Shown piece after piece: positions 1 to 59,081 of a DNA stretch of 59,081 nucleotides (position 1 is its first letter; each line of letters opens with the position of its first letter). Origin of the DNA: an uncultured Flavobacteriales bacterium (lineage in GTDB: Bacteria; Bacteroidota; Bacteroidia; Flavobacteriales_D; Sanyastnellaceae). The notes beneath the pieces were generated by a model. That model saw nothing but the letters and a program-made list of their open reading frames with translations. It made no database searches and was not told where the DNA came from. Where the stretch lies: positions 1-59,081 of the forward strand of contig CAWVYB010000001.1 of NCBI GenBank assembly GCA_963934215.1, written 5' to 3'. The position numbers were made by a program, and so were the translations under genes.

Positions 1-1
1 C

Positions 2-241
2 ATTCAATCGTATTCTACGCAGGCACTGGAGGAGATGGCGGAGCAATTGGTACGGCACGGTCAAGACGCATTGGTCGTTGGTCACAGCAATACGACAGGC
101 GTGCTCGCGGGTCTCTTGGTTGGTGAAGAAATCGGGTCCTTCGATGAATCGATTTATAACCGTGTGTACCAGGTGGTCATTTCAAAAAATGACAAGCGGC
201 TCCATGTCTTCCATACTGCCTTTGACTGCGCGGGACGTTAG
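2..241 (+). CDS. Histidine phosphatase superfamily (SixA/PGAM-like) protein, C-terminal fragment; the 5' end lies outside the window
   Basis: The frame is open from the window edge. The tail ...QDALVVGHSNTTGVLAGLLVGEE... carries the C-terminal GHS(N) His motif typical of branch-1 histidine phosphatases. A hairpin terminator follows. Confidence 0.5.
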   Translation: MQSYSTQALEEMAEQLVRHGQDALVVGHSNTTGVLAGLLVGEEIGSFDESIYNRVYQVVISKNDKRLHVFHTAFDCAGR

Positions 242-247
242 CACATA

Positions 248-282
248 AAAATCCCCGCAGCCGTCTCCGGTGCAGGGATTTT
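248..282. terminator. Bidirectional Rho-independent terminator between convergent genes
   Basis: AAAATCCCCGCA (248-259) pairs with TGCAGGGATTTT (271-282) with one mismatch. There is an A-run on the left and a T-run on the right, so each strand has a hairpin followed by a U-tract. It sits between the stops at 241 (+) and 319 (-). Confidence 0.55.
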
Positions 283-318
283 ACAAGAACTCAACTTCGA
301 GGCTGATCAGCAGCGGTG

Positions 319-3300
319 TTACACTTTGATTACTTTGAAGTTCTGTTCAAACGTCTGAGTGAAGCACTTGACGAAGTATGTGCCGGGAGCATAGCCACTG
401 AGCGAAATCATCATTCGAGTTCCTCCATTTGGAATGCTACTTGTTTCGAGGACCCGGCCCAATCGATCCAACACTATGATTTGCAAAGGCTCATCCCAAG
501 TGCCCGAAGACTCGATTTCAATACTGAATTGATCGCTTGTGGGGTTGGGGTAAATCTTGATCAAGGTGTCGTCGGCCACATCCTCATCAACAGTGACAAC
601 GCCGCTAGGGACAAGCAATCGTTCAAATTCATAAGCACACACACTGAGGTTGTCCGTTACGACGACATTGTATTCGCCGACGGGTAGATTCATAAATGTA
701 CCAGACGTTGCAAAGTTTTGTCCGCCATCAATGCTGTATTGGTATGAACTTTCTCCAGACAAAGCCGTGATCACAATCGAGCCGTCCGCAGTCAACACGG
801 AATAGGGGTGAGTGACGTTGATTTCCAAATCTGTAAAGTCGCATACGTCTACAAAAATGGTTTCCATGTAGGTGCAGGTTCCGCTTTCGTTTTGAACAAC
901 GACATCGTACGCTCCTGCACTGAGGCCTTCGAATGTGTTAGCACTTCCGAATGACTGTCCGGCGTCGATGCTGTATTCAAAATTGTCCGCCGCAGTAAAT
1001 GTCGTGATGGTGATGATTCCGTCATCCGCAGATGAAGATGAGGTGTGTTCAACATCGATGTCGGCCAAAATTTCACAGCCATTGTCCCCGGCGCAAAAAG
1101 ACTCGACGGCTTCATTGTCAAAATCGCCATCGTTGGAAACGATGATTTCGCCTTCAGAATTCCACACTTGGAAATACCCCTGTCCGAAGCCACAGCACAT
1201 GCCATCGCCATATGAATCAAATACATACAAGGTGAGACACGAGCTAGAACTGACACAGATTTCCTCTGTGTATTCGTCAGTATCTTCACCTAAGTCGCCT
1301 TCAGATACGATCTGTAATGATCCCACATCGATCATTTTCCAAGAAGTTTCACCGGGATAATTGTCCGCGAGGAAATAGAGCGTGAGGGTTTCAAAGTCCA
1401 CCTCCAAATCGGCGCTTGTTGTCGCTGTGTTGTTGCTGGCGTTTCCGTCAGTGACTCCGTTGACGTTGGTGATGGCCAACTGAATGACGTTGCTAGTGGA
1501 GAGGAAGTCGTCTTCTATAAGGAAAGACAAGCTGCCCTGTTCTTGGGAAACAATATCCACATCTTCCTCTAAGACCGCCATCACTTCGTCATTGACCAAG
1601 ACTAGGATTTCTACAGATTCAATGGCCTCTTCACCAAGGTTGGTCAGCACGACACTGACACCCATTTGACCATCGCATGTCGAGTTGACCTGGCCAATGG
1701 CAATGGATGCGTCCAGCGCATGGGGGTGACTGAGAACGAAATCAAGTGTGTCGTTGTTTCCATAACCATCGTCTGGGTCGGATACAACACCCGTGATCAT
1801 GTAATCACCTGTGGCTGAGAAATCTTGTGGCGTAGTGAATTGAAATTCAGCGTCGCTGAAAGGCTCAATCACATCGGTGATGTTCATGGTTTCCATCAAC
1901 TGTCCGTCCACAAGCAAGGAGAGATCGAAATCACTCATGTCATTCAATCCCGTGTTGGCCACCCGGATGGTGACCATTTCTTCCGTTCCCAATGAGGAGG
2001 AAGCCACCGGATCGATGAGCTCTTCAACAGCCAAGTCATCATCGGCTTTGATACCAGCCCAAAATGACACCCACGGTCGTGCTTGCTTGATGATCAATTG
2101 GTCTTCGGCCGTAACCTTGTATTCAATGTCCATACCGAACCCTTCGATTCCTTCTACGCCATAAAGCACGGCAAACTCGTCATGGATGACGTTCAGGTAT
2201 TCCCTGAGGAGGTCGAGGTGTTCTAAATCCATAACCAGCTCTCCAGGTTCCACCAGATTGGACAACCTCAACACGATAAACCCAGCCCCCTCTGTCGGAT
2301 CTTCGTAGAGCAGAATCTCTTCAGGAACGGCATTGGGATCGGGATTTGTAATCAATGACTCACCCACTTGGGTGTTCAAATAAAACGTCCCTTGACTATC
2401 ATAAATGGGGTCCAGGCTGATCCCAACTCCATTGGACTGTTCCTCCTGAAAATTGGGATGGCACAAGACACCCATAGCGGCCATGAAATGATCTACGCGG
2501 TAAAAATCACGTTCTTCATAGGCTCTAAAATTCCACATGCTCGCATACACCTGCTTGATGGACTTTGAGATGTGTCCTTCCTCGGGATATTGGGTCTTGG
2601 ACGTGTAAAGTCCAGCGCCGCTAAACCCTGGTAAATCTTCGTTGTTTGTACTCGATCGGCATCGAACGGGCGTTCCCACAGGAAAGGAGTCGTGCATCTC
2701 TTGCAAAGCGTCCATCATCCAAGGGGGCATCGGCGCGTCTTTGATGTCGTCTCTGAAATCACGCAAACGGTCTTCACGAAAATCAATGTCATAAATGAAT
2801 GACGGGTTGGTAATCATGACTTCTGCCTCTTCATAGAAGTCATTGTACTGCATGAATTCGTCGTAGAAATAAAACGGAACTCCGTAGCCATCTGGAATGG
2901 TGCCTTCAGGAAATCCGAACGTCCGCATTGTGGACACGTTAGCACATTTTGCACCGAGTGCCGAGGACATATCAAAACTGATATCATCCAAAGGTAAAAT
3001 CTCGGTGATGCTCAAATCCCGCTCAGGAATTTGCGGATCTGTCGGTCGGAGATCCTCGTACCAGTCGTTGACCTCATCCAGTGTCGCTTCCCGAATGTAA
3101 TAGGACGCTGCCTCAACGCGATAATAAATATAGTTCCCCAAAAGGCTGGCGATGGAATCGATGGAAAGGGGATCGGCGATGTACGCATTGGGCACATTGT
3201 CTTGAATGGCCCGCAGGTTAACGTGCGATAATGGCGTTTGAATGACGGATGTCATAATTCCGCCCACGCGGGGAAGTGAGTTTGGCAAGGCATCGTACAA

Positions 3301-4269
3301 AACGATATCCCGTGAGCCAGGGGTCTCATCGAGCTCCATGTGTCGGAAGAAACCAAAGCCTTCAGCTTGGTGCAGGGGGATGTAATCCACGTTTCCAAAC
3401 ACGACCGACTCCAGCACCACGTCGATTCCGGAATCTTCATAATCGTCTGCGTAATCGTCGAGGTAGTCATCTTCATCATTTTCACCGATGAAGTGGTTCA
3501 TGTTGTTTTGTACAAAAGGCATACTCGCCATCAGCAGCTGGTAGGTTCTCTGGGTTGCCTCGAAATCGTACGCATTTCCGAAAGAGAAGTTGAATGAATA
3601 CCCGCCAATGAGTCCATTGGGATTGAACTGTATGGGATTGAACACAATTTCTCCAGAAGAATCATCCCCTGTGACATCCGCACCAATGGCATTCCAAAAG
3701 CCATAGTGGACGCCGTGGGTATTGCTATTGATAAAATACACCTTGGGCTCAGGGGTGTCCCGGTCGAGAATTCCGAATTTCACATACAACTGGTCGTCAA
3801 GAAATGGCGCCCAACCCACGTTGTTGACATCGGCGAGATTGAGGAATGTTTCGGCGTCGGGGATGGAGGTTGCTCCGTTCTCGAAATCGACGGCTTCCGC
3901 AAAATTCAATGGCGCGTCGGTTGGCATGTTCTGGAATTCCGTGATATCGTCAATTCCATCTCCATCGATGTCTCCTGGGTTTGAGGCGTCGTATTCCCAG
4001 ACGGTATAGTTCTCCAAGGGGTATGCGGCACCAGGTTCTGAAATCACCATCGTACCATCCACGCCCATCGTCATGGAAGAGGTCCACTCAAAAGAGGGGC
4101 TGTGCTGCGCTTGTAAGATGTAATATTTGCCAGACTCCCCTTCGATTGAGAGTTGGACTTGACCGAATACATTGACCGAATAATCCTCAATCGGAACGGT
4201 GACTTGCGCAATGAACTGGCTGTGAAGCAGAACGGTGCAAAGGAGAATAAGGTGATGGAGGTATTTCAT
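319..4269 (-). CDS. Large T9SS-secreted multidomain protein: swivel (PEP-utilizer mobile)-like segment, PPDK_N-type ATP-grasp domain, 2 CARDB-like domains, a DSYGDG Cys-rich module, 2 SprB-type repeats, T9SS C-terminal sorting domain
   Basis: The start is set at MKYLHHLILLCTVLLHSQFIAQ (signal peptide, ATG at 4269), not the ORF-track start at 4305. PPDK_N motifs seen: GAKCANVSTMRTFGFPEGTIPDGYGVP, RCRSSTNNEDLPGFSGAGLYTS, IKQVYASMWNFRAYEERDFY, MDIEYK..LIIKQARPWV. Swivel-like segment: DIVLYDALPNSLPRVGGIMTSVIQTPLSHVNLRAIQDNVPNAY. C-terminal sorting domain: KIYPNPTSDQFSIEIES...GTYFVKCFT..KVIKV. Confidence 0.9.
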   Translation of the reverse strand: MKYLHHLILLCTVLLHSQFIAQVTVPIEDYSVNVFGQVQLSIEGESGKYYILQAQHSPSFEWTSSMTMGVDGTMVISEPGAAYPLENYTVWEYDASNPGDIDGDGIDDITEFQNMPTDAPLNFAEAVDFENGATSIPDAETFLNLADVNNVGWAPFLDDQLYVKFGILDRDTPEPKVYFINSNTHGVHYGFWNAIGADVTGDDSSGEIVFNPIQFNPNGLIGGYSFNFSFGNAYDFEATQRTYQLLMASMPFVQNNMNHFIGENDEDDYLDDYADDYEDSGIDVVLESVVFGNVDYIPLHQAEGFGFFRHMELDETPGSRDIVLYDALPNSLPRVGGIMTSVIQTPLSHVNLRAIQDNVPNAYIADPLSIDSIASLLGNYIYYRVEAASYYIREATLDEVNDWYEDLRPTDPQIPERDLSITEILPLDDISFDMSSALGAKCANVSTMRTFGFPEGTIPDGYGVPFYFYDEFMQYNDFYEEAEVMITNPSFIYDIDFREDRLRDFRDDIKDAPMPPWMMDALQEMHDSFPVGTPVRCRSSTNNEDLPGFSGAGLYTSKTQYPEEGHISKSIKQVYASMWNFRAYEERDFYRVDHFMAAMGVLCHPNFQEEQSNGVGISLDPIYDSQGTFYLNTQVGESLITNPDPNAVPEEILLYEDPTEGAGFIVLRLSNLVEPGELVMDLEHLDLLREYLNVIHDEFAVLYGVEGIEGFGMDIEYKVTAEDQLIIKQARPWVSFWAGIKADDDLAVEELIDPVASSSLGTEEMVTIRVANTGLNDMSDFDLSLLVDGQLMETMNITDVIEPFSDAEFQFTTPQDFSATGDYMITGVVSDPDDGYGNNDTLDFVLSHPHALDASIAIGQVNSTCDGQMGVSVVLTNLGEEAIESVEILVLVNDEVMAVLEEDVDIVSQEQGSLSFLIEDDFLSTSNVIQLAITNVNGVTDGNASNNTATTSADLEVDFETLTLYFLADNYPGETSWKMIDVGSLQIVSEGDLGEDTDEYTEEICVSSSSCLTLYVFDSYGDGMCCGFGQGYFQVWNSEGEIIVSNDGDFDNEAVESFCAGDNGCEILADIDVEHTSSSSADDGIITITTFTAADNFEYSIDAGQSFGSANTFEGLSAGAYDVVVQNESGTCTYMETIFVDVCDFTDLEINVTHPYSVLTADGSIVITALSGESSYQYSIDGGQNFATSGTFMNLPVGEYNVVVTDNLSVCAYEFERLLVPSGVVTVDEDVADDTLIKIYPNPTSDQFSIEIESSGTWDEPLQIIVLDRLGRVLETSSIPNGGTRMMISLSGYAPGTYFVKCFTQTFEQNFKVIKV

Positions 4270-4519
4270 TTCAAGCGGTTCGGTTAAGCCAAGTTGGATA
4301 CACAAGGTCGTACCTTTTTTTTAAACGCCTCTGCGCCTTGATTGGTTGCTTAGATCGCAGCGATTTTGATGGGATCGACAATTGCATCCAATCGTGTTGG
4401 TTTGCTGATCTGTATTCATTGCACTGTGGCGCAGCCAACGCTCATTTCCTTTGATATTTGTCACAAAGCTGCGGTATTCGTTTCTCTTCAAAAGGAAGAA
4501 ACGGGGGGTGGATCATCGT

Positions 4520-5140
4520 TCAACCCGTAATCACAGTGGCAATGGCTTTGCTAACCGTGAGGTGTTGAACTGGACTCCAATGGAGACTGTCCTGAAAATC
4601 GTAGTCTAACAACCCCGCTACATTCAGGAAATGAACACCTCGATTGCGCGCTTCTCGTTCGATGAGTTCGGGCAAATCGCGCGCAGTTTGGGATGCGCCT
4701 ACAAACCATTCAGGTAGTTGTTGACTGGCTTCATTGGTTGAGGTCGGAGTGCAAACGAGCAATTGCGGGCGATGCTCGGCGAGGTATGCGCTTTGGAGCA
4801 CACCATCGCATAGCAGCCCCACATTGGCCGCGATTTGCTCAGCGGATGAATTGAAATGCGTTTTGAGGTCATTTGTACCGAGCATGATGATCACCCAATC
4901 AAGTGGGCGATGAGCTTCCAATAAGATCGGCAAGATCTCGAGACCGCTCCGAATGGGTCGCTCGATTTCGTTATGTGCCGTGGTGCGTCCATTGAGTCCC
5001 TCTTCGATGATTCGGTAATTGTCCGAGCCGAGGGTTTTTTGGAGAGCACCAGGCCAACGCGTTGCAAAATCGTAACGCGAGCCGTCGATGGGGTCGTATC
5101 CCCACGTGTTAGAATCACCGAAGCAGAGAATGGTTTGCAT
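4520..5140 (-). CDS. SGNH/GDSL hydrolase, MsAcT-like aryl esterase/acyltransferase
   Basis: MQTILCFGDSNTWGYDP (block I, GDS), IEEGLNGRTT (block II), IIMLGTNDLK (block III), DSLHWS (block V, DxxH). Overall it is collinear with the Mycobacterium smegmatis perhydrolase-type esterases as I remember them. Confidence 0.85.
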   Translation of the reverse strand: MQTILCFGDSNTWGYDPIDGSRYDFATRWPGALQKTLGSDNYRIIEEGLNGRTTAHNEIERPIRSGLEILPILLEAHRPLDWVIIMLGTNDLKTHFNSSAEQIAANVGLLCDGVLQSAYLAEHRPQLLVCTPTSTNEASQQLPEWFVGASQTARDLPELIEREARNRGVHFLNVAGLLDYDFQDSLHWSPVQHLTVSKAIATVITG

Positions 5141-5269
5141 GGGTAGAATGCTAATCGTGAAGATACACCTCTCAACTACGGGTTTGCCTCGGCGCTTAAA
5201 CGGGGTTAAATTCTCTGTAAATCTTGAGAAACCTTAGACCTTCGATGAATAAATTAAGCGCAAGACGAA

Positions 5270-6604
5270 TTACTCTTCCTCTGGCTCTCCGGTCACCCGA
5301 ATGTTTTGGGTGTTGTCATACTGAATGCTTCCGATGAACGAATTGGTTCCAATGGAGAGGTCTGCAGACCCACCAGGCCGTTGTAAGAGCGTATTGCCAT
5401 GTCCTCCTGCAATGGTAGCTCCGTTACCACCTCGATTGTTATTGTTGAACCCCCCAAAAACAGATCGGGCCTGGCTTCCTTGCCAGAGCGAGTCGGTGGT
5501 GAGTGTATTGCCGTAACCGCCTGAGATGACGCCACAATACCCGGAATTCAGATTGGCATACCTTCCACCTAAAATCACTGAAAAACGTGTGTCAGTCGAG
5601 TCTGAGCCAAGATGATGATTTTCACCACCTACAACAACAGCTTGATTGCCTTCGATTGTACTTCCTGTGCTCCCCACCATGACAGACTCTGATCCATGGA
5701 CCTGACTGTCACGACCTCCAACTACAGCCGCAAGCTGTCCCGAAACAGTGTTGTCATAACCAGCGAATATGGCAGAATAATTGCCGTCATTGATCGTATT
5801 CCCTTGTCCTCCGCATATCACATTGGCCCATGTCTGACTGCCGACATTCGTTTGGATGAGGTTGCCTGATCCACCGACGAGGACGCCCAATTCCTGCCAA
5901 TTCTCATTGCCGATGCCGCCAACGATTGCTCCATCATCAGAATCAAGGATGTTATTTCTACCCCCGATGGTTACTCCTGTCGAAAGCGAAGAAATGTTGT
6001 ATCGTCCACCAATCATTCCGCCGCGCGATCCTGAGTATTCGTTCTGAAGTCCAGATACAATTCCGAAATCACCATGAGATTTGTTCGACGATCCGCCAAT
6101 GATATTACCAGATCCGTTGTATGTGTTTCCGGCACCCAACACCAAATTGTGCGACCCTTGTCGGTCGATAAGTTGCTGGGCGCTGTCCACGGTATTGTAC
6201 CCAACAATGATGTTACCAAGGGCGTTGCCCTCGAGTAACTCACCGCTACCATTCACGACTTGAAGGTTTGCACCCGACAATAGTACCGTTTGAGTTTCAT
6301 CATCCACACTCATATATCCATTCAATCCCAATACTGTGGAAGCCTCCAATGTCTCCACTTGCAGTTGCAACGCTTCAATCGTCTGCTGCATTGTCAGTAG
6401 CACCTCCGCCAATGCGACGCCGTCAACCACTATTTCACCTGGCTGAAAGCTTTCTCCAAAAATGGACAACACAGGTAGCAAATCAGTAACTCCAATAAGC
6501 TCATCATTGTCGGCATCAGGATTGTAGGGGTAAACAATCGCCTCCTGAGAAGAAACATGGTAGCAGGTCAAAAAGGCAAAAAAACTGATGAGAATGGTTT
6601 TCAT
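5270..6604 (-). CDS. Secreted protein: signal peptide, dockerin-like Ca-binding motif, short coiled coil, then Gly/Asn-rich beta-helix repeats (tail-fibre / Hep_Hag-like)
   Basis: Signal peptide MKTILISFFAFLTCYHVSSQ. Dockerin-like motif YNPDADNDELIGVTDLLPVLSIFG. Heptad-like stretch LLTMQQTIEALQLQVETLEAS. After that come about 20 degenerate repeats of the type GG(R/S)xNxhxxxxxxhhGG. Confidence 0.7.
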   Translation of the reverse strand: MKTILISFFAFLTCYHVSSQEAIVYPYNPDADNDELIGVTDLLPVLSIFGESFQPGEIVVDGVALAEVLLTMQQTIEALQLQVETLEASTVLGLNGYMSVDDETQTVLLSGANLQVVNGSGELLEGNALGNIIVGYNTVDSAQQLIDRQGSHNLVLGAGNTYNGSGNIIGGSSNKSHGDFGIVSGLQNEYSGSRGGMIGGRYNISSLSTGVTIGGRNNILDSDDGAIVGGIGNENWQELGVLVGGSGNLIQTNVGSQTWANVICGGQGNTINDGNYSAIFAGYDNTVSGQLAAVVGGRDSQVHGSESVMVGSTGSTIEGNQAVVVGGENHHLGSDSTDTRFSVILGGRYANLNSGYCGVISGGYGNTLTTDSLWQGSQARSVFGGFNNNNRGGNGATIAGGHGNTLLQRPGGSADLSIGTNSFIGSIQYDNTQNIRVTGEPEEE

Positions 6605-6640
6605 ATCGTAGAATTTGGTCTAAAAAAAACATAGTTTAGT

Positions 6641-6648
6641 CAAATTTA
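6641..6648 (-). promoter_or_regulatory. Candidate Bacteroidota -7 promoter box (TAAATTTG) for the 5270..6604 gene
   Basis: An exact TAnnTTTG match on the minus strand, 37 nt upstream of the ATG at 6604. Confidence 0.3.
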
Positions 6649-6696
6649 AATCACGATTCGCTTGAATATGATACATATTTGGTACATTTATGTGTC

Positions 6697-7941
6697 ATGA
6701 TTCAAAACCTACTATCGGAGGTCATAAAGACATCGGGTATTGCGATTCATACCCGCGGTGATTGCGAGTTTCTCTCCGCATTGATTTTGGAGGAGACCGA
6801 TCAATTTATCAGTTACAACACGTTGCGCCGCTTGTATGGATTGGCAGCAAGCCGCACTCCTCGTCAGCAAACGCTCAACACCCTTGCTAGATTTTGCGGC
6901 TACGGCGGATATCGAGAGTTTTGTGGTGTGCAGCCGAAATTGAATCTGTGGAAACAAAAAGAAGAATTGTATCTGATTCTTGCTAGAAGAGAGCCCCAAG
7001 AAGCCGTCACCTTTTTCGCTCAAATAGAGAATGACCTGGTACGACTTGAATTGCTTTTGTGCGCATTCCGAGAGTCCTTTCTCTCTAATCAAGACGATTT
7101 CATCATTGCACTGTTGGATGCAGATGCTTACGAGCTCAACAGATACCCTTACACCTACCAAATCCACACGGCCATTGCCATGGGACTGGTCATCCGTGAC
7201 CATCCCATTGCCGATCGTGTTAAGTTGCTATCGCATCCGAAGATGGTGGAATCCATCTACCTGAGGCTCATTGATTACTCGGCCTTGAATGGTTATTATG
7301 GGGAATGGACGCAGATGCTGGCCATGCAGCCGATTTCTTTGGAATGCGAGGTTTTCATCGGGTGTCTTGAAAGATTAAAGGCCGTTTTGAATCAGTCGGA
7401 AATCGTTCCACGGGAATGGACTGAGCTCCCGTGGAAGGATTTACATCCGGCATTGCGAGGCCGCATCTTTACCGTTCAGTTCATGGGGGATCAAACACAC
7501 ACCTTTGATTTCTTTTGGCTCAAAATGTTCGGCTCACTCGATAAAACTGACTTGGAGTTGTCAGCCTTCATTGAGCCGAGCACATTTGCCGTAACAATGG
7601 GGCATCGGCAACTGGCTGCATGGCTGATTGAAAAAATTCAAATCAACGAAGCAACGTTGCATCAATTTCAACAGCATGATTTGCATGTGCATTTTTTAAT
7701 GCAAGCGATGCATGCAGTATTTGAGGGAAACAGCAAAGGAGCGCACTTCTGGATGTCACGATTTGACGAAACCGAATTGCGACGACCATGCTTTTATGAT
7801 TTCCTTCTATTCCCTGTCCGACGGCTACAAGCGGAACTCAACGGCACAGCAGATAGGTATCCTCAAGAAGTCCAGCAAACGGTATCCCGTCTTGGACACA
7901 CGTGGTTTTCCAAAGACTTGTGGCGCACCTTCTTTGATTGA
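6697..7941 (+). CDS. Hypothetical cytoplasmic all-alpha protein (414 aa), function unknown
   Basis: A long ORF with no signal peptide. The first ATG is at 6697 (MIQNLLSEV...), whereas the track start at 6679 is a TTG. I recognise no motif. The N-terminal ~75 aa (..ISYNTLRRLYGL..LNTLARFCGYGGYREF) looks like a small helical, possibly DNA-binding, head. Confidence 0.6.
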   Translation: MIQNLLSEVIKTSGIAIHTRGDCEFLSALILEETDQFISYNTLRRLYGLAASRTPRQQTLNTLARFCGYGGYREFCGVQPKLNLWKQKEELYLILARREPQEAVTFFAQIENDLVRLELLLCAFRESFLSNQDDFIIALLDADAYELNRYPYTYQIHTAIAMGLVIRDHPIADRVKLLSHPKMVESIYLRLIDYSALNGYYGEWTQMLAMQPISLECEVFIGCLERLKAVLNQSEIVPREWTELPWKDLHPALRGRIFTVQFMGDQTHTFDFFWLKMFGSLDKTDLELSAFIEPSTFAVTMGHRQLAAWLIEKIQINEATLHQFQQHDLHVHFLMQAMHAVFEGNSKGAHFWMSRFDETELRRPCFYDFLLFPVRRLQAELNGTADRYPQEVQQTVSRLGHTWFSKDLWRTFFD

Positions 7942-8450
7942 TCGTTTTGTTGCGTCTGCTTAGCACGGTAAAATTGACTCTCGCCATGGGAGAAGGAGGT
8001 GCAATGCTTGTCTTTCCCCTTAGTTCAATGCGTATGTTTTCAGTCCGTGACACTTCCGACACGGATGATTTGCGACGGTTGCCCGGCAACGGTTGCCCGA
8101 ATGAAGAAGGATCCCGACAGGCGTTTAGTATCCCAGATGTCGCCGGCAGCAATCGGTTGAGTCGCCAAGGTCATCCTTCCCAGCGTGTCATATCTTTCAA
8201 TGTGACATGCTATGTGCGCTCCCAATGATGGGCCGGTGCTGTAAATGAAGTCTTCAGAAACGGGGTTGATTGGAATGGCCCTAAGCTGGGGTGATTTTCT
8301 CGATAGATGAATTCAAATGCGCAGTCGACCAGTCATTGAGCTTTGGCTGTTTTTACTTTACGGTGACTTAACTTTCTGAGACTCCTTTGTCACGCGATAG
8401 AAAATGGGAGGTATTCCATATCAGAATACAATCAACTATAATATCAGAAA

Positions 8451-10244
8451 ATGAAACAACTTTTTCTCACTTGCGCACTCGCAGTCCTTGTTTTGAGCGC
8501 TGGCGTTGCCCAAGGCACGACCACATTGGACTTGGCTCTCATAGGGAGCCCTGCAAATAACTTCGAGCCTTTCGAAGTCAACCTTTCTTTCAATGTGCTC
8601 CCTGATTCCATGGGTACCGGAAACGAGATGGGTTCAGGTTGGGACACTTTTGACCCGAATTACACCTTTTCAATGTCTCCACTTCTCACGATGACTACAG
8701 AGTACTATTGGGGTGAGCCCGTCAACCCGCTTGAGATGTATATCGCTGTCATTTGTGGCGCAGACACATCCATTTTGCCTCCCGTGTATTTCCAAGGCAT
8801 ACCCGATGCAGACGGAAATATCAATTACACTGCCAACGTAGAAGTGGGTTGCGGCGACGGCGGTGGAGATTGGGACTGCCCAAATTTAATGGGTAATATC
8901 GGTTGGGGATGCCAGGACGGATGGGGCGTCATTGATGAAAATTGCGATTGCGTTGAATACATCGAGCCTGAAAGTTGCTTAGAAGGCTTGGATACCGAAC
9001 TTCTGCTTATGTACGCGCTCTTGGAATGCGGAAACCAGGACAATCCCGATGCTTGGATGTATTGTGGGCTCATGGAATCCATTGTGGCTGGAGGGGAAGG
9101 CGACGAAGAAGCGTGCTCCGATGTGTGGGCATGGGTGGAGGCCAACGATTGGGATGGTTCATGGGACCCAGGCAATGGAGGCAATGATGTTGACTGCCCT
9201 AATCTTGGTGGAAATATCGGAGATTGGTGCACTGCTGCGAATGGTGGTTTTGGTGAAATAAACTCCGATTGCGAATGCATTGAGATTCCGGATTGCGATC
9301 TCGTCGTCGAAACCAACTTGCTGTCCATTGATGATGGAACGGGCTCTGGGAGTGTGGAAGCCATCGCATCAGGAGGTACACCTCCTTACGCTTATGTTTG
9401 GACGAATTTCTTTGATGAAGTTCTCGGAGCTGAAGCCACGCTCGACAGCGTCTTGGGCGGTACCTACTTTTTGCAAGTCACCGATGCCAACAATTGCATC
9501 GCTTTTGGTTGGGAAGATGTGCCCATGGCATGGGACTGTCCTGAACTCGAAGCCAATATAGGAGACTTCTGTGGCAATGGAGGAATGTTGCAAATCGTTT
9601 CAGAAGACTGTGAATGCGTCGACTATGAAGAACCCAACGCCTGCGTTGCTGACTTCACGGTAGTGCAAGCATACAATCAAAACGAAGTGATTCCATTTGA
9701 ACTCTTTGTCTTCATCTGGGGATATGACGAAAGCAACACGTACAGCTGGGACTTTGGTGATGAGGGCAGCAGCAGTGATCCTTTCCCGACTTGGACTTAC
9801 GGGGCAAGCGGTCCGTACAATCTGTGCCTCACCGTTTCAAACGAAGAAGAAAATTGTATCTCTACTTCATGCCAAATGCTCGAAATTGATTCGTTGGGTT
9901 GGATCAACGGATTCATGGACGGATTCAGCATCACAATTATGAACGGTGAAGATGGCGTGGTCAATAGCATAGAGGAAGAGGAAAACGAGGAATTCGGATT
10001 CAATGTTGCACCCAACCCGGTCACGGATGGTCGCTTTGATTTGAATTGGAAAGCGTCATCTGCTGGTCTTGTCGAAATCACCATGCTGTCGCTGGATGGA
10101 TCGGTGGTCTTCCAAACGACTCAAAACCGAGGAGAGACCGTGGGGAGACAATCCATTCAAGTTGAGCACCTCGCTCCGGGATTGTACGTATGCCAAATCC
10201 AGCAAGATGGTACTATTCGCACTGAGAAAGTTGTGATTCGCTAA
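8451..10244 (+). CDS. T9SS-secreted Cys-rich protein: three WDCPxLxxNIGDxC..CxC motifs, one SprB-type repeat, PKD-like module, T9SS C-terminal sorting domain
   Basis: Signal peptide MKQLFLTCALAVLVLSAGVAQ. SprB repeat DDGTGSGSVEAIASGGTPPYAYVW..GGTYFLQVTDANNC. PKD-like YSWDFGDEGSSSDPFPTWTYGASGPYNLCLTV. Sorting domain FNVAPNPVTDGRFDLNW..GLYVCQIQQDGTIRTEKVVIR. Confidence 0.9.
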   Translation: MKQLFLTCALAVLVLSAGVAQGTTTLDLALIGSPANNFEPFEVNLSFNVLPDSMGTGNEMGSGWDTFDPNYTFSMSPLLTMTTEYYWGEPVNPLEMYIAVICGADTSILPPVYFQGIPDADGNINYTANVEVGCGDGGGDWDCPNLMGNIGWGCQDGWGVIDENCDCVEYIEPESCLEGLDTELLLMYALLECGNQDNPDAWMYCGLMESIVAGGEGDEEACSDVWAWVEANDWDGSWDPGNGGNDVDCPNLGGNIGDWCTAANGGFGEINSDCECIEIPDCDLVVETNLLSIDDGTGSGSVEAIASGGTPPYAYVWTNFFDEVLGAEATLDSVLGGTYFLQVTDANNCIAFGWEDVPMAWDCPELEANIGDFCGNGGMLQIVSEDCECVDYEEPNACVADFTVVQAYNQNEVIPFELFVFIWGYDESNTYSWDFGDEGSSSDPFPTWTYGASGPYNLCLTVSNEEENCISTSCQMLEIDSLGWINGFMDGFSITIMNGEDGVVNSIEEEENEEFGFNVAPNPVTDGRFDLNWKASSAGLVEITMLSLDGSVVFQTTQNRGETVGRQSIQVEHLAPGLYVCQIQQDGTIRTEKVVIR

Positions 10245-10270
10245 CGTTCGATTCAATTCTGCTTTGAACT

Positions 10271-10310
10271 GAAATCCCGTAGACAAGTGGTCTGCGGGAT
10301 TTCTTCATAT
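10271..10310 (+). terminator. Rho-independent terminator after the 8451..10244 gene
   Basis: GAAATCCCGTAGAC (10271-10284) pairs with GTCTGCGGGATTTC (10290-10303): 14 bp including one G-U pair, a 5-nt loop, and a T-rich tail TTCTTCATATT. Confidence 0.65.
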
Positions 10311-10340
10311 TCCATCTGCCACTTTTTGATTCTGAGATTC

Positions 10341-11210
10341 ATGAAGCAAATCAAATTTCATCACGCGTTACAAGGGCCCATTTGCGCAGTCTTGGCAATA
10401 TCAATGGTGTTTCTGGCTTGTCAAAAAGAGGATATTGATGAGTTGACTATTTTAGAACAAGGAGAACACGAGCCTATTGATATCTACCCGCCATTCGACT
10501 GCGAACTTTTGCAATTGAACATAGGAGACACCTGTTTTCGCGAAGAAGGTGGAGCATTGCTCGAGGGGGTGGTGTCAGCGGCTTGTGAATGCACTGTCAA
10601 TGTCTCTTGCGGAATGGTGATTGACCTAGTCTCCTCGCCAGATGATGGAACGGGCAACGGTTCCCTTTTGGGCCTTGCTGAGGGGGGGACACCACCGTAC
10701 ACTTTCGCCTGGTATCAATCCGGTGCTTTGATTGGATCCCAATCCAACTTGGACGGACTTGAATTCGGAACCTACCAACTGGTCGTAAACGACGTAGGAT
10801 TTTGCTCAACGGCAGCGATAGCCGCTGTTGAATTGAACATAGCGGGCTGGGATTGTCCAGAACTGTTGAGCGACATAGGCGATAATTGCTTGATAGGTGA
10901 TACAATCCAGGGCATCGTTTCAGCTGACTGTATGTGCATTTCAACCCTTGACTGTTCCGTTTCGCTCTCGTTTTTATCGTCAACTGCAGACGATGGTTCT
11001 GGAAACGGTTCTGCTGAAATCTACGTGTCTGGAGGTGAGGGGCCATACGAATGGTCTCTGGCCACATCAGATTGGATTGAACAACAAGCCGGAAGCATCG
11101 AGGAGTCGGCAGGAGTCTTAACCCTCAATGCATTGACCTCTGGATTTTATGGTGTCCACTTTGTCGACGCTGAAGGTTGTCTCGCTCAAGTCTTGATCAG
11201 CGTCCCTTGA
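10341..11210 (+). CDS. Lipoprotein with alternating Cys-rich (xDCxxLxxxIGDxC..CxC) motifs and SprB-type repeats; paralogous to part of 8451..10244
   Basis: The start is set at MKQIKFHH..AISMVFLAC(Q), a lipobox with Cys at position 27. The track start at 10287 lies inside the upstream terminator hairpin. Motifs: FDCELLQLNIGDTC...ACEC and WDCPELLSDIGDNC...DCMC. SprB repeats: DDGTGNGSLLGLAEGGTPPYTFAW and DDGSGNGSAEIYVSGGEGPYEW. Confidence 0.8.
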   Translation: MKQIKFHHALQGPICAVLAISMVFLACQKEDIDELTILEQGEHEPIDIYPPFDCELLQLNIGDTCFREEGGALLEGVVSAACECTVNVSCGMVIDLVSSPDDGTGNGSLLGLAEGGTPPYTFAWYQSGALIGSQSNLDGLEFGTYQLVVNDVGFCSTAAIAAVELNIAGWDCPELLSDIGDNCLIGDTIQGIVSADCMCISTLDCSVSLSFLSSTADDGSGNGSAEIYVSGGEGPYEWSLATSDWIEQQAGSIEESAGVLTLNALTSGFYGVHFVDAEGCLAQVLISVP

Positions 11211-11776
11211 TTACGGTGCCAAACAACTTGATTCGTCGTTGTTTGGACAACGATCGCAAAGCCCAGAAGGAGCTTTACGAATTGACGTTGCCCTATTTAC
11301 GAGCGACCGTGCAGCGTCAGTTATACGATCGCACAGAATGGATGGATGTGCTACAGGAGGTGTACCTCCGCATTTTCCGCAGTTTGTCCTCCTTCAATTC
11401 GGAGAAAGGGACATTTTTGAATTGGTCTTCGCGCATTGCCGTCAATACAGCGATCAGTTTTGGTGTCAGATCTGCGGCAAACCAGACGACGACTTTGGAT
11501 TTTAAGGAGCACGACTCCCCGGTTGAGTCGTTTGCGATCGAGTCTCTCACAGCGGAGCAATTGTTGGCCGAAATCAGCAAGATGCCTGAGGACTTCTACC
11601 GGATTTTTATGCTGGTCTCAATTGAAGGGTTCACCCACCAAGAATCTGCTAAACTCTTGACGATTACAGCAGACTTATCACGTCAACGCCTGAGTAGGGC
11701 CAAGGCATGGATTAGAAAACACGTGCTTGTCATGGAATTGGAAGAGTACAACATCCGTCAAAAATTGAACGCATGA
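11207..11776 (+). CDS. ECF-type RNA polymerase sigma-70 family factor (non-ATG start; exact start uncertain, somewhere in 11177-11228)
   Basis: Region 2: KAQKELYELTLPYLRATVQRQLYDRTEWMDVLQEVYLRIFRSLSSFNSEKGTFLNWSSRIAVNTAISF. Region 4: FMLVSIEGFTHQESAKLLTITADLSRQRLSRAKAWIRKHV. There is no in-frame ATG before region 2. The TTG at 11207 overlaps the upstream stop (TTGA), and a GTG at 11216 is an alternative start. Confidence 0.85.
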   Translation: MITVPNNLIRRCLDNDRKAQKELYELTLPYLRATVQRQLYDRTEWMDVLQEVYLRIFRSLSSFNSEKGTFLNWSSRIAVNTAISFGVRSAANQTTTLDFKEHDSPVESFAIESLTAEQLLAEISKMPEDFYRIFMLVSIEGFTHQESAKLLTITADLSRQRLSRAKAWIRKHVLVMELEEYNIRQKLNA

Positions 11777-13116
11777 ATGATTTTGAAAAACAATTTCAGG
11801 ATAAACTCACCTCACAACAAAGTCCCTTGTCGCCTCAGGACAGCAGTGACTTGTGGGATTCCATTTCAACGGAGCTGGATTCCGATGCAGACCGTGCAAA
11901 TGGGAAGAGGAAGCGGAAAAGAGTGGCGGGTTGGATGGCATTAGCGGGGTTTGTTGCTGCCATCGTAGGGGGAATTTATCCGTTGGAAGACATCCGAAAT
12001 CGCACTGAAACAGTCAAAGAGAAAAAGTCAGTAGCTACTGAAAAAGCCAGTGGGAATTCTTTTATGAAGGCTGATATTCCAGCCACCACGAGTGTCTCTG
12101 TGTCAACTTCCGAAAGACAGAATCAACCTCGTAAGGTGGTGGCGGCTTATGCCGAAAACACCATCGAATCCCCCCCGAACGATGAGGTTAAAGTCGCTTC
12201 GACATTTGCCGCCAGCCCAACTCAGGTAAGCTTGAAGCGAGAAGATGCGTTGGTCCCCGTCGAAATCTCTCTTGACGTCTTGGAACCTCAAGTTCCTCGG
12301 CAATTGAGCACTTTATTCGGTCCAGAATTGATTCCATTTGCACGTCCAACAGACGAAGGATTTCAGGGTGACAAGCCTGAAAAGTCCGCTTTGAATGTTC
12401 GCATTTACCAGGGGCCTACTTGGAGTCAATTCAAGTATTTGGAGCGCGACGGTACGGACTTGGTGGCCAAAAACAAAAACATGAAAGCGGGTGGGTCGTG
12501 GGGTTTCGGAGGGATGATTGAATTCCAGGTAAAGAACCAGCATTGGGGCGTTGGAGTGGAATGGAATGAGTATATACACCGACTCGATTATGAGGGAACA
12601 TTTGAAGAATTCATGACGGTCAACGACGTCTTATTGGAAGTAGAATTGGACCCCGTCACAGGAGATACGTTAAGCACAATGTCAGGAATGGCTGATGTGA
12701 TTGTTTTGGCGCAGCGACGGGTACTGCACCACAATCGATTGCGCGCAATTTCCATTCCTATCGAGTGGCAAAAGCAATGGGCAATTACGCCTGTTTTTCA
12801 AGGAGAAATGGCATTTGGAGCTTTGATTCATTGGCGATCTTTTGTCAATGGGCGAACTTTCACAGGGCAGGAAGGAATCTTTGCAGATTACGCAGCCGTT
12901 GAATTTCCGTCGAACCGATTTTCCCTTGCTCCGCTGGTACGTGGGCATCTCTCGTATAACCTAGCACCTGATTGGAGTGTTGGGCTTTCGTTTCGCGTTT
13001 CAGCGCAGAAGCACGCGAGTCTACCGTTGGAGTCGTTTCCTGAGCAGAGCGGACACTTTACAGGCCGTTTGCTAACCGGTAATCTACATTTTTCCATTCA
13101 GCACGAGATTCACTGA
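11773..13116 (+). CDS. Membrane protein coupled to the ECF sigma factor (putative anti-sigma): short cytoplasmic N-terminus, one TM helix, Ser/Thr/Pro-rich linker, C-terminal beta-rich (barrel-like) domain
   Basis: Its ATG overlaps the sigma stop (ATGA at 11773-11776). TM helix VAGWMALAGFVAAIVGGIY at about aa 52-70. The C-terminal ~250 aa show an alternating hydrophobic pattern (..WGFGGMIEFQV..WGVGVEWNEY..LSFRVSAQ..GNLHFSIQHEIH). No zinc-finger anti-sigma motif is visible. Confidence 0.6.
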   Translation: MNDFEKQFQDKLTSQQSPLSPQDSSDLWDSISTELDSDADRANGKRKRKRVAGWMALAGFVAAIVGGIYPLEDIRNRTETVKEKKSVATEKASGNSFMKADIPATTSVSVSTSERQNQPRKVVAAYAENTIESPPNDEVKVASTFAASPTQVSLKREDALVPVEISLDVLEPQVPRQLSTLFGPELIPFARPTDEGFQGDKPEKSALNVRIYQGPTWSQFKYLERDGTDLVAKNKNMKAGGSWGFGGMIEFQVKNQHWGVGVEWNEYIHRLDYEGTFEEFMTVNDVLLEVELDPVTGDTLSTMSGMADVIVLAQRRVLHHNRLRAISIPIEWQKQWAITPVFQGEMAFGALIHWRSFVNGRTFTGQEGIFADYAAVEFPSNRFSLAPLVRGHLSYNLAPDWSVGLSFRVSAQKHASLPLESFPEQSGHFTGRLLTGNLHFSIQHEIH

Positions 13117-13216
13117 CTTGACTGCCCGTTTTGATTCAGCGCTGAGAACATGCTGACGCTGTATGTGTTTTCATCGAACTGTAAAAACGGTCGCTTGGTT
13201 TTCTATATATTTAGAA

Positions 13217-15802
13217 ATGCAAAAAGGAGTGATTCAACAGGGATTCTTTCTAATCGGAATGTTTCTGATGCTAAGCGCATTTGGCGCTGTGGGATTTGCT
13301 CAGTCAGATCTAGATCATTGGGAGGCAGTCGTCTTAGATGGATCTTCTTGGCGTTATTTGGTACCGAATGAACAGCCTGAATCGGATTGGTTGGCGCCGA
13401 ACTTTGATGATTTGTCTTGGCCGGAAGGTGTTTCGGGTTTTGGTTACGGCGACGGCGACGATGCGACTGTGGTTGAGTCGACGATGTCAATCTACTTGCG
13501 CCATCAATTTGAGATAGAGAACCTCAGTACATGGCTGGACGCGTCGTTTTATATGGACTATGATGATGGTTTTGTGGCATACCTCAACGGCGTTGAAATT
13601 GCGCGAGCCAATGCCGGAGCACCAGGAGAATTTGTGGCCTGGAATCAAAACTTGATCACCGATCATGAAGCAGTGCTGTATGCGGGAGGAATTCCATCGG
13701 CTTTCGAGTTTGACTTTGGCGGATTGTTGTTGGAGGGGACGAATACGCTGGCCATTGAGATGCACAACGCCAATCCCGGATCATCGGACTTGACGGCCCG
13801 GCCTTTTTTGTTTGTAGGCACAGGGGAGGAGTCGTTAGGTTTGAACTCCATTCCCGACTGGTTTTTTCCTTCAACTTCAGACTTTCATGAGGTGACAATC
13901 AACCTCAATATGGCCAATGAGACGGTGTCTCCGGAAGGTGTTTATTTGGCTGGAGGAGCGTATTTCGGTGTGGCGGGAGACAATCCCCTATCGGACCAAG
14001 ATGGCGATGGTATCTGGACAGTAACGGTTCCTGTTCCTCATGGCTTTACCGGCCATTACACATTTCTCAATGGGAATTGTGGTGATTGGAGCTGTAAAGA
14101 AAATATAGCAGGTCTGGAATGTGCGGACCCATCCAATTACAATGACAGACTGCTCGTCAATATCGTAGAACCCATTGATATCAGCACTTGTTTTGGTCAA
14201 TGCACCACTGATGGGACGTGCGCTGCGATTGTCGGATGCATGGATAGCGCGGCGCTTAATTACTTCCCATTGGCAACGGAGGACGATGGAACGTGTGTCT
14301 TTTTTGGGGGGTCGAATTTACCTGTTATCCAAATTGACTCTGACGGACCGATCCTTGACGACCCGCGCATTGTGGCGAATATGGCCATTGTCAACAATGA
14401 GATTGGTTTCAATCAAATCGGAGATTTCCCCAATGAATACAACGGCCAGATTGCCATCGAAATTCGAGGGTCTTCTTCTCAAATGTTCCCCAAAAAATCC
14501 TATGCCTTGGAAACACAGGATGTTGCTGGGGATAACAACAATGTCTCCCTTTTGGGAATGCCCGAGGAGAATGATTGGATTTTATACGGACCCTACACGG
14601 ACAAGACGCTTATCCGGAATGCATTGGTATTTGAATTGGGTGAAAAACTGAACCGTTACACGCCCCGCAGGCGGTTTTGTGAATTGTTCATCAATGGAGA
14701 TTACAGAGGAGTTTATATGCTCATGGAAAATATTAAACGCGACGCAAACAGGGTAGATGTCGCAAAGCTGTTGCCGGGCGATACGCTTGGTGATGAGTTG
14801 ACGGGAGGATATATTCTCAAAATCGACAAATTCACCGGGGATTTTGAAGGAGGCTGGGAGTCTCCATATGTTACTGAAGGAGGAGAGGAGTTGTTCGTGC
14901 AATTCCATAAACCAGAAATGGATGATCTGAATCCCCCTCAATTGGAATACATCCAAAGCCACATAACCGCTTTTGAGAATGCACTTGCAGGTCCAGATTT
15001 CACGGATTCCGAAATGGGCTATCAGCCATTCATCGATGTCTATTCTTTTATCGATCTGTATCTCGTGAATGAGCTTTCGAAAAATATCGATGGATACCGT
15101 TTGAGTACTTATTTCTACAAGCAGAAAGATTCCAATGGGGGTAAAATTGTCATGGGCCCATGGTGGGACTATAACCTCAGTTTGGGCAACGCAAATTACT
15201 GCGATGGATCCAACCCGGAGGGGTTTGAAGTGAATACGCCATGCGGCAATTCCAATCCATTTTGGTTTGAACGGTTGTTGGAAGATCCTTTTTATCGCGA
15301 TTTAGCAAGGTGCCGATGGGAAGAGTATCGCGCGGATGTTTGGAGCAATGAAAGCATTCATAGCACCGTTGATTCCCTTGCATCCTTACTTGTCGATGCC
15401 CGTGATCGCGACCATTCGAGATGGCCTCGATTGGGACAATGGATTTGGCCCAATGCGTTTGTCGGTGAAACCTACGAGGAAGAACTGGACTTCATGACCA
15501 CGTGGGTGGACAATCGGTTGGAATGGCTGGATGTCAATTTTTTAGGGGCATGCGATGCCGGTTGCACAACGGCTACAGCTTGCAATTTCAATCCCAATGC
15601 GAATTATGATGACGGTAGCTGCGAGCCATGTCCTTGTCCGGGTGATATCAATGGGGACTTGGCTGTGACGGTGTCAGATGTTTTGATCCTTCTGTCTGAA
15701 TTTGGATGCTCCTTGGATTGCGCTGCAGACTTCAATGAGGATGCCATTGTAAGCGTTTCGGATTTGCTGATACTGCTGGCATTTTATGGCGAAATCTGCT
15801 GA
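13217..15802 (+). CDS. Secreted CotH kinase-family protein (paralog 1) with two Cys-knot (C-x-D-x-x-A-x-N-[YF]) modules and a C-terminal tandem dockerin-like motif
   Basis: The start is set at MQKGVIQQGFFLIGMFLMLSAFGAVGFAQS (ATG at 13217). CotH core: IEIRGSSSQMFPKKSYALETQD..NVSLLGMPEENDWILYGPYTDKTLIRNALVFELG..CELFINGDYRGVYMLMENIKRDANRVDV..YILKIDK. C-terminus: GDINGDLAVTVSDVLILLSEFG...DFNEDAIVSVSDLLILLAFYGEIC. Confidence 0.9.
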   Translation: MQKGVIQQGFFLIGMFLMLSAFGAVGFAQSDLDHWEAVVLDGSSWRYLVPNEQPESDWLAPNFDDLSWPEGVSGFGYGDGDDATVVESTMSIYLRHQFEIENLSTWLDASFYMDYDDGFVAYLNGVEIARANAGAPGEFVAWNQNLITDHEAVLYAGGIPSAFEFDFGGLLLEGTNTLAIEMHNANPGSSDLTARPFLFVGTGEESLGLNSIPDWFFPSTSDFHEVTINLNMANETVSPEGVYLAGGAYFGVAGDNPLSDQDGDGIWTVTVPVPHGFTGHYTFLNGNCGDWSCKENIAGLECADPSNYNDRLLVNIVEPIDISTCFGQCTTDGTCAAIVGCMDSAALNYFPLATEDDGTCVFFGGSNLPVIQIDSDGPILDDPRIVANMAIVNNEIGFNQIGDFPNEYNGQIAIEIRGSSSQMFPKKSYALETQDVAGDNNNVSLLGMPEENDWILYGPYTDKTLIRNALVFELGEKLNRYTPRRRFCELFINGDYRGVYMLMENIKRDANRVDVAKLLPGDTLGDELTGGYILKIDKFTGDFEGGWESPYVTEGGEELFVQFHKPEMDDLNPPQLEYIQSHITAFENALAGPDFTDSEMGYQPFIDVYSFIDLYLVNELSKNIDGYRLSTYFYKQKDSNGGKIVMGPWWDYNLSLGNANYCDGSNPEGFEVNTPCGNSNPFWFERLLEDPFYRDLARCRWEEYRADVWSNESIHSTVDSLASLLVDARDRDHSRWPRLGQWIWPNAFVGETYEEELDFMTTWVDNRLEWLDVNFLGACDAGCTTATACNFNPNANYDDGSCEPCPCPGDINGDLAVTVSDVLILLSEFGCSLDCAADFNEDAIVSVSDLLILLAFYGEIC

Positions 15803-15868
15803 ATGTATCAATGAGGTGGTCAGGGTCTTCTTCAAGAAGGAATCATTGACGACGGAAAATAAGCATGC

Positions 15869-16024
15869 TTATTCCTGCTCAAAAAACAAAAAGTAGCCTC
15901 CATTTGAATTTGGTAGGGTAGAAATCAATCTCCAGCCCGCTTCGTTTTGCTCATCGAGCACACCTTGCATCTTGGTAGCATTGTTCATCAGGCTAACTTT
16001 GTAGGAGACGACTTTGTTTTTCAT
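15869..16024 (-). CDS. Small DUF4177-like protein (51 aa), below the ORF-track size cut-off
   Basis: Hand translation gives MKNKVVSYKVSLMNNATKMQGVLDEQNEAGWRLISTLPNSNGGYFLFFEQE. The YKV..(x)n..L(N/D)..(G)..GW(E/R)L(V/I)S pattern and the size match DUF4177 as I recall it. ATG at 16024, TAA at 15869-15871. Confidence 0.5.
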   Translation of the reverse strand: MKNKVVSYKVSLMNNATKMQGVLDEQNEAGWRLISTLPNSNGGYFLFFEQE

Positions 16025-16059
16025 GTCTGTAGTATTGTAAGTATATCATGGAAATAGAA

Positions 16060-16093
16060 AAAGCTTTCCTGCCCTTACGGGCAAGAAAGCTTT
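16060..16093 (-). terminator. Rho-independent terminator of the TonB-receptor operon
   Basis: On the minus strand, GAAAGCTTTCTTGCCC-GTAA-GGGCAGGAAAGCTTT (15-bp stem, one mismatch) is followed by TTCTATTTCC. It lies 34 nt downstream of the stop at 16127. Confidence 0.7.
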
Positions 16094-16126
16094 CATTTAA
16101 CTATTTTCAAAGGATGCAGTCTCCAA

Positions 16127-16924
16127 TTACTCTACTTCCACGTGAAATCCTGTTTCCATGGCATTTCCAGCCGCGTCAGTTGCAGTCATTTCGAGGTGGT
16201 ATTCTCCTGCAATAGCATCTGCAGCTAGCTCCAATTCAGAATCAAATGATCGCTCAGTTGAGTTGTTGGGCTCGAGGTTTAATTCCCAGATGATGGTCTC
16301 ATCAGATTCGCGCACAAAAGAGATGTGGGCTGTTGATAAGCCATCTGAATCTGCGACCATTCCGGAGAGAGCGATAACAGAACCCGCGTTCCACATGGGC
16401 TCTCCAGACCAAGTGGCTGGGTCGATGCCATTCACGGTAGTCAGCGTGAACTCAGGGATGTATTCATTTTCGATGTGCAGTTGGGTGACAAGGTCAGCCG
16501 CCGCATTTCCAGCCTCATCAACTAACGAGACGACCACGTCCCAGACGCCTCGTGTATCGAGAGGGATGTCCAGTGTGATGGAGTTGGTGCTGCTTGTTCC
16601 TGAGATGGAATTGACTTCAAGAACTTCCCATTCGGTACCACTATGCAAGACAAATCCTTCGTCCGATTCGCCCTCTTCGTGGGCATGGTCCGCTGCGTTG
16701 TGAATGTCCCATCGGACTTCGCTTAGGCCTTCATTATCGCAGAATAGATCTGTAATTTGAATGGTGTTTCCTGCCAGCGCTTCGATTTCGTCCACCAGAA
16801 CGCTCATTTCAGTTCCTGGTTCGGTGCATACAGATGGCTGTTCTGTATCTGTTTTGCCACAGGCAGAAAACAAGATGGCTACGGAAGCCAAGGCGATGGT
16901 TGGGTTTGGAATTGTAAAATTCAT
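16127..16924 (-). CDS. Lipoprotein with two Ig-like repeats (DUF4625-like), last gene of the TonB-receptor operon
   Basis: The start is set at MNFTIPNPTIALASVAILFSAC(G) (lipobox). The longer track ORF reaching 17122 would overlap the receptor gene. Each of the two modules ends in a G(V/E)(W/Y).(V/L)....(V/T).D.AGNA motif. There is also a His/Glu patch, WDIHNAADHAHEEGESDEG. Confidence 0.7.
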   Translation of the reverse strand: MNFTIPNPTIALASVAILFSACGKTDTEQPSVCTEPGTEMSVLVDEIEALAGNTIQITDLFCDNEGLSEVRWDIHNAADHAHEEGESDEGFVLHSGTEWEVLEVNSISGTSSTNSITLDIPLDTRGVWDVVVSLVDEAGNAAADLVTQLHIENEYIPEFTLTTVNGIDPATWSGEPMWNAGSVIALSGMVADSDGLSTAHISFVRESDETIIWELNLEPNNSTERSFDSELELAADAIAGEYHLEMTATDAAGNAMETGFHVEVE

Positions 16925-16938
16925 GACGTGTTGTTTGT

Positions 16939-19272
16939 TTAGTTGTTTTTGTTCAATTGCTTCATCGATGTGACGAAGCTTATTTGCATCCAACGCCCCT
17001 GCGCGACAAGACCAAGTGCGCGATATGCGCTGGTATGATCGAGCCATGCGGTGTTGGATATATTGTGGATGTTCATTGACCAGGTGCCGGCTTTTTGTTT
17101 GAAGCTCCAGGCCAATTCCCATAGAAGAGCACCTTCTGTGGGAGATTCATTGCGTGCCGTTAGTTTGGCATCAGCAATGGCGCGACATGCGACTTTCAAT
17201 TGATGGTTTTTCCCCAAGTTGCGTCCAATGGTGGAGTAGACTTGAGCCGGTGTGGTAAATGGAAGGCCTAAACCCGTTGAAATGTCCCATTGTCCCAAGA
17301 GTGATCCGTCAGCAGATGCCAACCAAGCACCCTGCGAAGTGCTCACAGAAGCTTCCAAGCCAGTTCGGAAGGCGTTTACGGCGGTAAACGTGTAAACTTG
17401 GCCGGCATGAGAAATGGGAGCAAAAGTGGCACTTGGTCCAAGAGCAATGAAGTCCTGATGCAAGGCCGAAAACGCTTGAATGCGCCATTCGAATTTTGCT
17501 GAACTTCCTTTTGAATGCCCTTGAAAGCGGGCTTCGATGGACTTTTCAGATTGCAACAGTGGACTTCCTTTTTCGAAACGGAATGTGCCATGGTGAATCC
17601 CATTGGCACCCAATTCATAATTGCTTGGGGCCCGAGTGTAGACTACGACCGAGGCTGTTCCTGTCCAGTCTCTGGAAATCGGCTCAATATTTGCCAACCA
17701 AGAAGCCATGCCTCCTGGAATTAACCGTTGCATGTGATCAGCGCGCGGATCTGCTCCGACAACCGTGCTAGAGGCATCGTAAAGCGGTTCCTCATGACCT
17801 TGTTGTGCAGTGCTCACAATGTCAGCACGCACGCCAAATTGATGAGGTCCGATCCGTTTCTCTCCAAGCACTGAACATCGGAGTCGATGATGGCTCGGCA
17901 GCAAGAACTCCCATCCCGATGTCGCGACAGTAAGTCCTTCAAATTGTACACCGAAGGTGCCATGCGCTCCCCGCCATGTAGATTCCAAATACCCCGTCCA
18001 TTCTTCCAGTGACAAACTCAGGTTTGAGCTGGGCTCTGGCCCCCACCCATGAGCATGTGGCGGCGCCAATTCCAATCGTCGATTCCAAGAAACGGAAGCT
18101 TTCACAGATCGTGACGATCCGTTTTGCCCTGCAGGAGTCTTCCAAATGCCTGTAGTTTGCAGGCGAGTGGCGTGTTGCTGCGGGATTTCGACGAGGAAAA
18201 GGCGAGAATTCGCCTCGAGATCACCTTGGCGCGGAACACCAACAATCCCAGGAAATAGTCCTTGGATTACATCGGAAAACCGAATGGAGCTTTCAACGCG
18301 TCCTCCGCGATGTGTTGGTCTCTCTATACCGACTGTTCCGTGAAGGGAGCGGCCAGCAGTGTTGGGCAGAACGTTATCCGTTAGAGCATACGAGCGACCT
18401 AGATAGGTGAAGGATGCTTGCGGGATGTTTTGATTCCCAAAGACAGAACCGGAGGTGCCGAGGTACCAAAACCGGTCTTCATCTTGGATTGCATGAAGAA
18501 TGTGGCTTTTCATTCGATTGTCTCCTTGTCGAAACGACGATCCCCAAGTTGTCATCGACCCCGTATGTTCTAGTGGTTTTGGAGCTGTAAGTCTCAAACC
18601 ACCACCGACTGATTCAGGACCCATCCAAAGGTGTCCCCCGCCGGGAACCCATTCCATAGAACCATACAACGCAGGATCAGCAAGTATTCCATGATCCGTA
18701 CCCCAGCGACCTCCTTGTTGAGGGATGCCGTCTTCGAGCAAAGCGACTCGAGATCCGAGCAAACCACGAATGACGGGTTGCACCATCGCATCCCCTAAAT
18801 CGAGACTCTGGAGTCCGGGCGTATGATCGAAAACCTGCATTAAATCTGGACCTGAAAACCGCTGGGCTTCCAATTCCGGAGAGTGCATAGTTTCAATCGC
18901 CACTTGGTCTATTTCAACCTCAAGTGGTGTTAGCCAAAAGTCGATGTGGTCACGGCCCCTTGCGGAGATCGTTGAAGTTTTAAAAAAGGAAGCTGTGCAA
19001 GTGATGGAGTCGATACCAGAAGGGCAAAGGACCTGATAGAAACCAGATCGATTGGTCGTAGTGGTTTGACCGCATGGCCAGGCAACCACCAAAACGTTTT
19101 GCAATGGAATCTGCGATTCATTGCGCAAAACATGTCCTTTGATTTCGATTGACGCAGGTGTCTGACCCTCTGATGTCGTCCAAACAAGAACGAGAAGAGA
19201 GGCTGTCAAAAGCCTACGCCATAGTCCATTCAAGCACGCATCAGCTGCGATTGCAACGGAATTTGCGTTCAT
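16939..19272 (-). CDS. TonB-dependent outer-membrane receptor (CarboxypepD_reg-like N-domain, plug, beta-barrel)
   Basis: N-domain IEIKGHVLRNESQIPLQNVLVVAWPCGQTTTTNRSGFYQV. Plug: DLMQVFDHTPGLQSLDLGDAMVQPVIRGLLGSRVALLEDGIPQQGGRWGTDHG. The long remainder alternates in beta-strand fashion. Confidence 0.85.
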   Translation of the reverse strand: MNANSVAIAADACLNGLWRRLLTASLLVLVWTTSEGQTPASIEIKGHVLRNESQIPLQNVLVVAWPCGQTTTTNRSGFYQVLCPSGIDSITCTASFFKTSTISARGRDHIDFWLTPLEVEIDQVAIETMHSPELEAQRFSGPDLMQVFDHTPGLQSLDLGDAMVQPVIRGLLGSRVALLEDGIPQQGGRWGTDHGILADPALYGSMEWVPGGGHLWMGPESVGGGLRLTAPKPLEHTGSMTTWGSSFRQGDNRMKSHILHAIQDEDRFWYLGTSGSVFGNQNIPQASFTYLGRSYALTDNVLPNTAGRSLHGTVGIERPTHRGGRVESSIRFSDVIQGLFPGIVGVPRQGDLEANSRLFLVEIPQQHATRLQTTGIWKTPAGQNGSSRSVKASVSWNRRLELAPPHAHGWGPEPSSNLSLSLEEWTGYLESTWRGAHGTFGVQFEGLTVATSGWEFLLPSHHRLRCSVLGEKRIGPHQFGVRADIVSTAQQGHEEPLYDASSTVVGADPRADHMQRLIPGGMASWLANIEPISRDWTGTASVVVYTRAPSNYELGANGIHHGTFRFEKGSPLLQSEKSIEARFQGHSKGSSAKFEWRIQAFSALHQDFIALGPSATFAPISHAGQVYTFTAVNAFRTGLEASVSTSQGAWLASADGSLLGQWDISTGLGLPFTTPAQVYSTIGRNLGKNHQLKVACRAIADAKLTARNESPTEGALLWELAWSFKQKAGTWSMNIHNISNTAWLDHTSAYRALGLVAQGRWMQISFVTSMKQLNKNN

Positions 19273-19307
19273 GGAAAAGAGGGGTAAATGAAAATATAGA
19301 TTTCAAA

Positions 19308-19679
19308 TCAACCTCGCTTCGGAGGCCCCCTGTGACTTTTCGTTTGGTTGTTGTGATTGCTACTATACCCTGTTTTTACCAGGCCAATTTTGAATCGTTG
19401 CTGCCATTGTTGGTCCAATATTTTTGAATCCATCGGATGAATGGACTCAAAAGGCACCCAATTCCAATCGCAAATCAGACATTCTTCAGCGACGCTGGCC
19501 CCCGCCTCCATCATAGAAGGTACATTGGAGTGTGCATGATGATGGTGGCAGACCCCCTCAATATGATGCGTGTGATGGTGATTCCACTCGTGAATGCATT
19601 GCAGACTCAAAACAACCATCCACAGGAAAAGTCCTGCGGTTGCTGACGTCTTTAGAATGAAGTTCCTTTTAAGAATCAC
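19308..19679 (-). CDS. Small His/Cys-rich membrane-anchored protein, first gene of the TonB-receptor operon (GTG start)
   Basis: N-terminal TM or signal anchor TSATAGLFLWMVVLSLQC, then IHEWNHHHTHHIEGVCHHHHAHS and ECLICDW. The stop lies 36 nt upstream of the receptor ATG. Confidence 0.55.
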   Translation of the reverse strand: MILKRNFILKTSATAGLFLWMVVLSLQCIHEWNHHHTHHIEGVCHHHHAHSNVPSMMEAGASVAEECLICDWNWVPFESIHPMDSKILDQQWQQRFKIGLVKTGYSSNHNNQTKSHRGPPKRG

Positions 19680-19927
19680 GGTGCAAAGTAAAGACGAGAA
19701 GTGTTCAATTTGACATCAGATATTGAAGTCATTAGGACTTTTTTAAAATCCAATCCCGTGGGTCGAGGATGCCCTTTCCCATACATGTGTCCAAAGAATA
19801 GCTTGTGGGCTTCCGCTGTTTGGTTGCTAGTGGTTGATGTTCACATATAAACGAGCGAAAGGATGTGAACAACAGCAAGAACTCATGAAAAAACGGGAAG
19901 TCATTGTCCCTCAACAAAAGTCTAATT

Positions 19928-21103
19928 TCACTGGTATACTCGCACGTAATCCACGGCCATGAACTGAGGAAAGGTCGTGCTTTCGTTGGGGTAACCGGGC
20001 CATTGGCCGCCCACAGCGACATTCATGATGAAGAAGAATGGGTTGTCGAAGGGGTAGTTTTGATTGCCAGCTACCGTATTGCTCACGCTATAAAACGGTT
20101 GATCGTCGACAAGCCACGTAATGCCTGCGTCGTCCCATTCGATGGAAAACACATGGAATTCATCTGCGAATGTTTGTGGGCTGGGAATGGTGGTGCTTCC
20201 TCCGGTGTATTGATGCTGTGTCCAGCTGTTTCCAAAATGCAATGTGCCGTGGACATTGTTGGGGCTTGAGCCAATCAATTCCATGATATCAATTTCGCCG
20301 CAAGCGGGCCAACCAGCGCTGGGGAAATTCGCCCCCAACATCCAAATTGCTGGCCAAATGCCTTGGCCGAATGGCAGCACTGCACGCACATCAATGCGTC
20401 CATATTGAAACTCCTGGAGCCCAATGGATTTGAGCCGCGCGGAAGTGTATTGCGCTCCTTCTTTCTTGGCTACAATCATTAAATTACCATTGGCGACGTA
20501 TGAATTCTCACTGCTCGCAGTGTAATTCTGTAATTCTTGATTGCCCCATCCCGAAGCGCCGAGGTCGTACGTCCAGTTTTGAAGTGCGATTTCACTGCCA
20601 TCAAATTCATCGGACCAAACCATTGTTTTGCCATCATAGCTATCGGCGGCATCATATCCCGCTGTGGTAACTTGAATTACAGTGTCGTCGTTTTGAATGG
20701 TGCCGATGGCCTGCTGAAAGCCATCTAAAAATATGCCATTGGCTGACTCTGTAAGAACGACACGGAATTGCTCGTCTTCTTCTTTGAACTCATCGATTAC
20801 AATTTCTACTTCGATGATAGCTGAAGCGGTTCCTGCGGGGAAAATCACGGTGCCTTCCAAGCTGATGAAGTCGTTGCCTGCTTCCGCTGTTAGGGATTTC
20901 ACTTCATATTTCACAGTGACTTCTCGATCGGTGATGACGTTGAGTACAAGGGGAAATGAAAAAACAGCATTGGCCTCATTTTCTAAAGCACTGACATCAA
21001 TAGGGAATTGAATGGTAGGGATTGCGCTTGCGGTTTCATCTTTACAACAAGCGGCGAACAGGAAAAAGACGATGGGGAATGCAAGAGCAAATTTCAGATG
21101 CAT
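19928..21103 (-). CDS. Lipoprotein: Calx-beta domain plus GH16 endo-beta-1,3-glucanase (laminarinase-type)
   Basis: Lipobox FLFAAC(C). Calx-beta: VTVKYEVKSLTAEAGNDFISLEGTVIFPAGTASAIIEVEIVIDEFKEEDEQFRVVL. GH16 catalytic motif WPAIWMLG...WPACGEIDIMELIG (ExDxxE). Confidence 0.9.
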   Translation of the reverse strand: MHLKFALAFPIVFFLFAACCKDETASAIPTIQFPIDVSALENEANAVFSFPLVLNVITDREVTVKYEVKSLTAEAGNDFISLEGTVIFPAGTASAIIEVEIVIDEFKEEDEQFRVVLTESANGIFLDGFQQAIGTIQNDDTVIQVTTAGYDAADSYDGKTMVWSDEFDGSEIALQNWTYDLGASGWGNQELQNYTASSENSYVANGNLMIVAKKEGAQYTSARLKSIGLQEFQYGRIDVRAVLPFGQGIWPAIWMLGANFPSAGWPACGEIDIMELIGSSPNNVHGTLHFGNSWTQHQYTGGSTTIPSPQTFADEFHVFSIEWDDAGITWLVDDQPFYSVSNTVAGNQNYPFDNPFFFIMNVAVGGQWPGYPNESTTFPQFMAVDYVRVYQ

Positions 21104-21122
21104 GGCGAAAATATTAGAACGA

Positions 21123-21130
21123 CAAACCTA
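21123..21130 (-). promoter_or_regulatory. Candidate -7 promoter box (TAGGTTTG) for the GH16 gene
   Basis: An exact TAnnTTTG match on the minus strand, 20 nt upstream of the ATG at 21103. Confidence 0.35.
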
Positions 21131-21215
21131 CGAATATGCGTGGATTTTTTTTTCCGTTCTGTGCCTGTGGGTGGTTATTTAACGAACGAAAATGCTTTTT
21201 TTCCGAATAGAAGTG

Positions 21216-21223
21216 TAGTTTTG
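21216..21223 (+). promoter_or_regulatory. Candidate -7 promoter box (TAGTTTTG) for the GH5/SusC/SusD operon
   Basis: An exact TAnnTTTG match, 20 nt upstream of the ATG at 21243. Confidence 0.35.
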
Positions 21224-21242
21224 ACACAGTAATAAATTGGAT

Positions 21243-24011
21243 ATGCGATTTCCTCTGTTTTTTCTTGCCTTAGCTCTGGCATCCTCAGTAGTTAAGGTCG
21301 ATGCTCAGAATAGACTCTCTACGGAAGGGAGAGCCATCGTCAATGAACTTCAGGATACGGTCTTGTTGCGCGGTATGGGTTTGGGAGGATGGATGTTGCA
21401 AGAGGGTTACATGCTGCAAACGGCCTCTTTTGCCAATGCGCAACATGAAATTCGCGCCAAAATCGAAGAGCTCATTGGATCGGAGGCGACGGATACTTTT
21501 TATGATGCTTGGCTGCAAAATCATGTTCAGAAAAGTGATATCGACTCGATGAAGTCCTGGGGGTTCAACTCTGTGCGGCTTCCAATGCATTACAACCTTT
21601 TCACGTTGCCGATAGAAGATGAGCCTGTTCAGGGAGAGAATACGTGGCTTGAAATTGGTTTTGACCTGACGGATAGTTTGATCGCTTGGTGCAAGCAAAA
21701 TGAAATGTACGTGGTTCTCGACCTTCATGGTGCGCCGGGAGGTCAGGGCTATGATGCTGCCATTTCTGATTACGATCCTTCTAAGCCATCGCTTTGGGAG
21801 AGCGTGGAGAATCGAAATAAAATGGCATCGCTTTGGAAGCGAATTGCCGAAAAGTATGCAGACGAAGAATGGGTGGCAGGATATGATTTGCTGAACGAGC
21901 CCAATTGGGATTTGCCGGGAGGAACAGCCCTCCGGAATTTGTACGAACAGTGCACCGATAGCATCCGATTGGTGGATGCCGATCATATCATTTTCATCGA
22001 AGGCAATTGGTGGGCGAATGATTTCAGCGGATTGACTCCTCCTTGGGACGACAATCTTGTGTACTCCCCGCATAAGTATTGGAGCACCAATGATGTGCAA
22101 ACGATGCAATGGGTTTTGAGTATTCAAAATACATACAATGTCCCGTTGTATTTGGGGGAAAGCGGAGAGAATTCCAACGTTTGGTTCCGTGATGCTATTC
22201 GATTGTTAGAAGACTTGGGCATCGGATGGGCTTGGTGGCCTTTGAAGAAAATCGATAATATTTCTGCGATCCTGAGCATTCCAAAAACACCTGAATATCA
22301 AAGCTTGTTGAACTATTGGAGTGGAAGTGGCCCCCAGCCGACACAAGAGTTTGCCATTGCAACCTTGATGGAACTGACGGAAAACATCAAGACATCCAAC
22401 TGCGAATTCAAGCCCGATGTGGTGGATGCCATGTTTAGACAAGTGTATTCCAACGAAACACGACCGTTCACGGAAGTGCAAGAAATACCGGGCGTGGTGT
22501 TTTCAACGGATTTCGACTTGGGTGTCGTTGGTTCAGCGTATTCCGACACCAAATCGGCCAATTATCACGTTTCAACCGGAAACTATACAGAGTGGAACTC
22601 GGGGTGGTCTTACCGAAATGATGGAGTCGATGTTGAGCCTTGTGACGATGCAATCAATTCAAACGGTTACAATGTCGGATGGATGTCATCAGGAGAATGG
22701 ATGAATTATTCGGTGCATGTTGACGTGACGGGCGTGTATGACATCCATGTGCGCTTGGCAGCAGGGGCCGATGACGGGGCATTCCATTTCGAACTCAATG
22801 GTGCTGACATCACCCCTCAGATTTCAGTTTCCTCAACGGGAGGTTGGAGCAATTGGGAAAACGTTATTGTCGAAGATGTTATCCTGTATGAAGGAGAAGC
22901 GATGTTGGCGTTTCAGATGGATCAAGCAGGTTTCAATTTGAGCAGCTTTGATTTTATGTACACGGGAATCGCTCCAGCCGATGCTGATCATGCATTTGTT
23001 TCCGCCCAGACCTTGAATGAGAACCAGATAGAAATGTCAGTCAATAAACCCATCCAATCTCCATTGACAACGGCGCCAGGTGGGTTTGAGATTTATGTGA
23101 ACGGCGACGCGGTCTCATTCAATGCCATTTCTCTTGATTCCAATAACAGCCGGAGGGTGATTTTTGATTTGGATGAGCTTTTGAAAGGCACAGACTTTAT
23201 TCAGATCTCATACAATGGCGACGTTGTGAATGCTGAAGACGGAACAGCATTGGAGCATTTTCAGTTGGAGGATGTACTCAATACATTGGACGTTGTTCAT
23301 GAGATTCCAGGTAGGATTGAGTCGGAATCATTTTCGTTTCAGTCGGGTGTGGAGTTGGAGTCAACCTCCGATACCGGTGGAGGCCAAAATGTGGGCTATC
23401 TCGATGCCGGTGATGTGTTAGAGTATAAAGTGAACGTGACCAGTGAAGGAGGGTATTCGGTGGGCTTTCGCACAGCTTCATTGGATGGGACAGGAGGAGT
23501 GCTGGTCCGCTTGATCAAGGACAACGGACAAGTTATATACGTGTGTCAAGCAGATTTTGAACCAACAGGAGGTTGGCAAGATTGGGTGACCCATACTGAA
23601 ACGGCCAACTTGGATACGGGGGCATACACGCTGCGTGTTGAGATTACGGACGCTCCATTCAATATGAACTGGATTGAATTCAGTTATGAAGGCAGTGACG
23701 ATGAAGAGGAAGAAGAGGAGGAAGAGGAAGAAGGTTCTTTGTTTGGTTTTGCCTTCAATAACATCATCACTTATCCCAATCCGGCAGTCGACCAAATTAC
23801 CATCGCGTATTCGGTGTTTCTAAGTCAAGATCTGATCTTATCGATTTATGATTCGAGGGGAAGACCGGTCTTTGGTAAGGTGTTTGAAGAAGTTTCTGTT
23901 ATCGAAGAGCCCCTCGACTTGAGTGGCCTGTCTATGGGGCTCTACAATGTTTTCATTCAAAAGGAAAACGGAGAAGTTGCTCTTGGACGGTTCGTAAAAG
24001 CATCGGATTAA
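21243..24011 (+). CDS. T9SS-secreted GH5 beta-glucanase with two CBM6-like modules, a poly-Glu linker and a T9SS C-terminal sorting domain
   Basis: ATG at 21243 (MRFPLFFLALALASSVVKVDAQ); the track start at 21237 is a TTG. GH5: GFNSVRLPMHYNLF, VVLDLHGAPGGQ, GYDLLNEPNW (acid/base NEP), LYLGESGEN (nucleophile E). CBM6-like: IPGVVFSTDFDLG..YSD and IPGRIESESFSFQSGVELE..GGQNVGYLDAGDVLEYKV. Ten consecutive Glu residues. Sorting domain IITYPNPAVDQITIAY..GLYNVFIQKENGE. Confidence 0.85.
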   Translation: MRFPLFFLALALASSVVKVDAQNRLSTEGRAIVNELQDTVLLRGMGLGGWMLQEGYMLQTASFANAQHEIRAKIEELIGSEATDTFYDAWLQNHVQKSDIDSMKSWGFNSVRLPMHYNLFTLPIEDEPVQGENTWLEIGFDLTDSLIAWCKQNEMYVVLDLHGAPGGQGYDAAISDYDPSKPSLWESVENRNKMASLWKRIAEKYADEEWVAGYDLLNEPNWDLPGGTALRNLYEQCTDSIRLVDADHIIFIEGNWWANDFSGLTPPWDDNLVYSPHKYWSTNDVQTMQWVLSIQNTYNVPLYLGESGENSNVWFRDAIRLLEDLGIGWAWWPLKKIDNISAILSIPKTPEYQSLLNYWSGSGPQPTQEFAIATLMELTENIKTSNCEFKPDVVDAMFRQVYSNETRPFTEVQEIPGVVFSTDFDLGVVGSAYSDTKSANYHVSTGNYTEWNSGWSYRNDGVDVEPCDDAINSNGYNVGWMSSGEWMNYSVHVDVTGVYDIHVRLAAGADDGAFHFELNGADITPQISVSSTGGWSNWENVIVEDVILYEGEAMLAFQMDQAGFNLSSFDFMYTGIAPADADHAFVSAQTLNENQIEMSVNKPIQSPLTTAPGGFEIYVNGDAVSFNAISLDSNNSRRVIFDLDELLKGTDFIQISYNGDVVNAEDGTALEHFQLEDVLNTLDVVHEIPGRIESESFSFQSGVELESTSDTGGGQNVGYLDAGDVLEYKVNVTSEGGYSVGFRTASLDGTGGVLVRLIKDNGQVIYVCQADFEPTGGWQDWVTHTETANLDTGAYTLRVEITDAPFNMNWIEFSYEGSDDEEEEEEEEEEGSLFGFAFNNIITYPNPAVDQITIAYSVFLSQDLILSIYDSRGRPVFGKVFEEVSVIEEPLDLSGLSMGLYNVFIQKENGEVALGRFVKASD

Positions 24012-24122
24012 TCGCGAAATGAAGATGATGTGTCTGACTAAACACACAGTGACACGTCTATTCATGTTTTTAGAATTTACACATAGCTAGTAAGATTGAG
24101 GCCCTTTTAAAATCACCCTTTC

Positions 24123-27100
24123 ATGAACATCAAATTGTTGCGCTTATTGCGTTTTTCGCTTGTGTTTCTCTTTGCCGCATCCTTTGGATTGAGTAGCGTC
24201 TTTTCCCAGTCAGTGACGATTTCGGGGAGAGTATTTGACGGGAATTCTGATAATGTTTTGATCGGAACGACCCTTATGGAAAAAGGAACAACCAACGGTG
24301 CTGTTGCGAGTGAAATCGGGACGTTTTCCCTGGACGTTCGCAGCTTGCCTGTGGACATTCAAGTCAGTTTCATCGGTTACCTGTCCCAGACCATTTCAGT
24401 AGCAGACACAACCCCGATAACCATTCGTTTGGTGGTGGACGCAGCCTTGGTCGATGAGGTTGTCGTGGTTGGATACGGAAGGCAGAAAAAGAAAGTTTCC
24501 ACGGGTTCCATTTCCAAGATTGATTCCAAAGACATCGAAGGAATTGCTGTTCCGGATGTCATCAGCACGTTAGAAGGGCAGACTTCGGGATTGCTGATCA
24601 ATGAATCCAGCGGGCAGCCAGGTGCAGGCAAGACCATTCTTATTCGGGGAATTAGCACCAACGGAGACAACACTCCATTGTACATTGTTGACGGTCTTCA
24701 AGTCGGTAACATCGACAATATCAATCCCAGTGATGTGGAGTCGGTCGATGTTTTAAAAGATGCTGCCTCTAGCGCTATTTACGGTGCGCGTGCCGCAAAC
24801 GGAGTCGTCATTGTTACGACAAAGAGCGGTAACGGCAAAGATGTTGGGTCAATCACGTATTCGACGAGTAACCTCAATTCGCGTCCGTGGAAATTACCAG
24901 AAATGCTCGGGGCCGAGGATTATGTTTTATTGATGCGGGAAAAATTTGCAAATAGCAACCAAACGGCGGCTTTGAATGCGCTTGGGTTCCCCAACTTGGG
25001 AGATGCTTTATTGCATGACACCGATTGGATGAATGAGATTTTTAACCCCGCGCAAGTGATCAATCACAGAATCACAGCGACAGGCAAGAACTCATTCTTA
25101 TCAATTGACTACTGGAACCAAAACGGTGTGATTGGAGGAGAGAAATCCAACTACAAGCGGTATGCGCTTCGTTACAACTCATCCAAGAAGGTCAAGGGCA
25201 TTTTGACGGTGGGTCAAAACCTGTACCTGAACCGTACGGATAACAACAACATCGGAACCAACAGTGCTTTTGGCGGAGTTCAATCGGATGCCTTTGCGTA
25301 TGATCCGATCACTCCCGTATACAGTGATGACGGCCAATATGGCTTTGCCCAATCCCCTTGGGTTCAAAAGGAATACATCAATCCCTTGAGTCGATTGTGG
25401 TTGATGAATGGAGATGGAAAGTCAGATCAGATTTTGGGCAATATCTACCTTGAGGCTGAACTTATAGAAGGGTTGCGATTGAAAACAGATGTTGGTTTCG
25501 ATTTGAATTGGTGGGATTACCGCAACTTCACACCGACGTATGCATTTCACCCCGCAGCGAGCAACTTGACCAACGATGTCGGACAAGGATCTGGAAATTT
25601 CCAGGGCATTCAGTGGGAGAACACAGCCAACTATACGAAGACAGTCAAGGAGAAACACAACATTGACTTCTTGGTGGGCTCTTCTTACCGAGCAAACGAA
25701 TTCCGCCAAGTCGGAGGTTCGACTTCCAACATACCGGGTGATTCCCAGTTCAATCCCAACTTCCAATACATTGACGCTGGCCAGGACACCTTGGACCTGA
25801 CCTTTGGTGGTGCTTCGGTGGATTATGCATTGATTAGTACATTCTCTCGATTGTTGTACAATTTTGATGAGAAGTACCTTTTCTCGGCGACAGTTCGGAG
25901 GGATGGGTCTTCCAATTTTGGGGAGAACAATCGGTTTGGAGTTTTTCCATCGGTATCTGCCGGTTGGGTAGCATCCAACGAAAAATTCATGGAGGTATTT
26001 GAAGACCTAAGTTTCTTGAAGATTCGAGCTTCTTGGGGTGTGAACGGTTCTGACCGCATTGCACCGTTGAGCTATGTCTCTCGTGTTCAAAATGCCTTTA
26101 GCTATTCATTTGGAACAGAGGAGCAGATTTTAAATACGGGTACTGCCATGGCGACCCCCGCCAATCCAGATGTGAAATGGGAGGAGAGTGAGCAAATCGA
26201 TCTCGGGGTGGAGTTGGGGCTGTTTAACGACAAACTCTCGATCGAAGCGGATGTTTACCGTAAGACCACAAAGGACCTGTTGATGGAGCAATTGATTCCG
26301 GGCTACATCGGAGCCACCAACAATCCTGTATCCAACTTAGGAGAAATTCGGAACCAAGGTATTGAATTGGCGATTACGTATCGAACAGCAGTGCGTGCAT
26401 TGAATGTGACTGCGCAATTGAACTACACGCACTTCACAAACGAAGTCATTAATGTCGCGGGTGAAACAGGCTTCCTGAATGGCTGGTCGTGGCCTGTCCG
26501 CAACACGCCTATTTCAAGGATGTCGGAAGGATACGCTGTGGGACATTTTGTCGGGTATGAAACCGATGGTATTTTCCAAACGCAAGGGGAGATCTATGGC
26601 CACTTGAATATCGAAGGCGACTTGCTTCAGCCCAATGCCGAGCCCGGTGACATCAGGTTTCTTGATTCAAATGGGGACGGCGTGATCAATTCGGATGACA
26701 TCGGAGACATCGGAAATCCGTGGCCGAAGCACATTTTCGGAATGAGTACAAACCTTGAGTACAAAGGATTTTACCTCAACGCCATTTTCAATGCGCAAAT
26801 TGGACATGACATTTACCGAACGTATGAGCGCTCGGATGTCACATTCTCGAATTACCAGAGCTTCTGGATGGACCGTTGGACACCTGATGCACCGAGTACC
26901 GAGTTGCCAAGGTTGACGTCAATCGATCCGAACAACAACCAGCGTCCGTCTGATTTTTATGTGGAAAAAGGCAATTTCTTGCGATTGCGCAATCTTCAAG
27001 TGGGGTGGTCTTTGCCGAAGCGCTGGATTGAAAAAGCGAAGATGCAGGAGGTCAAGCTGTATATCACGACAAACAACTTGTTTACCATCACCAATTACCG

Positions 27101-27212
27101 AGGTTTTGATCCGGACATTGGGACGAGCGGTTGGATTCTTGATACAGGTATCGACAAAGGATTTTACCCAAACAACCGGTCCATTGGAGCGGGCATTAAC
27201 GTAACCCTCTAA
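24123..27212 (+). CDS. susC: SusC/RagA-family TonB-linked outer-membrane transporter
   Basis: VTISGRVFDGNSDNVLIGTTLMEKGTTNGAVASEIGTFSL (CarboxypepD_reg), VVVVGYGRQKKKVSTGSISKID, plug motif SVDVLKDAASSAIYGARAANGVVIVTTK. It is 1029 aa, has the C-terminal YPNNRSIGAGINVTL, and is immediately followed by SusD. Confidence 0.95.
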   Translation: MNIKLLRLLRFSLVFLFAASFGLSSVFSQSVTISGRVFDGNSDNVLIGTTLMEKGTTNGAVASEIGTFSLDVRSLPVDIQVSFIGYLSQTISVADTTPITIRLVVDAALVDEVVVVGYGRQKKKVSTGSISKIDSKDIEGIAVPDVISTLEGQTSGLLINESSGQPGAGKTILIRGISTNGDNTPLYIVDGLQVGNIDNINPSDVESVDVLKDAASSAIYGARAANGVVIVTTKSGNGKDVGSITYSTSNLNSRPWKLPEMLGAEDYVLLMREKFANSNQTAALNALGFPNLGDALLHDTDWMNEIFNPAQVINHRITATGKNSFLSIDYWNQNGVIGGEKSNYKRYALRYNSSKKVKGILTVGQNLYLNRTDNNNIGTNSAFGGVQSDAFAYDPITPVYSDDGQYGFAQSPWVQKEYINPLSRLWLMNGDGKSDQILGNIYLEAELIEGLRLKTDVGFDLNWWDYRNFTPTYAFHPAASNLTNDVGQGSGNFQGIQWENTANYTKTVKEKHNIDFLVGSSYRANEFRQVGGSTSNIPGDSQFNPNFQYIDAGQDTLDLTFGGASVDYALISTFSRLLYNFDEKYLFSATVRRDGSSNFGENNRFGVFPSVSAGWVASNEKFMEVFEDLSFLKIRASWGVNGSDRIAPLSYVSRVQNAFSYSFGTEEQILNTGTAMATPANPDVKWEESEQIDLGVELGLFNDKLSIEADVYRKTTKDLLMEQLIPGYIGATNNPVSNLGEIRNQGIELAITYRTAVRALNVTAQLNYTHFTNEVINVAGETGFLNGWSWPVRNTPISRMSEGYAVGHFVGYETDGIFQTQGEIYGHLNIEGDLLQPNAEPGDIRFLDSNGDGVINSDDIGDIGNPWPKHIFGMSTNLEYKGFYLNAIFNAQIGHDIYRTYERSDVTFSNYQSFWMDRWTPDAPSTELPRLTSIDPNNNQRPSDFYVEKGNFLRLRNLQVGWSLPKRWIEKAKMQEVKLYITTNNLFTITNYRGFDPDIGTSGWILDTGIDKGFYPNNRSIGAGINVTL

Positions 27213-27222
27213 GCACATTACA

Positions 27223-28848
27223 ATGAAAACGAATTACCGCAATCTCTTCATTCTTGCAGGCTTTACTTTCGTCTTTGTTGCTTGCAATAAAGACCGTTTG
27301 GTGGTGGATCCTGTGAACGAGTTCCTTTCGAGCAATTATTACGAAACTGAACAACAGATCTCTGCAGCCTTAATCGGTGCCTACGACCCGATTGGCTGGT
27401 CCGTGGCATTTGGTCAGTGGATTTCTCCAACGATGTTTGGTGAGATCCGTTCTGACAATGCGAATGCAGGGGGTGATCCATCAAATAATGACCAACCGGG
27501 ATGGCAGGAATACGATGACTTCACCAATACGAATACGAATACGATAACGCATCCGATGTACCGCCGGAATTACATTGGGATTAGCCGTGTCAATGCCCTC
27601 CTTGATTTGACTGAATTGGAGACACCTGCAGTGGAAATCTACAAGGCCGAGGCGAAATTCTTGCGTGCGTATTATCACTTTGAATTGTTCCGGCATTTCG
27701 GCCCGATTCCGGTTGTGACAGAATCGCTTGCGCCAGGAGCGTTGGACTTGGAACGAAATACCATGTCAGAAGTCATGCAACAGATCGTTCAGGATTGTGA
27801 GGACGCTGCAGCTGTCTTGCCGGCCATTGCTCCCAGCGGTGAGGAGGGGCGAGCGACAAAAGGTGCTGCATACGCGCTCATGGGCAAGGCTTATCTCTAT
27901 TGGGCGGATTTGAAAGGAGATGATGCAGATTTATTCAATCAAGCTGCATCCGCTTTTCAAGATGTAGTGGACCTAGGATTGTATGAGTTGGAAGATGACA
28001 TGCAGCAGTTGTATCAATTCAATGTTCGCAATACGGTGGAGTCTGTTTTCGAGATTCAGCACAATCCACTTTGGTCCAGTGACTGGGGCTGGTTTGAAGG
28101 TGTGGATGGCAATGGAATGATTCAATTATGCGGCATTCGTGGTTTGTGTGCTGAGCACCCCGAGTACGAAGCCGGTTGGGGATTCATGTCGGTGACAGAA
28201 GGTCTTTGGAATCACTTTCTAGATGATGATCTGTACCGAAGAGATGCTGCCATCATATCGGAAGCCGAATTGGCTCAGGATATGATAGATGCTGGTGTGA
28301 GTTGCGACCCAATCATCGATATGACCCAAAATAATCCGATGGACTACACCGGTTATTGGCAAGAGAAATATTCGAACTTCAAGTCCTTTGCGGGCACCAA
28401 TGTGAACGGTGGAAATGAACATCTGACCAAAGCGCTAAACACCCATGTGTTTCGTTATGCGGATGTGTTGTTGATGTTAGCTGAAGCATTGCACCGTGGT
28501 TCCGGCGACGACGGGATGGCTATGGCCCACATCGATGTCGTGCGCGAACGCGCTGCTGGTCCTGGGGACAACATCGGAAATTTCCGAACGGCCGCAGAAG
28601 TTATGGCCGCAGAGGGCTGGGGCTTACTTGACTTGATCTGGTATGAGCGACGGGCGGAACTTGCTTGTGAAGGTGACCGATGGTTTGACCTCGTGCGTTC
28701 TGGTCGCGCGAATTCAAGCTTGTTCGTGGGAGACGGAGACAAGGAGGTAAATTTCAGTGATGAGAACCTATGGCTTCCAATTGCATTGGAAGAAACCGTG
28801 TTGGCCACAGGCCTCACGACCTATCCCGACGCAGCGTTGTTTAATTGA
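27223..28848 (+). CDS. susD: SusD/RagB-family nutrient-binding outer-membrane lipoprotein
   Basis: Lipobox FVFVAC(N). FLRAYYHFELFRHFGPIPVV, VLLMLAEAL, IWYERRAELACEGDRWFDLVR. It starts 10 nt after the SusC stop. Confidence 0.95.
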   Translation: MKTNYRNLFILAGFTFVFVACNKDRLVVDPVNEFLSSNYYETEQQISAALIGAYDPIGWSVAFGQWISPTMFGEIRSDNANAGGDPSNNDQPGWQEYDDFTNTNTNTITHPMYRRNYIGISRVNALLDLTELETPAVEIYKAEAKFLRAYYHFELFRHFGPIPVVTESLAPGALDLERNTMSEVMQQIVQDCEDAAAVLPAIAPSGEEGRATKGAAYALMGKAYLYWADLKGDDADLFNQAASAFQDVVDLGLYELEDDMQQLYQFNVRNTVESVFEIQHNPLWSSDWGWFEGVDGNGMIQLCGIRGLCAEHPEYEAGWGFMSVTEGLWNHFLDDDLYRRDAAIISEAELAQDMIDAGVSCDPIIDMTQNNPMDYTGYWQEKYSNFKSFAGTNVNGGNEHLTKALNTHVFRYADVLLMLAEALHRGSGDDGMAMAHIDVVRERAAGPGDNIGNFRTAAEVMAAEGWGLLDLIWYERRAELACEGDRWFDLVRSGRANSSLFVGDGDKEVNFSDENLWLPIALEETVLATGLTTYPDAALFN

Positions 28849-28909
28849 TCTTAAAAACCCGCAGTTGCTGCCAATTTGCTAATTCAATCAATCTATAAAA
28901 TTCAATCAA

Positions 28910-30610
28910 ATGAAACAGACTCTTCGACTACTGAGCATCATGTTTTTGTCGGCGCTATTCGCTGTAGGCTGCAAGCCTGACGACCCCGAACCGACTGGAG
29001 ATACGATCGCGAGTTTTCAATACGAAATCAGTTCGGATAATTGGTCGGAAGTGATCTTCACGAACTATAGTCAGAATACGTCAACGTATGCCTGGGACTT
29101 TGGTGATGGCAACTCGAGCACGGAAGTGAGTCCAACGCATTCGTATGCCGCGGGAGGTGCCTACGAGGTTACTCTGACTGCTACCGGTGAGTTGGGTTCG
29201 GCTTCGAAGTCAGAAACCATCACGGTGGTCAATGCAAACACGGCTCAACAGTTTCTGACGGGTACAGATGGAAAGACATGGTACCTGAATAGAGAAGAGG
29301 TTGCTATGGGAATCGGTCCAGGCGTTGGGGATGTTTCTTGGTGGTCATTCGGCGGTGTTACTCCACTCGGGGAACGTCCGTGCATCTTGGATGACTCGTT
29401 CACTTTCAACCCTGACGGCACTTGGGAGAAGAACACAGACGGCACCGTTTTCGTCGATTCAGATGCCAACGGTGGATGGCTAGGCAAGTCGTTTGAGAGC
29501 TGCCATACGGAGGATGAGCCTGGACTCTTTGTTGGACCAAATGGAGAGGACCTCAGTTCATTCGCGAGCGGTGGAGCTTACACATTTGATTTCAACAGTT
29601 CACAGAACACGGTTGTCATCGAAGGGTTTGGTGCATATATCGGTCTACCAAACAAGACTGAAAATGGAGACAGCTACATCCCTACAGCCACCAAGACTTA
29701 CACCATATTCAATATGGAAGAAGGCGACATTGCCGATAAATTGGATGTTGCCATTGTGAATTTAGCGGATGGCTCAGCTTGGAGCTTTTACCTGATGAGC
29801 TATCATAATCCAGCGGATCTTCCTCCTCTTCCGGTGTCTACTCCCATCGCTGACTTCTCTTTTGTGAAGGATGGAAGCACAGTGACATTTGCCAACGCGT
29901 CTTCGAATTCGACGTCGTATACATGGGATTTTGGAGACGGTGGATTCAGTGCTGACGAAAACCCGGTTTACATGTACTCGGCAGATGGAGACTATACAGT
30001 CACCCTCACAGCCAGTGATGATGACATGCTCAGCGACGAGACTTCTCAGGTGGTTTCGATTAGCTCAGCTGTTTTCACTGCTTCTGACTTATCAAGCGCA
30101 GAGGGGAAGGTGTGGAAATTGGACGGCGAAGGATGTTACTATGTAGGTTCAAGTCAGGGCAGTAGTGAATGGTGGGGGGGGATTGATGCTGCGGGTGTGA
30201 TTGAACGTGCTTGCCAGCTGGATGATGAATTTATCTTCTATGATGACGGCACAATGGAATTTGCCACACAAGGCCAAGTTTGGGTTGAGGATTACCTTGG
30301 AGGTTCAAACGAATGCATAGATGAGGGAGACCTGATTGCTCCGTTTGGTGTTTATGCATCTGGGATCCACGCATTCACAGCCAGCGATACTGAGATTACT
30401 GTTGAAGGACTTGGAGCCTACATTGGCTTTAACAAAGGATTCAATGGCGGTGAATTGCCAGGAGATGCCTCTGGCACTCCAGCGTCTTCCATCACCTACG
30501 AAGTTTATGAGTTCAGTGACAACGACGGGGTGCAACGTTTAACCATAACAGTGGATTACGGTGCATTTCCTGGAGAGTCTTACTGGACGATGCGCATGAT
30601 TGCGGAATAA
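28910..30610 (+). CDS. PUL-encoded surface lipoprotein with two (PKD plus ~200-aa beta-rich) units; candidate surface glycan-binding protein
   Basis: Lipobox LFAVGC(K). PKD motifs YAWDFGDGNSSTEVSPTHSYAAGGAYEVTLTATG and YTWDFGDGGFSADENPVYMYSADGDYTVTLTASD. Each is followed by a similar module (..GKTWYLNREE.. / ..GKVWKLDGEG.., C.LDD.F.F..DGT). Confidence 0.8.
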   Translation: MKQTLRLLSIMFLSALFAVGCKPDDPEPTGDTIASFQYEISSDNWSEVIFTNYSQNTSTYAWDFGDGNSSTEVSPTHSYAAGGAYEVTLTATGELGSASKSETITVVNANTAQQFLTGTDGKTWYLNREEVAMGIGPGVGDVSWWSFGGVTPLGERPCILDDSFTFNPDGTWEKNTDGTVFVDSDANGGWLGKSFESCHTEDEPGLFVGPNGEDLSSFASGGAYTFDFNSSQNTVVIEGFGAYIGLPNKTENGDSYIPTATKTYTIFNMEEGDIADKLDVAIVNLADGSAWSFYLMSYHNPADLPPLPVSTPIADFSFVKDGSTVTFANASSNSTSYTWDFGDGGFSADENPVYMYSADGDYTVTLTASDDDMLSDETSQVVSISSAVFTASDLSSAEGKVWKLDGEGCYYVGSSQGSSEWWGGIDAAGVIERACQLDDEFIFYDDGTMEFATQGQVWVEDYLGGSNECIDEGDLIAPFGVYASGIHAFTASDTEITVEGLGAYIGFNKGFNGGELPGDASGTPASSITYEVYEFSDNDGVQRLTITVDYGAFPGESYWTMRMIAE

Positions 30611-30628
30611 GCCTTTTTACAAAACGAA

Positions 30629-30667
30629 AAAGGGGAGCCGGCCATGTGCCGTCTCCCCTTTTTTTTG
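30629..30667 (+). terminator. Rho-independent terminator ending the PUL operon
   Basis: AAAAGGGGAG (30628-30637) pairs with CTCCCCTTTT (30653-30662), and the T-run extends to 30666. It lies 20 nt after the stop at 30610. Confidence 0.75.
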
Positions 30668-30768
30668 TGCTTGAATTTGTTGTTTTTGTGCAGTAAAGCT
30701 GGTCGCAGATGTCTTTCCTCACGAGGGAGCAAGACGCTTAAAGCGTCTTTATGTCGCAAAAAAAAAAA

Positions 30769-31374
30769 TCAGATGTACTCAGCGGATGCGCCTTGCCTGT
30801 CGCTAGCGAGGAGTTCGTCATAGAGGCCGGCTCCCATCACGCTGATGAGGGGGGCAGCAAAGAAAACACCAACGCCGAAAGCGAGGATGCCGAGAATTAA
30901 CACAAACATGCATAGAAAGCCCATGAAAAAGACCTTCCACATTTTTCCGTTGGTCCACACGAGTCGCGCGCTCTCTCGTATAGCACCTTCTGCTCCGAGC
31001 TCGGGGCGATCTTGAAGGACATAGAACGTTTGAGAGAGGCTGATAGCAGCAAGGATACCTGGTATAATGAACAGAATCATCCCAACAATGACGATGACCG
31101 CATTCAGTAAGAAGGCAATGAGCGTTGGCAGAAAGTTACGGAAGCCGTCAAAGTAGGTTTCGAACTGAGGTGTCTGGCCACGGTATATTTGTACCATGGT
31201 ACGGTAAAATCCGAAGGTTAGCGCACCGCTCAACACAATGGAACCTACGCCAAATCCAACGCTTCCAATGATACCCGAGATGACGCCGTGCAAAATGGTT
31301 AGTCCGATGGCGGTAAGCCAATTGTTCTGCAGGACGACCCAAGCTTGGGATAAAATTTCTGTGTTGGAGCGCAT
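30769..31374 (-). CDS. Integral membrane protein, DUF975-like (4-5 TM helices)
   Basis: The start is set at MRSNTEILSQAW (ATG at 31374). The topology and motifs (..GFYRTMVQIYRGQTPQFETYFDGFRNFLPTL.., ..FYVLQDRPELGAEGAIRESARLVW..) resemble the DUF975 / YciC-like family as I recall it. Confidence 0.6.
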   Translation of the reverse strand: MRSNTEILSQAWVVLQNNWLTAIGLTILHGVISGIIGSVGFGVGSIVLSGALTFGFYRTMVQIYRGQTPQFETYFDGFRNFLPTLIAFLLNAVIVIVGMILFIIPGILAAISLSQTFYVLQDRPELGAEGAIRESARLVWTNGKMWKVFFMGFLCMFVLILGILAFGVGVFFAAPLISVMGAGLYDELLASDRQGASAEYI

Positions 31375-31511
31375 GAGATATGTGTTTTGACCAAGATAAT
31401 GACAGATCTCAAAAAAACGATTTCGTCTGGCTGAATGGCAAGAGCGCGGCAGGTACGACTTTCGAAAAAAAAGCCCCCCACTCAAAGGAGTGGAGGGCTT
31501 GAGTTTTTGCG

Positions 31512-33812
31512 TTATTGAATGATCACACGCACCGGGTTGGATGAAGCGTTGTTTGTGGATAGTTGCATCAAATACAACCCGCGAGGCAGGTTGGATACAT
31601 GCACTAACGTTGAGCCTGTTCCATTGAAATCACGGACTGCGTTACCGGCAACGTCGAATAAACGTCCCGTCCAAATCGTGTTGGATTCAACTCCGTTGAT
31701 CATGAACCAATCCTGAGCTGGATTCGGATAAACGGTCGCATCTACAAAAGTGAGGTTGGCCTCGTTGACCGAATTGATGCTTCCACTTTCGCCACCGTCA
31801 ATGACGTTGATGGTGAAGCCACTCAAGAATCCATTCAACAGCCCCAATGAGTCCACTGAAATGGCTTGACAATACGTGTCAGAGCATCCTGCTGCGTCGT
31901 CAGTGACCGTCAAGCATAAGTTGTACGGGCCGTCTGTATTGTAGGTCCATGACGCAAAGGGGTCATCGCTTGTTCCCTCATCACCAAAGTCCCATGCATA
32001 GGTCGCATTGATGTTGTAGTCGTAAATGGTGATGTCCACTGATCCTGCAATGGGAATGCCTCCAACGGTCGTAGCCTGGTCCACGTCAAACGTGGCATTG
32101 CATTGGCTGTCATCCCCCTCATCACATGCCACAATGCCTTCGACAGATTGTGGAGCGATATAGGGAGAACTCTCATCGACCAACAACTCGCCCCCGGGAC
32201 CTTGGACGATGTAACCGCATAAATCAGCGTAGTACATCGGTTCAGACACAGCAAAGCCCAATTCACCGGCATTTACGGGGACAAATACTTTGGTTTGGTA
32301 GAAAGGGTAGAGGCTTTCGAAATAAACTCCGTTGAAGTCGATGCTGGCGTACACGCCATATTCGGATGAGAAGACCTCAAAGGCGCCTCCTAGCCATCCT
32401 TCTTGTGAATCATCTAGAAAGGTGATTTCAAGGAACCCACAGGTGACATCAGTGTCACACGGTTTCAATCCAAAGACGCTTCCAGCAGCGAATTCCATGT
32501 CGCTCGCGCTTTCGAACAAGACGTTTCCATTCTGATCGAGGACCTCGTAAGAGGTGAATCCAGTGTCGCTATTGTTGTTGAAGATAAAATCAACTACGCT
32601 CCCCTCATTGGCAGCAAAAGAGAATGTACTCGTGCCTAGCTCTTCAGGCCATCCATCGGAGTTGCTGTCGATGGCCAATGCGTTGTTGGTTTCGGAAGCG
32701 ATCATCGTGCCGTCGATGTAGATATCAACCGAGGCCGAACCCCAATCCGCAGTAGTGCTGGCATTGAAGAGGTTGATGGTCCACGTTCCACACGTGCCTT
32801 CGACGGTTGGGATGTCCAATGGTAGCATTGCAGACAGCGAATGCACGACACCGTTATAAGCCAGGATGTCAGCGGTTTCGATGGCCACATCCGAAGCGGT
32901 GAGGCCTTCGGAGCTCAATCCAATTTCAATGGGGTCACCACTGAGGGATTGCAAGGTTTGACCTGGGGTGAGATCGTCACTTGCGTAGACGCCAATCACG
33001 ACATGACGCTCGATGAATTCGTCCACATTTTGCGAGTTCAAGAAAGCATCAGCGTCGACATAGCCATTGGCCAAAGCGAATGCGGTTACAGCATCATCTG
33101 TTGGCGCAAAGACTGTGTAGGGTCCAGGAAGTGGATCACCATTGTTGTCGTCTTCCGCTTCGAGCGCTTGAGCTCCGAGGTATTCAGCCAAATACGCATT
33201 GTATATCCCTTGCTCAAAAGCGGTGTGGTTTTCGCTCTGAGCGATGGCCTCGACGACCGTTGCTTCGGGATAGCCCGCGGGTGCCAACGTTTTGTCAATG
33301 ATGTGAATCACGCCATTTTCAGCGGTGATATTGGTTTGGATCACGTTGGCGTCGTCGATCATCACGCCTCCATCGATGGAAACATTCAAACTCTGGCCTT
33401 GCAGGGTCAAAAGGGACATGCCATCGGCTAAATCTTCCGCCATGTAGGTGCCTGGAACGATATGGTAGTTCAAAGCAGTCGGTAAATCCGAAAATCCAAT
33501 CAAATCCCACTGACTCAAATTCATGAGCGCCATGACTTCTTCCACTGCTTCTTGGGTGGGAACGAAGATGGTGTATTCATTTTCCTCATCATCCAACTGC
33601 TCCAAGTTGAAATTCTGAAAGACATAACCAGAATTGAAACAACAAGGATTGGGGTTATCGTCTGTAGAATACATCACAGTTCCCATCGCGTCGTCCAAGG
33701 TGTATGCCCACTGGGCGTTGGCACTGTATGAAAGCAGTAGTGTTAGGACTGCGCTAGCTGCGACTTGTTGCGAGAATTTAAATAAATTCATGATCACGGT
33801 ATTCATTTTCAT
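31512..33812 (-). CDS. T9SS-secreted protein: two fasciclin (FAS1) domains, two DSxxEGW-type Cys-framed modules, PKD-like module, T9SS C-terminal sorting domain
   Basis: FAS1 signatures YTIFVPTQEAV...NGVIHIIDKTLAP and YTVFAPTDDAV...NGVVHSLSAMLP. PKD-like YAWDFGDEGTSDDPFASWTYNTDGPYNLCLTV. Sorting domain ATVYPNPAQDWFMINGV..GLYLMQLSTNN..VRVIIQ. Confidence 0.9.
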   Translation of the reverse strand: MKMNTVIMNLFKFSQQVAASAVLTLLLSYSANAQWAYTLDDAMGTVMYSTDDNPNPCCFNSGYVFQNFNLEQLDDEENEYTIFVPTQEAVEEVMALMNLSQWDLIGFSDLPTALNYHIVPGTYMAEDLADGMSLLTLQGQSLNVSIDGGVMIDDANVIQTNITAENGVIHIIDKTLAPAGYPEATVVEAIAQSENHTAFEQGIYNAYLAEYLGAQALEAEDDNNGDPLPGPYTVFAPTDDAVTAFALANGYVDADAFLNSQNVDEFIERHVVIGVYASDDLTPGQTLQSLSGDPIEIGLSSEGLTASDVAIETADILAYNGVVHSLSAMLPLDIPTVEGTCGTWTINLFNASTTADWGSASVDIYIDGTMIASETNNALAIDSNSDGWPEELGTSTFSFAANEGSVVDFIFNNNSDTGFTSYEVLDQNGNVLFESASDMEFAAGSVFGLKPCDTDVTCGFLEITFLDDSQEGWLGGAFEVFSSEYGVYASIDFNGVYFESLYPFYQTKVFVPVNAGELGFAVSEPMYYADLCGYIVQGPGGELLVDESSPYIAPQSVEGIVACDEGDDSQCNATFDVDQATTVGGIPIAGSVDITIYDYNINATYAWDFGDEGTSDDPFASWTYNTDGPYNLCLTVTDDAAGCSDTYCQAISVDSLGLLNGFLSGFTINVIDGGESGSINSVNEANLTFVDATVYPNPAQDWFMINGVESNTIWTGRLFDVAGNAVRDFNGTGSTLVHVSNLPRGLYLMQLSTNNASSNPVRVIIQ

Positions 33813-34150
33813 TTGTTGATGAGGTTACCAATTCGGTCTGTCAAATGTGACAGCGGGTAGGGTTCTTATGCTTTGAATCGGTATGAAAGGCATTGCCATC
33901 GAATAATTCAGATGAAACAACTGAAGGTGACTCATTTTGTTCTTAGGAATCATTGCCAAGGTGAAGAGTGGAATGTGACCTGTGTTGCTGAAATGTTGAG
34001 GAGTCAGCTTGGTCGATGCAATCGTTGGTTTGGAGTTCGCGTTGATAATCTGTGGGAGAGCAACTGTGTGTTTGTCGACAGGATAGGCAATCTTTGAAAG
34101 GCGCTGCCATGCGCAACGCACGATGAAACGTTGACCCGAATCTGAACACC

Positions 34151-34636
34151 ATGAATTTTACGCGGCTTTTGCCCTACCTCGTTTTTACCGTTCTCAATTT
34201 TGGAGGGCTCGCTGTGGGGTCTTTTTTCACAGGGCCCGGCGTTGCTTCAACGTGGTATCAGATGTTGCCGACCGCCCCTTGGACACCGCCGGGATGGGTA
34301 TTCGGTGCGGCTTGGACCACCGTGATGATCGGATTTTCTTGGTTCATGGGCAGTCTTTGGAATGCCGATCAATCTGCTTCATTCAGACAAAGAACGATGG
34401 GGTTGTTTGCCGTGAGTTGGGCATGCAATGTGGGCTGGAATCCGTTGTTTTTCTATGCCCAAGCCATCGAATGGGCCCTCGTGGTCATCACTGCGCTTTA
34501 CGCGGTTCTTTTTGTGCTCATGGGTCACAGTTTCAGTGCATCATCTCCGAATGCGGGCAAGTGGGGCATTTTGCCTTATCTCCTCTGGCTCACCATTGCC
34601 ATTTCACTCAACGCGTATCCGGTCTTTGTTCGTTGA
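34151..34636 (+). CDS. tspO: TspO/MBR family tryptophan-rich sensory protein
   Basis: 161 aa with 5 TM helices. WYQMLPTAPWTPPGWVFGAAWTTVM, NVGWNPLFFYAQ, LPYLLWLTIAISLNAY. Confidence 0.9.
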   Translation: MNFTRLLPYLVFTVLNFGGLAVGSFFTGPGVASTWYQMLPTAPWTPPGWVFGAAWTTVMIGFSWFMGSLWNADQSASFRQRTMGLFAVSWACNVGWNPLFFYAQAIEWALVVITALYAVLFVLMGHSFSASSPNAGKWGILPYLLWLTIAISLNAYPVFVR

Positions 34637-34689
34637 GTCCAAGTTGGCGAGGCTGGAGTTCTTCAAGTCATGGCCAGGGCTTGCGGTTG

Positions 34690-35775
34690 TTATCGCAACT
34701 CCACACCGTCGATGAATGCCGCAACTCCTTTCATGAAGACGGTTCGGTCATCCCACATGCAAAGATGGGACCCCGCTTCACACGTCAAGCTTTGTCCGTC
34801 TTGGACCAATCCCGCTTGCCGTTTCATCGCTTGGGGATCCATGGTGTCGTGCGTGGCGCCAACCATGAGCGTGGGCGTTGCGATTTCGCTCAACCGGTCG
34901 GTGATGTCCCAATCGATCAGGCGGCCGCCCACTTTGAATTCGCTGGGACCTTGCATCAAATCGTAGAGGGGATAATTCAAACGGGAGAATGACACTTCGA
35001 CCTCTTCTGGCCATTCACTCAGCCGACAGATGTGCTTGTTGTAGAATTCCCGTTGGACCAAGTCCAGGTAGATTTCGTTTTGAAAATCGCCGGCCTCCTC
35101 ATAGGCATTGAGTGAGTCGACCAGGCTAGAGCGCATTTGAGGTCTGAGCACTTCGCGGTTGTACGCCGCGTATTCCGGAATGCTTGAAACCATGTTGCAC
35201 ACGATCAAGCCGTTGAGGTGCTCTGGATACTTCAAGGCATATTCCATGCCCAGGATGCCTCCCCAGCTATTGCCCAATAAATAGAAATTGGACGCATCGT
35301 ATCCCAAGGCCTGTCGCACTTCCTCCACTTCTTCCACCCACCGGTCGATGTTCCAAATGTCCTCCGTCGGTTGATCACTGAAAAAACTTCCGAGTTGGTC
35401 GTACATCACGACTTCGTATCCATGGTCGGTGGGCAAGTCATAAGCAAGTGACAGCAAGTATTCATGGGTCGCTGCCGGACCGCCGTGTAAGGTGAGGATG
35501 CAGACATCGGGATTCTCGCCAAAAGTCTGTGTAAACACGCTGTATCCATTGGATAGTTCAATCCGTCGCGCGCCCTCCTCGGCCCACTTCGCTTCCCGTT
35601 CTTTCTGCTGTTCGGGAGTAAACTCCATGGCGTATGCGGACGACGTGGCTTCGTCTTTGGAGAGATTGGTTGCATTCGTCTCTTCGGAGTTGGATTGACA
35701 ACTCGAAAGACTCATGAGGGCTACAACCGAGTAACAGGCAGCGGACCACAGGATGGGAGATGAACAGAACTTCAT
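34690..35775 (-). CDS. Alpha/beta hydrolase, proline iminopeptidase family (lipoprotein)
   Basis: Lipobox LMSLSSC(Q). LTLHGGPAATHEYL (HGGPG-like oxyanion motif), nucleophile elbow LLGNSWGG, and a C-terminal ..TLMVGATHDTMD..GSHLCMWDD (catalytic Asp/His region). Confidence 0.85.
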   Translation of the reverse strand: MKFCSSPILWSAACYSVVALMSLSSCQSNSEETNATNLSKDEATSSAYAMEFTPEQQKEREAKWAEEGARRIELSNGYSVFTQTFGENPDVCILTLHGGPAATHEYLLSLAYDLPTDHGYEVVMYDQLGSFFSDQPTEDIWNIDRWVEEVEEVRQALGYDASNFYLLGNSWGGILGMEYALKYPEHLNGLIVCNMVSSIPEYAAYNREVLRPQMRSSLVDSLNAYEEAGDFQNEIYLDLVQREFYNKHICRLSEWPEEVEVSFSRLNYPLYDLMQGPSEFKVGGRLIDWDITDRLSEIATPTLMVGATHDTMDPQAMKRQAGLVQDGQSLTCEAGSHLCMWDDRTVFMKGVAAFIDGVELR

Positions 35776-35973
35776 AAACGGAGATTTAGTGTATTCAAAA
35801 GTGCAACAAAAAAAGGGAGCAATAGTCCTTGTGTGGGTGGGCTCCTGTTCGTGTCATGTGCACTATCCTCCTTGGGTGCTGCTGTGACAGGAAAGCGAAT
35901 GAACCGCTTATTCAGGCGCGATACGTATTCGTGATGGCATCGAATTTGATGTTCCTGACCTTACTCCCTTTCA

Positions 35974-36552
35974 TTAAAACAGGCTGTATTGCACTCCGAC
36001 GGTCGTGTAGATCGCTCCAAAATCCCAAGATGGTACTCCACTTCGCGATTGCGCGATACATTGAGCCTTCAGTGCAAAAGAGGGGAAGATGGGCTTGCTC
36101 ATCGCGATTCCTATGGAGCCGCCAAAGTTCGAAAATCGTCCGCCGGAAGCAGCACCCCACGCACCTGCCACAAGAGGCACTTCCCGCCCTTCCAAAAGGT
36201 ATGCTCCGAGTCGAAGACCCAACAAGGGTGCTGTATCCCCTGAACCCAACGAGCGATCCATACCCAATTGAGCGGGAAAAATGGTGTAGTCGACAATGCC
36301 CATATTGGTGTCATGAGGCGAGAACCGGAGATACGACACATCGAATCGGCCGGACCACGGACCACTTAAATCGAATGCAAGTCCAATCTGTGCGCCAATG
36401 CCTAATTCAACGAGATCGTCCAACCCAAAATTGGGGATCACTGCGGCCGCGCCTATATCCCACATGAGCTTTTGTTTCGATTGGGCATTGGCTTGGGGCA
36501 TTGTTCCCATCAATAAAAAGAGGATGCAAAAGAGAGAGGAGGATGCTTTCAT
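35974..36552 (-). CDS. Small outer-membrane beta-barrel protein (8-strand OmpW/OprF-N-like class)
   Basis: The start is set at MKASSSLFCILFLLMGTMPQANAQ (ATG at 36552). It has Gly/aromatic alternating strands and a C-terminal ...GVQYSLF ending in Phe. The 212-aa plus-strand ORF overlapping it is Arg/Cys-rich and I reject it. Confidence 0.7.
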   Translation of the reverse strand: MKASSSLFCILFLLMGTMPQANAQSKQKLMWDIGAAAVIPNFGLDDLVELGIGAQIGLAFDLSGPWSGRFDVSYLRFSPHDTNMGIVDYTIFPAQLGMDRSLGSGDTAPLLGLRLGAYLLEGREVPLVAGAWGAASGGRFSNFGGSIGIAMSKPIFPSFALKAQCIAQSRSGVPSWDFGAIYTTVGVQYSLF

Positions 36553-36857
36553 GGTCTTTACGAGGTGTTCCTGTGGGCTGTTTCTCCTTGACCTGTTGCT
36601 AGGAAATCCGGAGCAGTATGCTGCAGTGTGTAACAAAGCCGTTTCGAAAAACAAGACAAAGATAAACTGGGATTTCGGTGCATGGATGAACACACACGCT
36701 GCAGTGACAATACACGTTGCTCTTCGTCTCTTTTCTGTAAGGGCTTGAGTCCACGCACTGCGATGAGTGAACTGAAGCGTTTCAGGACTTCTTTTACAGG
36801 ATAGGGAGGTTGTAGGAGGAAATACTTCTTGCACTATACTGCATCTTTAAACGATAA

Positions 36858-39248
36858 ATGTCGAATCAGATGAGGTGTTTCAAGACATTCTTGGCGGTGT
36901 GGTTTATGCTGTTTTTTCAGGCGCCTTTTGCTCTGGGCCAAACGTTCTCAATCCTGCCATACTTGCAGGATGCGTCACCCCATGAAATGGGTGTTTTATG
37001 GGAGACATCTGCTGGAGAGGAATCGATCGTGGAGTGGGGACTCACTGCTGATAATTTAGAAAACACGGCAAGTGGAATTTCATTTTCTCCCGCCGGTACT
37101 GCGTTCATCCATGATGTGAAAATCACGGGTTTAGAGCGTTTCACAACGTATTTCTATCGCGTCAAAACCGGACCGCTGATTTCGGAAGTCTACCGTTTCA
37201 AAACGCCGCCATTTGCCTCTGATGATGAGGACTTCAGATTTGTTGCCATGAGTGACATGCAGCAAAGTGCAGCCAATCCCAATGTGTTTGACGAAATTAT
37301 TCATGAGGGCGTTTTGGATTATCTCCAATCGGAATATGGCGGAGAGCCCACGGATAACCTTGCTTTGGTTTTGATCCCTGGTGACTTAGTGGATTATGGT
37401 GACTCTTATGAGCAATGGCAATCGACCTTCTTTGAACCGGCCGAAGATCTCTTCGCTCAGATTCCGGTTTATCCCGTTCTGGGCAACCACGAGGTCAATA
37501 CGAACTACTACTTTCAATACTTTCATCTTCCTGAAAATGGAACGCCAGGGTTTGAAGAACATTGGTGGTGGAAGGATTATGGTAACGTCCGTTTTGTGGG
37601 ATTGGACTCCAATGCACCATATGATGGAGAGCTGCAGGTCGAGTGGCTGGAGGAGCTGCTCGAAAGCACGTGTGATGCCGACTCCATTGATTTTGTCTTT
37701 GCAGAATTGCACCACCCTTACAAGTCAGAGTTGTGGACGCCAGGAGAGAGCGATTTCACAGGACAGGTCATTGAGCTTTTGGAGGGGTTTACGGAATCAT
37801 GCGGAAAGCCGAGCATTCATTTTTTCGGCCATACGCATGGCTATTCGAGGGGGCAATCCAAGGACCACAAGCATCTGTGGATTAACGTAGCAACAGCTGG
37901 AGGTGCCATTGATTATTGGGGAGATTGGCCGCAATTTGACTACGATGAATTTCAAACGACTACGGATGATTGGGGGTTTGTTCTGGTCGATGTGACCGCT
38001 GGAGAGCAGCCTAGTTTTACCGTCAGTCGTCTCAGTCGAGGAGACAACAGCACTGCTTTGGACAATGTGGTAACCGATCGCTTCACGATTACCAAAGCCG
38101 CGTACGAGGTCACCGCTCCGACACCCATTTCCATCGTGGATCAAGAAGTCCCGCCCGAGTGTGTCTTCCTATCGAGCAGTCCCTTTGAAGGCGCTGCAGA
38201 TCAACACGGTGAGACGGAATGGCAGGTTTCGGAGATAGAAGAAGATTTCAGTCAACCTGTGGCGAGTATATGGGAGCGCTTTGAGAACATTTATTTCAAT
38301 GAAGACACGCAAGAAGGGGCCTCGATCACCGATGAGCAGATTTTAGGGCTCAGTGAAAACACATCGTTTTGGTGGCGCGTTCGATACCGTGACAAGGAAT
38401 TAAATTGGAGTGATTGGTCTGTGCCCGCTGCTTTTTCAACCGGCGAGTCAGGTTACAGCCAAAACCTGCTTCGAAACCCGGGGTCTGAAACCGAGCTCGT
38501 GAATTGGGTCATTGACGAAGGAATTGTTGAGTCACAACTTGCAGGAGATTGCGCGGGAACCAACCCATACTCGGGCGATCGATATTTCGCCGTAGGCGGC
38601 TTGTGCACGGAAAGTGCCGTTGGGCGAATGCATCAGGATGTTGATGTCACTGCCTATGCAGATTCCATTGATGCGGGTGGCCAAATCGTTCGGTATGGTG
38701 CGATGATGTCCAACTGGAATGGTTCGGACCTTCCTGAAATGAGGCTCTCGTTTTATTCCTCCAATGGAGAAACTCTTGGTACCACAGCATATCTGCCAGG
38801 CAACTATACGACTTGGACGCTGGTGAGTGAATCAATTGAAATACCACTCCTCACGAGAATGATTCGAAGCGAGCTACGTGGGACGCGATATGCTGGGACA
38901 GACAACGACAGCTATGTCGATGATGTTTTTGTGCAAATAGGATCAGAGAGTGCTTGTGATCCTTCCACCTCCGGTGTCAACGACTCGTCGTATGCCCGGG
39001 TGCCTACAAAGTTGATCGCCTACCCAAATCCAGGGATAGACGCGGTGTTTTTGGATTTTAAATTCGAGGCAAGTGACGCTATCGTTGTGCGCGTGTCGGA
39101 CGCTCAGGGCCGTAAGATTCAGCCATCAATGGAACTCCAATCAAACAAAATCATCCTCTACCGTGGCAGCCTTCCGAGGGGCATGTACTACGTTTCGGTT
39201 ATTGGTCAAAATGGATCGCTTGCGACGTCGACCATCATCTTTGAATAG
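36858..39248 (+). CDS. T9SS-secreted calcineurin-like metallophosphoesterase (purple-acid-phosphatase-like N-domain plus catalytic domain), a galactose-binding-like domain, and a T9SS C-terminal sorting domain
   Basis: PAP-N: VLWETSAGEESIVEWG...TTYFYRV. Metallophosphoesterase motifs FRFVAMSDMQ, IPGDLVDYG, VLGNHE, FAELHHP, FFGHTHGYSRG. Sorting domain LIAYPNPGIDAVFLDF..GMYYVSVIGQNGS..TIIFE. Confidence 0.85.
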   Translation: MSNQMRCFKTFLAVWFMLFFQAPFALGQTFSILPYLQDASPHEMGVLWETSAGEESIVEWGLTADNLENTASGISFSPAGTAFIHDVKITGLERFTTYFYRVKTGPLISEVYRFKTPPFASDDEDFRFVAMSDMQQSAANPNVFDEIIHEGVLDYLQSEYGGEPTDNLALVLIPGDLVDYGDSYEQWQSTFFEPAEDLFAQIPVYPVLGNHEVNTNYYFQYFHLPENGTPGFEEHWWWKDYGNVRFVGLDSNAPYDGELQVEWLEELLESTCDADSIDFVFAELHHPYKSELWTPGESDFTGQVIELLEGFTESCGKPSIHFFGHTHGYSRGQSKDHKHLWINVATAGGAIDYWGDWPQFDYDEFQTTTDDWGFVLVDVTAGEQPSFTVSRLSRGDNSTALDNVVTDRFTITKAAYEVTAPTPISIVDQEVPPECVFLSSSPFEGAADQHGETEWQVSEIEEDFSQPVASIWERFENIYFNEDTQEGASITDEQILGLSENTSFWWRVRYRDKELNWSDWSVPAAFSTGESGYSQNLLRNPGSETELVNWVIDEGIVESQLAGDCAGTNPYSGDRYFAVGGLCTESAVGRMHQDVDVTAYADSIDAGGQIVRYGAMMSNWNGSDLPEMRLSFYSSNGETLGTTAYLPGNYTTWTLVSESIEIPLLTRMIRSELRGTRYAGTDNDSYVDDVFVQIGSESACDPSTSGVNDSSYARVPTKLIAYPNPGIDAVFLDFKFEASDAIVVRVSDAQGRKIQPSMELQSNKIILYRGSLPRGMYYVSVIGQNGSLATSTIIFE

Positions 39249-39355
39249 ACCCCTGACAGGGCATGATCTCGAAGTAAGATTCGTCTTGTTTGGCATGTCT
39301 AATAAGAGGATGCCGCCTACAAATGATTCAGTGAAAACTGAATTACCTTGGTCTA

Positions 39356-40411
39356 GTGAAATTACCCCTGTTGGCCCTTCTCATTGTTGGTGTTTTGTTT
39401 CCACTGTCTGCGCAGACGCTAGATGATCTTGAATTCGGTTCGCCCGAACGCTTGGAAATAGCGACATGGAATATCGAATGGTTCCCCAAAGACGGCGCCA
39501 CAACGGTCAATGCCGTTCATCAGATTATTGAGAATTTGGAAATCGATTTGTGGGCCATCCAAGAAATTGATGATACCACGGCGTTCAAGAACATGGTGGA
39601 TGGGATGGAGAGCTATGAGTACATCTTGATGAATGGATGGTTTGGTGGCCTGGTTTATGTCTACAACACCAATCAAATTGTCGTCTTAGATGCCTATGAG
39701 ATTTACACGGAATCTCCGTTTTGGAGCCCGTTGCCACGCTCCCCATTGGTTCTTCGTTTTGCATACAATGGCGAAGTTTTCAATGCCATCAACAACCACT
39801 TTAAGTGCTGTGGCGATGGGACGATTGATTGGTCCGATGATGGAGACGAGGAAATGCGCAGGCTGGAGGCGTGTGTGCTGATTGAGTCATACATCAGTGA
39901 GTATTTGGAATTAGAACGGGTCATCCTACTCGGTGATTTAAATGACCTCATTGCTGAAGCGCCATCCAGCAATGTTTTTCAACCTTTCTTGGATGTGCCT
40001 GAGGCATATCTTTTTGTTGATATGCCTATCGCAGAAGGTCCCAATTCGGATTGGTCTTTTCCTGGATGGCCCTCTCATTTGGATCACATCATGATTACCG
40101 ATGAACTGTTTAGCGATTTCAGTGCGGCTCAAACGGTCGTGACCACCCTTGATATTGCGGCGCACATGCCTGGAGGTTGGTCCGAGTATGACCAGACTGT
40201 GAGTGATCATCGTCCTGTGGTAATGAGTATTGTGCCTTCGCCGCTTGGGAATGTGCAACTGGGGCCACAGCATCTGCAATCAGAAGTGATGTTTGTTACG
40301 GATATGCTCGGCCGCGAGTGCTTCTATGCTCCCGGTAAATTGTTGCTCTATCACTTTCAAGATGGAACCACCGAAAAGCATTGGAGTTTGGCGCCTTGGG
40401 CTCCGGAATAA
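39356..40411 (+). CDS. Secreted endonuclease/exonuclease/phosphatase (EEP) family protein (GTG start)
   Basis: Signal peptide (M)KLPLLALLIVGVLFPLSAQ. LEIATWNIEWFPKDG, DLWAIQEI, VILLGDLND, SDHRPV. Confidence 0.85.
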   Translation: MKLPLLALLIVGVLFPLSAQTLDDLEFGSPERLEIATWNIEWFPKDGATTVNAVHQIIENLEIDLWAIQEIDDTTAFKNMVDGMESYEYILMNGWFGGLVYVYNTNQIVVLDAYEIYTESPFWSPLPRSPLVLRFAYNGEVFNAINNHFKCCGDGTIDWSDDGDEEMRRLEACVLIESYISEYLELERVILLGDLNDLIAEAPSSNVFQPFLDVPEAYLFVDMPIAEGPNSDWSFPGWPSHLDHIMITDELFSDFSAAQTVVTTLDIAAHMPGGWSEYDQTVSDHRPVVMSIVPSPLGNVQLGPQHLQSEVMFVTDMLGRECFYAPGKLLLYHFQDGTTEKHWSLAPWAPE

Positions 40412-40511
40412 TGAGGGGTGTTATAGAGTTTTCGTTCTAAATATGTATCCATTGAAATAAGAAAGGGGTATCTCCGTTGTTTGAGTGTATTCAACTCAAA
40501 ATCATCAATCA

Positions 40512-40745
40512 ATGGGCATATTTAGCGGGTTTACAAAGAGCGCCGGAGGTACGGAGGAAAACAAAAGCCACGGGGGAGATTCAGATGAATACGATGACTT
40601 TGATGACCTTACAGAAAAGGAGCTCCTTCAGATGATGGCATTGGACACCTATCGAACGGCCAAAAATGTGGCGTTCTTTTTTTGGGCTGGGCTATTTGTA
40701 TTGGCCATTTGGGCGTTGAATGCATTGGGGATTTTAGCATTTTAA
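40512..40745 (+). CDS. Small tail-anchored hypothetical protein (77 aa): acidic N-terminus and a C-terminal TM helix
   Basis: ATG at 40512 (MGIFSGFTKS..). The C-terminus FFFWAGLFVLAIWALNALGILAF is hydrophobic. I recognise no homology. Confidence 0.4.
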   Translation: MGIFSGFTKSAGGTEENKSHGGDSDEYDDFDDLTEKELLQMMALDTYRTAKNVAFFFWAGLFVLAIWALNALGILAF

Positions 40746-41074
40746 GGCTGTAGACACATTGAAATTCACTTCATCGCTGTCGAGAACTCGGAATGCCGCG
40801 TGGTTTGTTCGGCTATTGAATCGTTGGTTAAGCCAATACTAAAAGCGAAATGCCTCTTGATTAAAACGCCTAGAATAGCAGCGTGTCAATCGTTTTTTGC
40901 TGTCTAAAACGCGGTATCAACAGGGAGTCGGTTAGTCTTGAAATCCTTGTCTTGAAACATGGATTTAAATGAGTTAAAAACTATGTTTATCAGTGATTTA
41001 AGTTCTGTTTTTCGCATTGAATTTCGTATCTTAATAGAACCAATTCAATGACGAAAACCTGAAGCAGATCAACC

Positions 41075-41503
41075 ATGGAAGACACAAAAAAATTACAAGA
41101 ACAGCGCATGTATTTTCAGCAAATGAATGCAGCCATTGCAGAAGATGAGTTGCAAGAGTTTCTGGATGAATACAGCGAAGTATTGAAGGATGTCGGATTG
41201 ATGAAACACCTGATTGGAAGCGCCTATACCACCCCTTTTCACTACTCGCGTTCTTCGGTGGATGCCTATCTCATCAATGCGACTGATCAGTTGATTTATA
41301 TCATCGAAGCGGATGGTGATTTTGCAGATTCCGATATGGGTGGAATGACCGTTCTCGATCGGAATGCATCCATTCCTGATTTGATCGATGACTTCAAGTC
41401 AAAATGCAACGATGTTTACCTCATGGATGGAGATTTCTCCGTGGATCAATTGGAGGAGGCTGGTAGCTCATTGGACTTTACTGAGCAGGGTCGAGATAGT
41501 TAG
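41075..41503 (+). CDS. Hypothetical acidic cytoplasmic protein (142 aa)
   Basis: An ORF with an ATG start that is Asp/Glu-rich. I recognise no motif. Confidence 0.45.
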   Translation: MEDTKKLQEQRMYFQQMNAAIAEDELQEFLDEYSEVLKDVGLMKHLIGSAYTTPFHYSRSSVDAYLINATDQLIYIIEADGDFADSDMGGMTVLDRNASIPDLIDDFKSKCNDVYLMDGDFSVDQLEEAGSSLDFTEQGRDS

Positions 41504-41579
41504 ATTTGAAGCTGCAAAAGGCTTTGGGCGGTGATTGTTTTCCATCGAGGGGATGTCATTTGATGGCTAACTTTCGCCC

Positions 41580-42785
41580 ATGAGAAAGAAGATTGTGCTG
41601 CTCGGATCTGGTGAACTGGGCAAGGAGTTGGTGATCGCGTTGCAGCGTTTAGGGCAACACGTGATCGCCGTTGATGCGTATGCGAATGCTCCGGCCATGC
41701 AGGTCGCTCAGGAATGCGAAGTGATCAACATGCTGGACGGCGATGCGCTTGATGCCATTGTAGCGAAACACCAACCCGATATCATCATTCCTGAAGTGGA
41801 GTCTATCCGTACCGAACGGTTCTACGCGTATGAAGAACAAGGAATCCAGGTCGTCCCGTCCGCACGAGCAGCGCATTTCACCATGAACCGGCGGGCCATT
41901 CGTGATTTAGCCGCCCAGGAATTAGACCTCAAAACAGCGCCCTATCGCTATGCACGCTCCCTTGAACAGCTGACGGAAGGTGTTGAGGCCGTGGGCATGC
42001 CATGCGTAGTCAAGCCGCTCATGTCAAGCTCGGGCAAGGGCCAGTCCGTGATCCGCAGTGCAGCCGATGTGCACAAGGCATGGGAGTACGGATTGGACGG
42101 ATCTCGAGGGGATTTGGAAGAGGTGATCGTCGAGTCTTTCATCGATTTCGACTATGAGATCACGCTGCTGACACTCAGTCAGGCGAATGGCCAGACGTTG
42201 TTCTGCCCGCCGATTGGCCACCGCCAGGAGCGAGGGGATTACCAGGAGAGTTGGCAGCCCGCAGCGATGGCGCCGGAGTTGTTGCTCGAGGCGCAACACA
42301 TGGCTGGAGCGGTCACAGCCTCGCTCGGTGGAAATGGCATCTGGGGCGTTGAGTTTTTCATCAAGAACGGTCAGGATGGCCAGCCTGGAACGGTCTATTT
42401 TTCTGAACTCTCACCCCGCCCGCATGATACGGGCATGGTCACACTGGGCCGGACCCAGAACTTTTCAGAATTCGAGTTGCATGCCCGCGCGGTATTGGGG
42501 ATTCCTGTATTGGAGATTGAGCATCTGCGCAATGGTGCGAGTGCAGTCATTCTTGCTCCTGAAACTGTTGCGGCTGAAAGCGCTCATCATGGATTTCCGG
42601 TGTTTACAGGTCTCGCGGAAGCCGCGGCGATTCCCTGCACAGATTTCCGCCTGTTTTCCAAACCCACAGTCCGTCCTTACCGACGCATGGCGGTGGCGTT
42701 GGCTTTCGGTGAGAAGGGATCGGATGGGTCTGACTTGGTGATTCAGGCCCAACGCGTATCGGCAATCATTCAGGTCAAGGCCTGA
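41580..42785 (+). CDS. purT: Formate-dependent phosphoribosylglycinamide formyltransferase (GAR transformylase 2)
   Basis: Collinear with E. coli PurT as I remember it: [77 protein letters not shown]. Confidence 0.95.
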
Positions 42786-43025
42786 CGATCGCGGGGGGTG
42801 CTCTGAAGATGGGTGGGGCTTTTCCGAAATGATCTTGAATTTTATTGAGCCAGGTGATTGGATGATGACAGATTCGGGGCTCGAGCCTCTGACTGATGAG
42901 AATAGTAACGAATAGGTTGGATGGAGATTGAAGCTGTGAGGTCCTGTTAGTTCCGCTTGCCTGTCATCGTCAATATCCCGATTGTTCGTCATTAAAGATT
43001 TCGTTGGTTTTCAGGGCCTGTATAT

Positions 43026-43033
43026 TAGTTTTG
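43026..43033 (+). promoter_or_regulatory. Candidate -7 promoter box (TAGTTTTG) for the 43054 gene
   Basis: An exact TAnnTTTG match, 21 nt upstream of the ATG at 43054. Confidence 0.35.
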
Positions 43034-43053
43034 TCCCATAACATAATTTTTTA

Positions 43054-44649
43054 ATGATGAGAACAATACAGTATAAAATGGTCTTAAACGCGGTGCTTTC
43101 ATTCGCACTCTTGGTGGTCGCCCCTTCCTCTCTATGGAGCCAGTGCATGGATGAAATAGCATGCAATTACGATCCTGAAGGCACGGACCCTTGCAATTTC
43201 AGCGCATCCGATGAAGACTTGAGTCAGGGGATGTTGTTGGGAATTCCTTTTGGTCAATCGTATCTGGACACGACTGCTACATGTGCCGTGCAGCCGCTCA
43301 ATGATCTTCAGGTTCAAATGGAAGAAAATGATGCGGGCTACTTGGTCTTTGTCATTGACGACAGCGTTTATGAGTACTTCGCTTGGGCAGTCAATTCAGG
43401 TGCGGCTTCTCAAGAAGAAGCAGACCAATTTATTGGACTGATGACCTACTCAACCTTTGCTTTTTGCGGCAATGAAATGGACGCTGTCATACCGGGTATT
43501 GGAGTGGTGATGGACACGTACGAGAACGGATACTGGTATCTCGGCGATATGATTCAGTACTATGTTTCGCCAATTGCGAATGCTTCGTTGGGCTGCGGTG
43601 ATGTTGAAGCGGATAACTTCGATATCTGTGCCATTCCGGACAATGCTGCTTGCACATATCCTCCTGTTTTCTGTGATGATCCATTGGCCTGTAATTTCGA
43701 AGAAAGTTCTGAAGGCACTCAGGATTGCGTGTATTTCGATACAGACAACTTCACACTTGACGAAAATGATTTTATCGGGTTGTACGAATTTGAAGATTGT
43801 GAAAGTGGGTATGCAGGATGGAATGATTTGCCCACACCGCTGACGCAGGATAGTACTGGCGGACCGCTTTATTTTATGTTATTTCCACTTGTTGAACAAA
43901 CCCTCATCGCAGGTGGATTCCAAGTTCTCGTAGATGACCTCCAAACGTTGACATTGAGTGTTTGTGGGGATACCATGAACTACAATTCAGATATCGCTGG
44001 AGACATCGATTTCTTGTGGGATGGAACTGGTTTTTTAAATACATTTTACGGCGGATACATCGCTCCAGAAAGTTCTTTTCCGGAAGCATGTCCAGATCCC
44101 AATGCGTGCAATTTCAACGCCTGCTCCAATCCATTCACAACGGAGCTGTGTGAATACGTCGAGGCGGGTGTGATTGTTGGCGATACACTCGTGTCCAATG
44201 GAGCCACCTATACGTATGTGTATGAGGGAGGACAAGAAGGTTCATCCTTTGTGTTTTATTCGTCCTGCGGAGTATTTGAACAGGATGGTAGCAACACGGC
44301 AATCCTGGTGTTTGATTTCCCGCAAGACTGCGAATTGTGTGTGGAGGAAACAACAGCCGACGGATGCAGTACCATTGCTTGTCAGACTCTGACGCCATCC
44401 TCAACGGGTGTTTCAGAGGTTGAAAATGCAGCGTGGCAATTGACGCCGAACCCTGCGAGCAATCAGGTGACCGTAAATTGGTCGGGTGTGGCTTCAGCTT
44501 GGGTCATTTATGACCAACAAGGCCGTGAGGTGCGACGTCTTACTTTAAATACGGGAATGACATCGCTCGACGTGAGCGACCTGGCCACAGGCCAATACCT
44601 GATGGGTCCGATCAACGGAACCAAGCAGCGTCTATCGATCGTTCATTAA
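43054..44649 (+). CDS. T9SS-secreted protein built from four Cys-knot (C-x-D-x-x-A-C-N-[YF]) modules, each followed by a ~100-aa domain; T9SS C-terminal sorting domain
   Basis: Signal peptide ..LSFALLVVAPSSLWSQ. Modules: CMDEIACNYDPEGTDPCNF, CGDVEADNFDICAIPDNAACTY, CDDPLACNFEESSEGTQDCVY, CPDPNACNFNACSNPFTTELCEY. Sorting domain WQLTPNPASNQVTVNW..GQYLMGPINGTKQRLSIVH. Confidence 0.85.
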   Translation: MMRTIQYKMVLNAVLSFALLVVAPSSLWSQCMDEIACNYDPEGTDPCNFSASDEDLSQGMLLGIPFGQSYLDTTATCAVQPLNDLQVQMEENDAGYLVFVIDDSVYEYFAWAVNSGAASQEEADQFIGLMTYSTFAFCGNEMDAVIPGIGVVMDTYENGYWYLGDMIQYYVSPIANASLGCGDVEADNFDICAIPDNAACTYPPVFCDDPLACNFEESSEGTQDCVYFDTDNFTLDENDFIGLYEFEDCESGYAGWNDLPTPLTQDSTGGPLYFMLFPLVEQTLIAGGFQVLVDDLQTLTLSVCGDTMNYNSDIAGDIDFLWDGTGFLNTFYGGYIAPESSFPEACPDPNACNFNACSNPFTTELCEYVEAGVIVGDTLVSNGATYTYVYEGGQEGSSFVFYSSCGVFEQDGSNTAILVFDFPQDCELCVEETTADGCSTIACQTLTPSSTGVSEVENAAWQLTPNPASNQVTVNWSGVASAWVIYDQQGREVRRLTLNTGMTSLDVSDLATGQYLMGPINGTKQRLSIVH

Positions 44650-44663
44650 GAAACTGATGTATC

Positions 44664-44695
44664 AAAGGGCCATTCTGTTGCAGAGTGGCCCTTTT
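44664..44695 (+). terminator. Hairpin terminator after the 43054..44649 gene, ending 3 nt before the next ATG
   Basis: AAAGGGCCA (44664-44672) pairs with TGGCCCTTT (44686-44694), with an inner TCTG/CAGA extension, followed by TCC and then the ATG at 44698. Confidence 0.5.
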
Positions 44696-44697
44696 CC

Positions 44698-46263
44698 ATG
44701 CTCATGAAATACAGCACGCTAATCCTCCTTCTTCTCGTATGCAGTCCAGCTGTCATGCGTGCCCAATGTGAAGGAACCGAAGTGGTCATCCACACCTTCA
44801 CGTCCTTTTCGAATTCCGAAATCACATGGGATGTGTTCTCGGCCGAAAGTGAGGTGCTCGGGCATTATGATTGGGCTGGAAATGGCCAACATACGTATGA
44901 CACCTTGTGCTTGAACCAGCCGTGTTCATTCATCCAAGCGCATTCTTTTACGGGCGAAGGCTGGGGATTTGGAACGGTGGTGGAAGTATTGGTTGATGAT
45001 GAGGTGATCCAATCCATTGAATTCAACGATGGTGAACTGGGATACTTCCCCATTGAAATTATGGACAATGGATGTGACTGGCAGCTCGGAGGCTGCCTCG
45101 ACATGGCGGCTGTGAATTATACACCTGGCGCCACTGTCGAGACCATGAGTTGTGATTACATCTACTCATTCGATTGGAACGGGACGGAACGCGAGTATTT
45201 GCTTCACGTTCCATTTGATTTGCCAGCTGGATCGCCGCTTTTATTCTGCTTGCATGGACTCAGTGGGAACATGGAGGACATGCGGTTGACAACGGAGTTC
45301 AATCAATTGGCAGATGAGCACGGGTTTGTAGCGTGCTGGCCACAGGGTTCACTCTGGAATTGGGACGGTTCCATTGTGCCGTACTGGAATTCCAACTTGT
45401 TTCTGACACCAGCGGATGATATTGGGTTTCTCACCGAATTGGCCCTTTCGCTTCAGTTGGAATATGAATTGGACCCCGCCTGCACCTTTGTGTGCGGAGC
45501 CTCCAACGGCGGAATGATGAGCTACACGCTCATTGCTGAACGCCCTGATGTTTGGCGGGGCATGGCCACCGCGGGAGGGGTGATGAGTGCGCACGAACAA
45601 CAAAATGCGCCTGCAGGCCCACCGAGACCGGTGCTGCATTTGCATGGCACATCCGATGATGCGATGCCATACGATGCGTATGCAGGTGGAGGTCCTTGGG
45701 CCGGGGGGTGGGGAGTCATGGACATGATGGAGTTTTGGGCGAACGAACATAGCCACACAGCAGTGGACTCCGTGTTGCTGCCGGATGCGTTTCCTGACGA
45801 TGGACTGACCAACGAAATTTTCGAATGGACAGGTGGACTCGGCAGGGTGGTCCACCACCGTGTTTACGGGGGGGTGCACGAATGGTGGGGAGGCTATGGG
45901 GAGCCGAATGAAGTCGCTACGTCTGAGATTGTATGGGAGTTCTTTGACGACCTCTGTGCCAACCCGATGCAGGTGATGGAACCGTATGATGCTGGTGCAT
46001 TCTCCGAGTCATCGCTTGTGGCCTATCCCAATCCCGCACAAGCAGGAGAGTCCGTGCAGCTTTTGCACGATGGGCTCCGCTTTTCCGGACGTTCGTTTGC
46101 TCAATTTGATTCGTTTGGACGTTGCGTCTGGCGCGGTAAGACATCCGATGGGAGGATTCCCACGTCTCATCTTCTCCCGGGAATATACAGCATACACGCT
46201 CTGGACGTCGGAAGTGCAAGGGGCTTCTCCAAGCTCCATTCGACGCTACTGCTGGTTGAGTAA
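44698..46263 (+). CDS. T9SS-secreted esterase of the PHB-depolymerase/LpqC (CE1-like) family, with an N-terminal Cys-framed module, a Cys-knot module and a T9SS C-terminal sorting domain
   Basis: Signal peptide MKYSTLILLLLVCSPAVMRAQ. GTEREYLLHVPFDLPAGSPLLFCLHGLSGN, GFVACWPQG, nucleophile elbow VCGASNGGMMSY, LHLHGTSDDAMPY. Sorting domain LVAYPNPAQAGESVQL..GIYSIHALD. Confidence 0.8.
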   Translation: MLMKYSTLILLLLVCSPAVMRAQCEGTEVVIHTFTSFSNSEITWDVFSAESEVLGHYDWAGNGQHTYDTLCLNQPCSFIQAHSFTGEGWGFGTVVEVLVDDEVIQSIEFNDGELGYFPIEIMDNGCDWQLGGCLDMAAVNYTPGATVETMSCDYIYSFDWNGTEREYLLHVPFDLPAGSPLLFCLHGLSGNMEDMRLTTEFNQLADEHGFVACWPQGSLWNWDGSIVPYWNSNLFLTPADDIGFLTELALSLQLEYELDPACTFVCGASNGGMMSYTLIAERPDVWRGMATAGGVMSAHEQQNAPAGPPRPVLHLHGTSDDAMPYDAYAGGGPWAGGWGVMDMMEFWANEHSHTAVDSVLLPDAFPDDGLTNEIFEWTGGLGRVVHHRVYGGVHEWWGGYGEPNEVATSEIVWEFFDDLCANPMQVMEPYDAGAFSESSLVAYPNPAQAGESVQLLHDGLRFSGRSFAQFDSFGRCVWRGKTSDGRIPTSHLLPGIYSIHALDVGSARGFSKLHSTLLLVE

Positions 46264-46277
46264 TTCGACCGGAGAGC

Positions 46278-48092
46278 TTAGGCTTTTGATGAGGTGGTGA
46301 ACTGTTCCAAAACCTCCAAAATTTGTGCGCCAAAACGCTGAACCTTGACCTTGCCGAATCCGTGGACACCGAGCAACTGCTTCGATGTCGCGGGCATGGA
46401 TTGGCAGAGCTCCTTGAGTGATCGGTCGGAAAGAACCATGTAGGCGGGAACATTTTGCTGCTTGGCCAGTTCCTGGCGTTTCGCGCGAAGCAAGTTGAAT
46501 AAATCCGAATTGGATGGCGTGTCATTGCGCTCGTAAGTCGCACGTTTTGAGGTCTTTTCGACTTTGAATTCCACCTTGGTCAATTCGACTTTCGATTGGC
46601 CTTTCAGGATTTCCCAAGACAGATCATTCAGTACCAAAGTGGGAAAACGACCGGGCGATTGAGCAAGGCATCCTTTTTGAATCAACTCTTTTCCGATCTG
46701 CGTCCATTGCGCCTTGGGAAGGTCTTGACCTATTCCGTATGTCGACAATTCCCGCTGAGCTGCCGTGACCTTTTGTGACTTGGAGCCGCGGAGGATTTCA
46801 ATGATGTGGGCCAAACCATAGGGCCATTCCAATCGGGCCACCGTCGAGAGGAGTTTCTGGGCTTCCTGCGTGGCATCCCACACGTCAAATTCCGTTTGGC
46901 AGTTGTCGCAATGGTCGCAGTTTCCCGCATGGGTCTCACCGAAATACTGCAAGAGTGTTTGGCGACGGCACGCAAAAGAATCCGCGAAGTCCTGCATCCG
47001 GCGCAGTTTCTTCAACAAGGTATCTGATTGCTCAGGGTTTCCGTCAATTTCGCAGTGCTTAGACAAGGTCATGAAATCACTTCCGCCATGAAGTAGCAGT
47101 GCGTGACTGGTCAATCCATCCCGTCCGGCCCTACCCGTTTCTTGGTAATAGCCCTCCATGTTCTTCGGCAGGTTCATGTGGACGACAAAGCGCACGTTGT
47201 TTTTGTCAATCCCCATGCCGAATGCAATGGTCGCCACAACGATTTGAATGTCGTCCCGGACAAACTGGTTCTGCCGTTCGGTGCGAATGTCTGTGGACAA
47301 TCCTGCATGGTAGGAGACGGCCAGAAACCCCTCGCTTTGCAACATCTTCGAGACGGACTCCGTCCGTTTCCGAGACAAGCAGTAAATGATGCCCGATTCA
47401 CTTTTCCGCTCCTCCAGAAACTTCAGCAATTGCTCATTTTCGTCGTCGCGTCTGATCGCGGTGTAGTGGATTTCTGGGCGGTCAAAGCTGTTCTCAAAAA
47501 CAGGATCCTGTTCCAATCCGAGTTGCTGACGGATGTCTTGCTTCGTCATGGCATCGGCAGTGGCTGTGAGCGCCAAGAGCGGCACTTCGGGCAATGCCTG
47601 TCGCAGTTCGATCAACCGGGTATATGCTGGGCGGAAGTCATGTCCCCACGAACTGATGCAATGCGCTTCATCGACGGCAATCAGCGAAATATTGAGTGAC
47701 TGGAGTTGCGTGAAAAGCAATGACTCACGGGCGAATAAACGTTCCGGAGACGTGTACAGGATTTTGAGCGTTCCATTGGTCATTCGCTGGAACACCTCAT
47801 TGGAAGCTTCATCACTTTGGGTGGAATTCAGTAAGCCAACGGGGATGTTGCGCAACAACAAATCATCCACCTGGTCTTTCATCAATGCAATCAGTGGAGA
47901 GATGACAAGGGTCAGCCCCGGCAGTAGCAAACTCGGTAGTTGGTAACACAGCGACTTGCCTCCTCCGGTGGGCATCAACGCGAGTCCACTTTTGTTCGCC
48001 AATACCTGTTGGATGACGGGGGTTTGAGCCGGGCGTAAGGTGTCGTATCCCCAGTAATCGCTTAGGTATTTGTGGAGTCGGTCGTTGTTCAT
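46278..48092 (-). CDS. recQ: ATP-dependent DNA helicase RecQ
   Basis: WGYDTLRPAQTPVIQQVL, LMPTGGGKSLCYQLP (motif I), AVDEAHCISSWGHDFRPAY (DEAH), the Zn-finger CDHCDNC, and a C-terminal HRDC (..LFNLLRAKRQELAKQQNVPAYMVLSDRSLKEL). Confidence 0.95.
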   Translation of the reverse strand: MNNDRLHKYLSDYWGYDTLRPAQTPVIQQVLANKSGLALMPTGGGKSLCYQLPSLLLPGLTLVISPLIALMKDQVDDLLLRNIPVGLLNSTQSDEASNEVFQRMTNGTLKILYTSPERLFARESLLFTQLQSLNISLIAVDEAHCISSWGHDFRPAYTRLIELRQALPEVPLLALTATADAMTKQDIRQQLGLEQDPVFENSFDRPEIHYTAIRRDDENEQLLKFLEERKSESGIIYCLSRKRTESVSKMLQSEGFLAVSYHAGLSTDIRTERQNQFVRDDIQIVVATIAFGMGIDKNNVRFVVHMNLPKNMEGYYQETGRAGRDGLTSHALLLHGGSDFMTLSKHCEIDGNPEQSDTLLKKLRRMQDFADSFACRRQTLLQYFGETHAGNCDHCDNCQTEFDVWDATQEAQKLLSTVARLEWPYGLAHIIEILRGSKSQKVTAAQRELSTYGIGQDLPKAQWTQIGKELIQKGCLAQSPGRFPTLVLNDLSWEILKGQSKVELTKVEFKVEKTSKRATYERNDTPSNSDLFNLLRAKRQELAKQQNVPAYMVLSDRSLKELCQSMPATSKQLLGVHGFGKVKVQRFGAQILEVLEQFTTSSKA

Positions 48093-48449
48093 AGCGTTCT
48101 AAAGGAATGCAAAAAGTCGTGTGACGTAGTTTTTTTTTCTGGAGTCTAAAGCTAGGAGAGAGGCCGTGTTTTTTTGATCATTTTTCCTCTTGTGGGCCTA
48201 TTGGTGTGCCTGTGTAGTTTTTTTGCGAATTTATAGGGTTGTTTCGATGATTTTAAAATAAAAACCCGGTTGATAATCTAGATATTAAAACGGCGTAAAG
48301 GCATGAATAGGCTCAATTTCGTGACATGGCCTCTCTTTTTATCCAAACGTAAATAACTGATAATCAAAGACTAAAAAATTGTTGAGTTTTTGGATGTAAA
48401 CTAAATTTCATATAAATTTCTGATTACCAATCACTTGAATATTTATGTC

Positions 48450-51400
48450 ATGATGAAGTCTATCTCCCGCTCAAATAGTTTTTGTTTGGTACAAATCAAG
48501 AAGTCGAAGGTGTCATTATTCGCCTTTTCATCAGCCTTCTGCATGCTTTTAACCATGCATGCGTATCATGCGCAAAATGTGCAAGTTGCCCATGCGTCTG
48601 CTGGGGACGAACAGCACTTTTCGCTCACAGAGCCTAGCTCTTGGGAGGGGGATTTTTTTGTAGGTGGAACAATGAAGTCATCTTCATTTGGACACAATGC
48701 ACGAATTAAACGTGTGAAGCCTGACGGAAATATTATCTGGGATTTGAACATGACTGCCGACGACATGGAAAATCGGGCGATGCATGTCATTGCTTCGGAT
48801 TGGGGTGGTGGAGATGCAACCGTATTTGGCTTTATGGACGAGGGTGAACCTGAAGCGTTGATATACGGGGTTTTATCAGATGGAACGATTGTAGCGCCAT
48901 TTAAGTTGACCAACGTAAACGGAGCCAATAGCGAATCGACGACTTTCTTGCATGGAACAGCGTGTTCAGATGGCGGATGGGTTGCTGTTGGCGAGTGGAA
49001 ATCTGGATTTAATCGCTCCGGATTAGTGGTAAAGTTTAGTGCTGCTGGCGTAATTGAATGGTCTCATCACTTGGATTCACAGACATCCAGTTTTATGAAT
49101 GATTTCGATGCTTTAAACCACGTGCTAGAAATTGATGGGATGGGATATTTTATTGGAGGTTCTGGAAACTTCATAGATCCAAGTAATAACACGATACAAG
49201 GCGCTTCTGCGGCTATGATCAACCTGTCGGGTTCCTTAAGCTGGGGGATAACGTATGTACACTCTGAGCCTGCTTATGAGTCAGTTGCAGCTACTGCTGT
49301 TCAAACGGATTCTGGAAAGCTGTATCAGATAGTAAATGGAAGAGGCGATAACACCTTCATTAAAAATGGATTTTCAATCCATGAAATTGACTTGTTGAGT
49401 GGAGGATTGGGGGCCGTTGTTGCGAGAAATGTACACATACAAGAGCACCCCTTAAAGGCTATGAGTGTTCGGCAACATCCCTTGATTTCTGACCGCATCG
49501 TGGTGGCGGGTTTTTTAGAAGTTGATGCCAATGACATTGGTTATGAGCTCAATGATCCCCCAGCCTATGGGATTGTTGCGGGTGATCGACCTCCATTCTT
49601 GATGGAGATTGATCCGGGTATTTCTGAGCCAGGAATAACGTGTATCTCCTGGCATCACGTGTATGATGTACCGTCTACTTTGTTTGGTTTGACGATGCCC
49701 GTAGATCGTTATAATGTATTCAGCACCTTCGGTGATCAACCTCAGATTTTTCATCCGGAAATGCTTTGGACCAATGAATCGGGAGAATATCATCTCCTTG
49801 GTTATCATGATGTCAATGGAATCCCCAATGAGTTTGACTTGGAGTTTATAGGCGCAGATTCTCTGGGTTTAACAGAATGCCCAACGTTCCAGGCGAATAT
49901 TGTAGAGTTGGAAAGGCCGACTGCGATTAATTCTAATGTTGTTAGCTCATTGAAGGATTATCAATTGTTTTCGTTTCAACCAGATATTTATGAATTGGCC
50001 CAAGAATTGATGCCGTGTGATGCGTGTTTTCCAGAAGTGTCGGTTATGATAGACTCGTTGTCGTGTGATGCTGTTGTTATCGCGGTAATGCCCTTAGATG
50101 ATGACCCAGCGACTGTTTGTTACACAATAGATTGGGGCGACGGAGTTGTTACTTCGGCGTCAGGAGGGACAAGTTATACTCATGATTGGGCTGAAGGAGT
50201 GACGGATTTGACGATTCATGTCGCGCCGTATTGTTGTGACTTGCCCTCACTGATGGGGTCGAGCCATGTGATCCATGTTACCCGTCCCGATGGTTGTGAC
50301 TGTGTAGAGTGCAATCCATGGATGCGTTCGTGCCAAGTGAATTTTGATAATCCCGTTATCTCATTTCCATCATCCTCCACTTTGTTTCCAGGCTTGAGTG
50401 TTTTTTCATTGTTTGATTGCCCTTCGGGATGTGACGAAGCTCCCCATGTTATTTCTGCAAGTCTCGGAAGTTTCATTGTATTCCCGTTTGGCTCGACTTG
50501 TTTAGACGACGTTAGTGGAGTCTGGTTTCTTAACGGCATACAGGTGCAATCATTTATTTGTGGCGATTATGCGCCGATTAGTCTGACGGTTCCAAGTGAG
50601 GGTTCGTATGAAATTGAAGTTGTATTGACCAATTGCGCGGATGAATCCTGCACGAGTTCATTGAGTGACATCATCGAGGTTGGAAATTGTGTACCTCCAG
50701 CGAATCCGAAATTTGATATCCTTGATGGAGGAGTCATACCGTGTGCCCCTTTTAAATGCGCAAAAGCCATGACGCCTCTCCAAAGCACTTGTTCCACAAT
50801 GAATTCTGAGTGGTTTGTTGATGGGGACTTTGTACTCTCTGGAGATGCCAGTGCTTCCTATTGTTTTGATTGGGGCTGGCACGATGTGGAATTACGGTAT
50901 ACGTGTTTGGAAAGCGGATTGACATCGTCCTCAGTTCAGACCTTTTATTGTGGCCCAAGGATTTCTACGGCATCTATGTTAATCGATTTGTCTTCCGAAT
51001 GGCTGCCTTTTTACTTTTCTATTGAGGCAGAGGTTGATGCAGATTGTGGGTTAATAATAAACGGCCCAAGGCCAATTGGAACCATGTCATCCTTTAATCC
51101 CTTTGAAGCCATTATTGACCCGAGTTTGGCGATTGAAACCGGTGAAGAAGTTGTGGAAATTGCTGATTCGTTCGAGTGGTCGATCAAGGTCAGGTCAGCA
51201 GACGATGTCATCATCAATACATACAACCATAATTCATTGGGCTCTTCAGCAATATGGGAAGGGGCCGTTCGAATGACGGGGGATTTCCAAGCCATAGAAG
51301 AGGTTTGCTTTGAATTGACAGGACCTGATTGGTTGGTGCAAAATAGCTCTAGTTTGATGGGGTATTGTGTTGATGTCGCAGATTGCACACCAGCTTTAGA

Positions 51401-51488
51401 TTGCGCAGCTGATGTAACCGGTGATGGTGCTGTCACTGTAATCGACTTGCTCTTGGTCTTGGAAGGTTTTGGCAGTGATTGCGATTGA
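48450..51488 (+). CDS. Large secreted orphan protein (~1012 aa): N-terminal beta-rich (propeller-like) region, Cys-rich middle with a PKD-like segment, and a C-terminal dockerin-like motif (no T9SS sorting domain)
   Basis: The first in-frame ATG is at 48450 (MMKSISRS..); the track start at 48435 is a TTG. Hydrophobic signal-like segment FAFSSAFCMLLTMHAYHAQ. C-terminus DCAADVTGDGAVTVIDLLLVLEGFGSDCD. I recognise no catalytic motif. Confidence 0.7.
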   Translation: MMKSISRSNSFCLVQIKKSKVSLFAFSSAFCMLLTMHAYHAQNVQVAHASAGDEQHFSLTEPSSWEGDFFVGGTMKSSSFGHNARIKRVKPDGNIIWDLNMTADDMENRAMHVIASDWGGGDATVFGFMDEGEPEALIYGVLSDGTIVAPFKLTNVNGANSESTTFLHGTACSDGGWVAVGEWKSGFNRSGLVVKFSAAGVIEWSHHLDSQTSSFMNDFDALNHVLEIDGMGYFIGGSGNFIDPSNNTIQGASAAMINLSGSLSWGITYVHSEPAYESVAATAVQTDSGKLYQIVNGRGDNTFIKNGFSIHEIDLLSGGLGAVVARNVHIQEHPLKAMSVRQHPLISDRIVVAGFLEVDANDIGYELNDPPAYGIVAGDRPPFLMEIDPGISEPGITCISWHHVYDVPSTLFGLTMPVDRYNVFSTFGDQPQIFHPEMLWTNESGEYHLLGYHDVNGIPNEFDLEFIGADSLGLTECPTFQANIVELERPTAINSNVVSSLKDYQLFSFQPDIYELAQELMPCDACFPEVSVMIDSLSCDAVVIAVMPLDDDPATVCYTIDWGDGVVTSASGGTSYTHDWAEGVTDLTIHVAPYCCDLPSLMGSSHVIHVTRPDGCDCVECNPWMRSCQVNFDNPVISFPSSSTLFPGLSVFSLFDCPSGCDEAPHVISASLGSFIVFPFGSTCLDDVSGVWFLNGIQVQSFICGDYAPISLTVPSEGSYEIEVVLTNCADESCTSSLSDIIEVGNCVPPANPKFDILDGGVIPCAPFKCAKAMTPLQSTCSTMNSEWFVDGDFVLSGDASASYCFDWGWHDVELRYTCLESGLTSSSVQTFYCGPRISTASMLIDLSSEWLPFYFSIEAEVDADCGLIINGPRPIGTMSSFNPFEAIIDPSLAIETGEEVVEIADSFEWSIKVRSADDVIINTYNHNSLGSSAIWEGAVRMTGDFQAIEEVCFELTGPDWLVQNSSSLMGYCVDVADCTPALDCAADVTGDGAVTVIDLLLVLEGFGSDCD

Positions 51489-51669
51489 AAAGTGAATTTA
51501 CCCTAACAACACGGCTCCCTTAGTTGCTTTGTTTCCAGTTTTGGTATCCTTCTGATTTGTGAAAGCTCGTCCGCTGTAGCTTTTGAAAATCAATATTCAG
51601 TAATGAACGTTTTGAGCGAGTCGACATTGGGCGTATTCCTCATTAACTTCTCCACTGAAAATGAATTGA

Positions 51670-53961
51670 ATGAAACCTTCGCTTCTATTCTTGGCTTTGA
51701 TAGCAAGTAACTTGACTTCTAGTCAATGCTGTGATTTTACGCTCGTGGGTAACGACTCGTATGGAGATGGCTGGAATGGAGGCTATTTGAACCTGATAGT
51801 CAATGGGGCGCTCATAGAAAGTTTTGTTGCGCTCGATCAAGGAAGCACTTTGACGTTTGAAGTCTGTGATGGCGATGCCATTCAATTGGAATATTTTTCC
51901 GGGGAATACGAAAATGAAAACACCTGGTTTTTATTGGGTGGAGCGGGAAATTTAATCGCAGGGGATGGTCCGGAACCACAGGTGGGGATGACGGATACTT
52001 TCGTGACAGATTGCAGCATCGAACCGGATCCCGGGTCGAATCCCTGCAGTGCAATGGAGGGGCAGCTTGGTTGTGTAGAAGTGAACAATGCGACTGCGCC
52101 CGGTTCTTCTTACAGCCCTTGGTGTGCCAACTTTCAAGGTGGTGATTTGTGGTTTACGTATGTCGTGCCTGCATCAGGAAGTCTGTTATTTACCACCGAA
52201 AGTGTGGGTGAATTGAACGATACAGGACTGGCTGTGTGGACCGGTAAATCGTGCACCGGACTGCAACAAATCTATTGTGATGACGATTCGGGTCCTGATT
52301 ATTTCTCACTGCTTCCCGCATTCAATTTGGAGCCAGGGACAGAGCTGTATGTCCAGTTATGGGGTTACGGAGGCCAGACGGGGGGTGTCAATGTATGTGC
52401 CATGGATCCGGGAACAGTCGAGTTGGAATCCTCGGTGTTGCCAATTTTGTTGATCGAAACCAATGAACAAACAATCGGAGAGGAAGATAAAATTACGGTA
52501 GACCTCGAAGTCTTATACAATGGCCCAGGCGTCGAAAATTTCATCACAGACTCCCCTTCGGATTACGATGGAAAGATTGGGATTGAAATCAGGGGGGCGA
52601 CCTCAGCAGGCTATCCGCAAAAGCCGTACGGCTTTGAAACACGGAACCTAGACGGCACCAACAACAACGTGTCGCTGGTGGATATGCCGGCTGAAAATGA
52701 TTGGGTGCTCTTGAGTAACTTCAATGACCGCTCCTTCATTCGAAATACACTCGCCCAGCATCTCTATGCTAGAATGGGAAACTACGCTCCACGAGCCACC
52801 TTGTGTGAAGTGCAGCTCAATGGAAATTACCAGGGAGTGTATGTATTGGGAGAAAAGATCAAACGCGATGCTGAACGCCTGGATATCGCCACGCTCAATC
52901 CCGATGAAAATGCGGGGGATGATGTGACGGGAGGTTACCTCCTGCAAATGAATTACTGGAACAATGAGAACAGCTGGGAGCTTTCCTACAGCCCGCCAGC
53001 CCACCCCACCTTCGACGTTCACTTGCGCTATGAAATCCCCAAGCCTGAGGTGATCACCCCGAGTCAAAAGGACTACATCGCCGCATTTGTTGATTCCATG
53101 GAGACGGCGCTTTACAGCGATGCGTTTGATGACCCCACAGCCGGCTATCGCGAGTTTCTCGATGTGGAATCATTCATTGATTATTTCTTGCTCAACGAAT
53201 TGAGCCGCAACAATGATGGATTCAAGAAGAGCCGGTTCTTCCACAAGGACAAGCACAGCAACGGAGGAAAGTTCAAAGCGGGGCCGCCCTGGGATTTTGA
53301 TTGGGCCTGGAAAAATTTGGCTTCTTGTGAAATTTTTGAAAGCACTGAAGGAGCAGGCTGGGCCCATTTGATCAACAATTGCCCGACTGACAATTATACG
53401 CCCGAATGGTATGTGCGTTTGCTTCAGGACAGCACCTTCGGGAACCACTTGAGGTGCCGATACGATGAATACCGCGCGGAATTCTTGAACATGGAGTACC
53501 TCGGGAATTACGTGGACAGTGTCTCCAATTTGCTCGTGGACGTTCAAGCGAGACATTACCAGAAGTGGCCGTTTTTAGGTGTTGCTACGGCTTCTCCCGA
53601 ACTTGAACCGATCCCTGAAACGTATGCCGCTGAGATGGAGGCTCTGAAAGATTGGATTGCCGTTCGATTGGATTGGTTGGATGCCAATCTTCCTCAAGAG
53701 TGCACAGGCATTTCGATTGACATTGAGCAGGAAAATGGGTTGACCAATCGTGTGTATCCGAATCCTAGCACGGGGCAATTTGCCATTCAGGATAGGGTTG
53801 ATTTTTTGAAGGTCTATGCGTTGGATGGCCGGCTTATTCAATCGCCTCAGATACAAGGCCATTCCTCGCCTGTCACCTTCACCATCAATCAAAAAGGGGT
53901 GTTTGTTGTTGTTTTTATGAGCGCGGACCAGATGCACTATCAGCGCGTTGTCGTCAAGTGA
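51670..53961 (+). CDS. T9SS-secreted CotH kinase-family protein (paralog 2) with an N-terminal DSYGDGW module and a T9SS C-terminal sorting domain
   Basis: Signal peptide MKPSLLFLALIASNLTSSQ. CCDFTLVGNDSYGDGWNGGYLNLIVNG. CotH core IEIRGATSAGYPQKPYGFETRN..NVSLVDMPAENDWVLLSNFNDRSFIRNTLAQHLY..CEVQLNGNYQGVYVLGEKIKRDAERLDI. Sorting domain RVYPNPSTGQFAIQD. Confidence 0.9.
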   Translation: MKPSLLFLALIASNLTSSQCCDFTLVGNDSYGDGWNGGYLNLIVNGALIESFVALDQGSTLTFEVCDGDAIQLEYFSGEYENENTWFLLGGAGNLIAGDGPEPQVGMTDTFVTDCSIEPDPGSNPCSAMEGQLGCVEVNNATAPGSSYSPWCANFQGGDLWFTYVVPASGSLLFTTESVGELNDTGLAVWTGKSCTGLQQIYCDDDSGPDYFSLLPAFNLEPGTELYVQLWGYGGQTGGVNVCAMDPGTVELESSVLPILLIETNEQTIGEEDKITVDLEVLYNGPGVENFITDSPSDYDGKIGIEIRGATSAGYPQKPYGFETRNLDGTNNNVSLVDMPAENDWVLLSNFNDRSFIRNTLAQHLYARMGNYAPRATLCEVQLNGNYQGVYVLGEKIKRDAERLDIATLNPDENAGDDVTGGYLLQMNYWNNENSWELSYSPPAHPTFDVHLRYEIPKPEVITPSQKDYIAAFVDSMETALYSDAFDDPTAGYREFLDVESFIDYFLLNELSRNNDGFKKSRFFHKDKHSNGGKFKAGPPWDFDWAWKNLASCEIFESTEGAGWAHLINNCPTDNYTPEWYVRLLQDSTFGNHLRCRYDEYRAEFLNMEYLGNYVDSVSNLLVDVQARHYQKWPFLGVATASPELEPIPETYAAEMEALKDWIAVRLDWLDANLPQECTGISIDIEQENGLTNRVYPNPSTGQFAIQDRVDFLKVYALDGRLIQSPQIQGHSSPVTFTINQKGVFVVVFMSADQMHYQRVVVK

Positions 53962-54127
53962 CGTAACGGTTGTGGTCAGCAGGTCACCTTCGTCGACTTC
54001 TCGAGGGAAATACCCCTCAATCGGAGTGTATCATAAGTCACTCGATGTCCTATCTCGGTTATGTAGTTTTACCAACTATGTTTTTACTCTAACTATTTCA
54101 TTATGCCCTGTCTATCCAAGAGCCTGT

Positions 54128-54299
54128 ATGCATAGAAGAGCATGATTTAAAGTTGCCTTTCGATGTTGAAATGCTCGCTCAGGTTAGGAATCACGGTCGA
54201 CTGACGAGATTCAAAGAGGATTCGATAATATTTCAGGAAGGAGAGCAGATGAGCATGGTTCCTATTCTCGTTGAAGGCATGAGGATGCGTCATGCGTAG
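54128..54299 (+). pseudogene. Relic of the 5' end of a Crp/Fnr-type cyclic-nucleotide-binding regulator gene
   Basis: Hand translation of frame 54141..54299 gives HDLKLPFDVEMLAQVRNHGRLTRFKEDSIIFQEGEQMSMVPILVEGMRMRHA*. This matches the first ~50 aa of a cNMP-binding domain (l..v...g.l..f.kd..if.eGe....v.ilveG). It then stops, and the last 10 nt overlap the convergent acyltransferase gene. The only upstream ATG (54128) is out of frame. Confidence 0.35.
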
Positions 54300-55147
54300 T
54301 CGGTAATCTGGCGCATTTCAAAATCAGCTCGAATCCGATTTTCAGACACACGACAGAGGTCCTTCCGATTCATTGATTCTTCTTTAATCTGATCGTTTCC
54401 AATAGTCTCTAAGACGTGAACTTCGATTTGAATCCGACGCACGCGTAGCATATTGTAAACGTAACTCACCACCGACCCTTTGTCAGCGGTGTAGACAAAA
54501 ACATCAAGGTCAGTCTTCGATACAGGTTTGCCGTTCGCCTTGGTGTATTGAAATGTCAAGGGTGTAATCCCAGCGTTAGAAGCCGTTGCTATTTGAAAGA
54601 ATGAGGAGTGAAATGGGAGCATTTTAAACCCATTGTTGGACTGTCCTTCTGGAAAAAAACCTACGTTAATTTTGGACTGACCAACCATATGAATGGCTGG
54701 TTCTAAGACCTCTTTGATGGATCGCTGACGGGAACGATTCACAAAGACAAAGCCCAATTGCTCCATCACCCATCCGACACCTTTGACTCCTCTGATATCT
54801 GTGTTGGAAATGACCATGCACGGTGACAAGGCCATGAGCATGAGAGAATCGATGACTCCTTGGTGATGACAGACCACCAATTGCTGCTCATGATTGATCT
54901 GTCCGATAACATGCATGCGTACACCAATCACCCGCATCAAGATTTTGGAAGCTGGATAGATGATCCAACGTGTGTTGAAACGAACAAACCGATGCCGCGC
55001 AAAAGGCAACGTCAATAGCCGTAATACAACACCCGCGAGCAACATCAAGGATGCAATGCACACAATGGCTGATATTCTCAAAGTCGGTAGAATGTGCCCA
55101 GAGAGGTCTTCAGATAAAGGCCGATGAGAAGTGGCTGAATGGGACAT
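54290..55147 (-). CDS. 1-acyl-sn-glycerol-3-phosphate (lysophospholipid) acyltransferase, PlsC family
   Basis: N-terminal TM helix, HX4D motif VCHHQGVIDSL, FVNRS, FFPEGQSNNG (the FPEG block). Confidence 0.8.
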   Translation of the reverse strand: MSHSATSHRPLSEDLSGHILPTLRISAIVCIASLMLLAGVVLRLLTLPFARHRFVRFNTRWIIYPASKILMRVIGVRMHVIGQINHEQQLVVCHHQGVIDSLMLMALSPCMVISNTDIRGVKGVGWVMEQLGFVFVNRSRQRSIKEVLEPAIHMVGQSKINVGFFPEGQSNNGFKMLPFHSSFFQIATASNAGITPLTFQYTKANGKPVSKTDLDVFVYTADKGSVVSYVYNMLRVRRIQIEVHVLETIGNDQIKEESMNRKDLCRVSENRIRADFEMRQITDYA

Positions 55148-55429
55148 GTTTCTGTTTTTTGGATGTCCTGATTTTCAATCTAGTTACGAATAGTGAAGAT
55201 GAAAACGGTATAAATATGTTCCAATATAGTCCGGTTTTTTGTAGCCTAAATTCAATGAGGAGTTTTGAGTGAATTGTATTCTATTTAGAATTAGCCAGTT
55301 AGTAATCCAAAGATGTACGCATCTGGAGCGTGGCTCGTATCCGCTCGTTGAGGAGACACTATTACACAAAGGCACATCACGATTCAAACGAATTTGAAAT
55401 CATAGATGCTCCTCAAGTAGGTGGAATGG

Positions 55430-55449
55430 AAAAAACCAGTGCTCATTGG
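55430..55449 (-). terminator. Weak candidate terminator downstream of CotH paralog 3
   Basis: On the minus strand, CCAATGAGCACTGG (a 5-6 bp stem) is followed by TTTTTT. It lies 55 nt after the stop at 55504. Confidence 0.3.
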
Positions 55450-55503
55450 CCGCGTGATTTCTATCGATTAAACTTTCCTTCAGAGGTTCCACAGAAGTGG
55501 TGC

Positions 55504-57414
55504 TCAGCGCACCAGGAGTCTCTTTGTGGATAGCGAATGCGCTTCTTTAACCTGAACCAGATAGACTCCGGGTGACCATCCGCTAATGTCTACTGGGATG
55601 CCATCCCAATTTTGTTGGATTTTCATCCTTCCTTGGGGGTCAAAAACGGTAATGGGAGCTAATGGCTCGCAATGCTGCAATGAAAACCAATTGGATGCGG
55701 GATTGGGTGCAATGGTCCAATCGAATGCTGTTGTGTTTGCTTGAAAGAGGTCGTCATCAATGCCGGTGCCCGTTCCGTACAGGTAGTATTCGTATTCGGC
55801 ACGTTGCGGCGACAAACTCATGGCTTCAGAATTGGTTGCGCTGACGTAAAACTTGATGTTTTCACTGCTGAAAGAAGGCAGGCCAACCGAGTAAATCCCA
55901 TCCAAAGCATACGCATCTCCCTGTGTCCCGTCATCGACCATGGTGACGGATTGAAAATGACTTGCAATGTCTCCGGTACAATAGCGCAACTGAACTTCTT
56001 CTGCACCGAAGACAGAAACAGATAGTACGTCGTTGCTAACGTCGGGAGAGCCCACGACGGGCGCTGTTTCAGAAATTTCGGGGTTGTCATAGAGAAATTC
56101 CATGCGCGCTTCGACCGTACTCAAAATCCCGCCAAACCCCCAATTCCCCCACCATAGCGATTCATTCACGTTGGAGGTAAACTGTGGCATTCCAAACAGA
56201 CCGTTGTTGTCAGCGGCAGCATCAGCGTATGCAAGGCTTTGAAATGCATCAATATCGGCTTGTATCTCATCCGTGTTCATCGACTCTTCCATGATCGTGC
56301 GGATGTGTGCGATGTACTGCATTCGATACGTCGGATGATTAAAAAGATATTCTGTGAGTGGCCTGTTGTCTGCGGCGTCCCAACCGGTCCAAAATGGATC
56401 GAATTCGTACACTTCGTTAGGGTTCCAATAGCTCCAGCCCATGATGGCACCCACAAAGGAATTGTCAAAATCCCAAGGTATCATTTGGAACCGCTGTTCG
56501 CTGTCCTGGTAGAGATAGTAATTGTGCACGTAATATCCGTTGTACGTATCCAAGTTGCTCACGACAGTATTCACCGCCATCGCCCAGAGGAACCGGTCAA
56601 TATTGAGCACGTCTGAAAGGGATTCGGGGTCGAATTCCAAAGTCGAGATGAGGTCCATTAAACCTTCCCATCCGTTATCAGACTTGATGGTATAGCTGTC
56701 ATAATAGGTTGCCGAGTCCGCTCCTAAGTAAGCGAATGTGGGGTCACCGCCTTCCGTGCCGTCTCCTCCGTTGATTCCACAAAACACGCCTGCGCCATCT
56801 CCTTTAAATAGCGCTCCATCGTTTTCGCCAAAGTGCTTGCTCAAAAATTGTCTATTGATGGATTCTGTATTCACGTACATCCCGGTGTAATTGCCTTGGG
56901 TATGCAGTGGAATCAAATTGATTTCAGGGGTGGGAAGGTATTTCCGATAGATGCGACTCGCGATGTACTCCTTGCAGTAAGTCGGGTCGAACCAGGCATT
57001 GGCCAACTTGACCTTGTTGTATTCCATGAGTTTTTGTCCCGAAATCCAGTAGTTCATATCCAGGTTATAAGGCACCTTGACACTGCCTTGCTCGTGCGGC
57101 AAGCAGAAAGTAGAATTCCCTTTGTAACGAACGCCGACACTGTCCAAAACGATGCCGTCAAATGTCACGGTAGCCGGAAGTCGAAACGACGGGTCGGTGA
57201 AAAATGACTCGCCTAAAAGATCATTGTATGCAGGGTCTTCGAAATCGATGTGCAGATGACGCAAGTAACTAGGGTCATACAAGCCTCCCGCTGCGTCATA
57301 ATGACTCTGTGGGTCAAATACGGTCAGGTTTTGAGCAGTAATCAGGGCTGGGAGACCCATTAAAAATGAGAAAAATAGAGTTCTCTTACTAAATGCTATC
57401 AACGTCTTCTGCAT
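55504..57414 (-). CDS. T9SS-secreted CotH kinase-family protein (paralog 3)
   Basis: Signal peptide ..LFFSFLMGLPALITAQ. CotH core VTFDGIVLDSVGVRYKGNSTF..VPYNLDMNYW..YNKVKLANAWFDPTYCKEYIASRIY..IPLHTQGNYTGMYVNTESINRQFLSKHFGENDGALFKGD. Sorting domain WTIAPNPASNWFSLQH..GVYLVQVKEAHSLSTKRLLVR. Confidence 0.9.
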   Translation of the reverse strand: MQKTLIAFSKRTLFFSFLMGLPALITAQNLTVFDPQSHYDAAGGLYDPSYLRHLHIDFEDPAYNDLLGESFFTDPSFRLPATVTFDGIVLDSVGVRYKGNSTFCLPHEQGSVKVPYNLDMNYWISGQKLMEYNKVKLANAWFDPTYCKEYIASRIYRKYLPTPEINLIPLHTQGNYTGMYVNTESINRQFLSKHFGENDGALFKGDGAGVFCGINGGDGTEGGDPTFAYLGADSATYYDSYTIKSDNGWEGLMDLISTLEFDPESLSDVLNIDRFLWAMAVNTVVSNLDTYNGYYVHNYYLYQDSEQRFQMIPWDFDNSFVGAIMGWSYWNPNEVYEFDPFWTGWDAADNRPLTEYLFNHPTYRMQYIAHIRTIMEESMNTDEIQADIDAFQSLAYADAAADNNGLFGMPQFTSNVNESLWWGNWGFGGILSTVEARMEFLYDNPEISETAPVVGSPDVSNDVLSVSVFGAEEVQLRYCTGDIASHFQSVTMVDDGTQGDAYALDGIYSVGLPSFSSENIKFYVSATNSEAMSLSPQRAEYEYYLYGTGTGIDDDLFQANTTAFDWTIAPNPASNWFSLQHCEPLAPITVFDPQGRMKIQQNWDGIPVDISGWSPGVYLVQVKEAHSLSTKRLLVR

Positions 57415-57528
57415 GATGTGAAGGTAAAAAAAGGAAGCGAAAGAACGTCTAGAATCGCCTTAATTTGAACGAGTTCAACCTGTGTAGGCGCTTGTAAAAG
57501 GTAATTTCATGAGGCTCAACGTCAATGG

Positions 57529-58209
57529 TTATTCGTGTTGGGTATTGGTTTCAAAGGCATCCTCAAGAGCAGTATGAGATCGAACAAGGCTGTCCAATTG
57601 ATTCAACTTAGCCATGTATACATCGACCTGTCTCTGGCGCAGTTTGATGCGGTCTTTTAGTGCCAATGTTCGAAAGTAGAATTGAAGGTTTGAATAATGT
57701 TGCCGAATGGCTTCATCTTTAAAAAACATCCTGTTTTTTTCGATAGAATGTGTGTCAATAGCCATGTAATTCAAAAAAGGGTGGGCTTCGTTGTAGTAAT
57801 TCATCGCGACACCGTCTACGAGATGATTATTGTCGTCCACTTGTTTGGCTGCGGCTTCATAGTAATCGCGAAGTTTCATGTTGACTTCAACGGGGAAGGA
57901 TTGTATTCGTCCTGAATTGACCAATGACTTGTAGGTAGCATCTACCATGAAAAAGGTGGAATAGTTATAGACATATCCAATGGAGATTAGGCTGTCGGCA
58001 AAGGCGTCATATGCTAGCGTTCCTTCGCGTTGACTTTGAATCACTTCGAGCAACCTCAAAGCCTTGGTATCGCCCTCTAGAATATGGTCGTGGACACGAT
58101 TGAGGCTTTGGTAATCGTGGTCGAAGTCAACCAGGAGGGCATGAATGTCCATTCGGTGCAACCGATCATTTTTCCGATCGGAATTCCATTCATTCATCCA
58201 GAATGACAC
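57529..58209 (-). CDS. Hypothetical protein, DUF6090-like; the N-terminus is probably disrupted, because the TM anchor lies upstream of the annotated GTG and a plausible ATG at 58295 is one frame off
   Basis: Upstream of the GTG at 58209, the same frame stays open and encodes ..KNKKFQPTWAPLVPGFLVVFLGISVSFWMNEWN, a TM helix followed by the WxNxWN motif. That is the usual N-terminus of this Flavobacteriia family as I recall it. The rest of the protein is helical. Confidence 0.55.
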   Translation of the reverse strand: MSFWMNEWNSDRKNDRLHRMDIHALLVDFDHDYQSLNRVHDHILEGDTKALRLLEVIQSQREGTLAYDAFADSLISIGYVYNYSTFFMVDATYKSLVNSGRIQSFPVEVNMKLRDYYEAAAKQVDDNNHLVDGVAMNYYNEAHPFLNYMAIDTHSIEKNRMFFKDEAIRQHYSNLQFYFRTLALKDRIKLRQRQVDVYMAKLNQLDSLVRSHTALEDAFETNTQHE

Positions 58210-58353
58210 GGAAATCCCTAAAAATACAACCAGAAAATCCAGGAACTAAAGGAGCCCAAGTTGGTTGGAACTTCTTGTTTTTAGATGTGTTTTCATTGCG
58301 CTCATTTCACTAGTGAAAGTAGCACTCTAAAAACGAAAAGATGACAGTTCAGA

Positions 58354-59081
58354 TCAAGAACGCTTGTTTCTTTTTAGGCCAAAACTTGGGCGTCCTCCGC
58401 TCGCGCTTCCCGATTTGGAAGAATTGTCGCCACTTGGGCGGTCGGAACTTCGCTTCTTACCATAACTCTCCTTTTTTGGGAAACTGCCAGGACGGTCGGA
58501 GCTGATGCGTTGTCCATAGCTCTCTTTTTTTGGAAAGCTACCAGGACTGTCCGAACGCTTGGGGCGGTCATCCCCGTCAGAATTCCACTTCTTGGTAAAA
58601 CCTTCTTTTTTCTTGTACCCACCTGACCCACCTGACCCACCTGACCCACCTGACCCACCTGAGCGACCCGAACCGCCGTAACCACCCGAGCCACCGCCGC
58701 GGCTATCAGAGTCTCTGCGGTTTCCATAGCCTCCTGAACGGCCGCCATATCCACCGCGACTAAACCCTTCCTTGCGATAAGGCTTATCCGGTTCGGCATT
58801 CGCTCGCTTGTTCAAATCTGTCTTTGAATCCAAGTTGAGACGTTTCATTTCGCCTGCAACGAGGCGTGCAATAAGCTCCTCTCTCGTGAGGTCAGCAAGT
58901 TGCTCATCGACCAGTTCAAGATGTTCGGAAGCGATTCCCACAGCGGCGGGTTGATCGCGCAACTCCGTTGCCCAATTTTTCAGGCGGGTCTGCACGATAG
59001 TCGTCGCGTCTGGAACAAGGATTTGTTCCATGGAAATGTCCAAGTCACGCGAGAAGCGATTGATGTGTCCCTTTTCTTTCT
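58354..59081 (-). CDS. DEAD-box RNA helicase (DeaD/CsdA-like), C-terminal part with a Gly/Arg/Ser-rich tail; the 5' end lies outside the window
   Basis: The frame is open to the window edge (..KEKGHINRFSRDLDISMEQILVPDATTIVQTRLKNWATEL..ELIARLVAGEMKRL), matching the DeaD post-core/dimerisation region. The tail that follows is RGGYGGRSGGYGNRRDSDSRGGGSGGYGGSGRSGGSGGSGGSGGSGGYKKK. Confidence 0.7.
   Translation of the reverse strand, partial: KEKGHINRFSRDLDISMEQILVPDATTIVQTRLKNWATELRDQPAAVGIASEHLELVDEQLADLTREELIARLVAGEMKRLNLDSKTDLNKRANAEPDKPYRKEGFSRGGYGGRSGGYGNRRDSDSRGGGSGGYGGSGRSGGSGGSGGSGGSGGYKKKEGFTKKWNSDGDDRPKRSDSPGSFPKKESYGQRISSDRPGSFPKKESYGKKRSSDRPSGDNSSKSGSASGGRPSFGLKRNKRS
58436..58566. repeat. 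Imperfect 54-nt tandem repeat (about 2.3 copies) encoding SDRPGSFPKKESYG(x)4 in the helicase tail
   Basis: CCATAACTCTCCTTTTTTGGGAAACTGCCAGGACGGTCGGA (58460-58500) compared with CCATAGCTCTCTTTTTTTGGAAAGCTACCAGGACTGTCCGA (58514-58554). Confidence 0.8.
58618..58662. repeat. Perfect 9-nt tandem repeat (ACCTGACCC x4 plus a partial copy) encoding (GGS)n in the helicase tail
   Basis: Read directly from the sequence: 58621-58656 holds four identical 9-mers, flanked by partial copies. Confidence 0.9.

Follow-up and report, generated by a model that had tools for sequence, protein, structure and literature searches.

The 59,081-nucleotide stretch of DNA that was analysed, here called the window, carries on its minus strand a gene for a dikinase-like exported protein (Table 1). 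It is an intact single open reading frame running from an ATG at 4269 to 319, stop codon included, and encodes 1316 amino acids. A protein of the same length in the public collection (P0122) is 93% identical to it. Initiation at the listed TTG (4305) is improbable, since the first residues of the homologues correspond to MKYLHH. Residues 23-737 form a conserved unit of approximately 715 amino acids, comprising an N-terminal beta-sandwich, an EF-hand-like calcium loop, an alpha/beta domain, a phosphohistidine-like (His) domain and an ATP-grasp domain. The AF2 model displayed a mean pLDDT of 83.8. It was confirmed that the His domain precedes the ATP-grasp domain and that a PEP/pyruvate domain is absent. 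This is the order given in the initial annotation, and it is supported by the position of PF01326 and by profile alignment with GWD, the plant starch enzyme. The earlier coordinates were off by no more than about 30 nt: the His segment occupies nt 3181-3309 (aa 321-363) and PPDK_N nt 2074-2961.

Table 1. Features of the dikinase-like gene and of the adjacent partner gene in the window.
Feature	Position (nt)	Strand	Basis
Dikinase-like exported protein, whole gene	319..4269	minus	ORF list and translation
Signal peptide MKYLHHLILLCTVLLHSQFIAQ, aa 1-22	4204..4269	minus	sequence
N-terminal beta-sandwich, aa 23-95	3985..4203	minus	AF2 pLDDT >90
EF-hand-like Ca-binding loop DIDGDGIDDITE, aa 100-111	3937..3972	minus	conservation
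Alpha/beta domain, aa about 130-295	3385..3882	minus	alignments, confident AF2 model
Phosphohistidine (swivel-type) domain, aa 296-420	3010..3384	minus	motif, GWD alignment, sub-threshold PF22973, Foldseek
PPDK_N ATP-grasp nucleotide-binding domain, aa 421-737	2059..3009	minus	Pfam, PEP synthase alignments, profile vs PDB, Foldseek
CARDB and CARDB-like beta-sandwich domains, aa 745-950	1420..2037	minus	Pfam, PDB 2l0d
Cys-rich module with DSYGDGMCCG, aa about 955-1072	1054..1407	minus	sequence
Two SprB-like / galactose-binding-like repeats, aa about 1075-1215	625..1047	minus	sub-threshold Pfam
T9SS type-A C-terminal sorting domain, aa 1239-1316	322..555	minus	PF18962, TIGR04183
Partner gene 3' end (last 79 codons and stop), histidine-phosphatase superfamily	2..241	plus	tblastn; window edge cuts gene

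The complete PPDK_N domain that had been claimed was recovered in the Pfam search, where PF01326 covered residues 437-732 (profile positions 3-308 of 328, E = 3.7e-19) with 69.6 bits against a cut-off of 27. This PPDK_N-type ATP domain is the last one of the conserved unit, at its C-terminus, as is demanded of a GWD. When the profile was compared with the PDB, the ATP-grasp matched with E = 3.6e-20, its best sequence matches being PEP synthase/PPDK. A Foldseek search with the AF2 model retrieved RPH (5hv1, E = 2.3e-14) and HpeI (9goj, E = 1.1e-12), and PpsA and PPDK also matched. The nucleotide and Mg ligands are present (K441, R538, D714, E716, Q729 and R731; the ATP-grasp residue list also names R536). 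In structure-sequence alignments they line up with the GGK, RSSxxxEDLP, DIEW and QARP motifs of the PEP synthases 9dae and 2ols, and they are invariant or conservatively substituted throughout the family alignments. None of them has been lost by mutation.

The segment just upstream had been likened to the PEP-utilizer domain around its catalytic histidine. The histidine itself was upheld: His349 (codon 3223-3225), the candidate catalytic residue, lies in the motif QTPL[S/A]HVNLRA, which is invariant in the family alignments, and it is found in the GWD register. The PEP-utilizer assignment was not, the domain being of the GWD type instead. PF00391 (PEP-utilizers) gave no match even at E ≤ 10 in a Pfam search with the fragment, and in the window protein both PF02896 and PF00391 were absent at E ≤ 1. 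Aligning the family with 18 real GWD sequences by hhalign gave 390 collinear columns (probability 97.1%, E = 7.1e-11), in which His349 falls on the catalytic histidine of GWD. The His domain by itself gave E = 0.001 and a probability of 21.6%, in unchanged register. In an hmmsearch with the family profile, the alignment spans the position of the His motif in 78 of the 119 GWD-set sequences matched. The sole Pfam family that recurred on this domain was PF22973, the GWD1 phosphohistidine-like domain, always below its cut-off of 27 bits: the window protein reached 13.6 bits (E = 0.053) and three of six individual relatives 15.4-19.7 bits (E = 0.014, 0.0019 and 0.00064), while a consensus of the relatives gave no match. 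A PDB sequence match was not found for the His domain. Foldseek with the fragment lacking the ATP-grasp retrieved rifampin phosphotransferase 5hv2 (114 columns, E = 0.013, probability 1.0), and in the AF2 model His349 sits at the N-terminus of a helix. The domain appears to be of the GWD type, with marginal statistics of its own.

The regions preceding the His domain are conserved and largely novel. For the beta-sandwich there was no Pfam match, and Foldseek yielded generic Ig-like matches only. The loop DIDGDGIDDITE, described earlier as Ca-binding-like, proved to be a 12-residue EF-hand-type pattern whose residues D100, D102, D104, D108 and E111 do not vary among 42 sequences. The alpha/beta domain carries a VYFxNxxTHxxH motif with an invariant H188 and is retained in minimal members such as P0254. 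It matched no Pfam family and, with Foldseek at E ≤ 0.001, no fold in the PDB; it is proposed as the putative acceptor-binding domain. No Pfam family, CBM45 and CBM20 included, was detected in residues 23-320 at E ≤ 10, Foldseek gave no significant CBM-like match, and the conserved unit contained no recognisable carbohydrate-binding module.

The C-terminal part of the protein is composed of surface-type modules. CARDB-like domains had been suggested and were indeed detected (aa 745-833, E = 5e-7; two stretches in a Pfam search with the C-terminal fragment); the region also matches PDB 2l0d, a cell-surface protein. The DSYGDGMCCG module had no above-threshold Pfam family and is conserved in the homologues P0037, P0054, P0101 and P0114. 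The proposed SprB-type repeats were partly supported: in the window protein SprB remained sub-threshold (E = 0.018-0.13), as did GBD_IRG7_N, but SprB (PF13573) is a precomputed match in close homologues. The canonical T9SS sorting domain was found above the curated type-A cut-off (TIGR04183, 34.2 bits against 23), in agreement with Por_Secre_tail (PF18962, aa 1239-1308, E = 2.8e-10, 40.8 bits against 27). Such a tail is present on seven other proteins of the window, which implies a working T9SS. At the opposite end, the signal peptide call, also made earlier, is sustained by the sequence MKYLHHLILLCTVLLHSQFIAQ and a crude hydrophobicity heuristic, which found a signal-peptide-like N-terminus in 110 of 120 close relatives. 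All the grounds on which the initial annotation might have failed (the PPDK_N domain, the catalytic His, the ligands and the T9SS domain) were checked, and none told against it.

The family to which the protein belongs comprises at least 926 clusters at 50% identity, across which the conserved core is approximately 50-55% identical; no description of it was found in the literature searched. Over 42 sequences, with identities down to 43%, neither the catalytic His nor any ATP/Mg ligand varies except by conservative replacement, and the invariance at catalytic positions extends to 9 more divergent units. Most full-length members start with a signal-peptide-like N-terminus by the hydrophobicity heuristic, and members are fused to T9SS tails, fn3, cadherin, SLH, CW_binding_2, FlgD-Ig and sulfatases. 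Judged by architecture, the window protein is a member of a very large, consistently extracellular family and not an isolated oddity. In single polypeptides the dikinase unit is joined to two sulfatase domains (P0130) or to a soluble glucose/sorbosone dehydrogenase (P0165), and these two proteins give hints towards sugar.

In the marine Flavobacteriales clade, to which the window belongs, a small histidine phosphatase with a signal peptide is the only conserved neighbour. It adjoins the dikinase in 48 of 80 loci, in two distinct gene arrangements, and the next commonest neighbour family occurs in 6 of 80. In the window its gene is convergent with the dikinase gene, and the fragment is 72% identical to the corresponding neighbour at locus L001 (tblastn, E = 1.8e-36). 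The full-length L001 copy matches PF00300 (E = 3e-13). The partner lacks a T9SS tail and has the size of SixA; the SixA model matches it far under the cut-off (E = 0.0033). Together with the dikinase it forms the sole block syntenic with the window. The phosphatase was not found adjacent to the Saprospiraceae copies and is absent from most branches of the family, so the enzyme does not depend on it. A SusC/SusD locus lies about 15 kb away in the window, and the dikinase gene is not part of it. Further proteins encoded in the window include a purple acid phosphatase with a T9SS tag and an Exo_endo_phos protein. The three CotH homologues reported earlier are all real; two carry a T9SS tail, and none was detected on that at 13163-15802.

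The best explanation, to which we give about an even chance, is that the gene product is an exported, catalytically competent water-dikinase of the ATP-grasp/phosphohistidine-swivel superfamily that phosphorylates an extracellular acceptor. The predicted location would be reached by Sec through the inner membrane and by the T9SS through the outer membrane. By analogy with PPDK, PEP synthase, GWD and rifampin phosphotransferase, we infer that the C-terminal ATP-grasp would bind ATP and pass the beta,gamma-pyrophosphate to His349, with AMP leaving. The gamma-phosphate would be hydrolysed to Pi, and the His domain would then swivel, bringing the beta-phosphate to the acceptor, which the N-terminal alpha/beta domain would hold. 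The acceptor would most likely be a hydroxyl of an extracellular polymer, possibly an algal or particle glycan. In this lineage, the histidine phosphatase might strip phosphate from the product or from the phospho-enzyme, and the pair would parallel the plant starch cycle of GWD/PWD plus SEX4/LSF2. An ATP-dependent enzyme outside the cell raises the question of where its ATP comes from. The surroundings might supply it, for example through lysing phytoplankton or cell-released ATP. We know of no ATP source outside the cytoplasm, and this counts against an exported dikinase.

The same chemistry could instead serve a small-molecule acceptor (for example an antibiotic, a phenolic compound or a toxin from algae), which phosphorylation would inactivate or tag, as with RPH and the phenol/hydroxyphenylethanone kinases. 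RPH and HpeI are the best structural matches, the novel acceptor domain leaves the ligand class open, and superfamily members phosphorylate very diverse hydroxyl compounds (PMC4844700, PMC12167813). We nevertheless regard this as unlikely: the small-molecule dikinases known so far reside in the cytoplasm, the fusions with adhesin-like repeats, sulfatases and a sugar dehydrogenase better fit a surface or polymer setting, and spending scarce external ATP on diffusible molecules would seem inefficient. A similarly low probability is given to the nucleotide itself being the target. Extracellular ATP would then be converted to AMP and 2 Pi by the enzyme alone or with a phosphatase, water or the phosphatase being the final acceptor, for phosphate scavenging or for removal of a host or algal ATP signal. 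The conserved partner of SixA size would fit, as SixA enzymes dephosphorylate phosphohistidine (PMC7948535), and so would the purple acid phosphatase and the Exo_endo_phos protein. However, far simpler ecto-phosphatases and nucleotidases serve this purpose, the SixA match is weak, the phosphatase is missing from most branches, and the conserved 270-aa N-terminal region with its invariant residues suggests a real acceptor site. Acceptor phosphorylation and consumption of extracellular ATP are both compatible with the data.

It appears very unlikely that the protein is an inactive pseudo-enzyme, in which the dikinase fold would persist as part of an adhesin or binding module and might bind nucleotides or phosphorylated ligands but not turn them over. 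The lack of extracellular ATP and the embedding of the family in adhesin-like repeat proteins would agree with it. Yet the preservation of the His and the ligands, extending to the divergent units, and the identity of the core over 926 clusters indicate selection on catalysis, and the degenerate binding module considered earlier is disfavoured as every catalytic residue is invariant. Equally remote is a role inside the envelope, with the protein acting in the periplasm either ahead of export or in place of it, or with non-functional export signals. It draws on the partner phosphatase, which is probably periplasmic, but conflicts with the above-threshold sorting domain, the tails on seven other window proteins, and the SLH or cell-wall-binding domains of family members in other lineages. 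To our knowledge the periplasm is also without ATP, which counts against such a role.

Among known systems, GWD/PWD (EC 2.7.9.4 / 2.7.9.5) share with the exported dikinase proposed here a phosphohistidine domain directly before a C-terminal PPDK_N, the absence of a PEP/pyruvate domain, and a catalytic His in the same register (LSHVxxRA) within a collinear profile alignment; the phosphatase partner is reminiscent of SEX4/LSF2 (PMC12892837). In contrast to the window protein with its export signals, they are plastidial or cytosolic. They possess CBM45/CBM20, which it lacks, and PF22973, for which it stays under threshold, and a helical region precedes their His domain in place of its new beta-sandwich, Ca loop and alpha/beta domain. 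GWD have the FRSDSNGEDLEGYAGAGLYDS block about 100 aa from the C-terminus and none at the PpsA position, where the window protein keeps RSSTNNEDLPGFSGAGLY; the latter faces a gap in GWD by hhalign and is paired non-collinearly with the late GWD block by hmmsearch. Among the sequences listed, bit scores to GWD (about 37-75) are not above those to PEP synthase (56-75).

PpsA and PPDK share the ligand motifs GxK, RSS..EDLP, DIE and QARP, and catalysis would likewise run via a swivelling His. Their order is ATP-grasp, His domain (PF00391) and PEP/pyruvate domain (PF02896), whereas in the window protein the order is reversed, both Pfam families are absent and the PEP/pyruvate TIM-barrel is missing. 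It misses the PEP synthase equivalog cut-offs (TIGR01418, 54.1 against 739.75 bits; NF005057, 52.4 against 598), and PpsA and PPDK are cytoplasmic, unlike its exported architecture. RPH (5hv1, 5fbs) gave the best structural match to the ATP-grasp and the only notable one for the fragment without it; this dikinase has three domains, the third of which takes up the acceptor (PMC4844700). It differs in its order (ATP-grasp, rifampin-binding domain, His domain), its unrelated acceptor domain, its cytoplasmic location and its small-molecule substrate. Phenylphosphate synthase and HpeHI/AcvAB resemble the window protein through the structurally close ATP-grasp of HpeI, and these phenol-type kinases share the dikinase chemistry (PMC12167813); their ATP-grasp and His/substrate parts lie on separate cytoplasmic subunits, whereas here they are found in one polypeptide. 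The CotH kinases of the window, as predicted ATP-dependent phosphotransferases with export signals, pose the same puzzle, but with a protein-kinase-like fold, direct gamma-phosphate transfer and unrelated chemistry.

The coordinates that the initial annotation had assigned to the dikinase gene and its domains were found to be correct within about 30 nt. The encoded protein begins with MKYLHHLILLCTVLLHSQFIAQ, which by its sequence has the look of a Sec signal peptide, and the T9SS type-A sorting domain was recognized by NCBIfam (TIGR04183, 34.2 bits versus a cut-off of 23). PEP synthase (PpsA), PigC and rifampin phosphotransferase (RPH) were rejected as identities of the protein: their NCBIfam scores were at least 10-fold under the cut-offs and only the ATP-grasp half was matched.

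Features of the dikinase protein (residue numbers, aa) and of the window (nucleotide positions)
Feature	Position	Strand	Details
Dikinase ORF	4269 (ATG) to 319	minus	single intact ORF, 1316 aa
Beta-sandwich	aa 23-95	minus	part of conserved unit
12-residue EF-hand-type loop	D100-x-D-x-D-G-x-x-D-x-x-E111	minus	every acidic position invariant
Alpha/beta domain	aa about 130-295	minus	VYFxNxxTHxxH motif, H188 invariant
PPDK_N	aa 437-732 (profile 3-308 of 328)	minus	Pfam E 3.7e-19, 69.6 bits vs cut-off 27
CARDB	aa 745-833	minus	Pfam
Por_Secre_tail	aa 1239-1308	minus	Pfam E 2.8e-10
Partner phosphatase, 3' part	2-241	plus	nt 2-238 encode last 79 residues; gene cut by window start
444-aa Gly/Asn-rich repeat protein	5270-6604	minus	signal-peptide-like start; antifreeze beta-roll match below threshold only
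CotH kinase homologue	13163-15802	plus	Pfam E 1.5e-61; T9SS tail not detected
Polysaccharide-utilisation-type cluster	19928-30610		GH16 with Calx-beta; GH5 with CBM35, CBM6 and T9SS tail; SusC-like TonB receptor; SusD-like; PKD-repeat protein
Purple acid phosphatase, T9SS-tagged	36858-39248	plus	Pur_ac_phosph_N, Metallophos, Por_Secre_tail
Exo_endo_phos family protein	39356-40411	plus	follows purple acid phosphatase
1017-aa ORF	48435-51488	plus	no Pfam match at E ≤ 0.001
CotH kinase homologue	51670-53961	plus	Pfam E 5.2e-52; T9SS sorting domain
CotH kinase homologue	55504-57414	minus	Pfam E 2.7e-39; T9SS sorting domain

The nucleotide site of the protein looks intact when judged by alignment. 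A phmmer comparison with PDB sequences aligned it to the PEP synthases 9dae (E 7e-8) and 2ols, pairing GAK441CANV with GGKNASLGEM, VRCR538SSTNNEDLP with VAVRSSATAEDLP, MD714IE716Y with MDIEW and KQ729AR731P with LQARP of PEP synthase. By established work on PpsA and pyruvate phosphate dikinase (PPDK), the aligned Lys and Arg correspond to the phosphate ligands, and Glu and Gln to the Mg ligands, of this ATP-grasp class. The ATP-site residues were invariant or showed conservative replacements in nine divergent units and 42 sequences (at least 43% identity). The AlphaFold2 model of aa 23-745 (mean pLDDT 83.8) gave as top Foldseek matches in the PDB RPH 5hv1 (E 2.3e-14), HpeI 9goj, PEP synthase 2ols and PPDK 1kbl, each over about 340 columns corresponding to the ATP-grasp domain.

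Ahead of this domain, the initial annotation had proposed a PEP-utilizer domain with a catalytic histidine. The domain order and the histidine were upheld, while the classical type was not: PF00391 (PEP-utilizers) gave no Pfam match in the window protein even at E ≤ 10, and PDB sequences searched with a profile built from only the His domain gave no match at E ≤ 10. For this reason the label was dropped in favour of the type seen in alpha-glucan water dikinase (GWD). The sole recurring Pfam family was PF22973 (alpha-glucan water dikinase phosphohistidine-like), always under its 27-bit threshold: the window protein scored 13.6 bits (E 0.053) and three of six individual relatives 15.4, 18.2 and 19.7 bits, and the consensus sequence of the six gave no PF22973 match. 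For a direct comparison, a GWD C-terminal sequence served as bait, only to retrieve sequences; the proteins obtained were named alpha-glucan water dikinase in their source, the best being 98% identical to the bait, and 18 of them were aligned. The profile-profile comparison of the family alignment with this GWD alignment reached a probability of 97.1% (E 7.1e-11) over 390 columns; the alignment stayed collinear between aa 296 and aa 737 and placed QTPLSH349VNLRA over pDvLSHVSVRARN. In hmmsearch with the family profile, the match spanned the His-motif position in 78 of the 119 GWD-set sequences hit. The His domain alone was aligned to GWD in the same register, a marginal match (E 0.001, probability 21.6%). 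A model of aa 23-420 (pLDDT 89.7) matched RPH 5hv2 in Foldseek (E 0.013, probability 1.0); the 114-column size of this match fits a swivel domain, the aligned part of the target not being reported. In both predicted models His349 sits at a helix N-terminus, the usual position of the catalytic histidine in swivel domains. The sequence comparisons lead to the conclusion that the putative phosphohistidine domain is GWD-like rather than classical.

No Pfam match was obtained for aa 23-320, the part that holds the beta-sandwich, the EF-hand-type loop and the alpha/beta domain. The confident model of aa 23-420 had, besides RPH, only generic Ig-like Foldseek matches, and the N-terminal elements gave no significant fold match in the PDB; the fold offered no clue to the substrate. 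Even minimal members of the family keep the alpha/beta domain, such as P0254, which lacks the beta-sandwich.

Homology to distant members extended beyond the catalytic half, over aa about 25-735 (BLASTP). An exhaustive search with aa 300-745, against representatives of 50% identity clusters, returned 3393 representatives at E ≤ 0.001, of which 926 also passed E ≤ 1e-30. Along proteins of 640-3770 aa the core occurred at any position, and it was about 50-55% identical. Two giant metagenomic proteins carried the unit twice, complete or nearly so (P0121, aa 289-946 and 1715-2422; P0123, aa 50-753 and 1526-2009), with dozens of NSPATGAPTISGTAQVGETLTADTSGIADADGL-type Ig-like repeats between the copies. 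The precomputed domains of the family were extracellular ones, namely T9SS tail, CARDB, fn3, cadherin, cadherin-like, FlgD-Ig, Big_2, PKD, SLH and CW_binding_2. Two single-polypeptide fusions possibly point to the substrate class: in P0130 the unit is joined to two sulfatase domains, and P0165 combines it with LRRs and a soluble glucose/sorbosone dehydrogenase. A crude test for hydrophobicity scored the N-terminus as signal-peptide-like in 110 of 120, 93 of 145 and 89 of 112 proteins of three member sets; members without it look like truncated gene calls for the most part. Since extracellular domains and signal-like N-termini recur throughout, export appears to be a property of the whole family and not an accident of the window gene.

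At least 544 loci encoded a relative when one genome per GTDB species was considered, and the closest, in an uncultured Flavobacteriales MAG, was 91% identical. The best 80 of these loci belonged to marine Flavobacteriales, Crocinitomicaceae, Saprospiraceae and Chitinophagales. One branch was assigned to Verrucomicrobiales; of 20 clusters queried for the taxonomy of the giant high-GC members, one returned a name, and this was the Verrucomicrobiales cluster. Titles naming a euryarchaeote, Methanobacteriota, Aeromicrobium and Comamonadaceae at 74-88% identity were taken as binning errors and not as part of the distribution. Some Chitinophagales and Saprospiraceae genomes held two copies of the dikinase gene (loci L052 and L078 come from the same MAG), and in locus L075 two lay in tandem (23-3274 and 3678-6956). 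NCBI names the members only as PEP/pyruvate-binding domain-containing proteins, and neither the unit nor its N-terminal domains are covered by a model in Pfam (2025) or NCBIfam release 20. The full-text literature searched yielded no account of a PPDK_N or GWD-like protein that is exported; the lone mention of PPDK_N, in a giant-gene paper, concerns intracellular domains.

The gene neighbourhood was analysed by clustering every ORF of 120 aa or more in the best 80 of the at least 544 loci. A single neighbour family was recurrent: clustering placed it in 42 of the 80 loci and tblastn in 48; the next commonest occurred in 6. This partner has about 180 aa, the size of SixA. It starts with a hydrophobic signal-like segment, contains a His_Phos_1 domain (PF00300, E 3e-13) and RHAE...R...GHSN motifs, and fits no NCBIfam family. 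Most Flavobacteriales-type loci have it on the same strand, about 20-250 nt upstream; in L001, L002 and L079 it is downstream and convergent. The fragment in the window is likewise convergent and shares 72% identity with the full-length copy in L001 (9964-10512; tblastn E 1.8e-36); a terminator scan between the two convergent genes found nothing. At the DNA level, dikinase and phosphatase form the sole block common to the window and its closest relatives. Saprospiraceae copies had no adjoining partner, except for a 33%-identical one in L056. Four loci of branches outside the Flavobacteriales clade showed no conserved neighbour and no phosphatase; gene context yields no pathway.

The polysaccharide-utilisation-type cluster of the window had no synteny with the dikinase in relatives. 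The purple acid phosphatase and the Exo_endo_phos protein look like an exported phosphoester-hydrolysing pair. The three CotH homologues have the puzzle of extracellular ATP in common with the dikinase. A T9SS sorting domain was found on eight proteins in 59 kb, the dikinase and those starting at 8451, 21237, 31512, 36858, 43054, 51670 and 55504; the stretch is, in predicted terms, unusually dense in exported cargo.

The architecture, the ligands and invariant histidine, the export signals, the extracellular family setting and the linkage to a phosphatase are observed. By analogy with PPDK, PpsA, GWD and RPH, the window protein would most likely perform a three-step dikinase cycle in which the N-terminal alpha/beta domain may provide the acceptor site. 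The acceptor is weakly suggested to be a glycan by the sulfatase and sugar-dehydrogenase fusions and by the GH16, GH5-CBM6, SusC and SusD genes in the window; a small molecule in this place is considered unlikely, and it is also improbable that the role of the dikinase is the consumption of ATP. A site of action that is not extracellular is given very little credit. That the window protein is a pseudo-enzyme is highly improbable, and of the rivals it fits the conservation pattern least. The family is large and conserved, with all catalytic residues intact in sequence, which suggests that extracellular phosphotransfer occurs and is under selection. To our knowledge, current models of marine polymer degradation and of T9SS cargo function do not include ATP-dependent phosphotransfer beyond the bacterial cytoplasm.

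The phosphatase could act on the product and recycle it, in the manner of SEX4 and LSF2 on starch (PMC12892837). Alternatively, it could reset the phospho-enzyme, as SixA acts on phosphohistidine proteins (PMC7948535). A broader scheme is tentative and on the doubtful side: marine Bacteroidota and unrelated lineages would display extracellular dikinases that phosphorylate insoluble or recalcitrant glycans and so loosen them for hydrolysis, and the dedicated phosphatase would then remove the phosphate, an extracellular counterpart of the plant GWD/SEX4 cycle. If this were true, cells in the phycosphere could use extracellular ATP as an energy currency. The dikinase chemistry is known; we rate as new the exported family with its new acceptor-side domains and dedicated phosphatase. 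With this unit, the dikinase superfamily would gain a new type of acceptor-side domain. As a single polypeptide of about 715 aa with a mutable active-site histidine and a candidate partner phosphatase, it makes the puzzle of exported bacterial kinases, CotH homologues included, experimentally tractable.

Four proteins labelled as from Gemmataceae, Planctomycetes and Nitrospirales MAGs (P0463, P0474, P0484 and P0490) carried the genuine GWD signature of PF22973 and PF01326 and shared 47-50% identity with the GWD bait of plant origin; either GWDs do occur in bacteria or algal DNA has contaminated the bins. The window protein itself was not filed as a GWD, because it lacks the carbohydrate-binding modules CBM45 and CBM20, its PF22973 score is below threshold and the blocks of its ATP domain are laid out differently. 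In the exported family the RSSxxxEDLP block stands where PEP synthase has it, whereas GWD shows a gap at this place and its similar block, FRSDSNGEDLEGYAGAGLYDS, lies about 100 aa before the C-terminus. The region before the His domain is helical in GWD, in contrast to the beta-sandwich, EF-hand-type loop and alpha/beta domain of the window protein. Total bit scores of the family profile for GWD (about 37-75 among the sequences listed) were not above those for PEP synthases (56-75). No structure of GWD or of phosphoglucan water dikinase exists according to a 2026 review (PMC12892837). The exported family, which has its domains in the GWD order, is a candidate relative among prokaryotes and might be kin to the glucan dikinases of eukaryotes.
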